Assembly (NCBI GenBank): GCA_026707445.1 | Contig: JAPOWV010000016.1 | Span: 6,758-70,757, forward strand | Direction of reading: 5' to 3' | From: Gammaproteobacteria bacterium | Lineage (GTDB): Bacteria; Pseudomonadota; Gammaproteobacteria; Steroidobacterales; Foliamicaceae | Length of the DNA stretch: 64,000 nt | Part shown: positions 1 to 64,000 of the stretch, in pieces | Layout: each line of letters starts with the position of its first letter | Numbering within the stretch: the stretch's first letter is position 1 | The notes under the pieces: model-generated | What the model was told of the DNA's origin: nothing | Database searches by the model: none | Seen by the model: the letters and a program-made list of their open reading frames with translations, nothing else | Program-made: the position numbers and the translations under genes

Positions 1-2390
1 TGTCCTTCGGTTTGGACGAACTGCGCTACGAGTACCCCGAAGAGCAGGTCCCCGATGGCCATTCGCGCCAGGAATGGCTGGAGCGCCTGACCTGGGAGTC
101 GGCGGCCGAGCGCTACCCGGAAGGAGTTCCGCAACGGGTACGGGAGATGGTTTCTCGCGAACTGAAGCTGATCGCCGAGCTGGAATACGCTCCGTATTTC
201 CTGACCATTTACGACCTGGTCCGGCATGCCCGAAGTGAGGGCATCCTCTGCCAGGGAAGGGGCAGCGCGGCCAATTCCGCCGTGTGCTTCTGCCTGGGCA
301 TCACCGCGGTGGACCCCGAGAAGGTCGACCTTCTGTTCGAGCGTTTTATTTCCAGCGACCGCGGCGAGCCGCCGGACATCGACGTGGACTTCGAGCACGA
401 GCGGCGCGAGGAGGTCATTCAATACGTGTACCGGCGCTACGGCCGCGAGCGTGCGGGAATGACGGCCACGGTCATCCACTATCGGCCGCGGAGTGCGCTG
501 CGCGAGACCGGCAAGGCGCTGGGATTGCCGCATTCGACGCTGGACGCGCTGGCCGGACGGATCTGGGGCGCGGGCGGCTGGCCGGACGAGGCGCGCTTGA
601 GGGCCCTGGGCCTGGACCCGGAACACCCGCGGCTGAAGGCGTCCCTGGCCCTGGCCGCGGAGCTGGTCGGGTTTCCGCGGCATCTGTCGCAGCACCCCGG
701 CGGAATGATCATGACCAGCGGGCGGCTGGACGAGGCAGTGCCCATAGCCAACGCCGCGATGGCCGATCGAACCATGATCGAGTGGGACAAGAACGATCTC
801 GATGACCTGGGAATGCTCAAGGTGGACGTACTGGCCCTGGGCATGCTCACCTGTCTGAGGAAGTGCCTGGACCTGCTCGCGCGGCATCATGGCCGGCCGT
901 TGACGCTGGCGTCCATACCGGCGGAAGATCCCGAGGTGTACGATATGCTCTGCCGGGCCGACGCCGTGGGCGTGTTTCAGGTCGAGAGCCGGGCGCAGAT
1001 GAACTTCCTTCCCCGCATGCGGCCGCGATGCTTCTACGACCTGGTGATCGAGGTGGCCATCGTTCGCCCCGGCCCGATACAGGGCGACATGGTGCACCCG
1101 TATCTGCGCCGCAGGCATGGCAAGGAGCCGGTGGACTACCCGTTGGAGGAACTGCGCAAGGTCCTGGCCAACACGCTGGGCGTGCCGCTGTTCCAGGAAC
1201 AGGCGATGCGGATCGCGGTGGTCGCGGCCGGTTTCAGCCCGGCACAGGCGGACGCGCTGCGCCGCTCCATGGCCACGTTCCGGAATACCGGAACCGTAAA
1301 GGCGTTTCGCGAACGATTCGTTGCCGGCATGACCGGTCGCGGCTACTCGCTGGATTTTGCCGAACGCTGCTTCAGCCAGATCGAGGGCTTTGGAGAATAC
1401 GGGTTCCCGGAAAGCCACGCGGCCTCGTTCGCGATCCTCGTGTACGCCTCGGCGTGGTTCAAGCGCCACTACCCGGAGGTGTTCGCCTGCGCCCTGCTCA
1501 ACAGCCAGCCGATGGGCTTTTACGCGCCCGCCCAGATCGTGCGCGACGCGCGCGAACACGGCGTGAACGTGCTCTCGGTGGACGTCAACTCAAGCGATGT
1601 GGACTGCACGCTGACCCCGGATGATGGCGGCCGGCCCGCGCTGCGGCTGGGCCTGCGGCAGGTGCGGGGCCTGGGCGCAGCCGCGGCCGGGCGCCTGGTA
1701 GCGGAGAGGGCAAGCGGCTATGAGGATATTTCTTCACTGAGGCGGAGGGCGGCCCTGGACAAGCGCGCGCTGCGCTGCCTGGCGCGCGCCGATGCCTTCT
1801 CTTCCATGGAATTGACCGGACGGCGCGCCTTGTGGGAGGTGGAACGGCTGCCGGTCGGCAGGCCCTTGCCCCTGTTCTCCGCCGCCGGCCTGGACGAGTT
1901 GCCGGACGAACCGTCCGCGCAACTTCCGGTCGAGCCGCCCGGCGAGCGGGTGCTGCGCGACTACGGTGCGCTGGGCCTGAGTCTCAAGGGCCACCCGCTG
2001 GCCTTTGTCCGATCGCAGCTGGGAGAACTCGGCTATGGGACCGCGGCGATGGTGGCCGAAGCTTCGCAGGGGGATCCGTGCGCCGCCGCCGGCCTGGTGC
2101 TGGTCCGGCAGGCGCCGCAAAGCGCCGAAGGCGTCGTGTTTCTCACGCTGGAAGACGAGACCGGCGTCGTGAACGTGGTGGTCTGGCGCGATGTTTTCGA
2201 GCGCAATCGCGACACGCTGATGTCGTCCATCCTGCTGGGCGTGCGCGGCGAAGTGCAGCGGGAAAACGATGTCGTCCACCTGGTATCCAGACGTATGGAG
2301 GACCTTTCCGACCTGCTTGGCGCCCTGGCTTCCTCGCAGGTCGCAGCGCCGCATACGGCCCGCCTCAGCCCACGCCTGGGCCGTGCCTGA
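1..2390 (+). CDS. dnaE2: Error-prone DNA polymerase DnaE2 (Pol III alpha family), 5'-truncated by the window edge
   Basis: The frame is open to nt 1 with no upstream stop. The translation has Pol III-alpha/DnaE2 blocks: [69 protein letters not shown], and an OB-fold-like C-terminus. About 790 aa are present from a family of more than 1000 aa. Confidence 0.85.
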
Positions 2391-2463
2391 CGTGGCGGTT
2401 GCGCCGCCATCTTTGGTACAATTCGCGGGTTTGGCGAGCGGCGCGGCCGCGGGATCACTTTCA

Positions 2464-3171
2464 ATGGTAGGCATCAGGCTATCCCGGCATGGGGCCAAGA
2501 AGCGGCCCTTCTATCACATTGTCGTTACCGACCGGCGCAACAAGCGCAACGGCCGGTTCATCGAGCGGCTGGGTTTCTACAACCCCATAGCGACCGGCGG
2601 CGAGCAGCCCCTGAAGCTGGCCCTGGATCGCGTCGATTACTGGCTGGGACAGGGCGCACAGCCTTCCGAACGGGTGCGGCAACTGATTCGCCGGCGCCGC
2701 ATGGAAGGCGACCTGGCCGCGAAGGCGGCGGCGGAAGCTGCCGCTGCCGAAGAAGCCGCGGCCGAAGAGGTTACGGTGGACGCTGCGGAGGAAGAAGCTG
2801 CGGCCGAAGAGGTTGCAGCGGAGACGGCCCCGACTGAAGAAGCCGAGGCCGACGAAGCGCCCGCGGAAGAGGCTGTAGCCGAAGAGGCCGCCGTGGAAGA
2901 GACGGCCCAGGCGGCCGACGAACCTGCGGAAGAGCCCGGCGAAGCCGAAGAGACTGCTGCCCAGGCGGAAGCGGCGAGCGAAGAAGCCGCCGAAGAGTCC
3001 GCTGCGCCTGAAGAAGCTGAAGAAACTGCCGCGGACGAGGCGGAAGGCGAGGACGAACCCGAGCAGGCCGCAGCGGAAGACGGGGCGGAAACCGACGAGG
3101 AAGCGCCGGAAGACGAAGGCGCCGAGGAAGATGGCGAAGACGCCGCCGCGACCGAAAAGGACTCCGGCTGA
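2464..3171 (+). CDS. rpsP: 30S ribosomal protein S16 with a long acidic Ala/Glu-rich C-terminal extension
   Basis: ATG at 2464 gives [41 protein letters not shown], a canonical S16 core of about 85 aa. The same frame continues for about 150 aa of A/E-rich low-complexity sequence. The conserved order rpsP-rimM-trmD-rplS follows. Confidence 0.9.
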
Positions 3172-3700
3172 GCCGGAACCGCCGGAGAACCGATCGCCGG
3201 AAGCGAAACTGATTCCCATGGGCCGGCTGGGCGCCGCCCTGGGACTGAAGGGCTGGCTCAGGGTGAAGTCCTTTGCCGACCCGCCGGAACAACTTCAGAA
3301 CTACCGTATCTGGAATCTGCTCGTGAACGGACAGTGCAGGGAAATAACGTTGCGGCGCTTGCGGAGCACCCCCCGGGGTTTGGAGTGCCTCCTGGACGGG
3401 ATAGAAACGCGCGATGCGGCGGAAGCGCTGCGCGGCGCTGAAATCCGCGTGAATCGCTCGGACCTGCCGCCGGCAGGCGAGGATGAGTGGTACTGGGCCG
3501 ACCTGGAAGGCCTGGAAGTGCGGAACCTCGATGGCCAGTCCCTGGGCCGGGTTCGCGGCCTGATGGCCACAGGCGCCAATGATGTGCTGATCGTGCAGGG
3601 CGAACGCAGGCGGCTGATCCCCTTCGTTCGCGGCAGCCGGGTGCGCGAGGTCGATCTTCAGGAGCGCCGGCTGATCGTGGACTGGGACCCCGCGGACTGA
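3131..3700 (+). CDS. rimM: Ribosome maturation factor RimM
   Basis: Contains [19 protein letters not shown] and a PRC-barrel-like C-terminus ([17 protein letters not shown]), in the position after rpsP. The start is ambiguous: ATG 3131 overlaps the rpsP tail by 41 nt, and ATG 3218 is the alternative. Confidence 0.85.
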
Positions 3701-3708
3701 GGTCCCCG

Positions 3709-4482
3709 ATGCATATCACTACCGTATGCCTGCATCCGGAGATGGTGCTGGACGCTTTCAAGGGCGGCGTTTGCGGCCGCGCGCTTGAAGCCGGCGTGGC
3801 CAGTCTGCGGTGCGTGAACCCAAGGGACTTCGCCGCCGGGCCTCACCGCAGCGTGGACGATCGTCCCTATGGCGGAGGTCCCGGCATGGTCCTGAGCGCC
3901 GAGCCCCTGCTGGCGGCGGTAAGGGCCGCCCGCGCCGGGGCGCCCGGCGGGGCGCCGGTCATCTTTCTCACTCCGCAGGGCCGGCGCTTTACCCAGCGGC
4001 GCGCAAGGGAACTGGCGGCCGGGTCCGGCATGGTGCTGGTCGCCGGGCGCTACGAGGGGATCGACGAACGCGTGGTGGAACTGGAAGCCGACGAGGAGTT
4101 GTCGCTGGGCGATTTCGTCCTGAGCGGCGGCGAACTGGCCGCCTGCGCGGTCATCGACGCGGTGGTGCGGCTGTTGCCCGGGGCGCTGGGGGACGATCGC
4201 TCGGCCGGGGAAGACTCGTTTTCCGTTGGCCTTCTGGATTTTCCGCAGTACACTCGTCCCGCCTTGGTGGAAGGCCGGGCGGCGCCGGAAGTGCTGCTGA
4301 GCGGCGATCATGAGCAGGTGAGGACCTGGCGCCTGAAACAGTCGCTGGGCCGCACCTGGGTTCGGCGGCCGGAATTGCTCACCGGGCGGGACCTGAGTGA
4401 GCAGGAAAGCCGGCTGCTGGCGGAGTTCCAGGCGGAATACGACATTAAAATACGAGACGCGAAAGATGACCAACCTGATTGA
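3709..4482 (+). CDS. trmD: tRNA (guanine37-N1)-methyltransferase
   Basis: Contains [26 protein letters not shown] and [15 protein letters not shown], which are typical TrmD blocks. Operon position fits. Confidence 0.93.
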
Positions 4483-4810
4483 ACAACTTGAAGCGGAACA
4501 AATCCGCACCGATCTGCCCGATTTTTCTCCGGGCGACACGGTAGTGGTGCAGGTGCGCGTGCGCGAGGGGCAGCGACAGCGTTTGCAGGCCTTCGAAGGC
4601 GTCGTGATCGCCAAGCGCAACCGTGGCCTCAACTCCTCCTTTACCGTGCGCAAGATATCCCACGGCGAAGGGGTCGAGCGGGTGTTTCAGACCCACAGCC
4701 CGATGATCGCCGGGGTCAAGGTCAAACGCCGCGGCGACGTGCGGCGCGCAAAACTCTATTACCTTCGGCAGCGGCGCGGGCGGAGCGCGAGAATTCGCGA
4801 GAAGCTATGA
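4466..4810 (+). CDS. rplS: 50S ribosomal protein L19
   Basis: ATG at 4466 gives [35 protein letters not shown]...[27 protein letters not shown]. It overlaps the trmD end by 17 nt. Confidence 0.93.
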
Positions 4811-5652
4811 GGCTGAAGGGCCTGGCCCTTGCTGTTTTTGCGATAGGCCTTTCCGGCTGCGGTTCGCTGATTCAATCCGCCACCAGTGGCCTGACCGAAC
4901 AACTCGGCGACGCCGTTCTGGGCCACGACGACCCCGAACTCGTTCGCGATGCCACGCCCACGCTGCTCATCCTGATCGACAGCCTGGCCGGCGAGGAGGC
5001 CGACCCCGCGGTCCTGGGGTCCGCCGCGCAGTTGTACGCCGCCTATGGCGTGGTTTTCGTCAACGATTCCGAACGCGCGCACAAGCTGACCGAGCGTGCC
5101 TACGGCTACGGCCGCCGGGCACTGTGCGCCGCCGACCGGACGGGATGCGGCGTGCAGCAACTGGGTTTCGAGGAATACGAGGCCCGGATCGGCGCGTATC
5201 CGGCCGCGCAGGCACAGGCCCTTTATGACTACCTGATCGGCTACCTCTCCTGGGTCCAGGCCCGCGGCGATTATGAGGCGCTGGCCCGGCTTCCGCGGCT
5301 GCAGGTGGCGCTTGACCGGCTGCTGGACGTTGCGCCGGCCGACATTCGCGGGCGCGCACATATGTACATGGGCACCCTGCAATGCCTGCGGCCGGCTTCG
5401 CTGGGCGGCGAACCGGAAGCGGGCATGCGGAATTTCGATGAGGCGCTGCGCCTGACCGAGCGCAAGGACCTGAGCGTTCTGGTGGAATATGCGAGAAACT
5501 GCGCCCGGTTGCTCTATGATCGCGAACTGCATGACAGGCTGCTTGAGGAGGTGCTCGACGCCCCCGCCGATCAGCCGGGTCTTACGCTTTTCAACAATCT
5601 CGCCAAGGCCGACGCCCGGGAATTGCTGAGTACTGCCGATGAATACTTCTGA
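4807..5652 (+). CDS. TatT-like TPR lipoprotein associated with a TRAP transporter
   Basis: Lipobox LSGC after a signal peptide, with helical-repeat content. It sits directly upstream of, and overlaps, the dctP/Q/M-type genes (ATGA overlap with rplS, 14-nt overlap with the binding-protein gene). It resembles the TRAP TatT component family. Confidence 0.65.
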
Positions 5653-6664
5653 GTCCGGCTCGCTGCGGTCCGCCGCGCTGATCGTGGCTGCTCTGCTGGC
5701 GGCCGGTCCGCTCACGGCGCAGACGCTTAAGATCGCGACCGTAACGCCCGAGGGCTCGGCCTGGATGCGCGACATGCGCGCCGCGGCCGCGGAAATCCGC
5801 GAGCGCACCGACGGGCAGGTGCAGGTGAAGTTCTACGGCGGCGGCGTGATGGGCGATGACTTGAGGGTGCTGCGCAAGATTCGCGTCGGCCAGTTGCAGG
5901 GAGCGGTGCTGACTTCCAGCGCGCTGGCCGGCCGGTATCCGGACGTGCTGCAGTACGGGCTTCCGCTGTTGTTCCGTTCGCGCGACGAGATGCTGTTCGT
6001 GCGCCAGCGATTTGACTCCGTGCTGGCGGAAGGCCTGCTGGACAGCGGATACGAGACTTTCGGCTTCGGCAGCCTGGGCTTTGCCCGCATCATGTCGGGC
6101 AGGAAGCCGGTGGTCAGTCTGGAGGATGCGCGCGGGCTGAAGATCTGGGTGCCCGAAGGCGACGATATCGGCTTGAGCTCGATGCGTTCGGTGGGTCTGG
6201 CCCCCGTCCAGCTTCCGATCTCCGACGTGCTGGTCGGGCTGCAGACGGGGCTGGTGGAGGTGATCGTGACGCCGCCTTCGGGCGCCATCCTGCTGCAATG
6301 GCACACTCGCCTGCGCTATGTCACGGACTTTCCCGTGGTGTTCGCCTTCGGCCTGCTGGCGATGGACAGGAGGGCTTTCGGCAGGTTGGCCGAGCCCGAC
6401 CAGGCGGTGGTCCGCGACGTGTTCGGCGCACTGGCCTCCCAGCTTGACCGCCGGGACGCCCAGGAAAACCTCGAAGCGGGACAGGCGCTGAAGAACTCCG
6501 GTCTCGAATACCTGGCACCGACGTCCGACGAGGTTCTCCGCTGGCGCCGGGCTTTCACGCGGATCTACCCCGAACTGGTGCGCGAAGCCGGGATGTCGCG
6601 TGGCATGCACGAAGAAATCGTGCAGGCGCTTGACGATTTCCGCGGCGGATCGGGATCCGGCTGA
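5639..6664 (+). CDS. TRAP transporter substrate-binding protein (DctP family)
   Basis: Signal peptide followed by LKIATVTPEGSAWMRDM...VKFYGGGVMGDD...GQLQGAVLTS, the DctP-type periplasmic binding protein pattern. DctQ/DctM-type genes follow. Confidence 0.8.
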   Translation: MNTSESGSLRSAALIVAALLAAGPLTAQTLKIATVTPEGSAWMRDMRAAAAEIRERTDGQVQVKFYGGGVMGDDLRVLRKIRVGQLQGAVLTSSALAGRYPDVLQYGLPLLFRSRDEMLFVRQRFDSVLAEGLLDSGYETFGFGSLGFARIMSGRKPVVSLEDARGLKIWVPEGDDIGLSSMRSVGLAPVQLPISDVLVGLQTGLVEVIVTPPSGAILLQWHTRLRYVTDFPVVFAFGLLAMDRRAFGRLAEPDQAVVRDVFGALASQLDRRDAQENLEAGQALKNSGLEYLAPTSDEVLRWRRAFTRIYPELVREAGMSRGMHEEIVQALDDFRGGSGSG

Positions 6665-6720
6665 TCCACGGACCGCGCTGGCGCTGACGGGAGTTCGCGG
6701 TGCCGGGCAGGGCGGGAAAG

Positions 6721-7215
6721 ATGGCCGGTCGGCTGTTGACCGGTTTGCTGGCCACATTTCTGGGCGCCATGCTTGTTCTGGCGGCGGCGCAGATTCTCTG
6801 GCGCAACGTCTTTCGCATGTCGATTCCGCACAGCGAGCAGCTGCTGGAATGGCTGGTGCTGTGGATCGCGATGCTGGGCGCGATGGCAGCCAGTGTCGGC
6901 AGCCGCCACATCACGATAGACGCGCTTTCGCAGGTGCTTTCGGAGTCGGCCCGCAGGTGGGCCGGCGTTGCCGCTCAGTTCTTCGCGCTGGTTGCCTGCA
7001 TGGCGCTGTTCCTGATCTGCGGGTCCTACTGGCTGGACACGATGAGCTACGGCGAGACCACGCTGGGCGGGCTGCCGCGGTGGGCGTTCGAGGCCGTCCT
7101 GCCGGCCGCCTTCGCCGTGATGGCGGGCGCCCATCTGGTCCACATGGTCTCACTGCTGCGGCGTGGCCGCCTCGCCGGGGCCGCGGGGACGGCCGGTCCC
7201 TCCAAGGTGGGTTGA
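6721..7215 (+). CDS. TRAP transporter small permease (DctQ family)
   Basis: About 165 aa with four hydrophobic helices, lying between the DctP-like and DctM-like genes. The start is ATG 6721 or GTG 6700. Confidence 0.7.
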   Translation: MAGRLLTGLLATFLGAMLVLAAAQILWRNVFRMSIPHSEQLLEWLVLWIAMLGAMAASVGSRHITIDALSQVLSESARRWAGVAAQFFALVACMALFLICGSYWLDTMSYGETTLGGLPRWAFEAVLPAAFAVMAGAHLVHMVSLLRRGRLAGAAGTAGPSKVG

Positions 7216-7219
7216 GCCC

Positions 7220-8473
7220 GTGCACTGGATCGTTCTCGGGCTGCTGGCCGTCCTGGGCGTGCCGCTTTTCGCGGTCATCGCGGGCGGCGCGATGCTGGGC
7301 TACCTGGGCGCGGACATACCGCTTGCCTCCATAGCCGTCGAAATCCTCGGCGTTGCGACCCTGCCCGCACTGGTCGCCATTCCCCTTTTCTGCTTTGCCG
7401 GCTACGTGCTGGCGGAGAGCCCGGCGCCGAAGCTGCTGGTGCGCCTGAGCGAGGCCCTGGTGGGGTGGATGCCTGGGGGGCTGGCGGTCTTCGCACTGGC
7501 CATTTGCGCGCTGTTCACCGCCTTCACGGGCGCATCCGGCATCACGATCATCGCGATGGGCGCCTTGCTTTATCCGGCGCTGAAACAGGCGCGCTACCCG
7601 GAGGGTTTTTCCCTTGGGCTGGTCACGACCGGCGGCAGCCTGGGATTGCTGTTCGCGCCTTCTCTGCCGCTGATTCTCTACGGCGTCGTCTCCGAGACAC
7701 GAATCGACTCGCTGTTCAGGGCCGGCGTGCTGCCCGGCCTGGCCATGATCGTTCTCCTTGCGGCTTACTGCCTGTGGGTCAACCGCAGCGAACGCCGGCC
7801 GCTTTCCAGCTTCGATTTGCGCGAAGTCGCCGGCGCGCTCAGGGCCGCGGGCTGGGAGCTGCCGTTGCCGATCATCGTGCTGGGCGGCATCTATTCCGGC
7901 TACTTCGCGATTTCCGAGGCGGCGGCGGTCACGGCCCTCTACGTCGTGGTCGTCGAAGTGTTCATCCGCCGCGCCATCCCGCTTTCGCGCCTGCCTCTGA
8001 TCATGCGCGATTCGATGACGCTGGTGGGCGGGATACTGCTGATCCTGGCGGTATCGCTGGCGTCCACCAACCTGATGATCGACGCCGAGGTGCCCCAGCG
8101 GCTGCTGGCGGTGGTCGGCGAGGTCGTGAGCGGGCCTGTGACCTTCATGCTGGCCCTGCTGGTCTTCCTGCTGATCCTGGGCGCTTTCCTGGACATCTTC
8201 TCCGCCATCGTCCTGGTCGTGCCGCTGATCCTCCCGGTCGCCGCCCAATTCGGCGTGCACCCGGTCCATCTGGGCATCATTTTCCTGGCGACCATGCAGT
8301 TGGGTTACCTTACGCCTCCCGTGGGCCTCAACCTGTTCATTGCGAGCTATCGGTTCGAGCAGCCGATCGTTCGCGTTTACCTGGCAAGCCTGCCTTTCCT
8401 GCTGGTGCTGATGGCGGCGGTGCTGCTGATCGCATTCTGGCCCTCGCTTTCCCTTTGGATGATCGGAACATGA
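7220..8473 (+). CDS. TRAP transporter large permease (DctM family)
   Basis: GTG at 7220, 5 nt after the dctQ stop, gives VHWIVLGLLAVLGVPLFAVIAGG. Polytopic, about 417 aa, with DctM-like blocks (GASGITIIAMGALLYPAL, GTLGLLFAPSLPLILYG-like, QLGYLTPPVGLNLF). Confidence 0.85.
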   Translation: MHWIVLGLLAVLGVPLFAVIAGGAMLGYLGADIPLASIAVEILGVATLPALVAIPLFCFAGYVLAESPAPKLLVRLSEALVGWMPGGLAVFALAICALFTAFTGASGITIIAMGALLYPALKQARYPEGFSLGLVTTGGSLGLLFAPSLPLILYGVVSETRIDSLFRAGVLPGLAMIVLLAAYCLWVNRSERRPLSSFDLREVAGALRAAGWELPLPIIVLGGIYSGYFAISEAAAVTALYVVVVEVFIRRAIPLSRLPLIMRDSMTLVGGILLILAVSLASTNLMIDAEVPQRLLAVVGEVVSGPVTFMLALLVFLLILGAFLDIFSAIVLVVPLILPVAAQFGVHPVHLGIIFLATMQLGYLTPPVGLNLFIASYRFEQPIVRVYLASLPFLLVLMAAVLLIAFWPSLSLWMIGT

Positions 8474-9570
8474 TTCGGAAAACTACTCTTGCACTGTGCG
8501 CCCCTGCGGTGCTTGCATTCGCCGCCGGTGGGGCGCACGCGGACTTTGACATTGGCGAAATCCGCCTGCCGCCGGGCTTCGAGATCGAGGAGTACGTGAG
8601 CGGCCTGCGAAACGCCCGCGGGCTCGCGATCGGCGAGAACGGGACGCTGTTCGTCGGCACCCGAAACGTCGGCAAGGTATACGCGGTGCGCGATCCCGGC
8701 GGCCCCGGCCAGGAGGTGATCGAACTGGCTTCGCGCCTGATCCTGCCCAATGGCGTGACGGTGCGCGGTTCCTCGCTGTTCGTGGCGGAAGTTCACCGCA
8801 TTCTGGAATACGAGAACATCGAACAGCGGCTCGGGGAGGGCATCAGCCCCAGGGTGTTTCATGACGGACTTCCCACCGCCCGGCATCACGGCTGGCGAGC
8901 CATAGGCTTTGCGCCCGACGGCTGGTTGTACGTGGCGGTAGGCGCGCCCTGCAACGTTTGCGACAGCTACGCGACGATCGAGCGTATTCCGGCGCAGGGC
9001 GGCGAGCGCGAAGTCTATGCGCGGGGCGTGCGCAACAGCGTGGGCTTGGCCTGGCACCCGGAAACCGGCGAACTCTGGTTCACGGAAAACGGCCGGGACC
9101 TGATGGGCGACGACATTCCGCCGTGCGAGGTGAACCATGCTCCGCGGTCCGGCATGCACTTCGGATTCCCGTTCTGTCACGGCACGGACATCCCCGATCC
9201 GGACGCGAAATGGGCCGCGCTGGGCGATTGCGCCTCGGCCGTGCCGCCGGCGCAGGAACTGGGGCCCCACACCGCGCCGGTGGGCCTGACGTTCTATACG
9301 GGCGACGCATTTCCCGCCGAATACAAGGGACGGCTGTTCGTCGCCGAGCACGGCAGCTGGAACCGCAGCAGGAAAATCGGCTACCGGGTGATGATGCTCG
9401 AGCTCGAAGGCAATGAAGTCGTGAGCTACGAGCCTTTCGCGGAGGGCTGGCTGCGCGACGAGGAGACGCTTGGACGACCCGCTTACGTCATCGAGGATGG
9501 GGAGGGCAACCTGCTGATCAGCGACGACCACCGCGGCGTCGTATACCGCGTGCGCTACACGGGCGCCTGA
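8470..9570 (+). CDS. PQQ-dependent sugar dehydrogenase (sorbosone/soluble aldose dehydrogenase family), exported
   Basis: ATGA overlap with dctM. Signal peptide, then beta-propeller blocks: GLRNARGLAIGENGTLFV, HHGWRAIGFAPDGWLYVAVGAPCN, RGVRNSVGLAWHPETGELWFTENGRD, and FGFPFCHG. Confidence 0.8.
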   Translation: MIRKTTLALCAPAVLAFAAGGAHADFDIGEIRLPPGFEIEEYVSGLRNARGLAIGENGTLFVGTRNVGKVYAVRDPGGPGQEVIELASRLILPNGVTVRGSSLFVAEVHRILEYENIEQRLGEGISPRVFHDGLPTARHHGWRAIGFAPDGWLYVAVGAPCNVCDSYATIERIPAQGGEREVYARGVRNSVGLAWHPETGELWFTENGRDLMGDDIPPCEVNHAPRSGMHFGFPFCHGTDIPDPDAKWAALGDCASAVPPAQELGPHTAPVGLTFYTGDAFPAEYKGRLFVAEHGSWNRSRKIGYRVMMLELEGNEVVSYEPFAEGWLRDEETLGRPAYVIEDGEGNLLISDDHRGVVYRVRYTGA

Positions 9571-9620
9571 CGGGGCGTATCCGGTACACTAGGCGCAGCA
9601 AATATGAGGAGTAAAGGCTC

Positions 9621-11474
9621 ATGATCGGGAAGTTATTTCGTGCGATCTGGACAGGTGTCGACGGTTTTCGGAAGGTCATTCACCTGGTCCTGATGATTTT
9701 CGTGTTCGTTGTGATGCTGGCGGCGCTGGGTTCGGGCCAGACGGCCGTGAAGATCAAGGACGGCACCGTCCTGCTTTTGAATCCATCCGGGGTGCTGGTG
9801 CATGAACTCAGCGCCGGAGAGCTTGATCTGGAGTTGCTGCGCATGAATGACGATCCGCCGCCCGAGACCCTCGTAAGGGACGTGGTCCGGGCGCTCCGGC
9901 ACGCCGCGGAGGATGACCGTATCGCGGCGGTGCTCGTGGACATCGACGGCCTTGCCGGCGGCGGTTTCACCAAGCTCCAGGACATCGCCACGGCGATGCG
10001 CGAGTTCAGGGAGTCGGGCAAGCCGATGATCAGCTATTCGAGCTGGTACGGGCAGAGCGGCTACCTGCTCGCGTCCCAGGCGGACGAGGTGTTCGTGCAT
10101 GACTACGGCGGGGTGGATATCCGGGGCATGGGCCGCTGGCGGATGTACTACGCGGAAATGTTCAATAAGCTTGGCATCGATCCGCATATTTTTCGGATAG
10201 GCGAATACAAGTCCTTTGTCGAGCCGTACTTCCGCAACAGCATGTCCGACGAGGACCGGCAGAGCGCGGAACAGTGGCTGGGCGCGCTTTGGGGCGAATA
10301 TCAGCGCGAGGTTACGGAGGCCCGGGAGCTGGCTTCGGACGCGCTGGACCAGTACGCGGAGAACCTGACCGAGGCGCTGGAGGGCGCGGGCGGCGACCTG
10401 GCGCGGGTCAACCTCGAGGCCGGCCTGATCGACGCGATACACAACGACGAGACCTTCAAGGAATACATGAAGGAACGCTTCGGCGATTCCGAGGATGGTG
10501 AATACCACAAGGTCGGGTTCGCCGACTACCTGACGGTGGCCGACCGCGAGAACCCGCCGCACTCGGACGACGAAAACAAGGTGGGCGTGGTTGTGGTCGC
10601 CGGTTCCATCATTGACGGCGGCGCCGGGCCCGGCGCCGCCGCCGGCGACAGCATCGCCAAGCTGGTCCGCCATGCCGCCGAGGAGGAAGACATCAAGGCC
10701 CTGGTGCTGCAGGTGGACAGCCCGGGAGGCAGCGCGTTCGCGTCCGAAGTGATTTCCGGCGCCGTGGCGACCGTCACCGAAGCGGGCAAGCCGGTTGTGG
10801 TTTCCATGAGCAGCGTGGCGGCCTCCGGCGGTTACTACGTCGCCGCCGAGGCCGACGAGATCTGGGCCTATTCGGGAACCATTACCGGGTCGATCGGAGT
10901 GGGGGCGGTGTTCTTTACCGCACCCAGGCTTCTGGAGCGCATCGGCTTCACCGAAGACGGCCTGGGGACCACGCCGCTTTCGGAACAGGGCCGCATCGGG
11001 CGGGACCTGGACGAAAGCCTGCGGCGCCAGGTGGATTCGCAGATCGGCAGGGTATACGAGCGGTTCGTGGGCCATGTCTCGCAGGGCCGGGGCATGACCT
11101 TTGAGGAAGTGGACGGTATCGGCCGCGGCCGGGTCTGGATCGGCTCCGATGCCGCGTCCATCAACCTCGTTGACAATATCGGCACGCTGGAAGACGCGGC
11201 CGAAAGCGCCGCCGGGCTGGCCGGCCTGGAGGAGGGCGACTACAGCGTGGAGCGGATCAAGCGCAAGCGCCCGTTTTTAACGGGCCTGAGCGAATTCTTC
11301 CAGTTGCGCCTGGCGAGGCTCAAGCAAAGGCTGGGCATCGGCTCGGAGCCGGACAGGTTCATGGACGCGGTACAGCAGGCGAGAAAGATATTGAACGCCG
11401 AACTGGACCAGTTGGCGCAACTCAACGATCCGCGCGGTTTTTACTACCACTGCGGAACCTGCGCTGCCTATTGA
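9621..11474 (+). CDS. sppA: Signal peptide peptidase SppA (67K type)
   Basis: 617 aa with an N-terminal TM and two ClpP/crotonase-like halves. Contains VLQVDSPGGSAFASE, MSSVAASGGYYVAAEADEIWA and TGSIGV. Confidence 0.88.
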   Translation: MIGKLFRAIWTGVDGFRKVIHLVLMIFVFVVMLAALGSGQTAVKIKDGTVLLLNPSGVLVHELSAGELDLELLRMNDDPPPETLVRDVVRALRHAAEDDRIAAVLVDIDGLAGGGFTKLQDIATAMREFRESGKPMISYSSWYGQSGYLLASQADEVFVHDYGGVDIRGMGRWRMYYAEMFNKLGIDPHIFRIGEYKSFVEPYFRNSMSDEDRQSAEQWLGALWGEYQREVTEARELASDALDQYAENLTEALEGAGGDLARVNLEAGLIDAIHNDETFKEYMKERFGDSEDGEYHKVGFADYLTVADRENPPHSDDENKVGVVVVAGSIIDGGAGPGAAAGDSIAKLVRHAAEEEDIKALVLQVDSPGGSAFASEVISGAVATVTEAGKPVVVSMSSVAASGGYYVAAEADEIWAYSGTITGSIGVGAVFFTAPRLLERIGFTEDGLGTTPLSEQGRIGRDLDESLRRQVDSQIGRVYERFVGHVSQGRGMTFEEVDGIGRGRVWIGSDAASINLVDNIGTLEDAAESAAGLAGLEEGDYSVERIKRKRPFLTGLSEFFQLRLARLKQRLGIGSEPDRFMDAVQQARKILNAELDQLAQLNDPRGFYYHCGTCAAY

Positions 11475-11530
11475 GCATTTTCCCGTCTGAGAGCTTCGTT
11501 GCCTCCGGCTGAGGGCAGGCCCGCGACCCG

Positions 11531-12274
11531 ATGCTTGTAGCCGAAAACGTCACCTACAGCTACTGGGGGCAGGAGAAGCCCGCGGTCCGCGAGGCTGGCG
11601 TGCGGGTTTCGCCGGGCAGCATCGTGGCGTTGGTGGGGCCGAATGGCGCCGGAAAGACCACGCTGATCCTGTGCCTTGCGGGCCTGTTCGAACCGCACGC
11701 GGGCCGCATCGACAGGCATGGCGCTGATGTTCGTGACGGCCTTCGCCGGCACCGGGCGCGCACCGGGTTCCTGTCGGAGCACTACGGGCTCTATTCCGGG
11801 CTGACCGCGCGCCAGAGCATGGAATACGCGGCGCAGTCCCGGGCGGGCGCGTTTCCCGAACTGCGTTCGCCGGCAGCGCGCAAGGAGGCGATCGAACAGG
11901 TGGCCGAGGAGTGCATGGTGGCGGACCTTCTGGACAAGGACCTCGACACGCTCTCGCGTGGGCAGCGTCAGCTTCTTGCGATGGCCGAGGTTGAAGTCTC
12001 GCGTCCCCCGCTGCTGCTGCTCGACGAACCGGCATCCGGGCTGGACCCCGATCACCGCGAGCAACTGGCGGCCAGGCTGGAAAAGCTGCGCGAAGGAGGC
12101 CGCGCGATCCTCGTTTCCTCGCACATCCTGGCGGAACTGGAGGAATACGCCACCGACCTGGTGGTGATGCAGGAAGGCGCGACCCTGCCGCAGCAGAGCG
12201 GGTTGCCGCCCGGAAGCCTGCGTGACGTGTATCGGCGTCTCCGCGATGAGGCGCGTGGCGGCGGTCATGAGTGA
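11531..12274 (+). CDS. ABC transporter ATP-binding protein
   Basis: Walker A GPNGAGKTT, signature LSRGQRQ, and Walker B LLLLDEPASGLD. Confidence 0.9.
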   Translation: MLVAENVTYSYWGQEKPAVREAGVRVSPGSIVALVGPNGAGKTTLILCLAGLFEPHAGRIDRHGADVRDGLRRHRARTGFLSEHYGLYSGLTARQSMEYAAQSRAGAFPELRSPAARKEAIEQVAEECMVADLLDKDLDTLSRGQRQLLAMAEVEVSRPPLLLLDEPASGLDPDHREQLAARLEKLREGGRAILVSSHILAELEEYATDLVVMQEGATLPQQSGLPPGSLRDVYRRLRDEARGGGHE

Positions 12275-13733
12275 ATTCGTCGCCCGTCTGAACCCCGAAC
12301 TCCTGCGCGGATGGCGGGCGGAAGCCACGCGATTGCGCCTGGCGATAACGCTGCTGCTTTCGGCCGGGGTGGCCTGGTGCATCCAGCTGGCCTGGGACTG
12401 GTCCGCGCTGGGCCGGGCCGGGGCCGTAGCGTTCGCCATATTCAGCTTTGTCGTCACGCCCATCAGGATCGTCGGCGCGATCGCGGAGGAGCACAACCGG
12501 CACACCTGGCAGCGCCAGCGGATGAGCGCTCTCAGCCCGGCGCAATTAATGCTGGGCAAGGCGTTCGGCGCTACCGCACTGACCGACCTGGCGGCGCTGT
12601 GCGCGCTGGTCTGCTGGGGGCTGGGGGTGTACGTGCCGGCGGACAATCTGGTGCTCCTGGGTGGTGTAGCTCCGCCGGAGGCAGCTGTGGAGATCGCGGA
12701 GCGAATGCGCGCGGGGTTCCCGCTGAACGCCTGGCTGATGGTCTGCGCCAACCTGTTCACGCGCTTCCTCGCGCTGGCGCTGGCGATCCGCAACTGCGAC
12801 CGCTCCCGGGCGGCGCGCGGCCGGTCCTTTGTCGTCGCGATCCTGCTGGCGCTGTTGCTGACCAGTCCGCTGACGGCCCTGAAGGAAGGTTTGACCGGCT
12901 GGCTCTCCGAGGACACGTTCGCGGTGCCGCTATGGTTCGGTTTCCTGCCCATGAACGGCGACGCCTTCTGGGCGGCAAGCGGGCTTGCATTCGTCGCGTT
13001 CGCGGCGTGCTGGTGCTGGTGCGCGGCCCGCGAGACCCTCAGCGGCAGCCGTTTTGCGGTTGAAGCCCTGGTGATTGGACTCGGCGTGGGCCTGTGGTGG
13101 GCGGGCACGGCCTATGCGGCCGGCTCTCCCGCACGGGTGGCGTTGATTGAAGGCGGCTACGGGCCTGGACGGTACGCGACCGCGACCCTGCTGTTGATCC
13201 TGACGGCAATCGCTTACCTGTGGGGCGTGGCGGAACGCGTGGACCGAAGGCGCGCTCGGGAATTCCTGGCCGCGCCCAGCTTGCGGGCCATGCCCGCCTG
13301 GTTGCTTATCCTGCTGCTGGCGGACGTCACCGTTGGCGTGCACCTGGTTGCCGGAATTTTCGCAACGGGCGGGGAACTGGGCTACATGCAACAGAATTTC
13401 TGGGCCGTGAGCCTGCTCGGGTTCCTGGTGCGTGACATGGGCATCCTGTTCCTGGTGCTCGCCGGAAGGGTCCGCCGCTGGCCCGAACTGGCTGCGCTGG
13501 CTTCCTGGCTGGTGATGGGCCTGTTTATTCCCGGAGCCCTGAGCGGGGCCGAGGCGGCCGTGGGAACATTCGAGCTGTACCTGCTGTTTTCTCCGATCGC
13601 ATTGCAGGAGGCGACGGGGCATCTCGTCATCGGGGCGATTTCGGCCTGGGCGCAGGCAGGCCTGGTGGTATGTTGGCTGGTCTGGCGCGGCCGCGCGCAC
13701 GGAGGTAATGAATATGTCGAAAGCAACGCGTAG
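12246..13733 (+). CDS. Polytopic membrane protein, putative permease partner of the ABC ATPase
   Basis: About 495 aa with many hydrophobic helices. It overlaps the ATPase stop; the start is ATG 12246 or 12267. I did not recognise a family. Confidence 0.5.
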   Translation: MRRVAAVMSEFVARLNPELLRGWRAEATRLRLAITLLLSAGVAWCIQLAWDWSALGRAGAVAFAIFSFVVTPIRIVGAIAEEHNRHTWQRQRMSALSPAQLMLGKAFGATALTDLAALCALVCWGLGVYVPADNLVLLGGVAPPEAAVEIAERMRAGFPLNAWLMVCANLFTRFLALALAIRNCDRSRAARGRSFVVAILLALLLTSPLTALKEGLTGWLSEDTFAVPLWFGFLPMNGDAFWAASGLAFVAFAACWCWCAARETLSGSRFAVEALVIGLGVGLWWAGTAYAAGSPARVALIEGGYGPGRYATATLLLILTAIAYLWGVAERVDRRRAREFLAAPSLRAMPAWLLILLLADVTVGVHLVAGIFATGGELGYMQQNFWAVSLLGFLVRDMGILFLVLAGRVRRWPELAALASWLVMGLFIPGALSGAEAAVGTFELYLLFSPIALQEATGHLVIGAISAWAQAGLVVCWLVWRGRAHGGNEYVESNA

Positions 13734-14544
13734 GGCATTTGTCGGAGGGGCCATAGCGGCCGCGGGACTGCGGGGCGCGAGGGCGCATGAACGGCCGGAG
13801 GACAGTGTCCTGTTCGTCCTGGTGCACGGCACCGGTCACGGCGGCTGGTGCTGGAAATTCGTGCGCGACATCCTCGACGAACAGGGGCACCGTGTCTACA
13901 CGCCCACGCTGACCGGCTGCGGCGAGCGCTCGCACCTGCTTCACCCCGACATCGGGCTGGAGCTCCACATTCAGGACATCGTGAACGTGCTCGAATGGGA
14001 AGAACTCGAAAACGTGGTGCTGGTGGGGCACTCCTACGGCGGGCTGGTAATTTCCGGCGTGGCTGACCGGGCCAAGGAGCGCTTGCGCCACCTTGTCTAT
14101 CTGGATGCAATCATTCCCGGAGACGGAGACAGCCTGCTTTCGGCGCGCCGCGACGCCAGCGCCGAGGAAGTAGCTGCCAACAAGGAGATCTGGGGCCGAA
14201 TTGCGCCAGACGGCGAGTATGTCATGGGCTTCTCCGCCACGATGTTCGGAATTCCCCCGGAGTCATCCAACGCGGCCTGGGTGGAGCGCAGACTCACACC
14301 GCACCCGATCAAGAGCTGGCTGGACCCGGTGAAGTTCGAGAACGGCGGCGAGGAAGGCGTGCCCTGCACTTTCATCGAGTGCACCGAACCCGCCATGCCC
14401 GGCGCCGGCCTCAGCGCCCACGCCCAACACGCCAAAGACCATCCGGGCTGGCGCTACGTGGAGCTCAAGACCGGCCACGACGCCATGGTGACGGAACCGC
14501 AGGCCTGCGCCGACCTGTTCCTGGCCGCCGCCCGCTCCTCCTGA
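13708..14544 (+). CDS. Alpha/beta hydrolase (esterase, SABP2/MeSA-esterase-like) with a twin-arginine signal
   Basis: Tat motif TRRAFVGGAIAAAGL. Oxyanion-hole region VLVHGTGHGGWCW and nucleophile elbow VGHSYGG, with a C-terminal GHDAMVTEP. Confidence 0.8.
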   Translation: MNMSKATRRAFVGGAIAAAGLRGARAHERPEDSVLFVLVHGTGHGGWCWKFVRDILDEQGHRVYTPTLTGCGERSHLLHPDIGLELHIQDIVNVLEWEELENVVLVGHSYGGLVISGVADRAKERLRHLVYLDAIIPGDGDSLLSARRDASAEEVAANKEIWGRIAPDGEYVMGFSATMFGIPPESSNAAWVERRLTPHPIKSWLDPVKFENGGEEGVPCTFIECTEPAMPGAGLSAHAQHAKDHPGWRYVELKTGHDAMVTEPQACADLFLAAARSS

Positions 14545-14546
14545 GC

Positions 14547-15296
14547 CTGGATACGATAACGTTCGTTCTCGTTCACGGCACCGGCCACGGCGGCTGGTGC
14601 TGGAAGTTCGTGCGTGGGATCCTGGAAGGGCAGGGACATCGCGTCTACACGCCCACGCTTACGGGCTGCGGCGAGCGCTCGCACCTGCTCCATCCGGACA
14701 TCGGCCTGGAGACGCACATTCAGGACATCGTGAACGTGCTCGAGTGGGAAGAACTGAACGACGTGGTGCTCGTGGGTCATTCCTACGGCGGATGCGTCGT
14801 TTCCGGTGTTGCGGACCGGGCCAAGGACCGGCTGCGGCACCTGGTGTACCTGGACACGGTCATTCTGAGTCATGGCGAAAGCCTGGTCGGCTCCCGCCGG
14901 GAGATGAGCGATGCCGAGGGGGATGCGGATATCGAGCGTCGCCGGAGCATGGCGCCGGACGGCAAGTACATCGTGGCGCGCTCCGGAGAGTTCTACGGAA
15001 TTCCGCCCGAGCCCGCGGACGTCCTCGAGTGGGTGAACCGGAGGCTGACTCCGCATCCGCTGAAAAGCTGGCTGGAGCCGGTGAAGTTCGAGAACGGCGG
15101 CGAGCAAGGCGTGCCCAGGACCTTCATCCGCTGCACCGACCCCGAAATGCCCTTCAGCGGAATAAGGGACCACGCGATGTTCGCGAAGGAGCACCCCCAA
15201 TGGCGGTATGAGGAACTTGCGACCGGCCACGACGCCATGGTGACCGAGCCGCAGGCCTGCGCCGACCTGTTCCTGGCCGCCGCGCAATCTTCGTAA
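14547..15296 (+). CDS. Alpha/beta hydrolase, tandem paralog of 13708-14544 lacking a signal peptide and a canonical start codon
   Basis: Colinear with the mature part of the upstream gene: FVLVHGTGHGGWCWKF, VGHSYGG, and GHDAMVTEPQACADLFLAAA, whose coding DNA is near-identical. The homologous region begins 3 nt after the upstream stop in another frame. The only in-frame candidate starts are CTG 14547 and the distant GTG 14379. Confidence 0.6.
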   Translation: MDTITFVLVHGTGHGGWCWKFVRGILEGQGHRVYTPTLTGCGERSHLLHPDIGLETHIQDIVNVLEWEELNDVVLVGHSYGGCVVSGVADRAKDRLRHLVYLDTVILSHGESLVGSRREMSDAEGDADIERRRSMAPDGKYIVARSGEFYGIPPEPADVLEWVNRRLTPHPLKSWLEPVKFENGGEQGVPRTFIRCTDPEMPFSGIRDHAMFAKEHPQWRYEELATGHDAMVTEPQACADLFLAAAQSS

Positions 15297-15332
15297 TAGT
15301 GGGAGCGAGGGCATATCCCGCGCTCCAGGAAG

Positions 15333-15884
15333 TTACATAAGGCCGGCTTCGAGCTGGGCGGCCTCGGACATCATGCTCTGGTTCCACGGCGGATCGAAGA
15401 CGAGTTCGACGGCCACGTCGTTGATGGTGGGGATCAGGGCGATTTTCTCGCGCACGTCCTCCACCAGGATTTCGCCCATGCCGCAGCCGGGGGCGGTCAG
15501 CGTCATTTCCACGGCCACGTCCCGCTTGCCGTCGTCGCGGCGCTTGATCTCGCAGAAATACACCAGGCCGAGGTCGACGATATTGACCGGGATTTCCGGG
15601 TCGTAGCAGGTCTTCATCTGTTCCCACACCAGCGCTTCCACGTCGGAATCGCCGGCGTTGGCCGGCAGTTCAGGCGGCTCCGCGGGCTTCTTGCCGAGCG
15701 CGTCGGCGTCGACGCCGGCGATGCGGTACAGCCAGCCGTCCACATAGACGGTGAAGCTGCCGCCCAGCGACTGGGTGATGAACACGAGCTGTCCGGCGTG
15801 GAGTTGCGCCTCCTCGCCGGCGGGGATGATGACCGCCCTGCAGTCGCGGGTCAGGGTGACGGGCTCGCTCTGGTCGCCGAACAT
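15333..15884 (-). CDS. sufT: Fe-S cluster assembly protein SufT (DUF59 family)
   Basis: 183 aa from ATG at 15884. The DUF59 core is LVWEQMKTCYDPEIPVNIVDLGLVY...MTLTAPGCGMG. It is the last gene of the suf operon. Confidence 0.75.
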   Translation of the reverse strand: MFGDQSEPVTLTRDCRAVIIPAGEEAQLHAGQLVFITQSLGGSFTVYVDGWLYRIAGVDADALGKKPAEPPELPANAGDSDVEALVWEQMKTCYDPEIPVNIVDLGLVYFCEIKRRDDGKRDVAVEMTLTAPGCGMGEILVEDVREKIALIPTINDVAVELVFDPPWNQSMMSEAAQLEAGLM

Positions 15885-15889
15885 GGAAT

Positions 15890-16387
15890 TTACTCGGTGC
15901 TCACGGTGTTCGGATCGTCGTCCAGCGCCGCGGTAAAGGTCCTCCACGGCAGGGTGACACAGCGGATCCGCGACGGGTAGTCGCGAACGCTGCCCAAGGC
16001 GACAATTTCGCCCAGATCGCCCAGCCCGTTGTCGGCGCCGGGTTTGAACGCCTCCAGGACCTTCTCCGCCTGCTGTTTGGCTTGATCCGCAGCCTCGCCA
16101 TCGAGTAATTCGGTCATCATCGATGCCGAAGCCAGGCAGATGGCGCATCCGGCGGCCTCGAAGCTGATCTCGGCGATGACCACTGGGAGCGAGGACGTCC
16201 CGTCCTCGGGGGAGGGCGGGACGCCTTCCTTCCCGGGTGTGCGAAGGTACACGGTGACCTTGTCGCCGCACAGTGGATTGAATCCTTCGGCCACCCGGTC
16301 GGGCTCGTCCATGGCGTGGAAATTGCGCGGCGAACGGCAATGCTCCAGCACCGTGCGCTGGTAGAGGTTTTGCAGTTCGCTGCTCAT
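15890..16387 (-). CDS. sufU: SUF system NifU/IscU-like scaffold or sulfur-transfer protein SufU
   Basis: Contains LYQRTVLEHCRSPRNF, NPLCGDKVTVYL and AAGCAICLASASMMTE, the three-Cys SufU pattern. Its start overlaps the sufS stop. Confidence 0.85.
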   Translation of the reverse strand: MSSELQNLYQRTVLEHCRSPRNFHAMDEPDRVAEGFNPLCGDKVTVYLRTPGKEGVPPSPEDGTSSLPVVIAEISFEAAGCAICLASASMMTELLDGEAADQAKQQAEKVLEAFKPGADNGLGDLGEIVALGSVRDYPSRIRCVTLPWRTFTAALDDDPNTVSTE

Positions 16388-17646
16388 CAGGCCTGGCCCA
16401 GCAGCTTGCGCGCGGTCCCGATCCCGGCGGCAAGACGGTCAATCTCTTCGTGGGTGTTGTAAAAGGCGAAAGACGCGCGGGAGGTGCCGGGCACGCCGAA
16501 GCGGTCCATCAGCGGCATCGCGCAATGGTGGCCGGCGCGAATGGCGACGCCTTCGTGATCCAGCACGGTGCCCAGGTCGTGCGGATGGATACCGTCGATC
16601 ACGAACGACACGACCGCCAACTTGGGCGACGCCGTGCCGATAATCTTCAGTCCCGGTACGTCCTGCAGACGCTCCGTCGCGTACTCCAGCAGGCCGTGCT
16701 CCAGGGCCGCGAGGCGTTCGAGCCCGTGTCCGGCGAGGTAGTCCATGGCCGCGCCAAGGCCGATGGCCCCGGAAATATTGGGGGTGCCGGCCTCGAACTT
16801 GTGCGGCGGGGCGTTGTAAGTGGTGCCGTCGAAACGAACTTCGAGGATCATCTCGCCACCGCCCAGAAACGGCGGCAGTTCGTCCAGCCAGGGCTTGCGC
16901 GCGTAGAGCGCGCCGATACCGGTCGGGGCGTACATCTTGTGGCCCGACAGCGCGTAGAAGTCGCAGCCCAGCTCCTGCACGTCGAGCGGGATATGTCCGG
17001 CGGCCTGGGCGCCGTCGATCAGGATCGGCGCGTTTGCGCGCCGCGCCAATTCGCAAATCTCCGCAATCGGATTGATTACGCCCATGGCATTGGACACATG
17101 GGTTACCGCCACGAGTCGCGTCCTGCCGCCGATCAGCCCGGCGAGAGCGGCCATGTCGAGTGCGCCCGAGTCCAGCACCGGCGCCACCCGGATCTTCGCG
17201 CCGGTGCGCTCGCAAAGCTGCTGCCACGGCACGATGTTGGAATGGTGCTCCATGCCCGTGAGTACGATTTCCGAGTCCGCATCCATGCGGAAGTCCATGC
17301 AGCGGGCCACCAGGTTGATGGACTCGGTGGCCCCGCGCGTAAAGACGATCTCGTCGGCGGACGCGGCATTGAGCCAGGCGCGAGCGCGTTCGCGCGCTCC
17401 CTCGAAGGCCGCGGTCGCCCGGTCGGAACGGGCGTGCACTCCCCGGTGCACGTTGGCGTGCATCTCGACTTCGTAGGCGGTCAGCGCGTCCATGACCGCC
17501 TGCGGCCGCTGGGTGGAAGCTGCGTTGTCCAGGTAGGCGAGGGGCTTGCCATGCACGGTCGTGGCCAGGCCGGGGAAGTCCGCACGCAGGGTCTGCGCCG
17601 ACAGCGGCTCCCGGACTGCGGCGAGGCGGGCGGTGGCGCTGCTCAT
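16387..17646 (-). CDS. sufS: Cysteine desulfurase SufS (class II)
   Basis: Contains YLDNAASTQRPQ, HANVHRGVH, SGHKMYAPTGIGALY (PLP Lys) and RAGHHCAMPL (active-site Cys). Confidence 0.93.
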   Translation of the reverse strand: MSSATARLAAVREPLSAQTLRADFPGLATTVHGKPLAYLDNAASTQRPQAVMDALTAYEVEMHANVHRGVHARSDRATAAFEGARERARAWLNAASADEIVFTRGATESINLVARCMDFRMDADSEIVLTGMEHHSNIVPWQQLCERTGAKIRVAPVLDSGALDMAALAGLIGGRTRLVAVTHVSNAMGVINPIAEICELARRANAPILIDGAQAAGHIPLDVQELGCDFYALSGHKMYAPTGIGALYARKPWLDELPPFLGGGEMILEVRFDGTTYNAPPHKFEAGTPNISGAIGLGAAMDYLAGHGLERLAALEHGLLEYATERLQDVPGLKIIGTASPKLAVVSFVIDGIHPHDLGTVLDHEGVAIRAGHHCAMPLMDRFGVPGTSRASFAFYNTHEEIDRLAAGIGTARKLLGQA

Positions 17647-17651
17647 GAAGT

Positions 17652-18515
17652 TCAGGCCGCCAACCGTTGCGGCGCCAGATCCCGAAGCGCGCGGCTGAGC
17701 ATTCCGTCAGCCATTTCCTGCGCCCGGGGCATTTCGATGTCGTTGCTGATCGACGATGCGAATGCCCGCACCAGCATGGCCCGCGCCTGATCCGGCGGCA
17801 GCCCGCGGGTCCTCAGGTAGAACAGCGCCGCTTCATCCAGCGCGCCGGTGGCGGCGCCGTGGGCGCACTGCACTTCGTCGGCGTAGACCTCCAGTTCCGG
17901 GCGGGTTTCCATGCGGGCGGATTCGTCGAGCAGGAGATTGTCGTTCCGCAGCCGGGCGTCGGCGTCCTGGACGTCCGGAGGAATCAATATCCTTCCCGCA
18001 AAGCCGCCGTGGCTCTCCGCGCCCAGAACGCAGCGGCACAGGCTCTCGCTCGCGGTGTGACGGGCATGGTGGGCTATTTCCAGGTCCAGTTCCGCGCGCC
18101 GTCCGGTATCCGCCATCATCAGATGGCCGTGCCGGAAGCGCGACCGGGGACCCATCAGGCCGGCTCGCAGGGATTCGCGATCGAGGCTCGCGCCCGAACC
18201 CACGCGGACAAACTGCAGCCGCGCCTCCTCTGCAAGGCGAACCTGCCGGTTTATCTCGATCCGGCCTTCTCCCGAATCGTCCACGACGGCAACGTGGCGC
18301 ATTCGGGCGCCCCGGCCTACTTGAACGTCAACCTCAAGGTGTGCGGCAAAGCCGCCCTGGCCCTCGTGAAGCTCCTCGAGGTCCAGAGTGCTTTCCGGTT
18401 CCAGCACGATCCGCAGGGCATCCGCCGCCGGAGCATCGGGGCGGTGGTTCAGGCGCAGGGTCTCGGCGCGCCGCTCCCCGGCCTTCACGACGATATCCAT
18501 CGCCTTCCCGCTCAC
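17652..18515 (-). CDS. sufD: Fe-S cluster assembly protein SufD (short form)
   Basis: Lies between sufC and sufS. The C-terminal SufBD block is TRPELEVYADEVQCAHGAATGALDEAALFYLRTRGL. At 287 aa it is shorter than the roughly 420-aa E. coli type. Confidence 0.8.
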   Translation of the reverse strand: MSGKAMDIVVKAGERRAETLRLNHRPDAPAADALRIVLEPESTLDLEELHEGQGGFAAHLEVDVQVGRGARMRHVAVVDDSGEGRIEINRQVRLAEEARLQFVRVGSGASLDRESLRAGLMGPRSRFRHGHLMMADTGRRAELDLEIAHHARHTASESLCRCVLGAESHGGFAGRILIPPDVQDADARLRNDNLLLDESARMETRPELEVYADEVQCAHGAATGALDEAALFYLRTRGLPPDQARAMLVRAFASSISNDIEMPRAQEMADGMLSRALRDLAPQRLAA

Positions 18516-19269
18516 GCCGCCTCCCTGAGGAAAGGCTCGTATCCGGAAGCCTCCAGCTCGCCCACCAGTTCGGCGCCCCCGGAACGGGCGATGCTTCCAC
18601 CGGCCAGCACGTGCACCCTGTCGGGCGAAACCAGGTTCAGGATCCGCTCGTAGTGGGTGATCAGAACGAACGCGCGCCGGCCGTCGCGCAGCGCGCGGAT
18701 CCCCGAGGCAACGATCTTGAGGGCGTCGATGTCCAGCCCCGAATCGGTCTCGTCCAGTACCGCCAGGCGCGGTTTGAGCACCGCGAGCTGAAGGATCTCG
18801 TTGCGTTTCTTCTCTCCGCCGGAGAAGCCTTCGTTCACGCCGCGCTTGAGCAGCTCGGGCTTCAGTTTCAGCCGGGCCGCCTCCGCGCGTGCCTGCTTAA
18901 GAAAAGCGGCGGCGTTGATTTCTTCCTTGCCCGCCGCCTTGCGCTGCGCGTTCACTGCCGAGCGCAGCAGGTACATATTGCTCACGCCGGGTATTTCCAC
19001 CGGGTATTGAAAGCCGAGGAACAGCCCCTTGCAGGCGCGTTCTTCGGGGTTCATGTCCAGCAGGTCCTCGCCGTCCAGCAATACGCTGCCGCCCGTGACC
19101 TCGTAGCCGTCGCGGCCCGCCAGCGTCTGCGCCAGCGTGCTCTTGCCGGCGCCGTTCGGCCCCATGATGGCGTGCACTTCGCCGGCTCGGACTTCAAGCG
19201 AAAGCCCGCTGAGGATTTCCTTGTTCTCGACCGAGACCCTCAGATCGCGGATGTCCAGCAGCGGCGCGC

Positions 19270-19273
<4 letters not shown>
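18512..19273 (-). CDS. sufC: Fe-S cluster assembly ATPase SufC
   Basis: Walker [10 protein letters not shown], signature [13 protein letters not shown], and Walker [13 protein letters not shown]. Confidence 0.95.
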
Positions 19274-20723
<1,450 letters not shown>

Positions 20724-20727
<4 letters not shown>

Positions 20728-21182
20728 CTCCCCATCCTCGCGTTGAGGTCGGCCGACAGCGTGCGGGCCCTGAAGCCGGGGGCGGACCGCCGCAGGTCGC
20801 TCAGCGTAACTTCCGTGAGCGCACCGCGAATCGCGCGGTTGATCTGCCGCCAGGCGCCGCCCACGGTACAGAACGACTCCAGCTCGCACTGGCTCTCCGC
20901 ATGGCTGCATTCGGTGAGCGCCATCGGCCCTTCCAGCGCTTCGAGTATCTCCACCGCGTTGATTTCGCGCGCCGCCCGGGCCAGCCGATAGCCGCCAAGG
21001 GCGCCACGCTCGGAACGGACCAGGCCGCGCCCCGCCAGTTGCTTGAGAAGCTTCTGCGCGGTCGGTAGCCTGAGGTGGGTCGCGGCGGCGATTTTCTTGG
21101 CCGAAAGCGACCGGCCCTCGGCCTGCGCCAGGCAGCCGAGGATCATGGTTCCGTAGTCGGTAAGCCTGCTGACTCTGAGCAT
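20724..21182 (-). CDS. Rrf2-family transcriptional regulator of the SUF operon
   Basis: N-terminal winged HTH ([19 protein letters not shown]...[41 protein letters not shown]) and a Cys cluster ([14 protein letters not shown]) suited to an Fe-S sensor. It is the first gene of the operon and overlaps sufB by 4 nt. Confidence 0.85.
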
Positions 21183-21206
21183 TTGCGCGGGCTCCTGATG
21201 GAAACA

Positions 21207-21221
21207 GGACTATTTTAGTCC
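21207..21221 (-). promoter_or_regulatory. Candidate Rrf2 operator: perfect palindrome GGACTA-TTT-TAGTCC upstream of the suf operon
   Basis: A 15-bp perfect inverted repeat about 25 nt upstream of the regulator start codon, in an AT-rich intergenic region. No binding data exist; this is positional inference. Confidence 0.4.
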
Positions 21222-21303
21222 AAAATAAACTTAATGGGGGAATTCCGGGGCTTTGTAGTATTATGGGGCCATAAGGGCCTATTTTTGGCCGAGGAAGGCG
21301 CTA

Positions 21304-22143
21304 ATGGACCTCTTGAATGATCTGATCAAGGACCCTTTTGGGGCCGCCGCGGCCCGCGAGTTGTGCCGCAGAAACGGCCTTTTCGAGCCGGGCCGGCTGT
21401 ACAGGCGCATCGAAATCAGCGAGACGCTGCGAAAGGAATTTGTTCGGCGTGGCGGGGCTTCCGGCACCACCAACGCAGCCGTGGCTACCGTGTTGAAGAA
21501 GTGGCTTCTGACGCGCGCGAGTCCCTTTCGCAGAGAAATGCGGGGACGCTACCGGTTCCTTGGTTTGGAGAGAGAGAATGAGGGATACGCGGGCGCCGGT
21601 GTTGGAGGTTTCCCCGTGCGCGATGCTCCCATGGATTACGCGCCGACTCCCGAGCTCGAAATCGGCGCGGGCCCCTGTGAAGTCTATGCCTGGTGCATGC
21701 CCGGGTACAAGGCTGCAGGGGACGGTCGCTGGCCGATAAGAATCGGCAGGGCCGGAACCGAAGGATTCAAGGCCCAGTTGCGCGACTTTCACGAAAACCT
21801 TCCGGAACGGCCCCGCTACCTGCTGAGGCTGGGTTGCGCCGACGATGCCGAAGCGCGCAGGCGGGAGGCGCTGCTGCAAGCGTGGTTCACAGAACGTGGG
21901 CAACAGCTTGACGAGGCCCCGGGAGATGGATGGTTCCTGGCCAATCCCGGCCAGATCGACGAAGCGGCACAACACCTCATGGAGGCGGAGCTGCATGTCG
22001 GCGGCATGACTCTTGAGAGAATGGACAAGCTATTTGCGGAGATTTTCAAGGACGTTCCGGACGAGGAATGGGCAAACCTGCCCGACGACCTGATCGACCG
22101 GCTTGACGGGTATCTCTACGGCGTTGATCGCTACCGCCAATGA
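21304..22143 (+). CDS. Hypothetical 279-aa protein with a T5orf172/GIY-YIG-like central region and a C-terminal antitoxin-like tail; putative partner of the downstream PIN toxin
   Basis: The middle region WPIRIGRAGTEGFKAQLRDFHENLPERPRYLLRLGCADDAEARRREALLQAWFTERG...GWFLANPGQI follows the T5orf172 pattern (xKIGxT...R...L....p......a...E..lh..f......EWF). The tail FKDVPDEEWANLPDDLIDRLDGYLYG resembles short antitoxins found upstream of PIN genes. There is a 4-nt ATGA overlap with the PIN gene. Confidence 0.5.
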   Translation: MDLLNDLIKDPFGAAAARELCRRNGLFEPGRLYRRIEISETLRKEFVRRGGASGTTNAAVATVLKKWLLTRASPFRREMRGRYRFLGLERENEGYAGAGVGGFPVRDAPMDYAPTPELEIGAGPCEVYAWCMPGYKAAGDGRWPIRIGRAGTEGFKAQLRDFHENLPERPRYLLRLGCADDAEARRREALLQAWFTERGQQLDEAPGDGWFLANPGQIDEAAQHLMEAELHVGGMTLERMDKLFAEIFKDVPDEEWANLPDDLIDRLDGYLYGVDRYRQ

Positions 22144-22589
22144 AGACCGTTTTCGCTGACACGGCCTTTTGGGTCGCCTTGGCCCGGTCGCGCGATCAAT
22201 GGCGCGTGGCGGCCCGGAATGCGTTGCGGCAGTTGGGACCAGTCACAATCGTCACCACCGACGAAGTCCTGACCGAGTTCCTTACCAGTCTCTCCAAGGC
22301 AGGGCCAGAGGCTCGTTTGCGCGCCGTTCGCAGCGTGCGGGAGTTGCAGAACGATCCCGGCGTGCGAGTCATGCCGCAGTCCAGGAAGTCGTTTTGCAAG
22401 GCGCTTGATCGCTATGAGGGCCGTAGCGACAAGAGCTACAGTCTCCAGGATTGCGTGTCGATGAACGTCATGGAGGCTCAGTCGATCACGGAGATTCTCA
22501 CCAGCGATCGCCATTTCGAACAGGAAGGATTCACCGTGCTGATGAAGCAGGCCGACGCGCGTTCCCCACAAGGCAATCGGGGCGGCTGA
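22140..22589 (+). CDS. PIN-domain ribonuclease toxin (VapC-like)
   Basis: The acidic residues sit in PIN spacing: VFADTAFWVAL (D7), TTDEVLTEF, SLQDCVSMNVM and LTSDRHF. Confidence 0.8.
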   Translation: MKTVFADTAFWVALARSRDQWRVAARNALRQLGPVTIVTTDEVLTEFLTSLSKAGPEARLRAVRSVRELQNDPGVRVMPQSRKSFCKALDRYEGRSDKSYSLQDCVSMNVMEAQSITEILTSDRHFEQEGFTVLMKQADARSPQGNRGG

Positions 22590-22622
22590 CCGCGGACGCG
22601 ACACGAAGGTGGGCGCAACGAT

Positions 22623-22967
22623 TTAGAGAGAAAGCACAAGCCGCAATCCGTCGTCAACTCTGCGAAGGACGCTTTCCGCAACACGGCCCGCGCGTTCCCG
22701 CAAAAACTTGCGGTCCAGCGTGACGATTTGCGAGACGTTGACTACGGAATCCGCCGGAAGCAGTCCCGCGCGCCGGCTCAGCCGCACGTTGCCGGGCGCC
22801 TCGGCCAGATTCAGGTTGGATGTGACGGCTATCGCTACTACCGTTTGTATGCGGCTGCGATTGAAAGCGTCAGCCTGGACCACCAGGACGGGTCGCCGAT
22901 AGCCTGGTTCCGCGCCTGCGGGAACACCCAGATCCGCCCACCAGACTTCACCGCGCCTTACTTCCAT
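22623..22967 (-). CDS. Type II toxin, MazF/PemK family endoribonuclease
   Basis: RGEVWWADLG...GYRRPVLVVQADAFN...VVAIAVTSN...VNVSQIVTLDRKFL is the typical PemK/MazF pattern. It overlaps the upstream antitoxin gene by 10 nt. Confidence 0.88.
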   Translation of the reverse strand: MEVRRGEVWWADLGVPAGAEPGYRRPVLVVQADAFNRSRIQTVVAIAVTSNLNLAEAPGNVRLSRRAGLLPADSVVNVSQIVTLDRKFLRERAGRVAESVLRRVDDGLRLVLSL

Positions 22968-23203
22968 TTGTCCCTTTCAATAGATCGGGACTGCATTTCC
23001 GCCAATCGGTTATCCAGTGCGAACGCTTGGGCATTATCCTCATATATTCGATTGAGCCGCCTCGTAATGTTCGCGTGGGAGTGTCGCGCAACGAACTCGC
23101 GCACGGCTCTGGCGTACAGTTCACTTCGGGAAATACGCAATTCGCGAGCGGCTTCCTCGGCCGCCTCGAAAATATCATCCTGAATGGAAATGGCGGTCTT
23201 CAT
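22958..23203 (-). CDS. Ribbon-helix-helix (CopG-like) antitoxin for the MazF-family toxin
   Basis: 81 aa. MKTAISIQDDIFEAAEEAARELRISRSELYARAVREFV is an RHH N-terminus. It lies upstream of, and overlaps, the toxin gene. Confidence 0.8.
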   Translation of the reverse strand: MKTAISIQDDIFEAAEEAARELRISRSELYARAVREFVARHSHANITRRLNRIYEDNAQAFALDNRLAEMQSRSIERDKWK

Positions 23204-23266
23204 GCGCGAAGTATAACCGTAGTTATACCTGCCGGGAGGGTGGCTATTGTGGGGTTGCCGCTCGCG

Positions 23267-24505
23267 TCAGAACCCGGTGCGGCGGACAAACCGGCCGGCC
23301 TTCATGATGACCGGAATGTTGCTTGCGTCGGCGAACAGGTCCAGGTTCTTCATCGGGTCGCCTTCCAGTACCAGCAGGTCGGCGTGTGCGTCCAAGGCGA
23401 TGCAGCCGAGATTGCCTTCCTGGCGCAGAATTTCGGCATTGATGGAAGTTGCGGAGCGCAGCACTTCAAGGGGAGAGTGGACTTCGCCCCGGTAGGCGAA
23501 CTCCCTGCCTTGCAGCTTCATGTACTCGTGGCCCAGCAGATCGGAACCCAGGCCCAGTTTGACCCCGTGGCGGGCGCAGGTCTCCATCGCCGCGAGCATG
23601 GTCTCGTGCACGCGCAGGATCTTGCCTTGGCTGCTGGAGGGCAGGCCGAGCTGGCCGGCGTGGTCCTTGATCACGTGCATGACCGACAGCGTGGGGACCA
23701 CATAAGCGCCTGCCTCCACGATGGCCGCGGCCGTGTCGTCGAGGATTTCGGAGCCGTGCTCGATCGTTCGCACGCCCAGGTCCACGCAGCGGCGGGCGCC
23801 GTCGTCCGTATGGCAATGCGCCATCACGTAGGTGCGCCGCGTCGCGGCTTCCTCGACGGCCGCGCGAACTTCTTCGTCGGAGTATTGCGGCATCCACAGC
23901 GGATCGGTGGGCGAGACCACGCCGCCGGAAATGAAGATCTTGATCTGGTGGGCGCCCTTGCGCAGCTCCTCGCGAACGGCCTTGCGCACCTCGTCCGGGC
24001 CATCGGCGGTGACGGTGAGGCTGCCCATGTAGCCGCAGGCACAGGCCGTGGCCTCGATCTCGTCGCCCGGGCGCATGTCGCCGTGGCCGCCTGTCTGCGA
24101 TAGCGCCCGGCCCGGATAGTAGAGGCGCGGGCCTTCGATCAGTCCCTGTTCCAGCGCCAGCCACAGTCCGATATCGGCGCCGGCCGCGTCGCGAATCGTG
24201 GTGAAACCGCGATGCAGGGTGTCGCGCATGGTCTTGGCGCCGTGCTGCGCGAGTAGTTCGCGCGGCATCCGGTCGAGCTCGTAGAAACTGAAACTCACCC
24301 CGTAGGCATGGAAGTGACAGTCGATCAGTCCCGGCATCAGCACCCGCCCGCCGCAATCGACGATATCCGCGTCTTGCGGCGGCTTGCCGCTCATTGGCTC
24401 CAGCGCCTGAATCCGGCCTTCGGCAACGACCACCCGATGGTCTTCGATGTACTCGGGCCCATGGCCGTCGAAGATGCGGCAGTTTTCGAATGCGGTGACG
24501 GTCAT
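23267..24505 (-). CDS. Amidohydrolase-family metal-dependent hydrolase
   Basis: Contains LMPGLIDCHFHAY (the HxH metal site), TTIRDAAGAD, AHCH and TIEHGS, which is amidohydrolase_1 architecture. The substrate is unknown. Confidence 0.8.
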   Translation of the reverse strand: MTVTAFENCRIFDGHGPEYIEDHRVVVAEGRIQALEPMSGKPPQDADIVDCGGRVLMPGLIDCHFHAYGVSFSFYELDRMPRELLAQHGAKTMRDTLHRGFTTIRDAAGADIGLWLALEQGLIEGPRLYYPGRALSQTGGHGDMRPGDEIEATACACGYMGSLTVTADGPDEVRKAVREELRKGAHQIKIFISGGVVSPTDPLWMPQYSDEEVRAAVEEAATRRTYVMAHCHTDDGARRCVDLGVRTIEHGSEILDDTAAAIVEAGAYVVPTLSVMHVIKDHAGQLGLPSSSQGKILRVHETMLAAMETCARHGVKLGLGSDLLGHEYMKLQGREFAYRGEVHSPLEVLRSATSINAEILRQEGNLGCIALDAHADLLVLEGDPMKNLDLFADASNIPVIMKAGRFVRRTGF

Positions 24506-24602
24506 GGGCCGGATTATCGCCCAGAAGGCGATGAGGTGGCGGACCCGCGAGCGTGGGAATACACTACATGCCGGAGATCACGAAGAAGGGAGAAATCGGC
24601 AG

Positions 24603-25619
24603 ATGACGAACGCGAACCTCGCTGAAATCGCGCAAGCCATGGTGGCGCCCGGCAAGGGCATCCTGGCGGCCGACGAAAGCACTCCAACGATCGGAAAGCG
24701 CTTTGCGAGCATCGGGGTGGAATCGACCGAGCCGCTGCGCCGCGACTACCGCGCCATGCTGTTTGCCGCACCGGAAGCCGACCGTTACATCAGCGGCGTG
24801 ATCCTCTTCGATGAAACGCTGCGGCAGACCATGCCGGACGGCGAACCGATACCTCAATATCTGGCGGGCCGGGGCATGATTCCCGGAATCAAGGTGGACA
24901 AGGGCGCCAAGCCGCTGGCCGGATGCCCGGGGGAGAAGATCACCGAAGGCCTCGACGGGCTGCGCGCGCGGCTGGCGGAATATCGCGGCCTCGGCGCCCG
25001 GTTCGCCAAGTGGCGGGCGGTGATCGCGATCGGCGAGGGGGCGCCCAGCGACTGCTGCGTGCACGCCAATGCCCATGCGCTGGCGCGCTACGCGGCGCTA
25101 TGCCAGGAGGGCGGCCTGGTGCCCATAGTGGAGCCGGAAGTGCTGATGGACGGTCCGCACCCCTTATCCCGCTGCGAGCAGGTGACCGGCGCGGTGCTTG
25201 ATCAGACCTTCGACGAGTTGGAGCGGCACCGGGTTGATCCGGAAGGCATCGTGCTCAAGCCGAACATGGTCGTGTCCGGCAACGAGTGCCCGGCGCAGGC
25301 CGGCGTGGAGGAGGTGGCGGTGGCCACGCTGCGGACGCTGAAGGCGCACGTGCCGTCGGCGGTGCCGGGTATCGCTTTCCTGTCCGGCGGACAGTCGGCG
25401 GAAGAAGCCACCGCCCACCTGAGCGCCATGAATGCGCAGGGACCGCACCCTTGGCAGGTGTCGTTCTCTTACGGGCGCGCGCTGCAGGCGCCGGCCCTGA
25501 CGGCCTGGCAGGGCAGGGCGGATCAGCTGGTCGACGCGCAGCGGGCCTTCGGCGAGCGCGCCCGGCTCAACGGCCTGGCGCGCACCGGCGACTACCGCCC
25601 GGAGCTGGAAGCCGCCTAA
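24603..25619 (+). CDS. fba: Fructose-bisphosphate aldolase, class I
   Basis: ATG at 24603 is preceded by GAAGGGAGA. Contains GKGILAADESTPTIGKRF, ISGVILFDETL, PGIKVDKG and VLKPNMV (Schiff-base Lys region). Confidence 0.9.
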   Translation: MTNANLAEIAQAMVAPGKGILAADESTPTIGKRFASIGVESTEPLRRDYRAMLFAAPEADRYISGVILFDETLRQTMPDGEPIPQYLAGRGMIPGIKVDKGAKPLAGCPGEKITEGLDGLRARLAEYRGLGARFAKWRAVIAIGEGAPSDCCVHANAHALARYAALCQEGGLVPIVEPEVLMDGPHPLSRCEQVTGAVLDQTFDELERHRVDPEGIVLKPNMVVSGNECPAQAGVEEVAVATLRTLKAHVPSAVPGIAFLSGGQSAEEATAHLSAMNAQGPHPWQVSFSYGRALQAPALTAWQGRADQLVDAQRAFGERARLNGLARTGDYRPELEAA

Positions 25620-25638
25620 GCAACGGCGCTCCGATGCC

Positions 25639-25746
25639 GCCTTCTATTCGCATCCCTCTTCCGGGAGACGCATGAATACATCCCTGTAGCTTGGTTCCGC
25701 CATCCCTGGCTCACACACTCCCGGAAGAGGGATGCGAATAGAAGGC
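25639..25746 (+). repeat. Structured repeat, copy A: 29-bp perfect inverted repeat around a 50-nt loop, with a conserved 70-nt core (25658-25727) shared with copy B
   Basis: The left arm gccttctattcgcatccctcttccgggag (25639-25667) is the exact reverse complement of the right arm (25718-25746). The loop is acgcatgaatacatccctgtagcttggttccgccatccctggctcacaca. It starts 19 nt after the fba stop, between convergent genes. Confidence 0.85.
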
Positions 25747-25771
25747 TTACGGGGTGTCCTCGCTCCCGGGA

Positions 25772-27094
25772 TCAGGTTTTCGCGACGCCGCGCAGCGGTG
25801 GGATGAGGTAGTAAAGGACCAGGTACGCGACCATCGAGCCTGCCAGGCCTGAGAGCGCCGGCACCAGCCATTCGGGCGCGTAGTAGTAGCTCAACAGCCC
25901 CAGCGGGTAAGCGAACAGCGCGGCCCAGTTGATGACAGGCAGGCGCGCTTCCTCGCCGGCGTCCATTTTTCCGCGCGCCATGAAGTAGTAGTGCGCGATG
26001 ACCGGCCCGATCAGGGGCGGAACCCAGATCGCCAGCGCGCCGATCCAGAACAGGAACTGCTGGTAGATGCCCAGCCCGAGTATGGTCCCCAGCAGCCCGC
26101 AGATCACCGTCATGACCCGGCGCGGTCGGCGCATGATGCTCGAAGTCTGGATGACCGGGAGGTAGAGATTCGCATCGCCGGTGGTCCAGAGCGCGACGCT
26201 CATTCCGATGACGCCCAGCCAGGCGATGAACCCGGCCTGTTCGCGCAGGTAGGAAGTGAAATCGCCGTCGCCGCCATAAACGACGCCGCCCAGCGCACCG
26301 ACGATCTGCAGGAACCACTGCGCGATGATCAGCACGATGAACGGTATGGCGATGGCCACCCAGGCGCGCTTGGCGAAACGGGTGTATTCCGCCATCACCA
26401 CCGCCCCGACGATCCACGAGCCGATAACGACATTGACCCCGTTCAGCACGCTCAACGGCGATTCCGAATTCGCGGCCTTGTCGGCCGATAGCGCGAGGAA
26501 GGCGTCCCAGCCGCCGGCCTGGCCGACGTTGAGGTCGATCGAATACAGTCCTACCGCCACCAGCACCACCACCGAAGGCACGCTGACCCATTCCAGCGCC
26601 CTGACCCCGAAATAGGTGGTTGCGGTGAACAACAGGCCCGCCAGCAATGCGACGACGTAAAACGCCGTGCTGTCGAAGTCCTGCGCCCAGGCGAAGCCGA
26701 AGGCGCCCACCACGATGCCTTGCCATCCGATGGTCAGCAGGGCGATGAACAGCACCGGAATATAGGCGCCGAAACGTCCGTAGACCAGCCGGTACAGGAG
26801 GCCGCTGTTGCAGGCGGTCTTGTAGCCCATGTAACCCACTACCGCGCCGATCGCGAAGTTGGCGAGGTTGCCGTAAAAGGAAGCCTGGACGGCATCGGGC
26901 CAGAAGCTCATCCCCTTGCCCAGGGCGCCGCCGGTCAGCAGGCCGGTCACCAGAAAACCCCATCCGAAGGCCAGCGTCAACAACGGCAGCGTATTGCGCC
27001 GTTGCGCGTCGCTGAGCGGCGTCAGCGGGTTGTCGGCGCTTTGCCGCTCCTCCTCGGGCTGCAAGGTCCACCATTCCTGTAGTCGATTTGCCAT
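25772..27094 (-). CDS. NCS1-family nucleobase (cytosine/purine-type) permease
   Basis: 440 aa and about 12 TM helices, with a CodB-like pattern (TLAFGWGFLVTGLLTGGALG, FGAYIPVLFIALLTIGWQG, VIGSWIVGAVVMAEYTRF). Confidence 0.75.
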   Translation of the reverse strand: MANRLQEWWTLQPEEERQSADNPLTPLSDAQRRNTLPLLTLAFGWGFLVTGLLTGGALGKGMSFWPDAVQASFYGNLANFAIGAVVGYMGYKTACNSGLLYRLVYGRFGAYIPVLFIALLTIGWQGIVVGAFGFAWAQDFDSTAFYVVALLAGLLFTATTYFGVRALEWVSVPSVVVLVAVGLYSIDLNVGQAGGWDAFLALSADKAANSESPLSVLNGVNVVIGSWIVGAVVMAEYTRFAKRAWVAIAIPFIVLIIAQWFLQIVGALGGVVYGGDGDFTSYLREQAGFIAWLGVIGMSVALWTTGDANLYLPVIQTSSIMRRPRRVMTVICGLLGTILGLGIYQQFLFWIGALAIWVPPLIGPVIAHYYFMARGKMDAGEEARLPVINWAALFAYPLGLLSYYYAPEWLVPALSGLAGSMVAYLVLYYLIPPLRGVAKT

Positions 27095-27108
27095 AATCAG
27101 GATCCCCT

Positions 27109-28614
27109 CTATCCCCGTTGCTCCGACGATTCCTCATCGGACTCCTCGTCTTTCCTTTCACGCCTGCCGCTGTCTTCGGCCATCAGCTCGACCTGCTCCA
27201 GGCGCGCCTCGATACGGCTGCGCCGCACCTCGTCGGCATGCTGGGCGGCCTTCAGGGCGAGTTGAAGCTGGGTGTGCGCGCTATTCAGGTTGCGGCGCAT
27301 GAGTTGGTACTCGGCCATGTAGTAATGCGCATCGGCCATCCGCCCGGATTCCCCGCTCGCCTGGGCCAGCAGGCGCATCGTCTCAAGATCGATCTTGTCG
27401 TCGAGCAGATAGTCCATCAGCAGGTCGCGGGCGAGGGGTGCCTGCCCCTCGGCCAGCAACGCCTCCGCATAGCGGTGGCCCAGGCTCACGTTGCCCGGGA
27501 ACAGCGCCAATGCGTCGTCGAATATCTTCCGGGCCGAGCCTGTGTCTCCGGCTGCGGCACTGGCCCGCGCGACTGCGATCCGCAGCGGTATGGAGTCCGG
27601 ATAATCCTCCAGCAGGTTATTCAGGACCGCCCGCGCTTCGTCGGCGCGGCCCATCCCCAACAGGGCCAGGCCCTGCCCGTAGAACCTGCCTACGTCCGCG
27701 TCGGTTTCCGTCAGCGGCCGCGAGCGGAATCCTCGCAACGCCTCTTCCGGGCTGTCGCTGCCAAGCAACTGGGCCTGGGCGCGGGCCAGGTAATAGCCGA
27801 GGCTGTTGTCGACGCTGCGGACCATGCCGGGAGCAATCCGTGCGCGCGCTTCGGCGATGCGGTTGACGCTGACGGGGTGTGTGCGAAGGATTTCCGGCAT
27901 GGCCTTGGCGGAAAGCGATTCCGTGCGCGACATCGTTTCGAAGAATGAAGGCAGGCCACGAGGGTCGAAACCGGCCGCGTACAGGGTCCCGATGCCGATG
28001 CGGTCGGCTTCATGCTCGTGCGCCCGGGTGAAGTTGATCTGCTGCTGCTGCGCCAGGCCCGTGCCGGCCATCAGGGCTCCCTGCATGAAGTCGCCGCCGC
28101 CGCCCATCAATCCGCCCACCAGCAGAGCGGCGAGCATCGTGGCCATGGTCATGATCGAAGTTCCGCGCATGGCCTGGATCTGCCGCGAAATGTGGTTCTG
28201 GGTCACATGGGCGATCTCATGCGCCAGCACCCCGGCCAGTTCGCTCTCGTTCGCGGTCGCGTCAATCAGGCCCGTATGCACGCCGATGTACCCTCCGGGC
28301 AACGCGAAGGCGTTGATGGATTGGGCCTTTACGACGAAAAAGTGGAACTGGTGGTCGCCGTTCTGCGCCCGGTAGGCCAGCCGCCGGCCCAGGTTGGCCA
28401 CGTACTCGTTGATTTCCGGGTCGGTCACGAGCCGGCCGGCGCTGCGGAACTGCTCGATGACGCTCAGCGCGATTTCCCGCTCCTGTTCGCGCGTCAGCAC
28501 CGTGTCGGCTGCGCTGCCCATGTCGGGCAGTTCCGCTCCGCCTCCCATTTGGGCGCCGGCCGGAAGCGCCTGCAGGGTCAGGGCCAGCATGAGCGCTGCG
28601 CTGGTAGCGCGCAT
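27109..28614 (-). CDS. M48-family metalloprotease with TPR domain (BepA/YfgC-like)
   Basis: ATG at 28614 gives the signal peptide MRATSAALMLALTLQALPAGA. Zinc motif LAHEIAHVTQNH, with C-terminal TPR-like repeats. Confidence 0.8.
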   Translation of the reverse strand: MRATSAALMLALTLQALPAGAQMGGGAELPDMGSAADTVLTREQEREIALSVIEQFRSAGRLVTDPEINEYVANLGRRLAYRAQNGDHQFHFFVVKAQSINAFALPGGYIGVHTGLIDATANESELAGVLAHEIAHVTQNHISRQIQAMRGTSIMTMATMLAALLVGGLMGGGGDFMQGALMAGTGLAQQQQINFTRAHEHEADRIGIGTLYAAGFDPRGLPSFFETMSRTESLSAKAMPEILRTHPVSVNRIAEARARIAPGMVRSVDNSLGYYLARAQAQLLGSDSPEEALRGFRSRPLTETDADVGRFYGQGLALLGMGRADEARAVLNNLLEDYPDSIPLRIAVARASAAAGDTGSARKIFDDALALFPGNVSLGHRYAEALLAEGQAPLARDLLMDYLLDDKIDLETMRLLAQASGESGRMADAHYYMAEYQLMRRNLNSAHTQLQLALKAAQHADEVRRSRIEARLEQVELMAEDSGRRERKDEESDEESSEQRG

Positions 28615-28640
28615 CAGCGGTCTCGCTGGCTGGGGGGCGT

Positions 28641-29108
28641 TCACAATTCGCGGACAGCCTCCAGCACTTCCTCGGCGTGTCCCTTCACCTTCACCTTGCG
28701 CCATTCGCGCCGCAAAACGCCCTCTTCGTCAACCAGGAACGTGCTGCGTTCGATACCCATGTACTTGCGCCCGTACATGCTCTTTTCCTTGATCACGTCA
28801 TAGGCGTTGCAAAGCGTCTCTTCCGGGTCCGACAGCAGGTGGAACGGAAAGTCCTGTTTGCCGCGAAAGTTGTCGTGCGAACGAATGGACTCGCGCGAAA
28901 CGCCCAGTATGACGGCGTTGGCAGCCGTGAACTCGTCGTGCAGATCTCGAAAATTCTGTCCCTCCAGCGTACACCCGGGCGTACTGTCCTTGGGATAGAA
29001 GTAAAGCACCAGCTTGCTGCCCTTGAGATCGCCCAGCGTTTGCCGCCCGCCCGCGGTGCTGGCGGAATCGAAATCCGGCGCCGGCGCGCCCACTTCAGTT
29101 GTGCTCAT
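28641..29108 (-). CDS. bcp: Thioredoxin-dependent peroxiredoxin Bcp
   Basis: APDFDS...LKGSKLVLYFYPKDSTPGCTLE, the peroxidatic Cys motif. Confidence 0.92.
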   Translation of the reverse strand: MSTTEVGAPAPDFDSASTAGGRQTLGDLKGSKLVLYFYPKDSTPGCTLEGQNFRDLHDEFTAANAVILGVSRESIRSHDNFRGKQDFPFHLLSDPEETLCNAYDVIKEKSMYGRKYMGIERSTFLVDEEGVLRREWRKVKVKGHAEEVLEAVREL

Positions 29109-29140
29109 TCTGGTCCTCCTTGCGGATCCTCCATCGCCGT

Positions 29141-29671
29141 CTAGCCGTGTATCGGTTCGATGACCGCGTCGAGGTTGTTCTTGTCGCAGAAATCATGAAA
29201 GTCTTCGCGAAGCACCGCAATGCCCACCTCGCGCGGCACATGCACCTCAAGGCGCACCGCCAGCATGGCCGCGCCGGTACTCGGAGCATTGTAGCGCCGG
29301 GCATGGACCTCGGCGACGGCCAGCTCGCGCCGGGCAAAGAAACTCACCAACGCCAGCACGAGGTTGTCCCGCTCCAGCGCCACGGCCTCCACGTGGTAGG
29401 GAGCCGCGGGCGCCTGCGGCTCCCGCGTGGCCGTTTCGCTCAGTGAAATCTGGCAGCCCGTGCGCTTGCCGTAGCGCTCCAGCGCCGCGCGGACCTTGTT
29501 CATTGCATGCCAGTTGCCGTTGACCAGAAGCAGGGCGCCGAAGCTGTTTCCCAGCTGCGTCATGCGGGCGTCGCGGATATCTCCGCCGGCCTCGCTGACC
29601 ACTTCGCTGAGTTCGCGCGCGGACGCCTCTTCATTCGGACCCAGGGCCGATATCGCCAGCAGTTTTTCCAT
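29141..29671 (-). CDS. gcvR: Glycine cleavage system transcriptional repressor GcvR-like (tandem ACT domains)
   Basis: 176 aa with two ACT-like halves (LLAISALGPNE...; YHVEAVALERDNLVLALVSFF). It is divergent from dapA and adjacent to bcp, as in many Gammaproteobacteria. Confidence 0.7.
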   Translation of the reverse strand: MEKLLAISALGPNEEASARELSEVVSEAGGDIRDARMTQLGNSFGALLLVNGNWHAMNKVRAALERYGKRTGCQISLSETATREPQAPAAPYHVEAVALERDNLVLALVSFFARRELAVAEVHARRYNAPSTGAAMLAVRLEVHVPREVGIAVLREDFHDFCDKNNLDAVIEPIHG

Positions 29672-29716
29672 CGTCCGGCTAGCTTACACGCGAGAGCGAT
29701 AAAATGCCGCGCCGTT

Positions 29717-30592
29717 ATGCGCGGAAGCCTCGTAGCCCTGGTCACGCCCATGGACGCCTCCGGCGCCGTGGACTATCCGGCCGTGGACCGGCTGATCGAC
29801 TGGCACGCGGAATCGGGCACCGCCGCACTGGTCGTGGCCGGAACCACGGGCGAATCGGCAACGCTGACACATGACGAGCACGCGAAACTCATTCGGTACG
29901 TCGCCCGGCAGGCCGGCGGCAGGATCCCGGTCGTGGCCGGCACAGGATCGAATTCCACGGCGCAGACGATCGCCCTTTCGCAGGCCGTGGCCGGCGCCGA
30001 CATCGTCGCCTACCTCGTGGTTACGCCGTACTACAACAAGCCCACCCAGGACGGGATGTTCCGGCACTTCACGGCCATTGCGGACGCCGTTGAGCAGCCC
30101 CTGATCCTCTACAATGTGCCGGTCAGGACAGCGGTGGACCTGCTGCCCGAGACGGTGGGCCGCCTGGCGGAACATCCCCGGATCGGGGCCTTGAAGGAAG
30201 CGACCGGCGAGGTCGAACGGGTGGAAATCTTAAGGGCACTTTGCGGAGAGGGTTTTTCCTTGTACAGCGGCGACGATGCGACGGCGAGGGCCTTCATGCT
30301 GGCCGGCGGCGACGGCGTGATTTCGGTGACCGCCAATGTTGCGCCCCGGGCCATGTCCGACATGTGCAGCGCCGCGCTGGCCGGAGATTCCGCGCGCGCC
30401 GCGGAACGCGACGCGCCCCTGGCCGCATTGCATGACGCACTGTTCCTGGAATCCAACCCGATTCCGGTGAAATGGGCCCTCAAACGCATGAACAGGATCG
30501 GATCGGGCATCCGGCTTCCGCTCACCGAGCTTTCGGAGCCGCATCATGCACAGGTGCAGGGTGCGCTGACGGAAGCGGGAGCGTTGTCATGA
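29717..30592 (+). CDS. dapA: 4-hydroxy-tetrahydrodipicolinate synthase
   Basis: ATG at 29717 gives MRGSLVALVTPMD...VVAGTTGESATLTHDEH...YLVVTPYYNKPTQ...ALKEATG (Schiff-base Lys). Confidence 0.93.
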   Translation: MRGSLVALVTPMDASGAVDYPAVDRLIDWHAESGTAALVVAGTTGESATLTHDEHAKLIRYVARQAGGRIPVVAGTGSNSTAQTIALSQAVAGADIVAYLVVTPYYNKPTQDGMFRHFTAIADAVEQPLILYNVPVRTAVDLLPETVGRLAEHPRIGALKEATGEVERVEILRALCGEGFSLYSGDDATARAFMLAGGDGVISVTANVAPRAMSDMCSAALAGDSARAAERDAPLAALHDALFLESNPIPVKWALKRMNRIGSGIRLPLTELSEPHHAQVQGALTEAGALS

Positions 30593-30882
30593 ACAAGGTG
30601 GCGCTTGCGGCCGGACTGACTGCGTTCTCGCTAGCCCTGCACGGGTGCGGAATGATCGGTGGCGGGCTGTTCGGTGGCGGCACGCCCCCGTGCGAGAGTC
30701 CGCAGGAGTACCTGAATGCCGAAGCCGCCAGCCCGATGGTTGCACCCGAGGGACTGGAGACTCCGCAGGCTTTCGGCAATCTCGAAATACCCGAAGGTGA
30801 GATACTTGAGGGTCAGGCGCGCCGGAACAACGGTTCCTGCCTGGAAGAGCCTCCGCGGATCGAACAGCCGGGAGCGCGATAA
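30589..30882 (+). CDS. Small lipoprotein in the position usually held by bamC/nlpB
   Basis: ATGA overlap with dapA and lipobox LALHGC. At only 97 aa it is far shorter than BamC, so homology is not established. Confidence 0.45.
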   Translation: MNKVALAAGLTAFSLALHGCGMIGGGLFGGGTPPCESPQEYLNAEAASPMVAPEGLETPQAFGNLEIPEGEILEGQARRNNGSCLEEPPRIEQPGAR

Positions 30883-30894
30883 TGGCACATTGCC

Positions 30895-30982
30895 GGAGAG
30901 GTGGCCGAGTGGACGAAGGCGCCTGATTGGAGATCAGGTATACGGTCATACCGTATCGTGGGTTCGAATCCCACCCTCTCCG
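30895..30982 (+). tRNA. tRNA-Ser (anticodon GGA)
   Basis: Acceptor stem GGAGAGG/CCTCTCC plus discriminator G. Anticodon stem CCTGA/TCAGG with loop TTGGAGA. Long variable arm ATACGG-TCAT-CCGTAT and T-arm GTGGG-TTCGAAT-CCCAC. No CCA is encoded. Confidence 0.93.
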
Positions 30983-31016
30983 TATTTTGAAAGCCGCTGG
31001 ACAGAATTGATCGGCC

Positions 31017-32783
31017 ATGTCCGCGACCCAACCGGAAAACGATAAAGGGCTGCGCTTCGAAGCGGACGACCGGCCCTCCCTGCCTCTCACTATCGGCCTG
31101 GGATTGCAGAACACGGCGCTGACGCTGGCCGGCGTCGTGCTTACTCCGACCATCCTCATAACAACCGCCGGTGCGGGCGATGCCTATCTCAGTTGGGCCC
31201 TGTTCGCCGCGCTGGTGGTCAGCGGCACGGCCACGTTCATTCAGGCCGTGCGATTCGGCCGTATCGGCGCCGGTTACATCCTGGTGATGGGCAGCACCAC
31301 GGCTTACCTCGCGGTGGGCATCAGCGCCGTCCGGGCCGGAGGCCCCGAACTGATGGCCACGCTCATTGTCGTGGCTGCCTTCGCGCAGTTCATTCTCGGG
31401 TCGAGGATGGCCATGTTGCGGCGTGTATTTACGCCTACGGTTGCCGGCACGGTGCTCATGCTGATACCCGTGAGCATTGCGCCGATCATTTACGGCAAGC
31501 TGATCAACGTGCCGGCAAGCGTCGCTCCTGCCGCGGCGCCGGTAACGGCGCTGGTGACGCTTGCCGCCTCCGTTCTCCTGGCGCTCAGATTGTCCGGCAT
31601 CTGGCGGCTCTGGGCTCCAGCCATCGGCCTTGTATCCGGAAGCCTCGCGGGGGCGTGGTTCGGGCTCTACGACACCGCGCGGGTAGCGGCCGCGCCCTGG
31701 GTGGGGCTGCCGGATTTCAGCGCCTATCCGGGGCTTGACCTGAGCTTCGGCCCCACTTTCTGGGCGCTGCTTCCGGGGTTCGTCCTGGTCACGCTGGTCG
31801 GCGCGCTCGACACATTGGGCGACGCGATCGCCATCCAGCGCGTGTCATGGCGCAAGCCGCGCGCGACCGACTTCCGCTCGATCCAGGGCGCAATCTATGC
31901 CGATGGAGTGGGCAACCTCCTGTCGGGATTGGGCGGGACGGTACCGAACACCACTTACGGCAATTGCATCGCCGTTGTGGAAATCACGGGTGTGGCCGCC
32001 CGCCGCGTCGGCGTCTGCGTTGGCGCGGTTTTCGTCGTCCTGGCGCTGCTGCCGAAAATCGTCGCCGTTGTGGTCGCAATACCCGGACCGGTGGTTGGGG
32101 CTTATCTGGCCGTCATCATGGCGCTTATTTTCGTTCTTGGCCTGCGAATAGTGATCGCCGACGGCTTCGACTACCGAAAGCGCCTGATCGTCGGGTTCGC
32201 GGTCGTGGTGGGTATTTTGTTCCAATTCGACCTGGTCTATCCGGCTCTCCGGGAAGGAGCGTGGGGTGAAATTCTCGGCCAGGGCATGACGGTCGGGGGC
32301 ATCACCGTCATTCTCCTTTCGGGCTTTGTGGACCTGACCCGGTCCAGGCCGCGGCGCCTGCAGACCACGCTTTCCATCGCGGCCGTGCCGGCAATCGATA
32401 CGTTTCTGAGCGATTTCGCTCAACGGATGCGTCTGGACCAACGCACCACGTTCCGGCTTCGCGCAGTCGGCGAAGAAGTCCTGCATATCCTGCTGGACGA
32501 TCGGACGGAAGAGGACGGGCGCGGTCTGTTGCTGATCGCCCGGGCGGACGGTATGGCCACGGACCTGGAATTCATTGCCGGCGGCTCGGACATCAATCTG
32601 GAAGATCAGCTCGCCATGCTGAGCGAGGGAGGCACCGGCCTTCCCAACGAGTCCGAAGTGCCCCTGCGCCTGCTGCGCCACTACGCCACTTCGGTTCGGC
32701 ACCAGCAATACCACGGCACGGACATCGCCACGATCCGCATCGAACCGGAGGGAGCCCCCGGTGAGCATGCGAACGCAGAATGA
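31017..32783 (+). CDS. NCS2 (xanthine/uracil/vitamin C) family permease with a ~150-aa cytoplasmic C-terminal domain
   Basis: The N-terminal ~440 aa are polytopic with NCS2-like blocks (LGLQNTALTLAGVVLTP, GAGYILVMGSTTAY, GVGNLLSGLGGTVPNTTYGNCIAVVEITGVA). The C-terminus (TFRLRAVGEEVLHILL...LLLIARADGMATDLEFIAGGSDINLED) has an RsbW/GHKL-like pattern. Confidence 0.75.
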   Translation: MSATQPENDKGLRFEADDRPSLPLTIGLGLQNTALTLAGVVLTPTILITTAGAGDAYLSWALFAALVVSGTATFIQAVRFGRIGAGYILVMGSTTAYLAVGISAVRAGGPELMATLIVVAAFAQFILGSRMAMLRRVFTPTVAGTVLMLIPVSIAPIIYGKLINVPASVAPAAAPVTALVTLAASVLLALRLSGIWRLWAPAIGLVSGSLAGAWFGLYDTARVAAAPWVGLPDFSAYPGLDLSFGPTFWALLPGFVLVTLVGALDTLGDAIAIQRVSWRKPRATDFRSIQGAIYADGVGNLLSGLGGTVPNTTYGNCIAVVEITGVAARRVGVCVGAVFVVLALLPKIVAVVVAIPGPVVGAYLAVIMALIFVLGLRIVIADGFDYRKRLIVGFAVVVGILFQFDLVYPALREGAWGEILGQGMTVGGITVILLSGFVDLTRSRPRRLQTTLSIAAVPAIDTFLSDFAQRMRLDQRTTFRLRAVGEEVLHILLDDRTEEDGRGLLLIARADGMATDLEFIAGGSDINLEDQLAMLSEGGTGLPNESEVPLRLLRHYATSVRHQQYHGTDIATIRIEPEGAPGEHANAE

Positions 32784-32838
32784 CGCGCAACGAGTACAGT
32801 GATCATCCGGCGCCGGCGCGCCGAACGGGCAGCGACCG

Positions 32839-33720
32839 CTAAAGCGACGGTTCCAGCAGGGGGGACAGCGCCCGGGGGCGGTATTTCTCCAGCAGCGCAA
32901 ACAAAATGGCCGCTGTTTCGGCGTCGGGCTGTCCGGACCAGTCCGACGCTCTGAAATGCATCTGAAACGCAACCAGCGCGGCCCGCGTTTGTGGATCGTG
33001 CTCGCCGGTTTCGTTCACGTCGTAGCCATAGCTTTTCAGCGCTCGCTGAAGCAGCGTCAGGGTCGGCGGCCGCCCCTCGAAGCGTTCCCGGTATCGGTTC
33101 ACCGTGTCGTCGTCGTACCAGGCTCCGATGCCGTGTTCGTATAGCCTGCGCCAGGGAAATGTCGGCCCGGGGTCCAGCCTGCGATCGGGTGCGATGTCGG
33201 AATGGCCGACGATATCGACGGGATCGATACGGGGATGGCGTTCAAGGATGTCGAGCACGAGTTCGATGACCAGATCGATCTGTTCGGCGTCGAAATCGTG
33301 GAATTCGCAGCGATCTTCCGGCGGGGCCGGTTCATTGCCCAGCGGCACGGGGGAGCAAGCCGACCGGTTCACGATCTCGATGCCGATGGAACTTGCGTTC
33401 AGTGCGTCGTCGCCGTTCCAATGGCTCTGTCCGGCATGCCAGGCGCGGTGTTCCTCGTCGACGAGCCGGTACACACTCAGCCGCCGGTGCGGATATGTCG
33501 GGTCGCCGTTTTCCGGCACCAGGTAGTGCGCGCTGACGGGCCTCTGCGTGCGTTCGGTCAGCATGCGCATGGATCGGGCGAAGTCGACACTCGTGAAATG
33601 CATGACGAGGTGCTCGATGCGGCTGCTCTGGTTCTCGGACTCCACATCGACGAAGCGCAGGGGACTGCATGCGAGAAGCGCGAACGACGTCAGCAGGGAG
33701 GCGGCAGCCACGCGCGCCAT
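32839..33720 (-). CDS. amiD: N-acetylmuramoyl-L-alanine amidase (AmiD/AmpD fold) with a C-terminal peptidoglycan-binding domain; lipoprotein
   Basis: ATG at 33720 gives MARVAAASLLTSFALLACS (lipobox). The Amidase_2 block is VSAHYLV...RAWHAGQSHW...SIGIEIVN...IVGHSDIAPDRRLDPGPTFPW. The PG_binding_1-like block is LQRALKSYGYDVNETGEHDPQTRAALVAFQ. Confidence 0.85.
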   Translation of the reverse strand: MARVAAASLLTSFALLACSPLRFVDVESENQSSRIEHLVMHFTSVDFARSMRMLTERTQRPVSAHYLVPENGDPTYPHRRLSVYRLVDEEHRAWHAGQSHWNGDDALNASSIGIEIVNRSACSPVPLGNEPAPPEDRCEFHDFDAEQIDLVIELVLDILERHPRIDPVDIVGHSDIAPDRRLDPGPTFPWRRLYEHGIGAWYDDDTVNRYRERFEGRPPTLTLLQRALKSYGYDVNETGEHDPQTRAALVAFQMHFRASDWSGQPDAETAAILFALLEKYRPRALSPLLEPSL

Positions 33721-33785
33721 CGTTAGCGAAAGGGACGGATTGCCCAAAGGCGACGGGCTGGCTGTGACCGGCTCAAACGGGCCGG

Positions 33786-34364
33786 TCACTTCCCTTTCGG
33801 TCTGAACACCGTAGCCACGATCCCGTCGAGTTGGTTGCATCGATCCATCCAGGCGCGCACGTGCGGAAACGGACCATAGTCGATCGCCTGTCCGTGCCGG
33901 CCGAGCAGGTACGGGGCAATGGCGAAATCCACGATGGACAGGTTGCCGAGGACGAATTCCCGACCGTCGAGCTGACCGTTGAGGACTCCGATATTGAGCT
34001 CCACGTCCTTCCCGGCAGTCTTGCTCTTGGCGCGCACCGCGATGACCGTGTTGATCAGGTGGAACGCCTGCCAGTACAGCCAGCGGTCACAGTCCGCCCG
34101 CCCCCGGGGGTCGTCGGGCAGCATGCCCGTCTCCGGGTGCAGCGTGGCGAGATAGCTGAGAATCGCATTCGATTCCCACAGGCAGAAATCGCCGTCGACC
34201 AGCAGCGGGGCCTTGCCCATCGGGTTCATGCGCCGATAGGCGTCCGTCCTGTTCTCCTGCTCGCGGAACCCCATCGAATGGATCTCGACGGGGAGATCGA
34301 AGTGCTTGATGAACGCTTCGACCTTGCGGTTGTTGGGCGTGGGCGAGAACGAATAGAGTTTCAA
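33786..34364 (-). CDS. Glutathione S-transferase
   Basis: The N-terminal thioredoxin-like GST block is NPMGKAPLLVDGDFCLWESNAILSYL, followed by a helical C-terminal domain. Confidence 0.85.
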   Translation of the reverse strand: MKLYSFSPTPNNRKVEAFIKHFDLPVEIHSMGFREQENRTDAYRRMNPMGKAPLLVDGDFCLWESNAILSYLATLHPETGMLPDDPRGRADCDRWLYWQAFHLINTVIAVRAKSKTAGKDVELNIGVLNGQLDGREFVLGNLSIVDFAIAPYLLGRHGQAIDYGPFPHVRAWMDRCNQLDGIVATVFRPKGK

Positions 34365-34383
34365 GCGGTTTCTTCCCCGGCCG

Positions 34384-35013
34384 CTATTCGCTGGCTTGCT
34401 GCGCCTGATATTCGGCTCGCCAGGCTTCCTTTAGCTTGCGCGAGCGCTCGATCAGGGGTGCGAACTTTTCGTGGTCCACGTCCCGCTGGAAGAGCTTTTC
34501 GATATAAACCAGGGGCGCCACGGGGGATTCGGCCCAATGGATATAGCGCCATCCCTCCGGCTTCTTGCGCAGGACCGCGCTCACCCGGACATCCTCTCCT
34601 ATCGGCGGGCGGCCCCGTATCTTCATTTCGAAATGCATGTTCCAGGCGGCAATGGCCAGATCATCGGCGATGAGTTTTACCGAAATGTCGCGCATCTCCT
34701 CGCGCAGACCTTCCACCGCCGGGCTCGGCAGCGGCGGGTCGAGATAGTCCTTGAGCTGCTCCCAGCCGATGAACCAGTCGTCCTGCTCCTCGGCAAGGTA
34801 GAAGGGCACCTCTTCGTCGGGGTCCCACAGTTCCAGGACCGTTCGGAAGTCCTGTGAGTTCCATCGATCCGCGGTCTCGTGAACGAGCGCCCTTACGGCC
34901 TCGATTTCGTCCTGCTCGGCGGCATGGGCCGAGTGATTCGCAAGTGCGGTCATGGTCAATGCCACCCCCAATGCAAAAGTCGCCCGCAGCGACGCTACCA
35001 CAGTTGAAGACAC
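34384..35013 (-). CDS. Exported SnoaL/NTF2-like (DUF4440-type) protein
   Basis: Signal peptide, then IEAVRALVHETADRWNSQDF...AIAAWNMHFEMK...RVSAVLRKKPEGWRYIHWAES, an NTF2-like fold pattern. Confidence 0.6.
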   Translation of the reverse strand: MSSTVVASLRATFALGVALTMTALANHSAHAAEQDEIEAVRALVHETADRWNSQDFRTVLELWDPDEEVPFYLAEEQDDWFIGWEQLKDYLDPPLPSPAVEGLREEMRDISVKLIADDLAIAAWNMHFEMKIRGRPPIGEDVRVSAVLRKKPEGWRYIHWAESPVAPLVYIEKLFQRDVDHEKFAPLIERSRKLKEAWRAEYQAQQASE

Positions 35014-35033
35014 ATTCCCCTCCCTTGCAATCG

Positions 35034-35741
35034 CTAGTACTCCTCATCGTACTCGATGAGGTCGAAATGGGCGTTCATGTATCCGCCCACGGTGATCTTG
35101 ACGAAAAGAAACCCGTCGGTCGTGCACCACACGTCCTCGGTGGGGTGATAGTCGAGCAGGAACCGGTAATGGTCGGTCTCGAAGGTCCCGGCCGGCACCG
35201 TTATCTCTTCGCGTCCCACGTATTCAAGGTCGAAATCGGTGGTGCACAGGTTGGGGCCGGAGCATCCGTCATGCTCGCGCGAGGACATGAGTACGCCGCG
35301 GCACGGTTGCGGGTTCTGTTTTGAGGAGTGAATAAAGCGGGCGCAGTGGATCACGTCGCAGGACACAGGATGCGCTCCGAAGGACAGCGGCGGCGTGCTG
35401 AGATCCATGCGCTGGCTGGTGCGTCCGGTCACGACATTGACGGCTTCGCACTCGGCGGCGCCGTCGGTGAAGCGGAACCAGCCGCTGCCGAGAAACTCCC
35501 CGCTCTGATGCAATCGCACAAAACAGTCCAGCGGACGGTAATCGGGGTCCGTCGTATAGACCGTTTCCCGCAAGACGGACCTGTCCGCGACGACGCCCGG
35601 TTCGATTTCGCAATGCGCCCGCAGGGTTCGCTGGCCGTCCTCGTGGAAGGTGACCGACCACCACTCCCGTCCGAAATCGCGCCGTTCTCCTTCCGGATCA
35701 AAAATGTAGGCGATCTTGCCTCGTACGTTTCGATGTTTCAT
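35034..35741 (-). CDS. Hypothetical protein (235 aa)
   Basis: A long ORF with coding-like composition and no competing same-region gene. I did not recognise a family. Confidence 0.5.
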   Translation of the reverse strand: MKHRNVRGKIAYIFDPEGERRDFGREWWSVTFHEDGQRTLRAHCEIEPGVVADRSVLRETVYTTDPDYRPLDCFVRLHQSGEFLGSGWFRFTDGAAECEAVNVVTGRTSQRMDLSTPPLSFGAHPVSCDVIHCARFIHSSKQNPQPCRGVLMSSREHDGCSGPNLCTTDFDLEYVGREEITVPAGTFETDHYRFLLDYHPTEDVWCTTDGFLFVKITVGGYMNAHFDLIEYDEEY

Positions 35742-35859
35742 GTTGCTGTCGACCTTAATGGAGCAAAATCCGCTTGCAGCTTAATGGAGCTGACGATGCA
35801 AACATACCGTATTGCAGCAGGATTTCGCGTTGCATCGGGTTGCGGGGTGTTTCCTGATG

Positions 35860-35887
35860 TTGACTGTCAATGGCTCTCTTGTAGAAT
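35860..35887 (+). promoter_or_regulatory. Sigma70-type promoter for the vapBC-like operon
   Basis: TTGACT (35860-35865), a 16-nt spacer, then TAGAAT (35882-35887), located 36 nt upstream of ATG 35923. It lies in an AT-rich intergenic region, and near-palindromic sequence (tctacatgttatatgcataga) overlaps the start region. Confidence 0.6.
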
Positions 35888-35922
35888 CTACATGTTATAT
35901 GCATAGATAAAGGCCATAAGTT

Positions 35923-36177
35923 ATGCATAAACGAACGACAATCTTGCTGGATGACGAGGCGCAGGCTGCGGCCCGTGAGCTTGCTCATCGCTATGGATGC
36001 TCGGCATCCGAAGCGATCCGCCGCTCTATCCTGCACCATCGAGAGACTGTAATGGGTGTTTCGCCGGCGCGGCGGAAAGAGCGTGTTCAAGTGCTGAATC
36101 GCTTGATCGAGCTGTTTGAAGGTCACGACGTCGAGGAAGAAATCCGCCGGCTAAAGGAACAGGATGAAGGCTTTTGA
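35923..36177 (+). CDS. Ribbon-helix-helix antitoxin (VapB-like)
   Basis: 84 aa. KRTTILLDDEAQAAARELAHRYGCSASEAIRRSILH is an RHH pattern. There is a 4-nt overlap with the PIN gene. Confidence 0.8.
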   Translation: MHKRTTILLDDEAQAAARELAHRYGCSASEAIRRSILHHRETVMGVSPARRKERVQVLNRLIELFEGHDVEEEIRRLKEQDEGF

Positions 36178-36572
36178 TGACGGTTCATTTGGACACGGAC
36201 TTCCTGATTCACGCTTTGGGAGAGGCCGGAGCGGAGCGGCGGCGGTTATTTGAACTAGCGGAGTCGGACGAAGTTATCGAGATGAGCGCCGTTGCCTGGT
36301 ACGAATTCTCACGCGGCCCGAGAACGCCGGAGCAATTGGCGACCGGGCGTGCTTTCCTGGCGGAGGATGGAGTCATACCCCTATCGGAACATTTTGCATA
36401 CGCGGCAGGGGAGGTCTTTCGCCAATTGGGATCTCCGAGACGGCGCGCTGCGGACATTGCCATTGGTGTTACTGCCGCCTTGCGCGGCGCAACACTGCTC
36501 AGTTCCAATGTTCGGGACTTTGCCGGCATTCCTGATCTTGTCGTTGAAGGCCATCGCCAAAGGGCTTCATGA
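36174..36572 (+). CDS. PIN-domain toxin (VapC-like)
   Basis: VHLDTDFLIH (first Asp), AVAWYEF, RRAADIAIGVTA and LLSSNVRDF, giving PIN acidic-residue spacing. Confidence 0.8.
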   Translation: MMTVHLDTDFLIHALGEAGAERRRLFELAESDEVIEMSAVAWYEFSRGPRTPEQLATGRAFLAEDGVIPLSEHFAYAAGEVFRQLGSPRRRAADIAIGVTAALRGATLLSSNVRDFAGIPDLVVEGHRQRAS

Positions 36573-36667
36573 TCGGGCCGAACAGGGGCTGTTGGAGTAA
36601 GGAAGCGACTCAACGGCGTTGTTGATGAGCGAAAATCAATGCGTTGTTGAGTGGAGGAGGATCGCAA

Positions 36668-37618
36668 GTGAGCATTCACCCGGAACTGTTGCCTTTTCGC
36701 GATCAATTCCCGACGCTGGAACTGACCAGCGAAAACCTGGTGCAGACGCGCCATGAATTGAACCGGATGACGCTGGAAACGGCGGCCGCTATCGAAGGAT
36801 TCGATCATGTCGATGTCGAGGACAGGCAGATCGACGGCCCATCCTCCGGTCAGTCACTCAGGCTCCGGCTGTATTCGAGCGGCGATCCACCGGGCTTGCG
36901 GCCGTGCATTTTGTGGATCCACGGCGGCGGCTACATCCTGGGCTGTCCGGAGATGGACGAGCAGCTTCTTTGCCGCAAGGCCGACGAACTGGGCTGCCTG
37001 GTCGTGGCCGTCGATTACCGTCTGGCGCCCGAGCACCCCTATCCGGCGGCCCTGGACGATTGCGATGCGGCCCTGGGCTGGATTCTGGACAACGCCTCGG
37101 CGCTGGGCGTGGACGCGAATACGCTTGTGCTGGGCGGCGCCAGCGCCGGCGGGGGTCTTGCGGCCGCGCTGGCCCTGCGCGCCCGGGACCAGAGGCCCGG
37201 CGCGATTGCTTTTCAGTGTCTTATCTATCCCATGCTCGACCATCGCACCGGAACGTCCGCGCCGGCGGGGGCCGGGGAGTACTGGCTTTGGGGCGTGGAA
37301 CACAATTGTTTCGCCTGGGAGGCCTACCTGGGTCCCAACGACTTGACTTATGGCGTCTCGCCTTTTGCCTCGCCCGCGACGGCCAAGCGGCTGAAAGGCC
37401 TGCCACCCACGTACCTGTGCATCGGCGACCAGGACCTCTTCTACGAGGAGGAGGACATCGACTACGCGCGCCGGCTTCGCGACAGTGGAGTGGCGGTTGA
37501 ACTCGAAGTCGTTCCCGGGGCTCCGCACGGCTTTGATAAATTGCCTGCGCCCTTGTCCGAGCAGTCCTTGCAGCGCCGTTTCAAGGCTCTCTCCCGGCAC
37601 TTCTCGGCGCAAGGCTGA
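36668..37618 (+). CDS. Alpha/beta hydrolase, hormone-sensitive-lipase-like esterase family
   Basis: GTG at 36668 is preceded by GGAGGAGGA. Oxyanion motif WIHGGGYILG, nucleophile elbow GGASAGG, and a C-terminal DQD...HGF. Confidence 0.85.
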   Translation: MSIHPELLPFRDQFPTLELTSENLVQTRHELNRMTLETAAAIEGFDHVDVEDRQIDGPSSGQSLRLRLYSSGDPPGLRPCILWIHGGGYILGCPEMDEQLLCRKADELGCLVVAVDYRLAPEHPYPAALDDCDAALGWILDNASALGVDANTLVLGGASAGGGLAAALALRARDQRPGAIAFQCLIYPMLDHRTGTSAPAGAGEYWLWGVEHNCFAWEAYLGPNDLTYGVSPFASPATAKRLKGLPPTYLCIGDQDLFYEEEDIDYARRLRDSGVAVELEVVPGAPHGFDKLPAPLSEQSLQRRFKALSRHFSAQG

Positions 37619-37633
37619 ATCGAGGGGGAAAAG

Positions 37634-39685
37634 ATGCACAAGTTTTCGAACAGTCGGTCGCCGTTGGCTCTGTTGGTCCTGGCGGCCGTCCTGCTTGCCG
37701 GCTGCGGGGATGACGCCGGGCGGCCGTTCGAGGCGCGCCCGGTTATAGAGGATCCGGGCTGGCCTACGTACGCGGGCGCGGAAGGGGGAACGCGCTATTC
37801 GCCGCTGAACCAGATCAACCGCTCCAATGTGGGCGACCTGGAAATCGCATGGATTTACCACACCGGTCACCTCGAACGAGCGCCGCATCTTTACGGAGCC
37901 GTGGGGTTTCAGACGACCCCGATACTCTTGCCGGAGGAGGCAGGGGGCCATCTGGTGCTGTGCGATCCGCTCAATCGGATCATCGCGCTGGGTCCGGCGA
38001 CCGGGAAGGAGCGGTGGGAGTTTGATCCCGCGATTGATCTAACCCCCTATGCCGGGCGTTTCAATTGCCGCGGCGTGACCTACTGGCGCGATCCGGAGGC
38101 CGCCGGGACGGACGCTTGCGCGCACCGTCTCATTCTGGCCACCAACGATCGCCGCCTCGTCGCCGTAGATGCACGCACCGGCCAGCCGTGCGCGGGATTC
38201 GGCGAAGGCGGGTTTGTCGACGTCACGCCGATCATTCTCGAATTGCAGCCGGCCAATCAGCTCCTGACGATGCAGCTGAACTCGCCGGCCGCGGTGGTCA
38301 ACGGCGTTATCGTCGTCGGCGGGACCGCCGACAAGTTCAGGGACGCCAGCTCCATGAACGGCGCAGTGCGCGCGTTCAGCGCCCGCACCGGCGAGCACCT
38401 GTGGACGTTCGACACGCTGATCCGGGAGCCGGCGGACGACCCGACGAGCAGCGCCTGGCACGTGGGCGGCGCCAACGCCTGGATCAATTTTTCGTGGGAC
38501 AGCGAGCACGACTTGGTGTTCATTCCCACGGCCAGTCCCGCGCCAAATTTCTACGGGGGCAAGCGCCCCGGAGATAACCTCTACGCCAATTCCGTCATCG
38601 TGCTGCGCGCCGCCACCGGGGAACTGGTCTGGCACTACCAGGTACTGCATCACGACCTGTGGGACTGGGACCTGCCCACCAACCCCATTCTGGCGGAGAT
38701 CAGCCGCGATGGCGAGAAGGTCCCGGTTGCCATGCAACTGACCAAGCAGGGCATGATCTTCACCTTCCACCGCTATACGGGCGAGCCTTTCTTCGAGATC
38801 GAGGAGCGTCCGGTTCCCACGGACGGTTTGCCGGAGGACGACGTTTCGCCCACCCAGCCGTTTCCGGTCAAACCGCCGCCGCTGGTCAAGCACGGGATCG
38901 GGCCGGAGGATGCCTGGGGGCTTACGCCCTACGACCGGAACAAGTGCCGCGAATTGATCGAGTCGATGCGCTACGGGCCGATTTACACACCGCCCACCAC
39001 GGAGTCCACGCTGATGATGCCGAACGTGGGCGGAGGCATGAACTGGGGTGGCGGCGCCTTCGATCCCGCCAGCAATATTCTCGTTACGCCGGTGGGTCAA
39101 TCTCCTTACAGGCTCCGCCTGATTCCCAACGAGGAGATCGACCCGGTAGCGGGCAGGCTGCCGACGGCTGGCCTGCCGATCGGTCCGCCCGGATACATTG
39201 AAGGCACCGACTACGGTCTGGAGCAGGGCCCGTTGTTTTCGCCCTTCATGATGCCGTGCACGGCGCCGCCCTGGGCCAAGCTCGTTGCAGTCGACATGGC
39301 CGCGGGCGAGATACTGTGGGAACAGCCGCTGGGATTGGTCGACAAGCTGGCGCCGGTGCCCATACCATTTCGCTGGGGCACGCCGTACGCCGGTGGACCG
39401 ATCGCAACCGGGGGCGGCCTGGTCTTTATCGGCGCGACCGCCGATGAGCGCTTCCGCGCCTACGACACCGAGACCGGCGAGCTGCTGTGGGAGTTCGAAG
39501 GCCCCACGTCCGCCAACGCCACGCCCATGACCTACATGGCCGGCGGCAGGCAATACGTGGTGGTCGCGACCGGCGGTCACAACTGGGTCTATCCGTACAA
39601 GAAGGGCGATTCCGTCGTGGCCTACAGCCTCCCCGGGGGCGAGGGCGTCTCGCCCCGGAGCGAGGGCGTCCCGCCCTCAGAATGA
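37634..39685 (+). CDS. PQQ-dependent dehydrogenase (quinoprotein glucose/alcohol dehydrogenase family), lipoprotein
   Basis: Lipobox LLAGCG. An eight-bladed propeller-type repeat pattern with W-motifs (GERWEFD, GEHLWTFD, GELVWHYQ, GEILWEQP, GELLWEFE) and HHDLWDWD. Confidence 0.8.
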   Translation: MHKFSNSRSPLALLVLAAVLLAGCGDDAGRPFEARPVIEDPGWPTYAGAEGGTRYSPLNQINRSNVGDLEIAWIYHTGHLERAPHLYGAVGFQTTPILLPEEAGGHLVLCDPLNRIIALGPATGKERWEFDPAIDLTPYAGRFNCRGVTYWRDPEAAGTDACAHRLILATNDRRLVAVDARTGQPCAGFGEGGFVDVTPIILELQPANQLLTMQLNSPAAVVNGVIVVGGTADKFRDASSMNGAVRAFSARTGEHLWTFDTLIREPADDPTSSAWHVGGANAWINFSWDSEHDLVFIPTASPAPNFYGGKRPGDNLYANSVIVLRAATGELVWHYQVLHHDLWDWDLPTNPILAEISRDGEKVPVAMQLTKQGMIFTFHRYTGEPFFEIEERPVPTDGLPEDDVSPTQPFPVKPPPLVKHGIGPEDAWGLTPYDRNKCRELIESMRYGPIYTPPTTESTLMMPNVGGGMNWGGGAFDPASNILVTPVGQSPYRLRLIPNEEIDPVAGRLPTAGLPIGPPGYIEGTDYGLEQGPLFSPFMMPCTAPPWAKLVAVDMAAGEILWEQPLGLVDKLAPVPIPFRWGTPYAGGPIATGGGLVFIGATADERFRAYDTETGELLWEFEGPTSANATPMTYMAGGRQYVVVATGGHNWVYPYKKGDSVVAYSLPGGEGVSPRSEGVPPSE

Positions 39686-39695
39686 AGAAACCCGC

Positions 39696-40355
39696 ATGAA
39701 AGCGGAATTCTGGCTCGACAAGTGGAAGCGGAACGAGATCGGGTTCCACCAGGAATCCATCAACGAATCCTTGCAGGCGTATTGGCCATCCGCGCGGGCG
39801 CCGGCGGGCGGCGCCGTGCTGGTTCCCCTGTGCGGCAAGTCGCTGGACATGTGCTGGCTGGCGGAGCAGGGGCACGCGGTAATCGGCATCGAGGTGAGCG
39901 CGCTGGCTTGCGAAGCGTTTTTCAACGGGCAGGGGCTTGAGCCGCGCATTGAAGAAACGGGACAGCTGCTCAGCATGAGCGCCGGGGCTTACCGCCTCCT
40001 GCAAGGTGATTTCTTCGAGTCGACCGTTGCGGACATTGGTGCGGCCGACGCGTTCTACGACCGGGCCGCGCTGGTGGCCATGCCGCCCGACATGCAGCCG
40101 GCCTACGTCCGTCAACTGATCAGCCTGTTGCCTCCCGGCACTGCGGGCATCGTGAACTGCGTCGAGTATCCGCCGGATGCCATGGCAGGCCCGCCGTTTT
40201 CCGTCGATGAGGCCCGCTTGCGTCACCTGCTGGAGCCGTATTGCCGGGTGGAAAGGTGCGCAAGCAGGGAAGTCGAGACCCTGGGTTCCGGGTTGAAGGA
40301 GCGCGGCCTGGCGGGCCTGACGGAAACGGTCTACCGGGTTCAGGTCAACCCGTAA
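39696..40355 (+). CDS. tpm: Thiopurine S-methyltransferase
   Basis: FWLDKWKRNEIGFHQ...VLVPLCGKSLDMCWLAEQGHAVIGIEVS...DRAALVAMPP, the TPMT family pattern. Confidence 0.88.
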   Translation: MKAEFWLDKWKRNEIGFHQESINESLQAYWPSARAPAGGAVLVPLCGKSLDMCWLAEQGHAVIGIEVSALACEAFFNGQGLEPRIEETGQLLSMSAGAYRLLQGDFFESTVADIGAADAFYDRAALVAMPPDMQPAYVRQLISLLPPGTAGIVNCVEYPPDAMAGPPFSVDEARLRHLLEPYCRVERCASREVETLGSGLKERGLAGLTETVYRVQVNP

Positions 40356-40372
40356 CGCCGCACCCTGCCGGT

Positions 40373-41998
40373 TCAGCGCTGCGCCGCCAGCACCGTGTTC
40401 CCGGGATAGCTGACCTCGTACCGGTGCACGATGCGCCAGTTCTCTCCCGGCTCAAGTTGCTTGCGCCAGGCGATCACCCCGGGCCGCTCTTCGAGGTCCT
40501 TGCTGTCCGGCGGAGTGGCGCTGCGCGGAACGGTGACCTCGATTCGCTCGTCCCTTGATACGGGGTAATAGTCGAGCACTTCAATCTCGGCGGGCGTCGC
40601 GTGGCGATTGACGATCCCGAACAGGAAGTCCGTCAGTTCGGTCGTTCGGCTGGACAGGATTCCCTGACTGCCTTTCTCCCCGCCCTGGTCGATCGCGAGC
40701 ACGCCGATCCTGCGGTCCGGTCCCATGGGCAGCACCGTCCCGGACCCCGGCAGCAGTTCCGGGAAGCTGGAGCGTCCCACGTAGGCGCCGTCGATAAACA
40801 CCCTCATCGTCCCGGCAACAAGCGGCTGGTCGCTTTCGTTGCTGATCCTTGCGGTCAGGAAGGCTTCGGCGCTTTGCCTCGGGGTAACGCGCGTCACGAG
40901 CGCGGCCCGATGGCCGTATTCGGCGAGCGGCACGGCATGCGCCTGGTCGGCGCTGTTGGAAATGCTCGTCCGCTCAGGGGGCCTGTAGGAAACCGTATGC
41001 CTGTTCTGCCCGCTGCGTGCGTCCGCCCGCGCGACTGAATCCGTCGCGGACATGTCCGGGCCAAGGGCCATGGTCCGGGAAAGCATTCTTTCTTCCGAAT
41101 CCGCCCAGGGCACGGGTTCGTATACGTCCAGGAACCGGCTGTCCTGCTCGGGCGCCTTCATCCGGCCGCTCGGGTTCGAGGTCGACAGGACCAGTTGCAC
41201 ATCACGCCACTCTTCCTCCGTGCCTTGCCGGACGCGGGCTTCGTGGGTGAGCCTGAGCGTATTCCCGCGGGTGTCGAGGTAGGCGCTGTAGCCGGACTCC
41301 CAACTCGCATCGGACTGAAGATAATGCACCCGAATATCCGTATCCAGGGCGTGGGCGGCATGCAGGAGGACCGACAGGCGGGCCGATGCCGGATTACGGC
41401 CGCGCAAGTCACGCAGTTGCCGTTCCAGCACCGACAGGTTTTCCTCCAGTTGCCTGCGATCGATGCGGGCCTCGCGAATCCGGCGCCGGGCCCCGGCCGC
41501 GCCTTCGCCGAGCATGTCCAGCGCCTCGCGCCAGGAGCCGATATCGGCCTGACCGCCGGCCGCCTTGAGCCGCTCGCCGCCGGCGCTGTCCCGTGCTATT
41601 CCTTTCAGGAACTCAAGTTGCAGTTCGGCGGTAGCGATGTCGTCGTCTATTACGGAAATCTGATGCTCCGTTACCGCGATTTCGTCCGCAAGGCGGCCAA
41701 TCTCGGCGTTGTACGCGTCGCGCTGCCGGACAAGATCCATTTCGACGGCGCGCACCTCGACATCGCCGCTGGCGGAGTCGACCTGCACACCCTGCAGGCT
41801 TATACCGCCCGGCAGACCGGTCAGCGCCACCCGGTTTGGGCCTTTTGCAAGCCGTACCCGGGCCAGCCTCGTAACGCGCGCGCCCTGCGGATACACCGTT
41901 ACCGCATCGATGGAGGAGTCGACCGCTTCGATCGCTCGCGCTTCCAGGGACACTGCCGCCAGCGCGACAGCAGCGAATGCCACGATTCTCAGGGCCAT
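40373..41998 (-). CDS. DUF4139/DUF4140 (MuiA-like) exported protein
   Basis: Signal peptide, then VTVYPQGARVTRLARVRL...GPNRVALTGLP, a central coiled coil and a large C-terminal beta-rich region, which is the family architecture. Confidence 0.65.
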   Translation of the reverse strand: MALRIVAFAAVALAAVSLEARAIEAVDSSIDAVTVYPQGARVTRLARVRLAKGPNRVALTGLPGGISLQGVQVDSASGDVEVRAVEMDLVRQRDAYNAEIGRLADEIAVTEHQISVIDDDIATAELQLEFLKGIARDSAGGERLKAAGGQADIGSWREALDMLGEGAAGARRRIREARIDRRQLEENLSVLERQLRDLRGRNPASARLSVLLHAAHALDTDIRVHYLQSDASWESGYSAYLDTRGNTLRLTHEARVRQGTEEEWRDVQLVLSTSNPSGRMKAPEQDSRFLDVYEPVPWADSEERMLSRTMALGPDMSATDSVARADARSGQNRHTVSYRPPERTSISNSADQAHAVPLAEYGHRAALVTRVTPRQSAEAFLTARISNESDQPLVAGTMRVFIDGAYVGRSSFPELLPGSGTVLPMGPDRRIGVLAIDQGGEKGSQGILSSRTTELTDFLFGIVNRHATPAEIEVLDYYPVSRDERIEVTVPRSATPPDSKDLEERPGVIAWRKQLEPGENWRIVHRYEVSYPGNTVLAAQR

Positions 41999-42153
41999 AT
42001 GACGTTCTCCCGCTTTGAGTTGCCTGGTGCCGATAATGGGATGCGGTAGCGGCCCGAAAGCGTTGCGCGGGAGCCGGTGGACGGTTCGCGCCGTGCGCTG
42101 TCAACGGGCGCCGCGAAGTACAATGAATCGGCCCCATACATTCAAGAACCGTG

Positions 42154-42867
42154 ATGAAGAAAGTACTTGTAATCCGCAATGTCAGCTACGAAACCGAGGG
42201 GCTGCTGGAATCGCTCCTTCGTGATGAAGGCCTGGTGCTCGATATCGTCGATTTCCAGCAGGACGCCTCCGCCGAACCGCTACTTGACGGGTATGCGGGC
42301 GTGGTTGTCATGGGCGGTCCGATGGGCGCCAACGATACGGATCGTTTCCCGTACCTGCTGCAGGTGGAGCGCCTTTGCTCCGAAGCCATGGAACGATCCG
42401 TGCCCCTGGTGGGCGTCTGCCTCGGCGCGCAGATCATGGCCAAGGTCCTGGGCAGCGACGTGTATCCCAATCCGGTGCGCGAAGTAGGGTGGTATGACCT
42501 GACGACCGCGAAGGGCGCCGGCAGCGACGCGCTGTTTTCGGAACTGGAACCGCACGAGGTGGTCCTGCAGTGGCACGGCGACACCTTCGATCTGCCGAAG
42601 GACGCCGTTTTGCTGGCGTCGTCGCCGGATTGCGTCAACCAGGCATTTCGTTACGGCGAAAACGGCTACGCGGTGCAGTTTCACCTGGAAATCCTGGAAT
42701 CGATGATCAGGGAATGGGTCCGGCGGGACGCCGCGCGCGGGTGGTTGGGCGAGAAGGGGCGCATAAGCGCCTCGCGCATTCTTGCCGACACGGACACCTA
42801 CATGAGCCGCTCGGAAGAACTGGGGCGGCGTGTCTATACACGTTTTGCGCGCATGATCGCGGCCTGA
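42154..42867 (+). CDS. Class I glutamine amidotransferase-like protein
   Basis: GVVVMGGPMGAND...PLVGVCLGAQIMA (nucleophile Cys) and QFHLE (His/Glu). Confidence 0.8.
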   Translation: MKKVLVIRNVSYETEGLLESLLRDEGLVLDIVDFQQDASAEPLLDGYAGVVVMGGPMGANDTDRFPYLLQVERLCSEAMERSVPLVGVCLGAQIMAKVLGSDVYPNPVREVGWYDLTTAKGAGSDALFSELEPHEVVLQWHGDTFDLPKDAVLLASSPDCVNQAFRYGENGYAVQFHLEILESMIREWVRRDAARGWLGEKGRISASRILADTDTYMSRSEELGRRVYTRFARMIAA

Positions 42868-42886
42868 GGAGCGCCGGGACGGGGTC

Positions 42887-44170
42887 ATGCATGTGCTGAT
42901 CGTCGGCTGCGGCGTCATCGGCGTCAGTACCGCCTGGTATCTCGCCCGGGCCGGTGCCGCCGTTACGGTCGTGGAGCGAAGGGATGGCGCGGCCCTGGAG
43001 ACCAGCTTCGCCAATGGAAGCATGCTTACTCCGAGCCTGTCCGCACCCTGGAATTCACCGGGCGTGTGGCTGACGCTTCTCAAGTACCTGGGCCGGGAGG
43101 AGGCGGCGTTGCTGGTCCGGCCGGCCGCATTCCCCCAGTTGTTGCTTTGGGGTTACCGGTTCCTGCGGAACAGCCGGCGTGCACGCCATGAGATCAGTCT
43201 TAGAAAGAATCTTAAACTATGTAATTATTCCATTGAAATAATGGCAGAAATAAGGTCCGAGACGGCTATCGAATACGAGGCCGCGCTTACCGGCGTCATG
43301 GAAGTCTGCCGCGACGAAGCAGCGATGAGACGGGGGCGGGAGCATACCGCCACCCTCGGGGCCTACCAGGTGCCGGTAAAGGAATTGAGCGCGGGGGCGG
43401 TAGTGGAAATGGAACCGGCCCTGGAGGCGATTCAGCACGATCTGGCCGGCGGGTTCCTTTATCCGGCCGATGAAGTGGGAGACGCCTACAAGTTCAGTTG
43501 CCGCCTGCAGGCGCACGCGGAACGCCATGGCGCCACTTTCCGTTTCGGTAAAAGCGTGGACAGATTGCTGGCGCGGAACGGACGGTTGCAGGGTGTACGC
43601 TTGCGCGATGGCGAGGAGATCGAGGCCGATCAGATTGTGGTGGCCGCCGGCAGCTATACGCCGGGGCTGGTGCGCCCACTGGGCGTTCGCGTGCCGGTTT
43701 GTCCGGCCAAGGGCTACTCGCTGACCACGCCCATGCCGGAAGGATTGCCTGTCCTGGGCCATGCCGTTCTGGATGACCGTTACAAGGCCGGCGTAGTGCC
43801 GTTGGGCGGTCGTCGTATCCGGGTCGGGGGAACGGTGGAGTTCACCGGCTTCAACCTCGAGCTTTCGTCCAGGCGGGTCGCCAATCTGCGCAGGCTGCTG
43901 GCAGGCGTGCTTCCCCGGCATGCCGAGCGTATTCCCGTTGATGAAATGCGGCCCTGGTGCGGCCTTCGCCCGGCCTCGCCGGATGGCGTGCCGATCGTGG
44001 GCGCCAGCGGCGTGGACGGATTGTCCCTGGCGACCGGGCATGGCCACCTGGGCTGGTCGATGGCGGCGGGAACGGGCAAGGCGCTGGCGCAGCAATTGCT
44101 GGGCGGGCGCCGGGAGTTTCCGCTCGCCGGATATGAACTGTCGAGGTTCGGCCAGGAGATACGACACTGA
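42887..44170 (+). CDS. FAD-dependent oxidoreductase, D-amino-acid dehydrogenase (DadA)-like
   Basis: The N-terminal dinucleotide fold is VLIVGCGVIGVSTAWYLARAG, with DadA-like blocks SFANGSMLTPS and GLRPASPDGVPIVG...TGHGHLGW. Confidence 0.8.
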   Translation: MHVLIVGCGVIGVSTAWYLARAGAAVTVVERRDGAALETSFANGSMLTPSLSAPWNSPGVWLTLLKYLGREEAALLVRPAAFPQLLLWGYRFLRNSRRARHEISLRKNLKLCNYSIEIMAEIRSETAIEYEAALTGVMEVCRDEAAMRRGREHTATLGAYQVPVKELSAGAVVEMEPALEAIQHDLAGGFLYPADEVGDAYKFSCRLQAHAERHGATFRFGKSVDRLLARNGRLQGVRLRDGEEIEADQIVVAAGSYTPGLVRPLGVRVPVCPAKGYSLTTPMPEGLPVLGHAVLDDRYKAGVVPLGGRRIRVGGTVEFTGFNLELSSRRVANLRRLLAGVLPRHAERIPVDEMRPWCGLRPASPDGVPIVGASGVDGLSLATGHGHLGWSMAAGTGKALAQQLLGGRREFPLAGYELSRFGQEIRH

Positions 44171-45339
44171 TGTCGCGCAAACTCGATCGCTGCTACAACC
44201 TGGAGGACCTGCGCAAGCTGGCGCGCAAACGCCTGCCTTCGCCCATGTATCACTACATGCGCGGCGGCGCCGACGACGAATGGTCGCTCAACAACAATAC
44301 GGCGGCGTTCGACCGGTACGAGCTGCTCCCGCGCTACCTGGTCAACGTGGAAAAGATCGACGCCGGTGTCACCGTGCTGGGACAGGATCTCGAGTGGCCG
44401 CTGTTCCTCTCGCCCACCGGGATGTCACGCATCTTTCACCACGACGGCGAAATCGGCGCGGCGAGGGCGGCGCATCGCTCGGGCACGATGTATTCGTTGT
44501 CCACGCTGGGCTCCACAAGCATTGAGGACGTGGCGGCGGCCAGCGAAGGGCCGCGGATGTTCCAGATCTACGTGCTCAGGGACCCGGGACTGAACCGGGA
44601 GTTCATCGAGCGTTGCAGGGAAGCGAAGTATTCCGCGCTCTGCCTTACCGTTGACGTGCCCGTGGGCGGCAATCGCGAGCGGGACTTCTACACGGGCATG
44701 ACGGTGCCGCCGAAGCTGACCTTCATGAGCAAGCTCGACGTGGCGCGGCATGTCAGCTGGTCGTATCGCTACCTCACGTCGGGCGCCGCCGAAATGGCCA
44801 ATTTTTCCTATCGCGTACGGGATTCGGAGGACACCAACCTGATGGGCTATGTCAGCCGCCAGTTCGACATGACGGTCGACTGGGACGACGCCGCGCGCAT
44901 GATCGAGCAATGGGGAGGGCCCTTCGCCATCAAGGGGGTGATGTGCGCGGAGGACGCGCGCCGCTCGGTGGAGGCAGGCGCCAGCGCGGTCATGCTCTCG
45001 AACCACGGGGGGCGGCAACTGGACGGCGCGCCCGCCCCGGTCGATCTGGTGCGAGAGGTTCGCGACGCCATCGGCGACGCGGCGGAGGTGATCGTCGACG
45101 GAGGAGTGCGGCGGGGAACGCACGTGCTGAAGGCTTTGGCGCTGGGCGCAACGGCCTGTTCCACCGGCCGCGGCTACCTGTATGGCCTGGGAGCGGGTGG
45201 CGAGGCCGGCGTGGACCGCGCCCTGAAAATTCTTCGCGAGGAGGTGGAGAGGGATCTGGCCCTGCTGGGCTGTGTGCGCGCCCGCGATCTCGACGGGCGC
45301 TTCGTGCGGGAGGTCGGACGTCAAGGAGCAAGGAAATGA
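44170..45339 (+). CDS. FMN-dependent alpha-hydroxy-acid dehydrogenase/oxidase (LldD/glycolate oxidase family)
   Basis: Contains YHYMRGGADDEWSLNNN, LSPTGM, SNHGGRQLDG and VDGGVRRGTHVLKALALGA. There is a 1-nt overlap with the upstream gene. Confidence 0.88.
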   Translation: MSRKLDRCYNLEDLRKLARKRLPSPMYHYMRGGADDEWSLNNNTAAFDRYELLPRYLVNVEKIDAGVTVLGQDLEWPLFLSPTGMSRIFHHDGEIGAARAAHRSGTMYSLSTLGSTSIEDVAAASEGPRMFQIYVLRDPGLNREFIERCREAKYSALCLTVDVPVGGNRERDFYTGMTVPPKLTFMSKLDVARHVSWSYRYLTSGAAEMANFSYRVRDSEDTNLMGYVSRQFDMTVDWDDAARMIEQWGGPFAIKGVMCAEDARRSVEAGASAVMLSNHGGRQLDGAPAPVDLVREVRDAIGDAAEVIVDGGVRRGTHVLKALALGATACSTGRGYLYGLGAGGEAGVDRALKILREEVERDLALLGCVRARDLDGRFVREVGRQGARK

Positions 45340-46310
45340 CTGTTCAAGGCCCCCCTTCACTCGCCGAGATTCGTGCCTACCGGGAAGTTGTCAGAGAACG
45401 TATCGTGCGCACCCCCGTGCACGAATGGCGCGGCACGGAGGTCAGCAAACGCGCGCCCGACATGCGCATATCGATCAAGTTCGAGCTGTTGCAGATGACC
45501 GGGACCTTCAAGGCCAGGGGCGCGCTGGCCTGGATGCTTTCCCTGCCCAAGGACAAGCTGAGGAAGGGCGTTACCGCGGTCAGCGCCGGCAATCACGCCG
45601 TTGCCGTTTCCTGGGCGGCGCACGTGATGGGCGCGCCGGCCCACGTCGTGATCATTTCTCCGGCCAACCCGGCGCGGATCCGGCAGGCTAGGGCCTGGGG
45701 CGCGAAAGTGGAACTGATCGACAACGCGGAGGCCGCCTTTCAGCGGGTCCTGAACATCGAGAAGGAGGATGGCAAGACGCTGGTCCATCCGTTTGAGGGA
45801 CGTTCTATCACTATCGGCACGGGCGCCCTGGGAATGGAGTGGCTGGAACAGGCGCCGGATCTGGACGCGCTCGTGATCCCGATCGGGGGAGGAGGGCTGA
45901 TCGCCGGCGTCGGTGCGGCGGTCAAGCAAATTCGTCCGGAGATTTCCGTATACGGGGCCGAGCCGTTCGGGGCGGACTCGATGTTCCAGAGCCTTTCCAG
46001 CGAGAAGCCGGTTCAGGCGAAGCGTGTCGATTCGATCGCCGACAGCCTGCGGGCGCCCAATGCCCGCGAATACAGTTTCGCGCTGGCCAGCCGCCACATG
46101 GACGATCTCGGCCGGGTCGGCGACGACGACATTCGCGACGCGATGCGGTTGATCCTGCAGGAACTGAAGATGATGGTGGAACCCGCCTGCGCGACCGCGA
46201 CTGCCGCAGCCCTCGGCCCGTTGCGCGAACGCCTGGAGGGCAGGCACGTGGGCGTGCTGCTGTGCGGATCCAACATCGACCTCGCCACCTTCAGCCGGCT
46301 GATCAACTGA
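45336..46310 (+). CDS. PLP-dependent threonine/serine dehydratase family enzyme
   Basis: ATGA overlap with the upstream gene. ELLQMTGTFKARGA (PLP Lys), SAGNHAVAVS, and the PIGGGGLIAG glycine loop. Confidence 0.82.
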   Translation: MTVQGPPSLAEIRAYREVVRERIVRTPVHEWRGTEVSKRAPDMRISIKFELLQMTGTFKARGALAWMLSLPKDKLRKGVTAVSAGNHAVAVSWAAHVMGAPAHVVIISPANPARIRQARAWGAKVELIDNAEAAFQRVLNIEKEDGKTLVHPFEGRSITIGTGALGMEWLEQAPDLDALVIPIGGGGLIAGVGAAVKQIRPEISVYGAEPFGADSMFQSLSSEKPVQAKRVDSIADSLRAPNAREYSFALASRHMDDLGRVGDDDIRDAMRLILQELKMMVEPACATATAAALGPLRERLEGRHVGVLLCGSNIDLATFSRLIN

Positions 46311-46340
46311 CTCAGGGCGGGGCCGCTTCGATCCCGCCGT

Positions 46341-46859
46341 TCAGAAATTGAGGGCGAGGGTGCGCGGTTGACCGAATGAGGGCAGGCTGATGAGGTGCAG
46401 TTGTCCCGGACCGAATTCCGCCAGGTTGAGTGCGGCGGGGTCCCATTCGGCCAGCAGCGCCGACGCCAGGTTCGTGCCGGCCACGATGATCACGATTTTT
46501 CCACGGTGCTGCCTGGCCAGCCCGCGCGCGAAGGCGGCGGGGTCCTCGATCAGCACGTCCGTAATAGGCTGCTCAAGGCTTTCGGAAAGCACGCGAACCG
46601 TCTCACGTTCGGGCTCTCCGCCGGCGCTGAAGATACCCGCCAGCAGATCGGGAGCGGCGAGGTTGCCCGCAAGGCGGCCGAGTGCCTCGGCGCGGGCCCG
46701 ACCGTTGTCGCTGAGCGAAGCGGAGTCGCCGTCCTGACGCTCAGCGGATGTCACGAGCAGCACCGTAGTGGTGGCTTCGCTGCCCTGAAGTTGCCAGACG
46801 ACGATCAGCACGCCCGCCAGGAAAACGGCTGCCAGCAGGTTGCGGTAGCGCGGGCGCAA
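46341..46859 (-). CDS. Hypothetical membrane-anchored protein (~172 aa)
   Basis: Only the 3' third of the 467-aa minus-strand ORF looks real. A TTG at 46859 gives RPRYRNLLAAVFLAGVLIVVWQL (a TM helix) followed by a globular domain. The upstream part is the mirror image of the repeat gene on the + strand. The start is uncertain. Confidence 0.4.
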   Translation of the reverse strand: MRPRYRNLLAAVFLAGVLIVVWQLQGSEATTTVLLVTSAERQDGDSASLSDNGRARAEALGRLAGNLAAPDLLAGIFSAGGEPERETVRVLSESLEQPITDVLIEDPAAFARGLARQHRGKIVIIVAGTNLASALLAEWDPAALNLAEFGPGQLHLISLPSFGQPRTLALNF

Positions 46860-46970
46860 TCTAGTACCGGCATGTGGCGGCAAGCGACATGGCCTCGATA
46901 GTACTACTGCGATCTGCGTAAAATAAAGGCTGTTGCCGATACCCTTTCGCGCATGTGAGGCGAGTGACAC

Positions 46971-47165
46971 GTGGACCTGTTCAGCTTTTTCTTCGACAAC
47001 GTGGGTGCGCTGTTCGCGCTCGCCTTCGTGCTGTTCAACCTGGCTGCCTGGGTGATGAGGCGCGTCCGGCAAAAGCGCCAGCAGGAACGGTACGGACACT
47101 ATCCGCCGGCGGTGCGGTCGGGCCGGCTGAATTACGACGAGTACAGAAAGCGACGCGACGACTGA
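46971..47165 (+). CDS. Small membrane protein (64 aa)
   Basis: The GTG start gives a hydrophobic N-terminus, FSFFFDNVGALFALAFVLFNLAAWV, then a basic tail. It lies upstream of the lipoprotein/kinase operon. No homology was recognised. Confidence 0.35.
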   Translation: MDLFSFFFDNVGALFALAFVLFNLAAWVMRRVRQKRQQERYGHYPPAVRSGRLNYDEYRKRRDD

Positions 47166-47244
47166 TTGGCGCATCAAATGCCTAAAGGGCCCGGGATCAT
47201 GCCGGTGGTATGCTAGTTTCAAATGTGAGGGTCGGCCAGCTGCA

Positions 47245-48516
47245 ATGAAAGCAACAGTGCGTATTTCAGGTTTTTGTGTGGCGCTTTCCGCGGTGCTGGT
47301 TTTGGCGAGTTGCCAGACGACGGGCGGCGTATCGTCGCCGTCCGGCGGACCCCCGGTTTCGATGCCCTCGCCCAGCGGCAGTTCGGGTTCCTCCGGGGGC
47401 TCGCAAGGTTCCATGGGCGGTTCCCAGGGGTCTATGGGCGGCTCCCAGGGGTCCATGGGCGGCTCCCAGGGGTCGATGGGCGGTTCGCAAGGCTCCATGG
47501 GCTCCTCCGGCGGTTCTCGGGGCTCCATGGGTTCAACCGGCGGTTCGCGGGGTTCGATGGGCGGCTCGATGGGTTCCTCCGGGGGTTCCATGGGCTCCAT
47601 GGGCGGCTCGATGGGTTCCTCCGGTGGATCACGTGGTTCCATGAACGGTTCGATGGGATCCGCCGGTGGCTCCATGGGAACACCAGGCGGTTCTCGCGGT
47701 TCGATGGGATCGCAAGGCGGCGCCCAGGGTTCCATGGGTTCCATGGGCTCCTCCGGCGGTTCGGCCGACGGACCTTCGGGCCGGCCGGGCGGTTCCGGGG
47801 GTCAACAGGGCGGTTCCGGGGGTCAACAGGGCGGTTCCGGGGGTCAACAGGGCGGTTCCGGGGGTCAACAGGGCGGTTCCGGGGGTCAACAGGGCGGTTC
47901 CGGGGGTCAACAGGGCGGTTCCGGGGGTCAACAGGCCGGTTCCACGGGAGTCAGCGGTGGCTTCGGAGGCGGGCAGGGCAGCGAGCCCGGCGGCAGAGGA
48001 GGTGCAGGCGGCACCCAGGGCTCGGGCGACCTCGATGGAATCCTGCGTGAATCCATGGAGGGTTACGACCGCGAAATTGCCCGTGAGCGCGGCGCCATGG
48101 CGTCGGCCGGGCAGGGTTCCGCCGCCGGTTCCGGAGGCGCGGGCGGAATGATCGGCGAGCCGGGCGGCTCCGGCGGGGCGATGGTGACCATTCCCAACGC
48201 CGCCGGCGGAGGCATTGGCGGTAGCGGTCAGGGCCCGGGCAGCAAATCGGCCGGCAGCAACGCAGGCGGAAGCAGCACCGGAAGCGGCGGCGGCTCCGGC
48301 GGAGGCGAAGGACAAGGCGGGCCGCTCGAAGACGGTACGGCGGGCGAGCAGCCGGAGACGAAGATTGAAATTCCGGAAGACATTCAGGAGGCTACCGGCA
48401 AGGAGGACCAGGTGGCGCGGCAGATCCGCGAAGCGGCGGAGCAGGAAGAAGACCCCCGCATACGCGAGGCATTGTGGGACGAATATCGCAAGCACATGGG
48501 GCTGAAAACAAGATGA
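47245..48516 (+). CDS. Lipoprotein with extensive Gly/Ser/Met and Gly/Ser/Gln repeats and a conserved-looking charged C-terminus
   Basis: Signal peptide plus lipobox LASC. Residues ~50-170 are GSQGSMG/GSMGGS-type repeats, with Met spaced mostly 4-9 residues apart. Residues 182-230 are seven exact GGSGGQQ units. The C-terminus is EDIQEATGKEDQVARQIREAAEQEEDPRIREALWDEYRKHMG. Confidence 0.75.
   Translation: MKATVRISGFCVALSAVLVLASCQTTGGVSSPSGGPPVSMPSPSGSSGSSGGSQGSMGGSQGSMGGSQGSMGGSQGSMGGSQGSMGSSGGSRGSMGSTGGSRGSMGGSMGSSGGSMGSMGGSMGSSGGSRGSMNGSMGSAGGSMGTPGGSRGSMGSQGGAQGSMGSMGSSGGSADGPSGRPGGSGGQQGGSGGQQGGSGGQQGGSGGQQGGSGGQQGGSGGQQGGSGGQQAGSTGVSGGFGGGQGSEPGGRGGAGGTQGSGDLDGILRESMEGYDREIARERGAMASAGQGSAAGSGGAGGMIGEPGGSGGAMVTIPNAAGGGIGGSGQGPGSKSAGSNAGGSSTGSGGGSGGGEGQGGPLEDGTAGEQPETKIEIPEDIQEATGKEDQVARQIREAAEQEEDPRIREALWDEYRKHMGLKTR
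47788..47934 (+). repeat. Perfect in-frame tandem repeat, 7 x 21 bp (ggcggttccgggggtcaacag)
   Basis: Seven identical 21-nt units read directly from the sequence. They encode (GGSGGQQ)x7 inside the lipoprotein gene. Confidence 0.95.
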
Positions 48517-49742
48517 ACCGGTTGATCACGACTCTCGGCCTGGCTGCCTGCATCATTGTGCTGGGCGCCTGCACGTCCGCGCGCGAGGTCCAGTACACCC
48601 AGGTGGGGCTGCAGCGGGCGGAGGCCGAAATTGCACCGGAATCCCTGCTGAACGTGGGCATCCTGGTGTTTGATGCGGGGCTGCCCGAAGGCGCGAGCGA
48701 CCAGGAACTCAACGACCGTTTCATCTTTCCCGAGATTCGCCGCGCCGAGGCGCGCTTCATGCCGTACCACCTCAAGAACACGCTTGAGACTACCGGCTAT
48801 TGGGGGGCGGTAAGCGTCCTTCCCGAATACAGCCCGGTTGCGGATGTCGTGATTTCGGGCCGGATCGACCAATCGGACGGCTACAGCGCGCAACTGCGTG
48901 TCGGCGCCTGGGACTCTTCCGGCCGGCAGTGGTTCGAAAACAACTATGAGATGCTGGTCGCGGAGCAGGCCTACATTCGCAACACCGGTCCCGGCCAGGA
49001 CCCGTACCAGAACATCTATAACCGGATCGCCAATGACCTGCTGCAGGCGCGCGCGCAGTTGAGTTCCGGCGATTTGCAGCGCGTGCGCGAGATCAGCGAT
49101 CTGCGCTACGGACAGAGCCTGGTGCCGCAAGCCTTCAGCGGTTACCTGGAAGAGACCGGCAAGGGCCAGTATGAAGTCAGGCGCCTGCCGGCTGCCGACG
49201 AGCCCATGGTCAGTCGCATGCGCGAAGTGCGCGAACGGGAGTACGCGCTGATCGACGCCGTCAACGAGCATTACGCCAACCTCTACTACGGTCTGGGCCG
49301 GCCCTATACGGACTGGCGGCGGATGGCCCGTGAAGGCCGCCTGAGCTACGAGGAGATGCGCAGGTCTGCGAACACGCGCATGCTGCTCGGAGTCCTCGGG
49401 ATTCTCGGCGCGGTTGCATACGAGGCCAGCGGTGGCGACAACATGGGCGTGACCGGCACCATGATCCAGGGCGGCTTCATGGGAATACAGGGGAGCCTGA
49501 GCCGGCGCGAGGAAGCCAGGATGCACGCCGAGGCGCTGCGTGAGGTGGGCGAGTCCTTTGATGCCGAGGCCGAACCCATGGTAGTGGAACTCGAAGGCCA
49601 GACTCGCCGCTTGACCGGCTCCGCCGAGGAAAGGTTTCGCGAATGGCGCCGCCTGTTGCGGGAAATCTACGCCCGTGAGACCGGCGATCTTGAAACGCCG
49701 GGTGTGCAAGAGCCTGAGGGCACGTCCCTGCCGCGCTCCTGA
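48513..49742 (+). CDS. Lipoprotein of unknown function (409 aa)
   Basis: ATGA overlap with the upstream gene. Signal peptide plus lipobox LGAC. The C-terminal third contains a glycine-rich hydrophobic stretch (MLLGVLGILGAVAYEASGG...GTMIQGGFMGIQG). Confidence 0.65.
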   Translation: MNRLITTLGLAACIIVLGACTSAREVQYTQVGLQRAEAEIAPESLLNVGILVFDAGLPEGASDQELNDRFIFPEIRRAEARFMPYHLKNTLETTGYWGAVSVLPEYSPVADVVISGRIDQSDGYSAQLRVGAWDSSGRQWFENNYEMLVAEQAYIRNTGPGQDPYQNIYNRIANDLLQARAQLSSGDLQRVREISDLRYGQSLVPQAFSGYLEETGKGQYEVRRLPAADEPMVSRMREVREREYALIDAVNEHYANLYYGLGRPYTDWRRMAREGRLSYEEMRRSANTRMLLGVLGILGAVAYEASGGDNMGVTGTMIQGGFMGIQGSLSRREEARMHAEALREVGESFDAEAEPMVVELEGQTRRLTGSAEERFREWRRLLREIYARETGDLETPGVQEPEGTSLPRS

Positions 49743-49777
49743 AACGGACTCGAGAACGCCCCGTGCCCGGCGACTCG

Positions 49778-52096
49778 ATGACCCGAAGAAAACAAGGCGA
49801 GATGCTGGCAACCCGGTTTCGGCTGGTGCGCCCGTTGGGCTCCGGCGGACTGGGCGAGGTCTGGCTTGCGGAAGATGTTCGTGAAGGCCGTGAACGGGCC
49901 CTGAAGTTGCTGGCGGACGAACATGCACGGCAGCCGGCCCATATTGATCGCTTCCGGCGCGAATTCTCCGTCGCCCAGTCGCTGGTCCACCCGGCCATCG
50001 TGCGTCCGGATGAGTTCCTGTCCGACGGCAACAGCCATTTCTTCACGATGCCCGTGCTGCCGGGCGGCCATGTCGGAGAGCGGTCCGGCGAACCCTGGAG
50101 CGCCGCCGCAAGGCGCCTGCTGCCGGTTTGCGACGCCCTGGCGTATGCGCACCGCAAAGGCGTGGTGCATGGCGATATCAAGCCGCAGAACATTCTGCTG
50201 GACGAGTCCGGCGCGGCCTGCCTGACGGACTTCGGCGCGGCCGAGCTGCCGGACGCAGCCGATAACGGTCGGGGCCGGCGTTCCGGAGGTTCGCTGGCCT
50301 ATATGAGCCCGCAACGGCTTGAGGGCCGCCCGGCGCGGGTCAGCGATGACGTGTATGGGCTGGGCTGCGTCGTCTACGAGTTGTTGTGCGGCTTTCCGCC
50401 ATTCGCGCCGGATATCAGCGAAGAGGCCATTCGCAGCGCGGAACTGGCGCCCCCCGCCGCCCCCGCGGGGCAGCCGCAACTTCCCGACGAGCTGGCCGAA
50501 CTGGTTGGCGCGATGCTGGCGCGCGACGAGGACTCACGTCCGGTGACCATGCAGGCTGTGCGAACCGCCCTGGACGAAATACTGGCGGATTCCGCCACCA
50601 CCGAAGCCCCGTCACAGGCCGCCGCCATTGTCGCGAGGGCGCGCGCCGGCGCCCACGCCGACGACGGAGCGCCCCCGCCGGCGCTGCAACGCAGTTCCGG
50701 AGTGCCCGTGTGGGTGGCCTACGCATTGGGAGGCCTTCTGCTGGCGGCGGCAGCGGTCCTGTTCTTCGTTTTGCCGCGCTTCGCCGAGGAGCGCGCAAGC
50801 CGGCGCCCACCTCCCGAGCGTATTGTTCAGCAGGCGGAGGCGCCCCGCCAGGACATGCAGCTGTTGAGAATGCAGCGCGATGCGGCCGATGCGGCCATGG
50901 GCGACATGTTGCAGGACCGGAATTATCTGGCTTCCCTGCAGCCTTCCCTGTGGTCGGGCGGCGCCTGGGAACAGGCCATTGCCGAGGAGGAGAAGGGGGA
51001 CGACTTCTATCGCCGGCGCGAGTATCCCGACGCGCAGGGCGCATACGGAAAAGCGGGTGCGATGCTGCGTGAGCTGCGCGAACAGGCGCCCGATATTGGC
51101 CGCGGGGCCCTGGAAGAAGCGCTGCAGGCCATCGAATCGGGCGATCAGGCCGCCGCCCTGACGGAACTCGAAAAGGCCGGAATACTTCTCGGAGCGACCG
51201 ATCCGGAAGTGCAATCCGCGTCCCGGCGGGCGGCCCGGGTGCCGGAAACCATGCAGGCCGTGGCCGAAGCGCGGGCCAGCGTGCGTGAAGGCGGCCTGGA
51301 GGAGCAGCGGACGGCCTGGCAGGCGGTGCTCCGGATCGACCCGGAACGGCAGTCCGCCCGCAGGGAGCTGTCGGCGGTCAATGCACGGATCGATCGGCAA
51401 TTGTTCAATTCGCGGATGTCGCGGGGACATGCCGCGCTCGGTGAGGGCGATGTCGAAGCGGCCCGGACCGCGTTCGAGGCCGCCGCGAAACAGCGTCCGA
51501 ACGATCCCGGGCCGGTCGAGGCCCTTGCCGCGCTGGAACTGGAGGAACGCGGGCAGCGGCTGGCGCAACTCCAGGCGGCCGCAATGGCGGGGAGGTTCGC
51601 GGAAGACTGGCCCAGGGCGGCCGTGAATTACCGCGGCATGCTGGAGATCGACTCGAATATCGTTGCGGCGCAGCGCGGACTGGCGGAGTCGGAGCGGCGG
51701 GCGCGCCTGGACGACGCGTTGGAGAACACCATCGCCAACGCCCGGTCGCTGAACCGGGACGATGCCTGGCAAGACGGCAACCGCCTGCTGGACGAAGCCG
51801 CGGCGATTCCCGATCGCGGTTCGCGCCTGGCCGGGCAGATAGGACGTCTTGAGCAGGCCCTGACGGTGGCGGCCACGCCGGCGCCGGTGTGGCTGCGCTC
51901 CGACGGACTTACCGAGGTGACCATCTTTCACGTCGGCCGCCTGGGAAGTTTCGACAGCCGCATGCTTGAGCTCAGGCCCGGCGCCTACACCGCCGTAGGG
52001 ACACGCGACGGCTACCGTGACGTGCGCCGCGAGTTCATCGTGGCGCCGGAAGGACTGCCGGAACCGCTGGTCCTGATCTGTACGGACCCCATCTGA
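49778..52096 (+). CDS. Ser/Thr protein kinase (non-RD type) with a TM segment, TPR-like helical periplasmic region and a PEGA-like C-terminus
   Basis: Kinase subdomains: LGSGGLGEVWLA (G-loop), RALKLL (Lys), VVHGDIKPQNILL (HGD in place of HRD), TDFGAA, and YMSPQRL. A TM helix (WVAYALGGLLLAAAAVLFFVL) is followed by helical repeats. The start is ATG 49778, GTG 49763 or ATG 49802. Confidence 0.88.
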   Translation: MTRRKQGEMLATRFRLVRPLGSGGLGEVWLAEDVREGRERALKLLADEHARQPAHIDRFRREFSVAQSLVHPAIVRPDEFLSDGNSHFFTMPVLPGGHVGERSGEPWSAAARRLLPVCDALAYAHRKGVVHGDIKPQNILLDESGAACLTDFGAAELPDAADNGRGRRSGGSLAYMSPQRLEGRPARVSDDVYGLGCVVYELLCGFPPFAPDISEEAIRSAELAPPAAPAGQPQLPDELAELVGAMLARDEDSRPVTMQAVRTALDEILADSATTEAPSQAAAIVARARAGAHADDGAPPPALQRSSGVPVWVAYALGGLLLAAAAVLFFVLPRFAEERASRRPPPERIVQQAEAPRQDMQLLRMQRDAADAAMGDMLQDRNYLASLQPSLWSGGAWEQAIAEEEKGDDFYRRREYPDAQGAYGKAGAMLRELREQAPDIGRGALEEALQAIESGDQAAALTELEKAGILLGATDPEVQSASRRAARVPETMQAVAEARASVREGGLEEQRTAWQAVLRIDPERQSARRELSAVNARIDRQLFNSRMSRGHAALGEGDVEAARTAFEAAAKQRPNDPGPVEALAALELEERGQRLAQLQAAAMAGRFAEDWPRAAVNYRGMLEIDSNIVAAQRGLAESERRARLDDALENTIANARSLNRDDAWQDGNRLLDEAAAIPDRGSRLAGQIGRLEQALTVAATPAPVWLRSDGLTEVTIFHVGRLGSFDSRMLELRPGAYTAVGTRDGYRDVRREFIVAPEGLPEPLVLICTDPI

Positions 52097-52113
52097 AGCG
52101 GGAAGCGTGAGAC

Positions 52114-54531
52114 ATGGCGCGTGACGTGATTCTCGTGCTTCCCGAAGGGGAGCGCAGACTGGCGGAGAAGGAGTTGCCTGTCCTGCTGGGCAGCGGCGCG
52201 GGCGCGCACATCCGCCTCCCCGGACCGGCCGGCGCGCCGCCGGCTGCCAGCATCAATCTCATTGACGACCGCGCTCTGGTGCAGTGCTATCCGGGTATTT
52301 CCGGCCTTTCGCTTAACGGCGAGCCGATCAGCGGCGCCCGTTGGCTGGAGCAGGGCGACCGGCTTGCCATTGCCGGGGTCGAGGTAACGCTGGATTCGGT
52401 TGCTCCGGAAACGATGCGCCTGAATGTGAGCTACCTGGCGAGGGCATGGGACACGCGGCCGCCCGAACCGGCGGACGACGAAGACGCCCCGGCGGCGATT
52501 GCGGTTCGCAGGCCCGCCGGGGATTCGCGTTCCGCGCCGGCGCACAAGGGCCGCCTGTGGCTGCGCCTGGCGGCGGGCGTGGTCCTGGCGCTGCTGGGCG
52601 GCAGCGCCTTGTTCGTGTTCACCGCCGAAGGCGTGCTGATCGAAGTGGAGCCCGCCGACGTTGCCGTTGAAGTTGACGCGCTGCTGCCCACTCCGCACGT
52701 GGGGACCCGCTATCTACTCTGGAAAGGCAGGTACCGGGTGCGGGCGGAACGGGAGCGCTATTACCCGCTGGACGAAGAGATCGAGGTGCGTGGCGAAGGC
52801 GGTCAGGAGTTTCGCTTCGCCATGCGGCTGTTGCCCGGACGGGTGGTCGTGGATGCCGTCGCCGGCGCGGAGATCCGCATCGAGGGAATGGACGAGGTGT
52901 TTTCGCCCGGCGAGGAAATTTCGCTGGACCCGGGCACGTACGCCCTTAAGGTCAGCGCGTCCCGCTACAAGGACATGGACGTTCCGCTGGCCGTGGAGGG
53001 CGGCGGCGGACTGGAACCGTTCACGGCCGAACTGGAGCCGGACTGGGCGGAGATCACGGCCGGCAGCGATCCGCCCGGGGCTGAATTGCGCTCGGAAGGA
53101 CAGATCCTGGGGGTAACGCCGGCGACCGTGGAATTGCTGTCCGGCGAGCGCATGCTGTCGTTCTCAAGGCCGGGATTCGCCACGCATCGCGAACGGCTGA
53201 CCGTGGTTGCGGGCTCGCCGCAGGTCCTGCCGACCATCCGCCTGCAACCTGCCGCCGGCGTGCTTCGGGTGCAGACCGATCCGCCCGGCGCCAGCATAAC
53301 CGTGGATGGGGACTTTCGCGGAGGATCGCCTGCGACTGTTGAAGTGAGTCCGGACCGAGCGCACCGGGTCGTTGTGTCGCGGGCGGGCTACGAGTCGCAG
53401 GAGCGCACGGTGACGCTGGGGCGCGGCGCCGAGCAGTCCCTGAGCATTCGTCTCGAGCCGCGCCTGGGAACGATTCGCGTCTTGAGCCGCCCTCCCGGAG
53501 CGCAGGTCAGCGTCAACGGGCGGCCCGCGGGACGGACTCCGCTGGACCTGCAATTGCCCTCGACCGAGCAGCAGCTCGAGTTCAGCCTGGAAGGCTACGT
53601 GGCGCAGTCGCGCGAGGTGGTGCCGCAGCCCGCCTACCCCCAGGAGGTGGAGGTCGAACTCCTGACGCCCCGGCAACAGATGCTGGCCGCCCAGCCCACG
53701 GAAATTGAAACGTCGCAGGGCGCTACCATGGTCATGCTTTCCCCGGGCGAGTTCGAGATGGGGTCGCAGCGCGGCTCGCAGGGATGGCGGAACAACGAGG
53801 TGCGCCGCAGGATCAGGCTCGCGAAACGCTACTACCTGGGCGTGAAGGAAGTCACCAACCGCGAATTTCGCGCGTTCATTCCCAACCACACCTCCGGCGC
53901 GGAGCGTTTCCGCTCGCTGGCGGCCGACAGCAGCCCGGCGGTGAACGTCGACTGGCAGGCCGCCGCGGCCTTCTGCAACTGGCTGAGTTCGCAGGAAAAC
54001 CTGCCGCTTCAGTATCAGAGCCGATCCGGCCGGCTGATTCCGGTGACCGAGCCGGGCGCCGGCTATCGACTGCCGACCGAGGCGGAGTGGGTCTGGGCGG
54101 CCCGCTACCGGGGCGGCGCGGGGAATTCGCGTTACCCCTGGGGCGAGCGTATGCCTCCTCCGGTGCGCTCGGGCAACTATGCCGACCAGTCGGCTAGCGG
54201 CCTTATACCCATCGTGCTGAACGCCTACAACGACAATTTCCCCTTTACGGCCCCGGTCGGTACGTTTCCGGCCAACCCACTGGGCTTCTACGATCTCGGC
54301 GGCAATGCGGCTGAGTGGACGGGCGACTACTACGGTGCGGATACGCTATATCCCGACTTCGAGGTGGACCCGCGCGGTCCGCAGGAAGGGCGCTTTTACG
54401 TGATCCGCGGTTCGAGTTGGCAGCATGGCACGCTGCGCGAACTTCGCTGGGCATATCGCGATCGTGGCGATGAAGCACGGCTCGATGTAGGATTTCGCCT
54501 GGCGCGCTACGCCGAATTGCAGGAACCGTAA
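52114..54531 (+). CDS. FHA - TM - multiple PEGA domains - FGE-sulfatase (SUMF1/EgtB/PvdO-like) domain protein
   Basis: N-terminal FHA-like region (LPVLLGSGAGAHIRL...LSLNGEPISGARWLEQGDRLAIAGVEVTL) and a TM helix (LRLAAGVVLALLGGSALFVF). At least three PEGA-like units (e.g. LRVQTDPPGASITVDGDFRGGSPATVEV, IRVLSRPPGAQVSVNGRPAGRTPLDLQL). The C-terminal FGE block is YLGVKEVTNREF...GYRLPTEAEWVWAAR...GFYDLGGNAAEW...RGSSW...GFRLARY. Confidence 0.82.
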   Translation: MARDVILVLPEGERRLAEKELPVLLGSGAGAHIRLPGPAGAPPAASINLIDDRALVQCYPGISGLSLNGEPISGARWLEQGDRLAIAGVEVTLDSVAPETMRLNVSYLARAWDTRPPEPADDEDAPAAIAVRRPAGDSRSAPAHKGRLWLRLAAGVVLALLGGSALFVFTAEGVLIEVEPADVAVEVDALLPTPHVGTRYLLWKGRYRVRAERERYYPLDEEIEVRGEGGQEFRFAMRLLPGRVVVDAVAGAEIRIEGMDEVFSPGEEISLDPGTYALKVSASRYKDMDVPLAVEGGGGLEPFTAELEPDWAEITAGSDPPGAELRSEGQILGVTPATVELLSGERMLSFSRPGFATHRERLTVVAGSPQVLPTIRLQPAAGVLRVQTDPPGASITVDGDFRGGSPATVEVSPDRAHRVVVSRAGYESQERTVTLGRGAEQSLSIRLEPRLGTIRVLSRPPGAQVSVNGRPAGRTPLDLQLPSTEQQLEFSLEGYVAQSREVVPQPAYPQEVEVELLTPRQQMLAAQPTEIETSQGATMVMLSPGEFEMGSQRGSQGWRNNEVRRRIRLAKRYYLGVKEVTNREFRAFIPNHTSGAERFRSLAADSSPAVNVDWQAAAAFCNWLSSQENLPLQYQSRSGRLIPVTEPGAGYRLPTEAEWVWAARYRGGAGNSRYPWGERMPPPVRSGNYADQSASGLIPIVLNAYNDNFPFTAPVGTFPANPLGFYDLGGNAAEWTGDYYGADTLYPDFEVDPRGPQEGRFYVIRGSSWQHGTLRELRWAYRDRGDEARLDVGFRLARYAELQEP

Positions 54532-54902
54532 TGAAGAAGGTCATCGCAGTCGCCGCCCTAATCGGCCTGGCCGTGGGCCTGACCTGGGCCGCCGAACGGG
54601 TGGGCGGCTGGCTGGGGTTCGCTCAGCAGGACAGGATCGTGGAGGACGCCGAACCCGGCAACGAAAGCGCCTCCCCTGGGAGTGGGGGTGTCCCGTCCTC
54701 CAACGAAACTCCCCTCGATGCGCCCGCCCGGGGAGAAGACGAAGCCCCCGCACAGCAAGAACTTTCCGCCGAGGTCACTTCGATCGAGGACGACCTGGCC
54801 CGCATCAAGGAAGCGCTCGGCAGCGATGAGGTCCTGGAGGAGTTCACGCCGGAGGAGCCCCTGTCGGCGGACAATCCGGTAGTCTGGCCAACCGATATTT
54901 GA
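54531..54902 (+). CDS. Small exported or membrane-anchored acidic protein (123 aa)
   Basis: 1-nt overlap with the upstream stop. Hydrophobic N-terminus MKKVIAVAALIGLAVGLTWA, then a Pro/Glu/Ser-rich acidic region. It is the last gene of the operon. Confidence 0.55.
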   Translation: MKKVIAVAALIGLAVGLTWAAERVGGWLGFAQQDRIVEDAEPGNESASPGSGGVPSSNETPLDAPARGEDEAPAQQELSAEVTSIEDDLARIKEALGSDEVLEEFTPEEPLSADNPVVWPTDI

Positions 54903-54918
54903 GCGGGCGAATGCCCGG

Positions 54919-56412
54919 TCAGGCGCGAAGACGGATCCGGTAGTCCAGGTCCAGCCTTTCCGCCAGAGCGCGCAAGCGCCGCTGGACGGTGTTCCCGACC
55001 AGGATGTGGGCGCCTTCGGGCGCCGTCAGCACGAGTTCTCCCGGTTTCCGTTGCAGTCGGAATTGCTCGAGGACGCTGACGGCCCCGCCGGAAATCGTGT
55101 AGGCGAGGCGCATGGCCAGCCCGATGCAGACTGCCCGGCGTTTTTCCCTCTTGTCGACGAGTTGGCCGAGGCCCAGGCGCTTCAAGGCCGGGGTAATGGC
55201 GGCGTGTCGCGATGCGACGGCCAGCCCGAGCATGATCCGCTCGCGGTGATCGGCGCCGGTCAACGGCATCCGCAATATACGCAGGAACACCTGTTCGGCC
55301 CGGTAGTCGGGATGTTCGGACCAGCCGATGTCGGACAGGTGACAGGCAGCCAGCCTGAGCTTGTCCGGCACGACTCCTTCCAGCGCCGGCGCGATCCAGC
55401 CGGCCAGCAAGTCGCCCCCCGAACCTCCTCGGCCCATGCGGCGGGCTGCGCTCTCGCATAGCCAAAGCAGCGGGTCTATCTGCTGTTCGAGCGGAGTCAG
55501 GGCTTCGTACAGGCAGCCTTCGCGCAGGCCGTTGGCGGAGAACACGACCCGCTCGGCGCCGCTGCGTTCCAGCAGGCATTCCAGGGCGACCGCCGCAAAG
55601 GGCAGGGATTCCAGGCGGTCGGCCCGCAGTCCCTTGGCCGATTCCAGGCGCGCGCGGGGCCAGCCGGCCAGCATCGCGCAGAATTCCGAAGCGTCGCGGG
55701 CTTCCAGCGCATAGTGATGTATGACATGCAGGGGGTAGCCCGATTCGTCCATGTGGATCCGGGCCAACGCCCGCCAGGAGCCTCCCACCAGGTATAGAGA
55801 CTGCCGCTGCGCCCGCGGCAGCCAGTCGAGCCCGTCAAGCTGGTCCCCAATGGCCTCCCGGCTTTCCCCAATAGGCTCCTCGCCGTTTCCGCGCACCGTG
55901 CCCAGCGGCAGCGATACGCGCTCGGCCACGCTCCCGTTGTCGAGAAGCGTCAGTTCCAGGCTGGCGCCGCCGAGATCGGCCGCAACGCCGCTCGCCCCGG
56001 GAATTGCGCTGAGGACTCCGCCGGCTGAAACTTCGGCTTCCCGGTCTCCCGTCAGCAAGCGGACGCCCAGGCCGCATTCGTTGCGCACGGTCTCGAGGAA
56101 CTCCGGTCCGTTGCTTGCCTCCCGGACGGCTGCGGTCGCTACCGCCTGTACATCGAGAACCCCCATTTGCGGGCACAGTCGGGCGAACCGGTGCAGGCTT
56201 TCCAGGGTCATCCCGATGCCGTCTTCGGACATTCTTCCGGTCCGGTCCAGCCCGCGGCCCAGACCGCACAGGACTTTTTCGTTGAATATCGGCAAGGGCG
56301 CCCGCCCGCCGTTCTCGTAGACCACCAGGCGCACGGAGTTCGAGCCTATGTCGATCACGGCTACCGGCGCCTCGCTTGGGGTCGCGGGGCTGGTTCGCAA
56401 TACGCCCGGCAT
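54919..56412 (-). CDS. ppx: Exopolyphosphatase (Ppx/GppA family)
   Basis: VAVIDIGSNSVRLVVYE, DLGGASLELT, LVGGSWRALAR and a C-terminal HD-like domain. It lies downstream of ppk1. Confidence 0.9.
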   Translation of the reverse strand: MPGVLRTSPATPSEAPVAVIDIGSNSVRLVVYENGGRAPLPIFNEKVLCGLGRGLDRTGRMSEDGIGMTLESLHRFARLCPQMGVLDVQAVATAAVREASNGPEFLETVRNECGLGVRLLTGDREAEVSAGGVLSAIPGASGVAADLGGASLELTLLDNGSVAERVSLPLGTVRGNGEEPIGESREAIGDQLDGLDWLPRAQRQSLYLVGGSWRALARIHMDESGYPLHVIHHYALEARDASEFCAMLAGWPRARLESAKGLRADRLESLPFAAVALECLLERSGAERVVFSANGLREGCLYEALTPLEQQIDPLLWLCESAARRMGRGGSGGDLLAGWIAPALEGVVPDKLRLAACHLSDIGWSEHPDYRAEQVFLRILRMPLTGADHRERIMLGLAVASRHAAITPALKRLGLGQLVDKREKRRAVCIGLAMRLAYTISGGAVSVLEQFRLQRKPGELVLTAPEGAHILVGNTVQRRLRALAERLDLDYRIRLRA

Positions 56413-56464
56413 CGGGGCTTAGGGCCGTGCCCAAGAAGTTATGGCGTTAATCCGCGGCCCCGCA

Positions 56465-58672
56465 TTAAACGGCGGCTTTGACCAGTGTCGGGCGGGGTTT
56501 GTCTTCCGCGGCGGCAGGGTCCCCGGTGTCGGGGAACAGTTCGCCGGGCATGGCCGGCCGCGACTCCCGCAGGGCGCTGCCCCGGCCGGAAAGGCTGGGG
56601 TTGGTCATAAACCAGGTGTGGGCGCTGAAATCGCCCGATTGATGGTCAAGCCGGCGGTAGGCGCCGTCGGGTTCGAGTTGCCAGCTCTGCATCACGTCGA
56701 AGCGGTTCGCCATCAGGACCTGCTCCACGAGCTGCCGCTTGACCGTTTCGTTCTCGATCGGCACCAGCGTCTCCACTCGATGGTGCAGGTTGCGGGGCAT
56801 CCAGTCGGCGGACGATACGTAAACTTTGCTCTCGGTGGAAGGAAGCCGGTGGCCGGCGCCGAAACACATGACGCGGGAGTGCTCCAGGAACCTGCCGACC
56901 ATGCTGCGCACCTGGATGTTCTCCGACATGCCGGGCACGCCCGGGCGCAGGCAGCAAATGCCCCGAACGTAGAGTTCGATCCGCACGCCGGCCTGGCTCG
57001 CGTGGTAGAGACAGTCGATGATCTCGGGGTCCACCAGTGAGTTGAGTTTGGCCCAGATCTCCGCCGGACGCCCGGCGCGGGCATGGGCGACTTCGTCTTC
57101 GATCAGCTCGACCAGGGTGTTCTTCAGTTCGGCGGGCGCATAAACCAGCTTTTCCATGTCCTCCGGAGTCGCGTAGCCTGTCATGTAATTGAAAAGGCGC
57201 GCGGTATCGCGCCCCAGCGCCGCGTCGCAGGTGAAGAAGCTGAGGTCCGAGTAAACGCGCGCGTTGACCGGATGGTAGTTGCCGGTGCCGAAATGGGTGT
57301 AGGTCCGCAGTTTTCCCGCTTCCCTGCGCACCACCAGCGAGACTTTGGCGTGGGTCTTGAGTTCCATGAAGCCGTAGACCACCTGCACGCCGGCGCGCTC
57401 CATCTCCTGTGCCCAGCGGATGTTCGCCGCTTCGTCGAAGCGCGCCCGAAGCTCGACCATGGCGGTGACCAGCTTGCCGGCCTCGGCGGCGGCGATCAGC
57501 GCCTCGACGATCGGCGAGTCCTCGGAAGTGCGGTAGAAGGTCTGCTTGATCGCCACGACCGCCGGGTCCTCGGTGGCGCGGCGCAGGAATTGCACGACCA
57601 CGTCGAAGCTCTCGTACGGATGCTGCACGACGAAGTCCTTGGCCCGTATCGCGGCGAGGATGTCGCCGCCATATTCGCGGACCCGTTCGGGGAAGCGCAC
57701 GTTGAGCGGCTCGTGCTGCAGGTCGCGGCGCTGGTCCGTGATGATCTGCTTGATGTCCGCCAGCCCCAGCATGCCGTCGATGTTGAAGACGTGCGCGTGC
57801 GAGGCATTGAACGCCTTGAGCACGAACCGGCGGAAGTTCTTCGGCATGCCGGCCGCCACCTCCACGCGGATGACGTTGCCCCTGCGCCGCCGAAGCAGGG
57901 CGCTCTCGAAGGTACGCACCAGGTCTTCGGCTTCCTCGTCGATTTCAAGGTCGCTGTCACGGCTGATGCGGAAGATGCCGTGGCCCAGGATCTTCATGCC
58001 GGGGAACAGCAGCCTGAAGTTGCGGGCGATGATTTCCTCGACGGCGACGAAGCGCAGGGCCTTGCCGGGGACCCGCACGAACCGCTCGATCTGGGGCGGC
58101 ACCAGCACCAGGCCGTTGATCTCGTGCTTGTCCGCGGGCCGCATCAGCCGCAGCACGTACACCAGGCAGCCGGTCTGAATGAAGGGGAAGGGGTGCGCCG
58201 TGTCGACCGCCTGGGGGGTCAGTACCGGAAACAACTGGTTTTCGAACCATCGCGACAGCCACTCGCGGGACCGCTCGCCCAGTTCCTCGGGTTTTACCAC
58301 CGCCACTCCGGCATCGCGGCATTCGGCCAGCAATTGTGCGCTGCGCCTGGATTGGGCCTTGAGGAGCTTCTTTACCTGTTCACGTATGGCTTCGAGTTGT
58401 TCGCCGGGGGTCAGTCCGTCATCGCTGGTCTTCGTGACGCCCGCAGCCACCTGCGCCATGAGGCCGGCCGCGCGCACCATGTAGAACTCGTCGAGGTTGC
58501 TGGCCGAGATGGACAGAAACCGCACGCGCTCCAGCAGCGGGTGGTTCTCGTTGCCGGCTTCCTCCAGCACCCGCGTGTTGAATTCCAGCCAGGACAGTTC
58601 GCGGTTGATCAGGCGGCCGGCGACGCGTTCCGCCTCGCTGAGCGCCCGTGGCTTGCCGGACGCAGGCGTCAT
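56465..58672 (-). CDS. ppk: Polyphosphate kinase 1
   Basis: RLINRELSWLEFNTRVLEEA, FLSISASNLDEFYMVR, and two PLD-like HKD regions (TGNYHPVNARVYSDL; FLEHSRV). The start is ATG 58672, or 58732 for the longer ORF. Confidence 0.93.
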   Translation of the reverse strand: MTPASGKPRALSEAERVAGRLINRELSWLEFNTRVLEEAGNENHPLLERVRFLSISASNLDEFYMVRAAGLMAQVAAGVTKTSDDGLTPGEQLEAIREQVKKLLKAQSRRSAQLLAECRDAGVAVVKPEELGERSREWLSRWFENQLFPVLTPQAVDTAHPFPFIQTGCLVYVLRLMRPADKHEINGLVLVPPQIERFVRVPGKALRFVAVEEIIARNFRLLFPGMKILGHGIFRISRDSDLEIDEEAEDLVRTFESALLRRRRGNVIRVEVAAGMPKNFRRFVLKAFNASHAHVFNIDGMLGLADIKQIITDQRRDLQHEPLNVRFPERVREYGGDILAAIRAKDFVVQHPYESFDVVVQFLRRATEDPAVVAIKQTFYRTSEDSPIVEALIAAAEAGKLVTAMVELRARFDEAANIRWAQEMERAGVQVVYGFMELKTHAKVSLVVRREAGKLRTYTHFGTGNYHPVNARVYSDLSFFTCDAALGRDTARLFNYMTGYATPEDMEKLVYAPAELKNTLVELIEDEVAHARAGRPAEIWAKLNSLVDPEIIDCLYHASQAGVRIELYVRGICCLRPGVPGMSENIQVRSMVGRFLEHSRVMCFGAGHRLPSTESKVYVSSADWMPRNLHHRVETLVPIENETVKRQLVEQVLMANRFDVMQSWQLEPDGAYRRLDHQSGDFSAHTWFMTNPSLSGRGSALRESRPAMPGELFPDTGDPAAAEDKPRPTLVKAAV

Positions 58673-58762
58673 TTGCGTGTTCCGGGATGGCGTGGAATGT
58701 GCCCCATGAACGGAGTAGCATACAGGAGTCATGAGTATTCACGCAGTCCCGGGAGCGAGCGC

Positions 58763-59299
58763 ATGAAGCGCCTGTGGCTGCTGCGGCATGCCAAGGCGGG
58801 GCCGTATTCCGTCGACGATTTCGAGCGGGCGCTGGCCCCCAGGGGCCGGAAGAACGCGCCGGCGATGGGTGAGAAACTGGCGGCCGTGGGATGCGCTCCC
58901 GAGAGGATCCTCTGCTCCGCCGGGCGGAGGGCGGTGGAGACGATGTGCGGTGTCCTGCCCAGCCTTCCCGCCGATCTCGGCATCAAGGTCACGCGAAGGC
59001 TGTACACCTTCAGCCCGGGGGCCGTGTTGCAGTGTCTGCGCGAACTGCCGGGGGATACCGGCGACGTCATGGTGGTGGGCCATAACCCGGCACTGCAGGA
59101 ACTGGCGCTGTACCTGGCAGGCCGGGGCGAAGAGGAAGCTTTCGCGGTGCTCCATGGCAAGTTTCCCACCTGCGCCGTGGCCGAGCTGGAGTTTCCTGAG
59201 TCGCCGCACGCGACGGACTGGGACGAAGGCAGCGCATATCTTCGGCGCGTACTGACGCCCCGCCCCCCGCGGTACCTGCGGGCTCCCCTGGTTGACTAG
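58763..59299 (+). CDS. Histidine phosphatase superfamily protein, SixA-like phosphohistidine phosphatase
   Basis: ATG at 58763 gives MKRLWLLRHAKAG (the RHA/G motif)...ERALAPRGRK...MVVGHNPALQEL. It is only the last 178 codons of the 738-aa track ORF, whose remainder is antisense to ppk. Confidence 0.8.
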   Translation: MKRLWLLRHAKAGPYSVDDFERALAPRGRKNAPAMGEKLAAVGCAPERILCSAGRRAVETMCGVLPSLPADLGIKVTRRLYTFSPGAVLQCLRELPGDTGDVMVVGHNPALQELALYLAGRGEEEAFAVLHGKFPTCAVAELEFPESPHATDWDEGSAYLRRVLTPRPPRYLRAPLVD

Positions 59300-59309
59300 C
59301 GAGCAATCG

Positions 59310-60107
59310 ATGAGAAGACAGTTACCGGTCGAATTCGTTTTTCAGCTTTTCTCGCTGTTCCTGTCGGTGATCCTGGTACACGCCATGTACGTGGCCTGGA
59401 TCCGCCCGCAGGCCAACGCGGTCATGGAAGAGCAGCGGATACAGCTGGAACAGGACGCCGACTACGTGCCCGAACGCTCCCTGTACGTGATCGTGCGCGA
59501 TTTCGAGCAGGAGGCCTGCCTGATCCTGGCGCTTTGGGCGCTGGCGATCATGGGCTACAAGGCCCGCGGGGCGCTGCGCGAACGCTCGCTGCTGCAGCGC
59601 GATCTGCTGCCGCTGGCGGAAGGGGTTCGCATCCTGCCGGAGGACACCCGCGAGCACGCGCGCCAATTGCGTGCGCTGCCGGAATCGCAACAGCGCCTGC
59701 TGTTGCCGCGGGTATTGCTCAGCGCGCTGCAGCGATTCGGCGCGACGGGCAATGTGCAGGACGTCTCTTCGGCCACCCAGACGCTGGTCAACGCTGAGGC
59801 CGAGCGGCTGGAATCGGAACTGTCCATGATCCGGTATATCGCATGGGCGATACCCTCGATCGGCTTTATCGGTACCGTGCGCGGGATCGGCCAGGCGCTG
59901 ACGCTCGCCTACCGGGCCGTGGAAGGCGACATCAGCGGCGTGACCGAGAGCCTGGGCGTGGCCTTCAATTCAACCTTCTTTGCCCTGCTGGTCAGCATTT
60001 TCATCATGTTTCTGGTCCACCAGCTTCAATTGTTGCAGGAGCGACTGGTCTTCGAGACCTCGGATTACTGCGACGAACGGCTGATCCGCCGCCTGCAGGG
60101 CGACTGA
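59310..60107 (+). CDS. MotA/TolQ/ExbB-family proton channel protein
   Basis: Four predicted TM helices. The C-terminal signature is LSMIRYIAWAIPSIGFIGTVRGIGQAL...GVAFNSTFFALLVSIFIMFLVHQL. The start is ATG 59310 (TTG 59292 is possible), 10 nt after the sixA-like stop. Confidence 0.8.
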   Translation: MRRQLPVEFVFQLFSLFLSVILVHAMYVAWIRPQANAVMEEQRIQLEQDADYVPERSLYVIVRDFEQEACLILALWALAIMGYKARGALRERSLLQRDLLPLAEGVRILPEDTREHARQLRALPESQQRLLLPRVLLSALQRFGATGNVQDVSSATQTLVNAEAERLESELSMIRYIAWAIPSIGFIGTVRGIGQALTLAYRAVEGDISGVTESLGVAFNSTFFALLVSIFIMFLVHQLQLLQERLVFETSDYCDERLIRRLQGD

Positions 60108-60126
60108 GCCTGGAGATAGCCAAGGC

Positions 60127-61539
60127 ATGGCGCTGGTCGCGCTGGAGGTCAACGGAGCGGCGCTGGTAGGCGCTACCGCCGCCGGCGTGCTGTTCAACGA
60201 GCCGGGCGTTGCGCTGGTGCAAAAGCGGCGCGTGGCGTTCGGGCGCGCAGCGGTCGAAGAGGCGCGACGGGACCCCGCAAGCGGTTACCGGAATTACTGG
60301 GAACTGCTGTCGGATGACCCCCTGCCCAGGCCGGCGCGGGGATTTCGCAGCTATGCGGACCTGGCCCACGGGCATATGCAGGGGCTTTGGAAGCGCTTCC
60401 GGGATGCGGTGGGAGACATAAGCGGTGTGGTCCTGGTCATTCCCGCCGGCGTCGCGGAAGACCGCCTTGCGCTGCTGCTGGGGATCGCCGAGGAAGCCGG
60501 ACTGCCCGTTGCCGGGCTGGTTGAAAGCGGAGTGGCCGCGGTGCGTGGCGCCGCCGCGGGCCGCGCCTGCCTGCACATTGAAGCAACCGCCGAACGACTG
60601 GCGGTATCCCGGCTCATCCCGCATGACGGGCGAATCCGGCGCGAGGAGATCCTGTTCGACGGCCGTCCCGGATTGCGTCACCTGCGGGCGGCGATGACCG
60701 CACACGTGGCCGGACGGTTCGTGGCGGGTTCCCGCTTTGACCCGCTGGACCTGCCCGCCACCGAGCAGGAGCTGGCCGGGCAACTCGACTCGTGGCTTGA
60801 GGCGGTCCTGGCCGGCGGCGAACTCGCGATCGAACTTGAAGCGGCGCCGGTGACCGCTACCGCGGTCCTGGGCCGCGATGACTTCCTTGCTTCGATCGAA
60901 CGCTTGCTGGGGGCCCCGGGAAATCGTCTGCGATCCTGGTGCACGGGTCCGGGGGCCGCGGACGTATACCTGTCGGGGACGCTTGCAGAGGTTCCCGGCT
61001 GCGCCGAGGTGTTTGCCCGCCTGCTCGCCGCCGAGGTCCAGGTCCTGCCGGCGGGCGCTGCGGCGCTGGGCGCGCTGGAGCGTTTCGTTCCGGTGGTCGG
61101 CGCGGGGGATCGATATGTGCTGCTCAAGTCCCTGCCGGCCGTGGACTCGGCGGGCGGCCCGTACGGGACACGCACTGCCCGGCCGGATGCCGGCGCCTCG
61201 CCGGCCGGCGGAGACGGGGAAACGGGAGAACGGACGCCGACGCATGTCGTGTTCGGTGGCCGGGCCTGGCGCATCGGCGCCGAAGGCCTGCATCTGGGAT
61301 CGTCGCCGCAACCCGGGGGCCTGTCGATCGTGCTCTCGCCGGAAGGCGGGATTTCGCGTAACCACTGCACCGTGGTGCTGGAGAACGGGCAGGCGGTGTT
61401 GCATGACCACAGCCGTTACGGAACCAGCCTGAACGGCGCGCCGGTGGCCGATTCGGCGCCACTGCGCGGCGGCGACGTGGTGGGCGTGGGGCCGCTGGAG
61501 TTCCTGATCACGCGCGAGGTGGGCGGCGATGGCCCGTAG
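60127..61539 (+). CDS. Degenerate Hsp70/actin-fold protein with a C-terminal FHA domain
   Basis: The N-terminal ~330 aa follow the Hsp70-type pattern (VVLVIPAGVAEDRLALLLGIAEEAGLPVAGLVESGVAAV; DVYLSGTLAEVPG), but the phosphate-1 DxG motif is replaced (VALEVNGAAL). The C-terminus is a canonical FHA (GISRNHCTVV, HDHSRYGTSLNGAPV, LRGGDVVGVGPLEFLI). Confidence 0.7.
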   Translation: MALVALEVNGAALVGATAAGVLFNEPGVALVQKRRVAFGRAAVEEARRDPASGYRNYWELLSDDPLPRPARGFRSYADLAHGHMQGLWKRFRDAVGDISGVVLVIPAGVAEDRLALLLGIAEEAGLPVAGLVESGVAAVRGAAAGRACLHIEATAERLAVSRLIPHDGRIRREEILFDGRPGLRHLRAAMTAHVAGRFVAGSRFDPLDLPATEQELAGQLDSWLEAVLAGGELAIELEAAPVTATAVLGRDDFLASIERLLGAPGNRLRSWCTGPGAADVYLSGTLAEVPGCAEVFARLLAAEVQVLPAGAAALGALERFVPVVGAGDRYVLLKSLPAVDSAGGPYGTRTARPDAGASPAGGDGETGERTPTHVVFGGRAWRIGAEGLHLGSSPQPGGLSIVLSPEGGISRNHCTVVLENGQAVLHDHSRYGTSLNGAPVADSAPLRGGDVVGVGPLEFLITREVGGDGP

Positions 61540-62626
61540 GCGCTTTCACGTATTCAGCATGTCGTTTCTGGACATCATTTCCTGCGGCTTCGGCGCGGTC
61601 GTGCTGTTCTTCGTGATCATCAACGCCCAGGTGCGCCTGCGGGCCGATGCCGAGCGCATCGATCTGCTCAGCGAATCCACACGGCTGGAAGAGGAGGTCC
61701 TGGAAGGGCGAAAGGACCTGCTGCAGTTACGCGGCGAGCGCGACACGCTCGACGAGCGCCGCGCCACGGCAATCGAGGAGTTGAGAAAGCTGCGCGAACG
61801 CCTTGCCGCCTTGCTGGCGGAGCTGGCGGAATACGAGCGCCTGGGGACGCAAAGCCAGGAGTCGGTCGAGCGGCTTCGGGTCGACGTGGACCGGCTCAGG
61901 GAAATGCAGGCGGAACTTGAGGCGCGGGTCGCCGAGGCGGAGGAAGGAACGGGGCAGCGGGTGCGTGGCTTTGAAGGCGAGGGCGCGCGGCAATACCTGA
62001 CGGGCATGCAGATGGGTGGCGACCGCGTAATGATTCTCGTGGATGCGTCCGCCAGCATGCTGGGGCGCACCTATATCGACGTCTTGCGGTTTCGCCTGAT
62101 GGACGAGGAACTCAAGCCCCGGGCTCCCAAATGGGTCCAGGTCGTGAATTCGGTGGACTGGATCACCACGCGTCTGGAGCCGCAGCAGAGATTTCAGGTC
62201 TACATCTTCGGGGTGGAGCACAGAAGCATCCTCGAGGGCACGGACGGCGAGTGGCTGAGCGTGGCCGACGGGGCGCGGGTAGGCGAAGCGATCGAGGCCC
62301 TGCGCAATTTTGCGCCGAGGGGCGGGACCAGCCTGCATGCGGCGATGCGCGCCATCCGCGCCATGCAGCCGCTGCCGGACAATGTGTACCTGTTGACCGA
62401 CGGACTGCCGACGCAGGGCGCCAGTCCTCCCTCGCGGGTCGGATGGGTGGATACGCGGGCGCGCGAGCGGTTCTTTACCCGCGCGGTGCGCGACCTGCCC
62501 TCGGGGATTCCGGTCAATGTGCTGTTCTACCCGATGGACGGGGACCCGGCCGCGACCGGCTACTACTGGCTGATGGCTTCGCAGTCCCGGGGATCGTTCG
62601 TCAGCGTTTCCCGCGACTGGCCCTGA
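61529..62626 (+). CDS. ExbD/TolR/MotB-like single-pass membrane protein fused to a periplasmic coiled coil and a vWA domain
   Basis: 11-nt overlap with the upstream gene. A basic N-terminus plus a TM helix with a lone Asp (MARRRFHVFSMSFLDIISCGFGAVVLFFVI). About 100 aa of E/R/L-rich heptad-like sequence follow. The vWA domain has a MIDAS (DRVMILVDASASM ... GGTSL ... VYLLTDG). Confidence 0.7.
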   Translation: MARRRFHVFSMSFLDIISCGFGAVVLFFVIINAQVRLRADAERIDLLSESTRLEEEVLEGRKDLLQLRGERDTLDERRATAIEELRKLRERLAALLAELAEYERLGTQSQESVERLRVDVDRLREMQAELEARVAEAEEGTGQRVRGFEGEGARQYLTGMQMGGDRVMILVDASASMLGRTYIDVLRFRLMDEELKPRAPKWVQVVNSVDWITTRLEPQQRFQVYIFGVEHRSILEGTDGEWLSVADGARVGEAIEALRNFAPRGGTSLHAAMRAIRAMQPLPDNVYLLTDGLPTQGASPPSRVGWVDTRARERFFTRAVRDLPSGIPVNVLFYPMDGDPAATGYYWLMASQSRGSFVSVSRDWP

Positions 62627-62639
62627 ATACTCGCCGGCG

Positions 62640-62751
62640 CGCTGGCGCTGCTGCACGGCCCTTCCGGGAGACGCATAAATCCATCCATGGAGCTTGGTTC
62701 CGCCATCCCTGGCTCACACACTCCCTGAAGGGCCGTGCAGCAGCGCCAGCG
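62640..62751 (+). repeat. Structured repeat, copy B: 31-bp inverted repeat (1 mismatch) around a 50-nt loop, with a conserved 70-nt core (62661-62730) shared with copy A
   Basis: The left arm cgctggcgctgctgcacggcccttccgggag (62640-62670) pairs with the right arm 62721-62751, except for one C/T opposition (62665/62726). The loop is acgcataaatccatccatggagcttggttccgccatccctggctcacaca. It starts 13 nt after the vWA-gene stop. Confidence 0.85.
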
Positions 62752-62814
62752 AACATTGCAAGCTGTTCCATGCGGGGCCGCCGTAGCGAAAACTGCGGGA
62801 TAATGCGCGGCGGT

Positions 62815-63606
62815 ATGGACTTGCAGTTGAACGAAAAGGTTGCGCTGATTACCGGAGCCACCGGTGGTTTGGGTGCAGCCTGCGCGCGTGAACTGGCTCG
62901 CGAGGGTGCAATGTTGTTTCTCTGCGCCCGCACGGAGAGCGATCTTGGGGAACTGGCGGGGGAACTGAGCAGGGCCGGTTGCGAAAAGGTGCGCTGGCAC
63001 GCGGCGGACCTGACTTCCCCCGAGGCGGCGGGCAGGGTTGCAGCTTCCGCGGAAGAGGCCTTCGGCAGGGTGGACGTGCTGGTGAACTGCGCCGGGGCGT
63101 CGGCAGGCGGTCTGTTCTGGGAAATACCGGATTCGGCCTGGGAGGACAGCATGGCGCTCAAGTTCATGGCCACCATCCGGATGATCCGCGCGGTGCTGCC
63201 CGGAATGATCGAGCGGCGCTACGGGCGAATCGTGACCCTGGTGGGCAATTCGGGGCGCGAACCGGACCCCCGCATGCTGCCGGGCGCCGCGGCGAACGCC
63301 GGTTTGCTCGCGGTCACCACCGGACTGGCGCGGGAGGTGGCCGAACACGGCGTGGTCATCAACGCCGTCAATCCCGGTCCCACGAGGACGGGCCGCTGGG
63401 AGGGCATGATGGAATCGTTCGCCGCCCGCAGCGGGAAGACGCCCGGGGAGGAAGAACAGAGTTTCCTCGATGCGATTCCCCAGAAGAGGTTGGGAACGAC
63501 CGGCGAAATCGCCCGGCTGGTTACATTTCTGGCGAGCGACGCCGCCCCGCACGTTACCGGGCGCTCGATTACGGCCGACGGCGGGGCTGCCCGCGCAATT
63601 CTTTGA
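62815..63606 (+). CDS. Short-chain dehydrogenase/reductase (SDR) family oxidoreductase
   Basis: ALITGATGGLGAACA (the TGxxxGxG motif), NCAG, and a C-terminal ITADGG. The start is ATG 62815 or 62803. Confidence 0.85.
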   Translation: MDLQLNEKVALITGATGGLGAACARELAREGAMLFLCARTESDLGELAGELSRAGCEKVRWHAADLTSPEAAGRVAASAEEAFGRVDVLVNCAGASAGGLFWEIPDSAWEDSMALKFMATIRMIRAVLPGMIERRYGRIVTLVGNSGREPDPRMLPGAAANAGLLAVTTGLAREVAEHGVVINAVNPGPTRTGRWEGMMESFAARSGKTPGEEEQSFLDAIPQKRLGTTGEIARLVTFLASDAAPHVTGRSITADGGAARAIL

Positions 63607-63627
63607 TTTTCAGCGGCATTGAATCTC

Positions 63628-64000
63628 ATGGATAAGGAACAACTGACCGAAATCCGGGAGGCGGTGCAAGCTGTGTGCGCCGACTTCCCGGGGGAGTACT
63701 GGCGCGAACTGGACCGCGAGCGGGCCTATCCGACGGAGTTCACGCGGGCCATGACCGAGGGCGGCTTCCTGGGCGCGCTGATCCCGGAGGAGTACGGCGG
63801 CAGCGGCCTGGGTCTGGTGGCGGCCACGGCGATTCTGGAGGAGATACACCGCTCGGGCTGCAACGCCGGCGCCTGCCACGCGCAGATGTACACGATGGGC
63901 ACGGTGCTTCGTCACGGCAGCAGGGAACAGAAGCAGCGCTGGCTCCCGGGCATAGCCTCGGGCGATCTGCGCCTGCAGGCTTTTGGCGTCACGGAACCGG
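63628..64000 (+). CDS. Acyl-CoA dehydrogenase family protein, 3'-truncated by the window edge
   Basis: My own translation from ATG 63628 is MDKEQLTEIREAVQAVCADFPGEYWRELDRERAYPTEFTRAMTEGGFLGALIPEEYGGSGLGL...QKQRWLPGIASGDLRLQAFGVTEP, an ACAD N-terminal domain pattern. The frame is open to the window end. Confidence 0.8.
   Translation, partial: MDKEQLTEIREAVQAVCADFPGEYWRELDRERAYPTEFTRAMTEGGFLGALIPEEYGGSGLGLVAATAILEEIHRSGCNAGACHAQMYTMGTVLRHGSREQKQRWLPGIASGDLRLQAFGVTEP

Follow-up and report, generated by a model that had tools for sequence, protein, structure and literature searches.

What kind of element keeps its centre almost constant from copy to copy, yet encloses it in stems that differ between copies and pair nearly perfectly within each? 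This question is raised by a hairpin found twice (copies A and B) in a 64,000-nt stretch of DNA, here called the window. The initial annotation, made from the sequence alone, had described it as a structured element present more than once, with a centre that stays constant and stems that vary but remain paired, placed in 3′ UTRs in a consistent orientation – a description that holds – and had offered three accounts of it: a small mobile element inserting at the apex of pre-existing palindromes, a mechanism creating inverted duplications of flanking DNA, or an RNA module with a constant loop and a programmable stem. We argue below that the feature is probably something else, namely a copy of a mobile, non-autonomous hairpin repeat resembling MITEs and REPs.

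The basic geometry (Table 1) is as first reported. The arms of copy A are exact reverse complements over 29 nt (100%) with 50 nt between them, and the hairpin – with a minimum free energy of −80.6 kcal/mol (z = −9.1) – starts 19 nt past the stop codon at 25617–25619, in the sense orientation relative to the upstream gene. That of copy B, also sense to its upstream gene, starts 13 nt past the stop codon at 62624–62626, so both do lie within 20 nt of a stop codon and in the same orientation. The direct repeat noted in the loop of copy A, CATCCCTG, is present twice, at 25679–25686 and 25701–25708. The 70-nt core shared by the two copies is identical at 65 positions, as had been counted by eye (92.9%, computed via the orthologous locus L010, whose core is identical to that of copy A), and a core 22-mer occurs exactly twice in the window, against no occurrence in 100 shuffles.

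The outer 19–20 bp of the two stems, in turn, are unalignable, while the arms are 100% (A) and 97% (B) complementary; dissimilar but self-complementary outer stems are thus real. Calling them locus-specific was nevertheless misleading, as arms are specific to subfamilies and homologous among copies of the same subfamily. The outer stems of A and B look unrelated because A is a member of one subfamily (class 1) and B of another (class 2); the two have the inner 10 stem bp and the apical module in common and differ in their outer arms and ends. Class 1 is flanked by U...TACGG and class 2 by GGCTGGCG...CGAA..TATGG, copy B sharing its GGCTGGCG-like 5′ lead and CGAA..GCAAG..TATGG-like 3′ tail with other class-2 copies. 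With different subfamilies and different flanks, the puzzle of how ~20 bp of outer stem could have been replaced between A and B falls away. In class 1, the U motif accompanies the long hairpin in 13 copies and has an alternative, though only partial, pairing with the 3′ tail; the foot of this class reads GGCTAC(GG) in many copies and GCTTAC, GCTCAG or GCTGC in others, and is absent from class 2.

Table 1. Positions of the hairpin elements, their parts and related sites in the window
Feature	Position	Strand	Description
Copy A, whole unit (class 1)	25624..25756	+	5′ U hairpin, long hairpin and 3′ tail
U motif, GGCGCTCCGATGCCGCC	25625..25641	+	Small GC hairpin, then T-rich start of left arm
Copy A, left arm of long stem	25639..25667	+	29/29 complementary; 24/27 aligned pairs covary
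Copy A, apical module (50 nt)	25668..25717	+	Conserved across the superfamily
Mini-hairpin hp1, TACA-TCCC-TGTA	25677..25688	+	Covariation
Mini-hairpin hp2, GCCA-TCCC-TGGC	25699..25710	+	Covariation
Copy A, right arm of long stem	25718..25746	+	Complementary to left arm
Copy A, 3′ tail, TTACGGGGTG	25747..25756	+	Class-1 foot, GGCT(T)ACGG
Empty site	14546..14547	+	Related genome (L019, 734–875) has a complete 142-nt class-1 unit here, without target duplication
Solo U motif	46322..46338	+	Remnant; related genome (L014) has the full element there
Copy B, whole unit (class 2)	62632..62778	+	Approximate boundaries; absent from the vWA–SDR spacer in five relatives
Copy B, left arm	62640..62670	+	31-nt arms, 97% complementary, 50 nt apart
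Copy B, apical module	62671..62720	+	hp1 at 62680–62691, hp2 at 62702–62713
Copy B, right arm	62721..62751	+	One C·T mismatch

What is gained and lost can be read from syntenic sites in related genomes. The class-1 unit of L019 – U, hairpin and tail – is missing as a whole from the corresponding site in the window, and the boundaries of this indel match those of the copy A unit. Copy B is absent from the same spacer in five relatives of 95–75% protein identity. At the locus of copy A, two outgroups are empty, one relative has U only, and another lineage carries a different subfamily at the same spot. The entire hairpin, including its outer stem and the extra tails, is therefore one indel – an outcome that the initial annotation had itself set against its own reading. 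Neither arm is present at the empty sites, and these three kinds of filled/empty comparison thereby contradict both an insertion into the apex of palindromes that already existed and an inverted duplication of flanking DNA. The U motif is practically never followed by an apex-less hairpin and almost never occurs alone; both solo cases known lie at sites where relatives carry full elements, so U is unlikely to be the relic of a tRNA T-arm or a target present before insertion.

The annotation had also considered that the core might be confined to these two sites. Instead, the exact core is present at 23 loci in four gammaproteobacterial MAGs, a covariance model finds about ten further diverged copies, and the apical module occurs in more than 120 metagenomic contigs or loci, with host GC contents of 0.38–0.67; the complete chromosomes OY762933 and OX639965 and ERZ contigs of Mb scale are among the carriers. 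Units of the family are ~130–190 nt long, below the limit of ~300–500 bp usual for MITEs, and contain no ORF beyond spurious read-through. A near-identical module is found in at least five unrelated backbones: classes 1, 2 and 3 and two types with terminal inverted repeats (TIRs). In the metagenomic sister elements it sits at the apex of 172-nt MITEs with 22-bp TIRs, which are flanked by an 8-bp target-site duplication (TSD) in 32 of 35 copies, as against 1 of 140 controls; the second TIR type likewise has 8-bp TSDs. A parental DDE-type IS of these two TIR types would be expected to end in TCTGGTTATCC or GTAACTATTC; a further backbone, L128, has related TIRs and a different interior. Window-type copies, for their part, have inverted arms of 29–31 bp whose sequence varies by copy, and their conserved ends (U and the tails) are asymmetric. 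These subfamilies have no clean terminal inverted repeats beyond the hairpin, and no TSD was detected in any of 25 MAG copies by a generic test, at any consistent offset or at the clean L019 junction; they consequently fail a defining MITE feature. A candidate 8-bp TSD at copy B (CGCCGGCG/CGCCGTAG, versus CCCGGCAG in L024) was dropped because the 8-mer on its left corresponds by homology to the GGCTGGCG lead conserved in other class-2 copies.

Whether this family has been catalogued was addressed with several resources. Rfam searches at gathering and permissive thresholds, which covered the window, six short metagenomic loci and the region of copy A, assigned no family; the best matches were miRNA-precursor models with E ~0.8, far under their gathering scores. 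PLSDB plasmids held no match to copy A or to a full TIR-MITE copy, viral contigs none to the module or the TIR, and literature searches (Foliamicus, descriptors, literal sequence strings) retrieved nothing relevant apart from REPIN papers. The annotation's caveat that an ordinary REP or MITE family might be involved proves partly apt in that the core is shared with MITEs bearing TIRs and 8-bp TSDs, though no catalogued family was found: the element is of a known kind (MITE/REP-like), and the family appears to be undescribed. No autonomous parent turned up among the collected loci, plasmids and viral contigs, all TIR pairs in the loci being ~172 nt apart. Neighbouring transposases were likewise lacking among the ORFs of L022 and recurrent neighbours (Pfam) and in neighbour-protein clusters, which held only housekeeping families and spurious read-through ORFs, as expected of a non-autonomous element.

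Two covarying mini-hairpins make up the fold of the 50-nt centre, and TCC is invariant in the loop of both. In hp1, 247 of 264 outer pairs are Watson–Crick, compensated variants include TCCA/TGGA, CCCA/TGGG, TACA/TGTA and GCCA/TGGC, and the loop is always TCCN. The stem of hp2 varies from 4 to 11 bp across members (GGCA/TGCC or stems of 6–11 bp elsewhere), with TCC always present in the loop. Taken alone, the apical domain gives no thermodynamic signal (z = +0.67), so it is covariation that speaks for its structure. The AGCUUGG/CCUGGCU helix proposed earlier for this region contains a U–U mismatch and conflicts with the covariation-supported hp2. Conservation fades gradually outward from the apex (inner stem TTC-GGGAG versus TTTCAGGG), and the module is the most conserved part across the superfamily – partly an ascertainment effect, since all searches were seeded on the centre – and hence probably what a putative trans-acting partner recognises.

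On the minus strand, the loops of hp1 and hp2 read CAGGGAUG and CAUGGAUG; in tandem contexts it is the plus strand that runs with the upstream gene in 15 of 17 cases among the MAG copies and in 30 of 46 across the wider family. RNAs that bind CsrA/RsmA present two or more hairpins with (A)NGGA in the loop on the transcribed strand. One might go further and picture the Y-shaped module, with its two covarying hairpins displaying UCC (or GGA on the opposite strand), as a separable functional platform – for a protein, for a GGA/Shine–Dalgarno-like RNA or for single-strand recognition – that passed into, or was swapped between, mechanistically different mobile backbones (DDE-type MITEs that make TSDs, and REP-like elements that do not) and was kept by selection in hosts of 38–67% GC, while the arms of the elements would be held palindromic by fast arm-to-arm copying that natural populations could reveal. 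We regard this broader picture as doubtful.

The arms themselves evolve in concert. In an alignment of 25 copies, 24 of the 27 pairs of the long stem have changed on both sides, 97% of cells are paired, only two are G·U, and none of 500 shuffles reaches the observed score. Between 12 pairs of close copies we count 40 compensated double changes, 16 of them transversions, versus eight uncompensated sites, in line with the earlier judgement that ordinary slow compensatory drift is an inadequate account of stem change. Among long-stem mismatches, those that would be wobbles in plus-strand RNA are the rarer class (8 versus 22 others). Arms are homologous between unlinked copies (L004/L019, L008/L012 and L013/L041), and a flip isomer of the central segment (L134) shows that the interaction between them takes place in DNA. 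Nothing else in the window matches the arms of A or B, which thus give no sign of targeting: a constant loop with a programmable stem is apt as a description, not as a targeting device. Within a subfamily, then, the arms drift with both arms of a copy changing together, through what we infer to be arm-to-arm copying at the DNA level, by intrastrand template switching or inverted-repeat gene conversion; selection for pairing would reinforce this, keeping every copy a near-perfect Watson–Crick palindrome.

Two known processes bear on this: the correction of quasipalindromes through intrastrand template switching, and gene conversion between arms of large palindromes. They resemble the present case in that the two arms would be altered together, by transversions too and with hardly any intermediates, and in that flip isomers are expected. 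They differ in being processes rather than a family of elements, and here putative ones; nor do they, by themselves, explain the low divergence of orthologous copy A. That copy shows no difference from its orthologue at L010 over a block of ~131 nt, whereas the flanking coding sequence is 9.6% different (Fisher p = 9e-6). Such identity is unlike a purely selfish, decaying insertion and suggests either a host-level function or recent exchange.

Position tells a related story. Copies lie 2–50 nt past stop codons, mostly in sense orientation: between tandem genes, sense outnumbers antisense by 15:2 among MAG copies and by 30:16 across the wider family, and copies between divergent genes number none in the MAG set and five in the wider family. 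This orientation bias points to function, or to selection after insertion, rather than to transposition alone. At L022, pairs of elements flank msrP, msrQ and amt. The long hairpin does not look like an intrinsic terminator, as no U-run follows it (GGCTTACGGGG or CGAACATT does) and copy B gives no match; only the U hairpin with its T-rich continuation fits a loose terminator consensus.

On the reading that we favour, the mobile unit would be the whole ~130–150 nt – the 5′ hairpin U, an inverted-repeat stem of 27–31 bp, the 50-nt apex and a short tail at the 3′ end – mobilised by a trans-acting enzyme whose gene lies elsewhere, and settling in intergenic DNA just past stop codons. As a single strand, the apical module would form two mini-hairpins displaying TCC (GGA on the other strand). 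Where the unit has landed in sense after a gene, transcription would make it part of the 3′ UTR, where this very stable hairpin may shape mRNA 3′ ends. Such an effect on RNA, like the copying mechanism and the partner acting in trans, is what we infer from the comparisons above.

The orientation and position of the copies, the unchanged copy A amid diverged flanks, the covarying mini-hairpins with their invariant loop triplets and the terminator-like score of U with its T-rich run could also be taken to mean that the element is, in the first place, a structured RNA of the host's 3′ UTRs – a stabiliser, terminator, processing site or source of small RNA, whose UCC loops bind a protein or a GGA/Shine–Dalgarno-like sequence – with mobility secondary or historical. 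In E. coli, translation and mRNA decay are reportedly affected by REPs located no more than ~15 nt from a stop codon. We think a primarily RNA-level role of this kind somewhat unlikely: the near-absence of G·U pairs from the long stem, the rarity of wobble-type mismatches on the plus strand and the 16 of 40 compensated changes that are transversions, with no wobble route, do not suit selection on RNA pairing, nor is there a U-run 3′ of the long hairpin. Moreover, the msrP–msrQ spacer contains two elements, one of them antisense, one third of the wider family's copies in tandem contexts are antisense, and the same module rides on TSD-making MITEs. How the window's subfamilies moved might, alternatively, be explained by an HUH (Y1) transposase of the RAYT or IS200/IS605 type acting on folded single-stranded DNA, which would account for seamless insertion and excision without TSD and for a constraint on the structure of the stem rather than on its sequence. 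Apart from the missing TSDs (L019 junction, 25 MAG copies), this REP/REPIN-like scenario is favoured by the class-1 foot, which is GTAG on the opposite strand, by hp1 and hp2 as two direct-oriented, subterminal-like hairpins within the module, by mismatch types that favour folding of the minus strand (22 to 8), by solo U remnants that resemble REP singlets, and by the compensatory hairpin changes reported for REPINs too (PMC3116915). It is hard to square with the arms, which are not themselves palindromic REPs, with REPINs having conserved ends and a variable centre – the reverse of what is seen here – with the lack of the GTAG-like foot in class 2, and with sister subfamilies that make the 8-bp TSDs typical of DDE enzymes. 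A tblastn search with approximate RayT and IS200 TnpA queries also found no Y1 transposase in ~352 kb around copies, a weak negative. We rate it as quite unlikely.

Less probable still, and in our view very unlikely, is that the apical module of 50–70 nt is itself the mobile or exchangeable piece, inserting at the apex of different pre-existing hairpin backbones. The near-identical module in at least five unrelated backbones, the L128 backbone, the flip isomer and the 98.6% identity between the class-1 core of L019 and the class-2 core of copy B would all fit; in all filled/empty pairs, however, the indel is the whole hairpin and not the module, U is practically never found with an apex-less hairpin, the graded outward decay of conservation is that expected from common descent with graded constraint, and before insertion the sites would need to have been perfect palindromes without a loop. 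An inverted duplication of flanks around an inserted core, or a chance or local duplication, has only the perfection of the arms to recommend it, and can practically be dismissed in view of the armless empty sites (which refute it), the homology of arms between unlinked copies and the hundreds of copies spread over many genomes.

Among known systems, the closest relatives of a mobile hairpin repeat of this kind are bacterial MITEs such as Correia/NEMIS of Neisseria, ERIC/IRU of enterobacteria and RUP of pneumococcus, which are likewise small, non-coding, multi-copy elements forming a long inverted-repeat hairpin, located in intergenic DNA near gene ends and polymorphic at syntenic loci between close relatives; sister subfamilies with the same apical module have, in addition, TIRs and 8-bp TSDs. 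Correia and ERIC hairpins that become part of a transcript influence how the mRNA is processed and how stable it is. Unlike in these MITEs, it is here the centre and not the termini that is most conserved, the arm sequences vary by copy yet stay perfectly paired, and neither TSDs nor clean TIRs were detected in the window's subfamilies, and no parent IS in the sequences searched. REP/REPIN–RAYT systems share with our family extragenic hairpin repeats after genes, compensatory hairpin changes, degenerate singlet remnants, vertical persistence at orthologous sites and the lack of TSDs. A REPIN, however, consists of two inverted REPs with invariant terminal 16-mers and a variable spacer at the apex (PMC3116915), whereas in the window element the apex is invariant, the mid-stem is variable and neither arm is a palindromic REP; with the approximate queries, none of the copies had a RAYT in its vicinity. 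Integron attC sites, too, are long imperfect hairpins with structure prevailing over sequence, set right after a stop codon in a fixed orientation and with one strand preferred, but the base of the window element has no RYYYAAC/GTTRRRY boxes, the loop is the variable part of attC, and the neighbours here are syntenic housekeeping genes rather than cassette arrays.

A hairpin family of this sort does not overturn known MITE/REP biology. If our reading is true, it adds a widespread and apparently uncatalogued superfamily of bacterial hairpin repeats, whose defining conserved part – and candidate recognition module – is a structured apex rather than the ends. It would also provide an unusually clean natural record of coupled arm evolution, in which palindrome correction at the DNA level could be tested with population metagenomes. 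Copies can confound annotation, giving rise to spurious ORFs and to false miRNA-like or terminator calls. For the uncultured gammaproteobacteria of the order Candidatus Foliamicales, the family would mark insertion hotspots just past stop codons, where its copies may modulate the expression of neighbouring genes.

The feature is a MITE/REP-type mobile hairpin repeat, with copies A and B in the window. As initially annotated, the arms of copy A are exact reverse complements over 29 nt with 50 nt between them, the central 70 nt of the two copies are identical at 65 of 70 positions and the 19–20 bp of outer stem cannot be aligned between A and B. Upstream of each hairpin a + strand gene ends: the hairpin of copy A begins 19 nt past the stop codon of a class I aldolase-like ORF (end 25619) and that of copy B 13 nt past the stop codon of a VWA-domain ORF (end 62626). 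The arms of copy B, 31 nt each and 97% complementary, have the same 50-nt spacing. A 22-mer taken from the hairpin centre has exactly two occurrences in the window, and none of 100 shuffles contains it. For the entire element the folding energy is -80.6 kcal/mol on the + strand and -82.2 kcal/mol on the - strand (z of about -9), and neither strand matched any Rfam family. The window's sole Rfam gathering-level match is a tRNA-Ser (anticodon GGA) unrelated to the element, and a weak covariance-model match (14 bits, E = 0.53), in which no apical module can be recognised, is probably due to chance.

Positions of the elements and associated features
Sequence	Position	Strand	Feature
Window	25639-25667/25718-25746	+	copy A, arms of hairpin (class 1)
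Window	25677-25688		hp1 in copy A, mini-hairpin of apical module
Window	25699-25710		hp2 in copy A, GCCA-TCCC-TGGC
Window	62640-62670/62721-62751	+	copy B, arms of hairpin (class 2)
Window	13817-15289		two tandem paralogous genes
Window	14546/14547		empty site
Window	46322-46338		solo U, GCCGCTTCGATCCCGCC
Window	62790-62805		GCGGGATAATGCGCG block
Window	30894-30983		tRNA-Ser
Window	59338-59452		weak covariance-model match
L019	734-875		142-nt element absent from window
L014	7295-7428		full element at the solo-U site
L151	7324-7619		rearranged tandem array
L022	1472-1719, 4651-4894, 5943-6210	+ then -	three convergent element pairs
L134	6201-6372	-	flip isomer of 172-nt TIR-MITE
L128	650-865		216-nt element
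L068, L077, L113 (also L063, L047, L115)			second TIR group, about 140 nt, module-bearing
L008; L023	3619-3875; 1408-1664		common 258-nt segment

Species-representative genomes, scanned for an exact 22-mer, yielded 23 loci, spread over four uncultured gammaproteobacterial MAGs with 17 in SB0673_bin_2; Candidatus Foliamicus (order Ca. Foliamicales) is among the relatives of the window's genome. The stem measures 25–32 bp in all copies and is perfect in 12 of 25. Class 1, the type of copy A, has an upstream motif, U (GGCGCTTCGATCCCGCC), made up of a small GC hairpin and the T-rich start of the left arm and flagged by a terminator scan; its left arm is pyrimidine-rich with a recognisable consensus (GCCnTTCTTCnCCCCCTTCTTCCGGGAG), and its foot on the 3' side reads GGCT(T)ACGG. 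Class 2, the type of copy B, is laid out as GGCTGGCG-CGCTGG...CCAGCG-AAnnnnGCAAG...TATGG, and in a third class, GTGCTTCCTCGCC...GGGCTTTAGCTGG, the second apical hairpin is shorter or of another form. Once copies are aligned, the outer stems prove, contrary to the initial annotation, not to be locus-specific, the arms being homologous within each subfamily. The puzzle of the A and B stems thus has two answers: they look unrelated because the copies belong to different subfamilies, and inside a subfamily a change in one arm is matched in the other, which keeps every copy perfectly palindromic even as the copies grow apart. Two otherwise unrelated loci of one MAG, L008 and L023, have in common a segment, 85% identical, that may be another repeat family.

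The coupling of the arms is extensive: in a 25-copy alignment, 24 of 27 long-stem pairs carry changes on both sides and 97% of cells are paired, only 2 in about 650 being G.U; such a scarcity of intermediate states is unusual. No shuffle of 500 reached the covariation score, slid registers drop to 37–54% pairing and RNAalifold independently arrives at the same structure. In 12 pairs of similar copies, chosen for an arm identity of 80% or more, there are 40 complete Watson–Crick double changes versus 8 uncompensated sites, and 16 of the 40 had no wobble route because they are transversion-type; the orthologues L016 and L020, 91.5% identical overall, differ by one T-A to C-G double change. Mismatches are few, with + strand A.C outnumbering G.T by 22 to 8, the opposite of what G.U tolerance in a + strand RNA would lead one to expect. 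In the L134 copy, the asymmetric outer ends enclose a central ~100 nt (inner arms and apical module) in flipped orientation, which requires an exchange between its two arms. From these patterns we infer that the coupled change may reflect DNA-level homogenisation of the arms, either through intrastrand template switching or through gene conversion between inverted repeats, to which selection for pairing would probably be added.

The 50-nt apical module consists of two mini-hairpins, hp1 and hp2. The former occurs as TCCA-TCCA-TGGA, CCCA-TCCC-TGGG, TACA-TCCC-TGTA and GCCA-TCCC-TGGC, its outer pairs being Watson–Crick in 247 of 264 cases (132 distinct sequences); hp2 elsewhere has GGCA/TGCC in some copies and a 6–11 bp stem in others, and TCC is always present in both loops. 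A further correlated pair, T57-A82 (16 copies) or C57-G82 (9 copies), closes the hp2 branch and is extended into a longer helix in diverged members. The AGCUUGG/CCUGGCU helix suggested earlier for the loop is disfavoured: it contains a U-U mismatch and competes with the covariation-supported hairpin. Folded alone, the module gave no energy signal (z = +0.67). Its loops are UCC loops on the plus strand and CAGGGAUG and CAUGGAUG on the minus strand, the latter two resembling CsrA/RsmA sites.

Filled and empty sites define the unit of gain and loss. Across syntenic stretches, the window's genome and SB0673_bin_2 are about 90% identical. The L019 element – AAGGGC-U, the hairpin, then TACGGGGTGACGCA – sits exactly between two tandem paralogues (in the window about 730 nt each and roughly 77% identical to one another), and is missing from the window at a site 2 nt past a stop codon, without target duplication. 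Copy B is missing from the VWA–SDR spacer of five relatives (95, 90, 87, 81 and 75% protein identity), which measures 35–127 nt there versus 191 nt in the window, and was therefore gained in the window's lineage. A -10-like block, kept in all these relatives (L024–L028), lies about 20 nt before the SDR start codon; the insertion displaced whatever stood upstream of it. The site of copy A holds an identical class-1 element in the window and in L010, only U in the roughly equidistant L149, where it is joined to sequence beside the permease stop codon, and a class-3 element, likewise placed and oriented, in L150 and L151; in the two outgroups there is neither an element nor a U. The permease–aldolase spacer of L151 carries two to three class-3 elements, where the closely related L150 has one.

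Neither arm was found at any empty site compared. The hairpin thus comes and goes whole, outer stem included – an outcome named in advance by the initial annotation as evidence against its own proposals – which contradicts both insertion at the apex of pre-existing palindromes and inverted duplication of flanking DNA. As to U, it adjoins a long hairpin 13 times and stands alone twice: in the window, the only case in the sequence scanned, between two convergent stop codons where L014 has a full element with a 36-nt tail, and in L149, fetched later. Since relatives hold full elements at both solo sites, U probably belongs to the element, with solo U left behind by deletion, though U may instead, less probably, act as a preferred landing site.

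Beyond the MAGs, the module (searched with a pattern for its hp1 side) occurs in at least 120 contigs from many metagenomes, with host GC of 0.38–0.67 among the matches listed, and it sits at the apex of genuine MITEs that make target-site duplications (TSDs). One homogeneous subfamily of at least about 46 copies, 172 nt long with the ends TCTGGTTATCCAGTTGACTCCA...TGGAGCGAAGTAGATAACCAGA, is 85–95% identical over its full length at unrelated loci; 8-bp direct repeats flank it, matching at 6 or more of 8 positions in 32 of 35 copies (16 of these without a mismatch) but in only 1 of 140 offset controls, and conservation is about 0.95 in its terminal inverted repeats (TIRs) and apex versus 0.84–0.91 in its arms. 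A second TIR type, GTAACTATTC...GAATAGTTAC, has perfect or near-perfect 8-bp TSDs. The L128 element combines TIRs related to the TCTGGTTATCC type with an unrelated interior that has no apical module; this backbone can therefore exist apart from the module. A generic test for TSDs next to TIRs recovers 27 of 33 copies of the 172-nt subfamily, 6 of 62 other metagenomic copies, through which the second TIR type came to light, and none of 25 MAG copies (mismatched-partner controls, 0). The window's subfamilies thus have module and architecture in common with these MITEs but no detectable TSD. No transposase adjoined any copy in the neighbourhoods examined, and the loci examined, plasmids and viral contigs yielded no autonomous parent.

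Wherever gene calls are clear in the MAG set, the gene immediately upstream lies on the element's strand: 15 copies within tandem gene pairs are sense and 2 antisense, and none lies between divergent genes. Three convergent pairs of elements from different subfamilies lie within 5 kb in L022, one of them inside the msrP–msrQ spacer, so that the second member of a pair is antisense. Among the matches listed for the wider metagenomic family, tandem contexts give 30:16 sense to antisense and five copies lie between divergent genes, so orientation is biased rather than fixed, which selection after insertion fits better than a directional insertion mechanism. Copy A and its L010 orthologue are identical for about 131 nt, from U through the hairpin into the first 10 nt of the tail, whereas 82 of 858 sites differ in the coding flank (Fisher p = 9e-6); the L016/L020 pair is less extreme (6 of 114 versus about 9.5%). 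Such conservation exceeds that due from a decaying selfish insertion. More than any other result, it speaks for a role at the host level or for the element having passed recently from one lineage to another. The element is of a known kind, with three unusual traits: a structured, conserved apex whose loops invariably hold TCC, common to several backbones and a wide host range; an almost exclusively Watson–Crick coupling of the arms; and conservation in situ.

Follow-up and report, generated by a model that had tools for sequence, protein, structure and literature searches.

A putative TolQ-like motor with a vWA-tipped stalk encoded by the last genes of a nine-gene cell-envelope operon

The window investigated in this study, a stretch of 64,000 nucleotides of gammaproteobacterial DNA, contains three consecutive genes encoding a channel of the MotA/TolQ/ExbB type (g1), a protein combining an Hsp70-like fold with an FHA domain (g2) and a membrane-anchored vWA protein (g3). 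Their arrangement raises the question of whether they constitute a functional unit, as proposed in an initial annotation, and what kind of machine they might encode. The three open reading frames were recovered on the plus strand where that annotation had placed them and its peptide strings were all found in the translations. The DNA equally reproduces the described junctions, with 10 nt separating the stop codon of a sixA-like gene (TAG, 59297-59299) from the ATG of g1 at 59310, a gap of 19 nt between g1 and g2, and an overlap of 11 nt between g2 and g3, defined by the ATG of g3 at 61529 and the TAG of g2 at 61537-61539. An alternative start of g1 at a TTG (59292) was rejected, since its homologues comprise 265 residues and their alignment begins at the ATG. 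The features of the locus are summarized in Table 1.

Table 1. Genes and domains of the operon and its clade-specific insertion in window coordinates.
Feature	Position	Strand	Description and basis
U2	47245..48516	+	Predicted lipoprotein, lipobox LASC; first operon gene
U1	48474..49742	+	Predicted lipoprotein, lipobox LGAC
K	49763..52096	+	Ser/Thr protein kinase, TM helix, periplasmic part
F	52114..54531	+	FHA-like domain, TM, PEGA repeats, FGE-sulfatase-fold domain
S	54531..54902	+	Small acidic protein, 123 aa, signal-anchored or secreted
Insertion ppx/ppk1/sixA-like	54919..59299	.	Clade-specific, splits operon
ppx	54919-56412	-	Named from translation
ppk1	56465-58732	-	Named from translation
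sixA-like His_Phos_1 gene	~58772-59299	+	Pfam match His_Phos_1
g1	59310-60107	+	TolQ/ExbB-type A subunit, presumed pentameric proton channel
g2	60127-61539	+	ORF; Hsp70-NBD fold and FHA
g2 N-terminal domain, aa 1-335	60127..61131	+	Hsp70 nucleotide-binding-domain fold
g2 C-terminal FHA, aa 372-465	61240..61521	+	PF00498; residue census
g3	61529-62626	+	ORF; membrane helix, stalk, vWA
g3 N-terminus and trans-pore-type membrane helix (helix aa 9-33)	61529..61627	+	Conservation, positive-inside charge
g3 periplasmic helical stalk, aa 34-142	61628..61954	+	AF2 helices
g3 periplasmic vWA domain, aa 160-360	62006..62608	+	AF2 and Foldseek; complete MIDAS

The triad as part of a larger operon

The gene order across loci did not bear out the view of the triad as a functional unit. 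Instead, the three genes lie at the 3' end of a conserved operon of nine cell-envelope genes. This operon occurs in the genomes of at least 586 species and in addition comprises two lipoproteins, a transmembrane Ser/Thr kinase (K), a protein with FHA-like, PEGA and FGE-sulfatase domains (F), a small protein (S) and a second vWA protein paralogous to g3 (X). It is mainly carried by Gammaproteobacteria that are planktonic or live in sediment. The first gene, U2, encodes about 330 residues of Gly/Ser-rich low-complexity sequence followed by a conserved C-terminal motif of about 45 residues (DIPxGxDDDVVARQLREAAMxExDPxxRExLWxEYRKY), which is located directly upstream of U1 and shows 50-65% identity between loci. 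U1, which probably starts at the Met near 48513, spans about 400 residues with a Gly-rich hydrophobic patch close to its C-terminus and is present in 51 of the 52 loci with room for it. Neither U2 nor U1 has a match in Pfam or NCBIfam. K contains a kinase domain (aa 20-267; Pkinase PF00069, E=7e-39) with HGD and DFG motifs and looks active. This domain is followed by a single transmembrane helix (aa ~315-340) and a TPR-like helical periplasmic region with a PEGA-like end. The periplasmic part is found in 54/54 loci, the kinase domain in only a subset of lineages. F, found in all 60 of 60 loci, carries a cytoplasmic FHA-like domain without phospho-binding residues (aa 13-92), a transmembrane helix (aa ~148-176), four PEGA repeats (E=4e-42) and a C-terminal FGE-sulfatase-fold domain (E=1.5e-41), which scores best against GldK/PorK and GldJ. 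The position of S is conserved while its sequence evolves fast; among the seven distinct loci with gene calls, six have a small ORF of 46-116 residues in this slot, and in L088 no gene was called in the 137 nt between F and the MotA_ExbB gene.

The operon is present as a single copy at a stable position among housekeeping genes and its surroundings show no GC anomaly, features which bear on a potential role in anti-phage defence, where a MotAB-type motor would act as sensor as in Zorya systems. Although the Zorya case demonstrates that motors with 5:2 stoichiometry can serve defence, and a search with PADLOC returned a weak match of g1 to ZorA (E=0.017), the same search gave no significant match for g2 and g3, there are no genes for nucleases or other effectors and no defence-island context, and no matches were found in plasmids. 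Together with the stable housekeeping location, this makes such a role highly improbable.

Within the clade of the window the operon is atypical, as X is missing from the locus and its flanks and ppx, ppk1 and the sixA-like gene are inserted upstream of g1. Synteny analysis by tblastn located this insertion in L002-L005 and the window only, and in other lineages the machine does not include these three genes. With X missing and the operon split by ppx and ppk, the local system could be degenerate.

The channel and its putative vWA-bearing partner

The assignment of g1 as a TolQ/ExbB-type channel, already made in the initial annotation, is well supported at the level of sequence. The protein matches the MotA_ExbB family (PF01618) with an E-value of 1e-14 (54.8 bits at a Pfam cut-off of 22.9) and aligns without gaps to residues 104-204 of TolQ from E. 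coli (8odt_A). Its predicted pore threonines T189 (59874-59876) and T222 (59973-59975), which correspond to T145 and T178 of E. coli TolQ, are invariant in 73/73 sequences, and g1 adjoins relatives of g3 in all of the 68 loci (68/68).

The annotation of g3 as a membrane protein with a single helix bearing an acidic residue, a long helical stalk and a vWA domain was equally confirmed, except for the proposed homology to ExbD, TolR or MotB. Its N-terminus is basic and thus cytoplasmic by its positive-inside charge distribution, and Asp 15 (61571-61573), in the motif SFLD(I/V)xxCGFGA, is found in 82 of 82 sequences, with F13, L14, G20 and G22 being invariant as well. The helices predicted by AF2 (residues 9-105 and 110-142) have low confidence in the membrane helix and stalk (pLDDT 38-74), and the stalk shows weak matches to coiled-coil-type HMMs; in this model it comprises about 108 helical residues, which would extend roughly 16 nm if straight. 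The vWA domain is predicted with a pLDDT of about 90 and, in a Foldseek search against the PDB, retrieves vWA domains at the top, followed by related alpha/beta folds (Sec23/24 trunk, BRCA1-A, Ro60), with matches to VWA_2 and VWA_3 falling just below the Pfam cut-offs. Its MIDAS is complete (D172-x-S174-x-S176, T267 and D291) and invariant but for an exchange of Thr and Ser at position 267. With over 3800 database matches, 2350 clusters at 50% identity and a near-constant length of about 353-367 residues, the size and uniformity of the g3 family place the observation of the three genes far beyond chance.

Searches with the sequence of the g3 helix did not reveal relatives among these subunits. 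The N-terminus does not match Pfam ExbD even at E<=10, nor does a helix profile retrieve any chain of ExbD, TolR or MotB from the PDB at the same threshold, whereas a TolR N-terminus of equal length, used as control, retrieves ExbD at E~1e-7. In an hhalign comparison with helices of the ExbD/TolR/MotB type, Asp is placed on Asp, but at a probability of only 1.5%. The resemblance of g3 to ExbD is thus an analogy and homology to ExbD or TolR is undetectable on the sequence level. The B-type features of g3 are shared by X, which follows g3 in 72/72 loci outside the clade of the window and which also has a basic N-terminus and one transmembrane helix with an Asp of the pore-helix type that is conserved in 77 of 78 sequences. 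This usual companion of g3 is missing in the window.

Lacking similarity of its helix to ExbD or TolR, g3 could, together with X, alternatively act as a force transducer akin to TolA, TonB or GltG, that is bound to the outside of the g1 pentamer, whose pore would either be empty or filled by a TolR or ExbD encoded elsewhere. Long periplasmic extensions are typical of such transducers and another vWA family was described as TolA/TonB-like and binding to the motor edge (PMC12204202). However, the helix of g3 contains the invariant Asp and not the SHLS/His motif of TolA and TonB, the threonine ring of g1 is conserved as if partnered with an Asp, and no gene of the tolR, exbD or motB type was found in any gene-called operon, nor a tolR or exbD beside g1 in any operon examined. 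The arrangement of FHA domain, transmembrane helix and extension found in GltG is that of F rather than g3. We thus regard a transducer role as unlikely.

The phosphorylation-related components

The properties of g2 largely agree with its initial description. The N-terminal domain of about 335 residues (mean pLDDT 86 in AF2) finds its best PDB matches among the NBDs of DnaK and Hsp70 (Foldseek, E~3e-15, target-normalised TM-score 0.68), and the columns of the phosphate-1, phosphate-2 and adenosine motifs are degenerate, so that the domain is probably a non-catalytic scaffold. It is joined by a disordered linker (aa 341-367) to the FHA domain (PF00498 at aa 399-455, E=2.3e-9, 38 bits, cut-off 20.7), whose best score is that against the TagH/Fha model of the T6SS and which hhalign matches to the N-terminus of F (probability 96.9%). 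The domain cannot be called fully canonical: it retains G391, S410-R411, H413 and N436 but lacks the Arg following G391, position 392 being Ser, Thr or Ala across the family. Binding of phosphothreonine is consequently not assured.

A link of these domains to phosphorylation is suggested by their distribution. The SRxH motif of g2 is intact in 33 of the 35 loci where K contains a kinase domain and in none of the 26 loci where this domain is absent, in counts that ignore kinship. In kinase-less lineages, the FHA domain is degenerate or g2 is missing altogether. Across lineages, the kinase domain is gained and lost together with the intact FHA motif and with the FHA-like domain of F, in what may be only few events, a co-variation that lends support to the idea of a phosphorylation-gated device put forward in the initial annotation. 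We found no description of this layer or of the wider operon. The operon does not contain a gene for a phosphatase.

The presence of K, g2 and g3 in one operon is reminiscent of phosphorylation-dependent assemblies encoded by genes for vWA, FHA and Ser/Thr kinase proteins that recur together in bacteria and archaea (TerY-P triads, ArnA/ArnB, DRA0331-0334). In a switch of this kind, the FHA protein would bind the phosphorylated vWA protein and g1 would merely conduct ions or provide a membrane anchor without performing mechanical work. Such a scenario appears very unlikely, as charge distribution and analogy place the vWA domain in the periplasm and the FHA domain in the cytoplasm, on opposite sides of the membrane, and as the residues of the proton relay are invariant. 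Moreover, g1, g3 and X are retained in many lineages without kinase, intact FHA or g2, which identifies the pair of channel and vWA protein as conserved core rather than the signalling trio.

Relationship to known systems and proposed mechanism

The initial statement that no such system had been described is outdated. A study on the origin and evolution of bacterial periplasmic force transducers (Mol Biol Evol 2025, PMC12204202; Fig. 4c,d; seed Idiomarina loihiensis) has computationally proposed motors in proteobacteria where tolQ-like genes adjoin genes of membrane-tethered vWA proteins with a conserved pore-helix Asp in the absence of tolR, exbD or motB. An AF3 model in that paper shows a TolQ-like pentamer with a vWA dimer, whose Asp pair is located inside the Thr ring, although possibly of a different subfamily, and the likeness to g1 and g3 was judged by description. 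In most cases the vWA genes described there occur as heterologous pairs, comparable to g3 and X, whereas the window lacks the second paralogue. The paper mentions neither a kinase nor an Hsp70-like protein and the sole word in its text starting with 'FHA' is FhaC.

Several better-characterized machines share part of these features. The TolQR and ExbBD systems have a homologous A subunit, a B subunit with cytoplasmic N-terminus, one helix and one essential-type Asp, and the same gene order of A followed by B. Unlike in these systems, g3 has no TolR/ExbD periplasmic fold, there is no gene for TolA or TonB, and the output element consisting of stalk and vWA domain is fused to the B-type subunit. 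In the Agl-Glt gliding machinery of Myxococcus (AglR5-AglQ/AglS, GltG, CglB), a TolQ-like pentamer surrounds a heterodimeric inner pair, GltG, docked on the AglR pentamer, resembles F in its sequence of FHA domain, transmembrane helix and long periplasmic extension, and a vWA/MIDAS domain forms the binding end of the force chain. There, this domain is part of an outer-membrane lipoprotein adhesin and not of a motor subunit, and kinase and Hsp70-like protein are absent. The T9SS motor GldLM similarly combines 5:2 stoichiometry with a long periplasmic extension of its inner dimer that reaches the FGE-sulfatase-fold protein of the GldK-GldN ring, with GldK being the best NCBIfam match of F (E=5.8e-32). 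In contrast, GldL and GldM do not resemble TolQ and TolR in sequence and arrange their charge pair differently, and F, rather than forming a lipoprotein ring, is tethered to the inner membrane through its transmembrane helix and PEGA stalk. Finally, the threonine-phosphorylation pathway of the T6SS (TagQ, TagR, PpkA, Fha1) matches the operon in its set of domains and its logic, in which a lipoprotein, a periplasmic FGE-family protein (TagR, COG1262) and a membrane-spanning Ser/Thr kinase are combined with an FHA protein that activates a membrane machine. In that pathway, PpkA has a vWA domain of its own in the periplasm, whereas at our locus this domain resides on a motor subunit, the regulated machine would be a proton motor, and T6SS genes and the phosphatase PppA are absent.

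Similarities to Agl-Glt and the T9SS, including the heterodimeric inner pair, the architecture of F and its relationship to GldK/PorK, the vWA domain and the two lipoproteins of the operon, could place the motor in a surface machinery for secretion or gliding instead of a Tol-Pal-like envelope-maintenance system, which would be a functional variant of the mechanism proposed below. We consider this specialization doubtful, since the operon encodes no outer-membrane barrel, secretin, T9SS or Glt homologue, the score of F against the GldK model (111 bits) is far below its cut-off of 350 bits, and the operon is predominantly carried by planktonic or sediment bacteria that are not known to glide.

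Collectively, the operon that ends with the three genes more likely than not encodes a proton-driven TolQ-like motor with a vWA-tipped stalk that in this lineage is regulated by a kinase. By analogy to MotAB, ExbBD and TolQR, g1 and g3 are probably the core of a motor of the 5:2 type that is driven by the proton-motive force. In the proposed mechanism, the g1 pentamer would enclose two g3 helices, whose Asp 15 residues would take up and release protons against the threonine ring formed by T189 and T222, an assembly and geometry proposed by analogy and from the published model, whose subfamily may differ. The inner dimer would be a g3/X heterodimer in most genomes, and a g3 homodimer in this clade, where X is missing. 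The stalk and vWA tip would replace the TolR/ExbD fold or a peptidoglycan anchor, with the metal site of the MIDAS gripping an acidic residue on a partner in the periplasm or outer membrane that would be rotated or pulled upon proton flow. This motor would be one module of a trans-envelope assembly built from two lipoproteins, the TPR protein, the PEGA-stalked GldK-like FGE-fold protein, the small acidic protein, the channel, g2 and two vWA subunits. In the lineage of the window, a phospho-regulatory layer would have been added by equipping the TPR protein with a kinase domain and the FGE protein with an FHA-like domain, and by g2 on the cytoplasmic side, whose FHA domain would most likely dock on a phosphothreonine generated by the kinase. 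In this way, g2 might serve as a clutch or aid assembly, acting either on the channel from its cytoplasmic side or on the basic tails at the N-termini of g3. The analysis shows the identities and folds of the domains, the conservation of residues, the gene order and the co-variation of kinase and FHA, from which we infer the stoichiometry, the coupling to protons, what the vWA head binds, the substrate of the kinase and the cellular role, be it envelope maintenance or surface machinery. While the motor type was already noted computationally in 2025, the regulatory layer and the wider operon, which would embed this motor in a machine spanning the cell envelope, appear undescribed.

The nine-gene operon and its copy in the window

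The genes g1, g2 and g3, which encode a TolQ/ExbB-type channel, an Hsp70-NBD-like protein with an FHA domain and a subunit composed of a membrane helix, a stalk and a vWA domain, are part of an operon of nine genes, whose order was read from 80 loci and from gene-called contigs (see table). Their assignment as a self-contained module was thus rejected on synteny. The initial annotation was essentially correct concerning the anatomy of the three proteins, as reflected in domain, fold and residue evidence, and its interpretation holds in part, except for the self-contained triad and the proposed homology of g3 to ExbD/TolR/MotB. Likewise, the three reading frames and their junctions are real, with 10 nt between the TAG of the preceding sixA-like gene and the ATG of g1, 19 nt between g1 and g2 and an overlap of 11 nt between g2 and g3.

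Features of the operon and its surroundings, in order along the window (operon positions numbered; aa, length of the encoded protein)
Operon position	Feature	Coordinates	Direction	Length (aa)	Description
	ORF overlapping U2	46341-47744	minus strand		probably spurious
1	U2	47245-48516			lipoprotein; long Gly/Ser-rich linker, conserved C-terminal motif
2	U1				lipoprotein
3	K				kinase domain followed by TM helix and TPR region
4	F				FGE-sulfatase fold preceded by FHA-like domain, TM helix and four PEGA repeats
5	S				small acidic protein
	insertion between S and g1	54919-59299	ppx (-), ppk1 (-), sixA-like (+)		ppx, ppk1, sixA-like His_Phos_1 gene
6	g1	59310-60107	co-directional with g2, g3	265	TolQ-like channel
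7	g2	60127-61539	co-directional with g1, g3	470	Hsp70-NBD-like scaffold and FHA domain
8	g3	61529-62626	co-directional with g1, g2	365	pore-helix/stalk/vWA subunit
	SDR-family gene	~62860-63606			dehydrogenase
9	X			330	second vWA subunit (in relatives)

The expected co-conservation of the triad was found, but as a fraction of this larger unit. Among loci whose contig leaves room for the respective gene, g1 is present in 68 of 68 and g2 in 66 of 71, accompanied by X (72/72), F (60/60), K (54/54) and U1 (51/52). With a single genome scanned for each species, relatives of g3 were identified in at least 586 genomes, the family comprising 2350 clusters at 50% identity, and no match was obtained in a tblastn search of 72,556 plasmids. 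Carriers include abundant marine groups, namely Halieaceae, Woeseiaceae and Ca. Foliamicus, the last associated with sponges, as well as a small number of strains in culture, among them Congregibacter variabilis IMCC43200, Biformimicrobium ophioploci NKW57, HTCC2080, Denitrobaculum tricleocarpae and Methylophaga. Rearranged versions were observed in a Myxococcales MAG (L038), where F, K and U1 are inverted downstream of X, and in L076, where g1 is found after X and not before g2. In the distant genome L086, genes for IS240-family transposases border the kinase-less operon at either end, and an HSP70/MreB-like gene is located upstream in opposite orientation.

The window itself holds an atypical copy, which is split and lacks X. 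All upstream genes of the operon are present in the window (47245-54902) and are followed by an insertion of ppx, ppk1 and the sixA-like gene that is confined to the window's clade (L002-L005), where the distance between the sixA-like gene and g1 amounts to 600-900 nt in L002 and L003. X is absent from the window, where a search retrieved only its cross-match to g3, and from the 10-kb flanks in L002-L005, and an SDR-family dehydrogenase gene occupies the place where X is found in all 72 other loci. The heterologous pair of vWA subunits is consequently a feature of relatives but not of the window. L005 (RHO1_bin_71, a sponge-type gammaproteobacterial MAG), shows 99% protein identity to the window, compared to 81-83% for Candidatus Foliamicus genomes. 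The GC content (0.65-0.72) is uniform between the triad and its surroundings, and in a scan of 58600-63000 no promoter-like site was found above background and two terminator-like matches, both inside g3, are fewer than the 2.6 expected from shuffled sequences.

The channel and the vWA subunits

The assignment of g1 to the MotA/TolQ/ExbB family was confirmed by a match to PF01618 that is well above the cut-off (54.8 against 22.9 bits, E=1e-14, residues 133-247) and by the conservation of its pore threonines. Among named relatives, it scores best with TolQ, both in the models and in PDB chains. In TolQ, the pore threonines T145 and T178 are located in the last two TM helices, and both align with T189 and T222 of g1 in a gap-free alignment to residues 104-204 of the E. 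coli protein (8odt_A). The two residues are invariant in 73 of 73 family sequences compared.

The partner g3 starts with a basic N-terminus (MARRR) followed by a single TM helix (residues ~9-33), which carries the motif SFLD(I/V)xxCGFGA with an aspartate (D15) that is invariant in 82 of 82 sequences. The charge distribution suggests a topology with the N-terminus inside and the aspartate near the cytoplasmic end of the helix. In the AF2 model, this helix extends to residue ~142, corresponding to about 16 nm if straight, and leads to a well-modelled vWA domain whose top matches in the PDB are vWA domains (Foldseek). Both the vWA domain with its intact MIDAS start and the absence of a TolR/ExbD fold or an OmpA-like anchor thus stand as initially described, with the periplasmic part consisting of a helical stalk and a vWA domain whose DxSxS...T...D site contains the invariant residues D172, S174, S176 and D291 and either threonine or serine at position 267. 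The Pfam models VWA_2 and VWA_3 score this domain at 23.6-23.9 bits, below their cut-off of 27. X is 24% identical to g3 and shares the helix motif, the aspartate, the stalk and DxSxS.

The same type of vWA domain was encountered in further architectures, with P0276 apparently combining X-type and g3-type vWA domains in tandem in a single protein, and P0303 containing an N-terminal region that was read as a putative BlaR1/M56-like membrane domain. One homologue of g3, P0058, has a precomputed assignment to PF27578, an accession that is not among the local Pfam matches of g3 itself, and part of the g3 family may already belong to a recently created Pfam entry.

The N-terminus of g3 had also been proposed to be akin to ExbD/TolR/MotB, for which we could not demonstrate homology at the level of sequence. 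In a Pfam search at E<=10, neither ExbD nor MotB matches the first 47 residues of g3 or X, and a profile of 20 g3 and X helices did not retrieve any B-type chain at the same threshold when searched against all PDB chains, its matches to NDUFB4 and SecY being regarded as chance. An alignment of the g3 helix to a mini-profile of TolR and ExbD by hhalign placed the aspartates in register, but at a probability of only 1.5%. These tests have power at this length because a TolR N-terminus of the same size detects ExbD at E~1e-7. The role of g3 as B-subunit therefore relies on function-type evidence, namely its topology, the invariant aspartate, the threonine ring of its partner, their strict adjacency and the lack of tolR, exbD or motB, since no such gene was found in any gene-called operon examined.

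Kinase and FHA elements travel together

In g2, residues 1-335 of the AF2 model (pLDDT 86) resemble the nucleotide-binding domains of Hsp70/DnaK proteins (Foldseek E~3e-15). As initially noted, its nucleotide-binding motifs are degenerate, with the phosphate-1, phosphate-2 and adenosine motifs replaced by ALEVNGAAL, LHIEATAER and LSGTLAEVPG, replacements that are not conserved as such. We have thus rejected an Hsp70-type ATPase activity of g2, whose Gly-rich loops are replaced, and also a role as Hsp70 chaperone, which would fit the fold of the nucleotide-binding domain but not its degenerate motifs and the missing substrate-binding domain; a scan with Pfam gave no HSP70 match. From its sequence, this part of the protein is probably a non-catalytic scaffold. 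A disordered linker connects it to an FHA domain (PF00498, 38 bits at a cut-off of 20.7, E=2.3e-9). The signature of phosphothreonine-binding FHA domains comprises the five residues G, R, S, H and N. Four of these are found in g2 (G391, S410, H413 and N436), but the domain is not fully canonical as originally proposed, since the arginine expected after the glycine is replaced by S, T or A throughout the family. The conserved R411 next to S410 might conceivably compensate for this loss, which is a conjecture.

A second FHA-like domain is located at the N-terminus of F, which is related to the FHA domain of g2 (hhalign probability 96.9%) and lacks phospho-binding residues. For the FGE-fold domain of the same protein, the best-scoring family is GldK/PorK from the T9SS, at a score well short of its cut-off, and the domain presumably lacks the two catalytic cysteines of FGE. 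No NCBIfam match was found for U1, U2, S and X. U2 consists mostly of tandem low-complexity units rich in Gly and Ser (GGSQGSM, GGSGGQQ) and ends in a motif of about 45 residues (DIPxGxDDDVVARQLREAAMxExDPxxRExLWxEYRKY), whose conservation across loci exceeds that of most of the operon and which is a candidate for a tethered ligand.

The distribution of these elements was investigated in a domain census over the loci, which are not phylogenetically independent. Among 35 loci with a kinase domain, the SRxH motif of g2 is intact in 33, the FHA domain is degenerate in one and g2 was not detected in one, the exceptions being L042 and L038, latter of which is a layout artefact since g2 is present across its inverted layout. 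Conversely, none of the 26 loci without kinase domain contains an intact SRxH motif, with a degenerate FHA domain in 19, as read directly in eight Halieaceae-type proteins, and g2 not detected in seven. In the kinase-less Halieaceae, Luminiphilus and relatives (L046, L052, L061, L066-L075, L077, L079-L081), g2 keeps its Hsp70-like domain and the FHA domain has lost SRxH and S..GT, with only the THV...NG...GD framework remaining. A corresponding distribution is seen for the FHA-like domain of F. Distant lineages, including Methylophaga and the alphaproteobacterium Denitrobaculum, carry U2, U1, X and the genes for the TolQ-like and vWA proteins, along with a TPR protein devoid of a kinase domain, F devoid of its FHA-like domain and, in two of three cases, a small protein. 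g2 is missing from these lineages. Kinase and FHA elements thus travel together, and the pair of channel and vWA subunit forms the invariant core, in counts that are not phylogenetically independent.

Relation to known motors and proposed mechanism

Proton-driven 5:2 motors power flagella, TonB-dependent uptake, Tol-Pal, gliding, the T9SS and Zorya. In Zorya, ZorA has a long tail in the cytoplasm and is accompanied by ZorB, which contains a peptidoglycan-binding domain, and by effector genes. In contrast, g1 has 265 residues and is a mere 12-bit match to ZorA, and g2 and g3 gave nothing significant in PADLOC. The defence models of PADLOC did not return anything meaningful, none of our searches indicated a defence system, and this reading was rejected. 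Analogous components are found in the Agl-Glt machinery, whose inner pair is heterodimeric and which contains a vWA adhesin and GltG, a protein of FHA-TMH-extension layout, in the T9SS with GldLM and GldK and in the threonine-phosphorylation pathway of the T6SS, where a lipoprotein and a TM kinase occur with an FHA protein and the FGE-family protein TagR.

The initial annotation did not recognize a described system of this kind, yet the motor core has already been published as a prediction (Mol Biol Evol 2025, PMC12204202). This computational study describes tolQ-like genes with vWA proteins carrying an aspartate in the pore helix, mostly as heterologous pairs and without tolR or exbD, and an AF3 model of such a pair places two vWA helices in a pentamer, with the aspartate facing the threonine ring. 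As in these motors, the vWA protein of our operon is tethered to the membrane and its gene neighbours that of a TolQ-like protein, the helix carries the aspartate, tolR/exbD are absent and g3 contains no SHLS motif. This is a likeness by description, as neither the paper nor its supplements give an accession or sequence of the seed from Idiomarina loihiensis. The study does not mention a kinase or Hsp70-like protein, its sole match to 'FHA' being FhaC, and MotA and TolQ are not mentioned in a survey of vWA conflict systems (eLife 2020). In the literature searched for TolQ/MotA/ExbB together with vWA, FHA, kinase, PEGA or FGE, we found only PMC12204202 and unrelated vWA/FHA/kinase modules. The wider operon, its phospho-regulatory layer and the modular gain and loss of the latter hence seem undescribed.

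In the mechanism we propose, a pentamer of g1 would surround the helices of two g3 subunits, or of g3 and X in other lineages, and the passage of protons via Asp 15 and the threonine ring would cause the dimer to rotate or to perform a power stroke. By means of the stalk, two MIDAS heads would be set about 16 nm into the periplasm, where they may bind an acidic ligand, and where the FGE domain that F carries on its PEGA stalk and the C-terminal motif tethered by U2 may plausibly reside at similar height. In the lineage of the window, K would phosphorylate a cytoplasmic target and the FHA domain of g2 would read this mark, with its Hsp70-like body potentially acting as clutch or scaffold at the cytoplasmic face of the motor. 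We consider the motor core as described to be reasonably probable, and place far less confidence in the specific binding partners. As a tentative proposal, which we regard as less likely than not, the operon as a whole could constitute an unrecognized trans-envelope machine in Proteobacteria of marine and sediment habitats. In this machine, a proton motor of the TolQ type would directly rotate or pull a vWA/MIDAS hand that sits on a stalk of fixed length and acts on lipoprotein or FGE-fold partners near the outer membrane, and one large lineage would have added FHA domains, a pseudo-Hsp70 clutch and a eukaryote-like Ser/Thr kinase.

To our knowledge, each new output module of a 5:2 motor has revealed new biology of the cell envelope. 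Here, the pore subunit itself carries the output element, a stalk and a vWA head with MIDAS, as a fusion, thus offering a simple and genetically tractable case for the conversion of rotation in the membrane into periplasmic work, in a widespread system to which no function has been assigned so far. The gain and loss of the kinase, FHA and pseudo-Hsp70 layer as a block amounts to a natural experiment on the switching of such motors between active and inactive states, and if our reading as a trans-envelope machine were true, this motor would be the first of the 5:2 type gated by threonine phosphorylation.

Follow-up and report, generated by a model that had tools for sequence, protein, structure and literature searches.

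A structured hairpin behind a MotA/FHA/vWA gene module is a recent insertion of a dispersed mobile palindromic repeat with a conserved two-hairpin loop

The hairpin at 62640-62751 of the window (the whole 64-kb stretch of DNA analysed here), hereafter copy B, is a recent insertion and a type-B member of a dispersed family of mobile palindromic repeats. The best reading of the family, to which we assign a probability of about 0.6, is a new mobile palindrome resembling REP, BIME and REPIN elements, for which effects on transcript 3′ ends are secondary. The family reverses the usual logic of such repeats: the ends, normally the part bound by an enzyme, vary, and a central loop with two small hairpins stays constant across distant Gammaproteobacteria. 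Few features of bacterial genomes are as poorly understood as the palindromic repeats REP, BIME, REPIN and Correia, and a literature search found no description of the present family, which is apparently undescribed.

Copy B and its counterpart in the window, copy A, are organized as follows.

62629..62639, + strand: 5′ flank of the inserted type-B unit, ..ACTCGCCGGCG
62640..62670, + strand: 5′ arm of the long stem P1, 31 nt; the outer 21 nt are copy-specific and the inner CTTCCGGGAG is family-wide
62671..62720, + strand: conserved apical loop, type 1, 50 nt
62680..62691, + strand: mini-hairpin P2a, TCCA-TCCA-TGGA; opposite strand CAUGGAUG
62702..62713, + strand: mini-hairpin P2b, GCCA-TCCC-TGGC, inside the most conserved 22-mer GGTTCCGCCATCCCTGGCTC; opposite strand CAGGGAUG
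62721..62751, + strand: 3′ arm of P1, 31 nt; T62726 lies opposite C62665
62752..62771, + strand: type-B 3′ flank AACATTGCAAGCTGTTCCAT, part of the inserted block; family consensus AAnnnnGCAAGtnGTTCC
25625..25750, + strand: copy A, a type-A unit, with 5′ motif GGCGCTCCGATGCC, 50-nt loop and 3′ flank TTAC

The two 31-nt arms of copy B (62640-62670 and 62721-62751) are 97% complementary across a 50-nt spacing, and the sequence-only reading was right that C62665/T62726 is the single, uncompensated mismatch of this stem, as direct inspection of the letters confirms. The hairpin has a predicted folding energy of about -81 kcal/mol. Both window hairpins fold far better than shuffled sequences whichever strand is taken (z = -9.1 and -8.5; none of 200 shuffles folds as well), and the 70-nt core of copy B (62661-62730) is 93% identical to 25658-25727 in copy A, so that the earlier description of a structured repeat with a shared core holds. 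It also holds that the outer stems are distinct, since each is found only at its own hairpin in the 64-kb window. The four loop substitutions reported between the copies are real (loop positions 7, 11, 17 and 20); what had been overlooked is that positions 11 and 20 form a compensatory pair in the 4-bp mini-hairpin P2a, which reads TCCA-TCCA-TGGA in copy B and TACA-TCCC-TGTA in copy A. The remaining two differences fall in the P2a tetraloop and in a linker, one in each.

Copy B begins 13 nt past the stop codon of the last gene of a three-gene module and precedes an SDR gene that starts at 62815, behind a conserved leader containing a GATAAT box.

59292-60107: MotA_ExbB, domain confirmed
60127-61539: FHA protein, domain confirmed
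61529-62626: vWA-like protein, 365 aa

This location agrees with the sequence-only reading. The vWA assignment is softer: the 365-aa protein gives only sub-threshold VWA Pfam matches (E about 5e-5; 24 bits, where the cut-off is 27), and its close homologues are annotated as VWA-domain proteins.

Comparison with relatives identifies copy B as an insertion. It is missing at the vWA-SDR junction in all eight relatives fetched (vWA protein 83-99% identical), and these relatives keep the module intact, including one with a vWA protein 99% identical to that in the window. Copy B entered the spacer after the split from this last relative. The spacer itself is a hot spot that has also received a hicAB toxin-antitoxin pair: two relatives carry hicAB, four relatives and the window carry hicB 3′ remnants, and two have almost nothing. 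In the window, the inserted block spans about 62629-62775. Positions 62629-62639 together with the first stem bases read GGCGCGCTG, which corresponds to the last codons and stop of the hicB found at this site in relatives (junctions L075-L078). The left junction of copy B thus coincides with a hicB remnant that is at the same time the generic type-B 5′ flank, other type-B copies starting GGCTGGCG|CGCTG(G/A). This coincidence may reflect capture of flanking sequence, targeting or homology-assisted insertion. We rejected the idea that type-B copies travel with hicAB, because other type-B copies have no adjoining hicB; the hicB-like stretch shared with the type-B copies L004 and L035 is only 14-15 nt long (blastn-short). 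Alignment of copy B with L075-L077 reveals no clean target-site duplication. On the right, the type-B 3′ flank is common to L004, L024, L052, L035 and L066 and is missing from empty sites.

These comparisons bear directly on the earlier proposal that the hairpin marks the 3′ end of the module's transcript. As an evolved property of the module this is not supported: the element is absent at the junction in eight of eight relatives with an intact module and terminator features are lacking, and a role at the transcript 3′ end is therefore not a property of the MotA/FHA/vWA module. We consider it very unlikely that copy B is a Rho-independent terminator or 3′-end signal belonging to the module. 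Such a reading would account for a very stable hairpin (about -81 kcal/mol) starting 13 nt past the module's last stop codon and lying upstream of the conserved SDR leader with its GATAAT box, and intrinsic terminators are likewise stable GC-rich hairpins close behind stop codons. They consist, however, of 5-20 bp stems with 3-8-nt loops followed by a T-tract, whereas copy B combines a 31-bp stem and a 50-nt loop with no T-run behind the stem, and a consensus scan finds no intrinsic-terminator signature at either window copy. Moreover, the same type of element occurs between tightly packed co-directional genes, 12-30 nt from its neighbours and in both orientations. For annotation, the lesson is that a very stable hairpin behind an operon, resembling a dedicated terminator, may be a recent mobile insertion.

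An exact loop 20-mer taken from GGTTCCGCCATCCCTGGCTC matches 68 loci in the species-representative genome collection. The canonical form accounts for about 52 of these and comes from about a dozen uncultured Gammaproteobacteria, among them Candidatus Foliamicus (of the order Candidatus Foliamicales), SB0673_bin_2 (whose contigs are 88-91% identical to the window), CAR4_bin_12 and RHO1_bin_71. Two Pseudoxanthomonas genomes supply ten loci with a rearranged variant, one locus is from a Marinobacter and one from a groundwater gammaproteobacterium, and the last four match coding sequence by chance. When about 600 kb sampled from about 12 related gammaproteobacterial genomes were searched with a covariance model trained on 40 copies, 79 copies emerged, with a density of up to six to seven copies in one 8-kb locus. 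With filters off, the model detects exactly two copies in the 64-kb window (next match, E = 0.06). An origin from phages or plasmids was rejected, as the core is absent from IMG/VR and from phage and plasmid collections. For the window and the variant loci, Rfam yields nothing at or above the gathering threshold except tRNA, and a relaxed search returns only sub-threshold miRNA-precursor matches, which are typical of any long hairpin.

Every copy is built on a 28-31-bp stem with zero or one mismatch and a loop of 50, 49, 41 or 40 nt. The stem sequence varies from copy to copy except for a loop-proximal GGGAG/CTCCC collar, and the 5′ arm is pyrimidine-rich in 74 of the 79 copies. Within the loop, the stems of P2a and P2b covary and the apex TCC(N)TG is invariant. 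Complete units measure about 110-150 bp, each with a short 5′ flank motif specific to its subfamily: type A, represented by copy A, is flanked by GGCGCTTCGATCCC 5′ of the stem and T(A)CGG on the 3′ side, and type B, represented by copy B, by GGCTGGCG and AAnnnnGCAAGtnGTTCC, respectively. The Pseudoxanthomonas variant retains both modules, GGTTCC-GCCA-TCCC-TGGC-TCCAAC and ..CA-TCCA-TG.. (this second one on a 7-8-bp stem that covaries), in reversed order and within a different covarying long stem. Since the modules are kept although permuted and mounted in another long stem, the small hairpins form the conserved core, for which the long stem serves as a scaffold.

What moves is the entire unit. 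One site in the window is empty where a related locus is occupied.

14546..14547, no strand: empty site; L061 734-875 has a 142-bp element between these bases

The L061 block comprises the 5′ motif, the hairpin with its own stem and the 3′ flank, against nothing at 14546|14547; the site lies 2 nt past a stop codon and the insertion has no target-site duplication. What genomes gain or lose is accordingly the whole element together with its stem and flank motifs. Within one genome, the sister copies L009 and L061 occupy different loci and have the same stem but for one compensated pair, so the stem moves along with the element and is not produced from the target. Generation of the stem from the target was rejected on these grounds, the stem and flank motifs being absent at the empty site. 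Stems within a subfamily are visibly related, which identifies them as diverged copies and not as captured sequences. A spacer- or guide-like role of the stem was also rejected, as none of the variable stems recurs elsewhere in the window; a 20-mer of the copy B stem matches nothing but two coding stretches of viral contigs (..RLALLHGL..), both by chance.

Of eleven adjacent pairs, ten are arranged tail to tail as doublets, found in convergent, co-directional and divergent contexts alike, and the 5′ flank motif recurs inverted at both ends only in such doublets. One doublet has been inverted in place between L014 and L036, with collinear flanks and 97% identity after re-inverting. A conserved terminal inverted repeat and a target-site duplication are both absent, and GTAG is missing at copy B. 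No recurrent protein family and no transposase-like or RAYT gene was found next to the elements in the 540 kb around them; genes enclosed by two elements are ordinary metabolic ones (SDR, nitrilase-like, ABC ATPase, AccD and MsrP-like). An orientation coupled to replication, as in IS200/IS605-like elements, was rejected, the link to GC skew being weak (33 vs 19, p = 0.07).

Structural conservation in homologous copies, a point raised in the sequence-only reading, is evident as strong covariation across the family. In the unfitted alignment of 40 copies, 28 of 31 P1 pairs have changed on both sides, and in the 79-copy alignment all 31 have. P1 cells are paired in 94.7% of cases, against 43-52% with the partner slid, and none of 500 shuffles reaches the values observed. 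RNAalifold run on the unfitted alignment recovers P1, P2a and P2b independently. P2a shows double changes at two pairs across the family. P2b is invariant among close copies and covaries in divergent ones, with the alternatives GCCA/TGGC, GGCA/TGCC, CGGCGACA/TGTCGCCG, CTGGGGC/GCCCCAG and CGAAGGCA/TGCCTTCG.

The manner in which the long stem varies is unusual. Mismatches affect 28 of 1558 P1 pairs, none of the 28 being a G.T on the loop strand, and G-U accounts for about 0.5% of cells in the 79-copy alignment. Orthologous loci allow the changes in stem, loop and flanks to be compared.

L011/L026: 3 double and 1 single stem changes; loop 0/40; flanks 95%
L043/L044: 8 double and 1-3 single; loop 6/50 (2 compensatory); flanks about 79% over the BLAST-aligned part
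L050/L062: 1 double and 0-2 single
L017:4822/L048:2469: 9 double and 2 single; loop 1/41; flanks 95%
copy A/L032: 0 double and 0 single (identical); loop 0; flanks 92%

In addition, L030 and L067 differ by no double and four single changes in a model-based alignment, and the L017/L048 difference may reflect a paralogue that replaced the resident copy. Stem pairs at orthologous loci change as fast as the flanks or faster and are nearly always compensated, and the loop changes about three-fold more slowly than the flanks. We infer that this is the pattern expected of a DNA palindrome kept perfect by arm-to-arm copying. Propagation of perfect copies only could also produce it, and so could strong selection for pairing, giving concerted evolution of the arms without templated repair. 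The pattern is untypical of an RNA helix that passes through wobble intermediates. Arms that co-change at about the neutral rate of the flanks provide a clean natural data set on how long palindromes stay perfect, and bear on whether compensatory change is caused by selection on RNA or by arm-to-arm correction of DNA.

We propose that the family is non-autonomous mobile DNA of the REP/BIME/REPIN kind that would be copied by an enzyme encoded elsewhere. The twin, like-oriented mini-hairpins would form its recognition module, read in single-stranded nucleic acid, and the long palindrome would act as a sequence-independent scaffold that presents the loop, either as an ssDNA hairpin or as a cruciform. 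Complementarity of the arms would be kept mainly at the DNA level, by templated correction of one arm from the other, by loss of imperfect copies, or by both. When copy B is co-transcribed with the gene upstream, the resulting RNA duplex of 30 bp could protect the 3′ end or meet RNase III cleavage; any such role would have arisen as a by-product or through co-option at a later stage, and would not involve Rho-independent termination.

Most copies start 0-50 nt past a stop codon (median distance, 32 nt). With genes called crudely from GC3, the loop strand has the same sense as the gene directly preceding it in 49 vs 23 cases for all copies (p = 0.003) and in 34 vs 16 for solitary copies (p = 0.015), and convergent intergenic regions outnumber divergent ones by 24 to 9 overall and by 16 to 7 when only solitary copies are counted. 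This preference with respect to the upstream gene (34 vs 16) is stronger than the one with respect to GC skew (33 vs 19). The combination of a slowly evolving loop and an orientation bias hints at a strand-specific constraint, probably acting on RNA, that a purely selfish DNA model does not predict. Genomes bearing the family encode RNase III and Hfq, and on the predicted fold the 30-bp RNA duplex from copy B may block exonucleases or be cut by RNase III.

It is possible, although we judge it distinctly less probable than the mobile-palindrome reading, that the loop strand is a domesticated mRNA 3′-end element, spread as DNA and kept for 3′-end stability or processing in the upstream transcript, whether as an exonuclease barrier, as an RNase III site or as a candidate binding site for an unknown protein. 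Proximity to stop codons, the sense-strand bias, the excess of convergent regions and the presence of RNase III in the hosts all fit this proposal, as do conservation of the loop in place at orthologous loci and the P2a closing pair, which is a G-U on the loop strand in several independent copies. Selected RNA helices, by contrast, usually evolve unlike the long stem, which has nearly no G-U and evolves at the rate of the flanks or faster. Copy B is moreover dispensable, being absent in eight of eight relatives, about one third of the copies lie in the other orientation or in divergent regions, doublets always hold one copy per orientation, and the crudeness of the gene calls weakens the orientation counts themselves.

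The strand opposite the loop strand offers a further lead. There, the paired hairpins display CA(N)GGA motifs and, in a transcript of that strand, would fit one CsrA dimer, so that each element could be a twin CsrA/RsmA-binding module and the family would scatter candidate high-affinity Csr sites over the genome, to serve as regulatory inserts or as a distributed sponge. A CsrA dimer can bridge two sites 10-63 nt apart. All 79 copies carry two such motifs exactly at the hairpin apices (CAGGGA 80, CAUGGA 57, CAGGA 16, CAAGGA 4 and CACGGA 1), with a GGA-to-GGA spacing of 19-25 nt (mode 22). The apex is invariant while the stems beneath it covary, and the sequence varies on one side only, in the manner of A(N)GGA(N): the A that precedes (N)GGA is fixed, and the base 3′ of GGA is U, C or G. 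The Pseudoxanthomonas variant retains both modules in permuted order. The SELEX consensus for CsrA is RUACARGGAUGU, with GGA in a hairpin loop and ACA and GGA invariant (PMC4347634). Copy A reads UACAGGGAUGU, which matches 11 of the 12 positions of this consensus; the full ACA is present only in some copies, for example in P2a of copy A. As in CsrB, RsmY, RsmZ and other CsrA sites, the GGA is preceded by CA at the apex of a short hairpin, and at least two hairpins lie about 20 nt apart (PMC4347634).

We nevertheless regard CsrA/RsmA binding as doubtful, the resemblance having been noticed post hoc in the sequences. The elements are not sRNA genes, unlike CsrB, RsmY and RsmZ, and the candidate motif is usually off the mRNA strand: it is mostly the UCC strand that runs in the direction of the upstream gene (34 vs 16), the GGA strand follows a gene of its own orientation in about 25 of 52 cases, and at copy B it is antisense to the genes on either side. 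No site resembling a promoter was found. An extra helix, GUGUGUGA/UCAUGCG with G-U pairs, forms in copy A on the opposite strand only and was rejected as not conserved, since the common CCAACA loop variants disrupt its pairing. A literature search found no link between CsrA and dispersed repeats, and Xanthomonas RsmU was rejected as a relative, being an unrelated mRNA-derived sRNA.

The same geometry can be phrased as an 'inside-out REPIN', for which we entertain two versions that, even taken together, are speculative. In the first, the hairpin pair, carried on a sequence-free and self-correcting stem, would constitute CsrA/RsmA sites on one strand, and transposition would rewire or buffer the Csr/Rsm network. 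In the second, the hairpins would be the ends recognized by an ssDNA transposase on loops extruded in a cruciform. Were the CA(N)GGA apices to bind CsrA/RsmA, this would be the first mobile element to distribute sites for a global post-transcriptional regulator, and the rewiring would extend to Pseudoxanthomonas; little is known of Rsm antagonist RNAs in this relative of Xanthomonas.

Among known systems, REP/BIME elements and REPINs come closest, and co-transcribed foldback MITEs are also near. The family is of the dispersed-palindromic-repeat kind, and fails the defining features of the REP/REPIN and MITE classes. With REP/BIME/REPIN-RAYT systems it shares short, non-coding, extragenic, high-copy palindromes that fold into a long hairpin, with compensatory changes, inverted doublets, higher-order mosaics and remnants or singlets; vertical persistence combined with copying within genomes is also common to both, as is the lack of a target-site duplication. 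In REPINs, conserved ends (REP 16-mers) are inverted around a variable middle (Bertels and Rainey 2011, PMC3116915), whereas here the centre is conserved and the arms are variable, and the two conserved hairpins are direct and not inverted. REP sequences have a conserved GTAG/GTGG at the 5′ end, and a single-copy RAYT (a Y1/HUH transposase) is flanked by the repeats (PMC3116915). Copy B, in contrast, has no GTAG at either stem base, its unit measures three REP lengths, and no RAYT gene was found beside any copy in the 540 kb around the elements. Many type-A copies read GGC|TAC, which is GTAG on the opposite strand, at one end only.

Foldback MITEs such as the Neisseria Correia elements, ERIC/IRU and RUP are about 100-150 bp long, co-transcribed and located at gene ends, and read-through transcripts of their long terminal inverted repeats fold into a long RNA duplex. 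Correia elements in particular have a central IHF-binding site, are processed by RNase III and generate a TA target-site duplication. The present family resembles these elements in size, in the potential for a long RNA duplex and in location at gene ends. Foldback MITE families, however, have conserved inverted repeats that derive from an insertion sequence, together with a target-site duplication, whereas the arms here differ between copies and two clean junctions are devoid of a duplication. In a search for MITE features, no terminal inverted repeats conserved among copies and no parent insertion sequence were seen.

Integron attC sites likewise conserve structure over stem sequence, lie at ORF 3′ ends and carry a variable terminal structure. 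An attC-like or other structure-specific recombination site, of which a tyrosine recombinase would read the folded strand, is suggested by the shared logic of sequence-variable, structure-conserved hairpins just past stop codons, plausibly recognized as folded ssDNA, and by the doublet inverted in place between two genomes. This is the least probable of the readings we weighed, and we give it almost no credence: R″/R′ boxes (RYYYAAC/GTTRRRY) are absent at the stem bases on inspection, the copies are scattered among housekeeping genes with no cassette arrays, and the loop is the conserved part here, as opposed to the variable terminal structure of attC.

The window contains further traces of the family. 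Copy A, whose stem is a perfect 29 bp (25639-25667/25718-25746), sits between convergent genes for a class-I FBP aldolase and a cytosine/purine permease. Its orthologue in L032 is identical over the whole element, with flanks only 91-92% identical. A third element has left a remnant.

46321..46342, + strand: third-element remnant, consisting of the 5′ flank motif CCGCTTCGATCCCGCC and the first 7 nt of the 5′ arm (GCCGTTC)

Of two other candidates raised by the type-A 5′ flank motif, the one at 39055 was rejected as a chance coding match, and the one at 46323 is the genuine remnant: the related genome L040 carries a complete element where the window keeps 46321-46342.

The spacer between the vWA-like gene and the SDR gene (start 62815), in which copy B of the palindromic element lies (62640–62751), is an insertion hot spot. 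Comparison of window positions 62634–62648 with the corresponding junctions of related genomes (L072 and L074–L078) revealed a hicA/hicB toxin–antitoxin pair within the spacer of L074 and L078, and 3' remnants of hicB (..GGCGCGCTGA) at the junctions of L072, L075, L076 and L077 as well as in the window. Type-B elements, the subfamily to which copy B belongs, share a generic 5' flank that is identical to the final codons and stop of hicB (RLAR*). On the other side of copy B, the SDR leader TGCGGGATAATGCGCGCGCCGGGAG is otherwise conserved with respect to the eight relatives (L071–L078), from which the window differs by the absence of 13 nt (CGCCGGGAGA.., at ~62800–62812). As a GGGAG Shine-Dalgarno motif present in 8/8 relatives falls within this absent stretch, initiation of SDR translation may be different in the window genome.

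Two further sites in the window are relevant to element insertion:

46321–46342, a solo 5' flank motif with 7 nt of stem, at the site orthologous to that of a complete element in L040

13812–15292, two tandem paralogous genes with a period of ~750 bp and 78–83% identity

The first site is the footprint of a former element. The tandem paralogues look like alpha/beta hydrolases by their N-terminus (..ITFVLVHGTGHGGWCW), and the element found in the related genome L061 is inserted exactly between the two matching genes.

Between the related genomes L014 (7290–7543) and L036 (3786–4040), a tail-to-tail doublet of a type-2 and a type-1 element shows an in-place inversion. The doublet is bordered on both sides by the 5' flank motif, in mutually inverted orientation, and L036 harbors an additional truncated 5' arm upstream of it. 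Additional partial copies (5' arm, GGGAG and ACGCATG) directly precede complete elements in L018 (~3650–3700), L068 (~7800–7840), L053, L029 and L017, and the type-A 5' flank motif GCGCTTCGATCC is similar both to the loop start ACGCATGAATCC and to a tRNA T-arm (GGTTCGATCC). Together, these observations suggest partial duplications through template switching or an origin of the element beside a tRNA-like site.

The rearranged Pseudoxanthomonas variant, which contains the same modules in opposite order, has a conserved unit of ~210 nt. The variant element is preceded by hexanucleotide microsatellites of variable length (GCAACA/GCAACC/GCGACA)n and followed by a conserved hairpin, CCCCTCTCCC-ACC-GGGAGAGGGG (L002, L003, L012, L013, L016, L034 and L042). 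In a groundwater gammaproteobacterium (L054 6359–6470), two copies of the conserved motif in inverted orientation, CCATGGATGGCGGAA ... TTCCGCCATCCCTGG, enclose a small, separate hairpin; this is another architecture with the same module as building block.

The 28 stem mismatches detected over all copies are strand-asymmetric (C.A 8, C.T 7, C.C 5, T.C 3, T.T 3, A.C 1, A.A 1), with G never found at a mismatched position of the loop strand (the one carrying the TCC(N)TG apices), and 11 of them cluster at the CCGG adjoining the collar; the asymmetry statistics are weak since many mismatches are common by descent.

Elsewhere in the window, upstream of the MotA gene, two long ORFs overlap on opposite strands. 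The GC3-based gene caller chose the minus-strand ORF (56465–58732) over the plus-strand ORF (57083–59299, 738 aa), for which no Pfam match was obtained at E <= 1e-5. A long in-frame array of 21-nt (and 30-nt) repeats rich in GGTTCC/ATGGGC spans 47377–47990 and would encode a low-complexity protein segment rich in Gly/Ser/Met/Gln.
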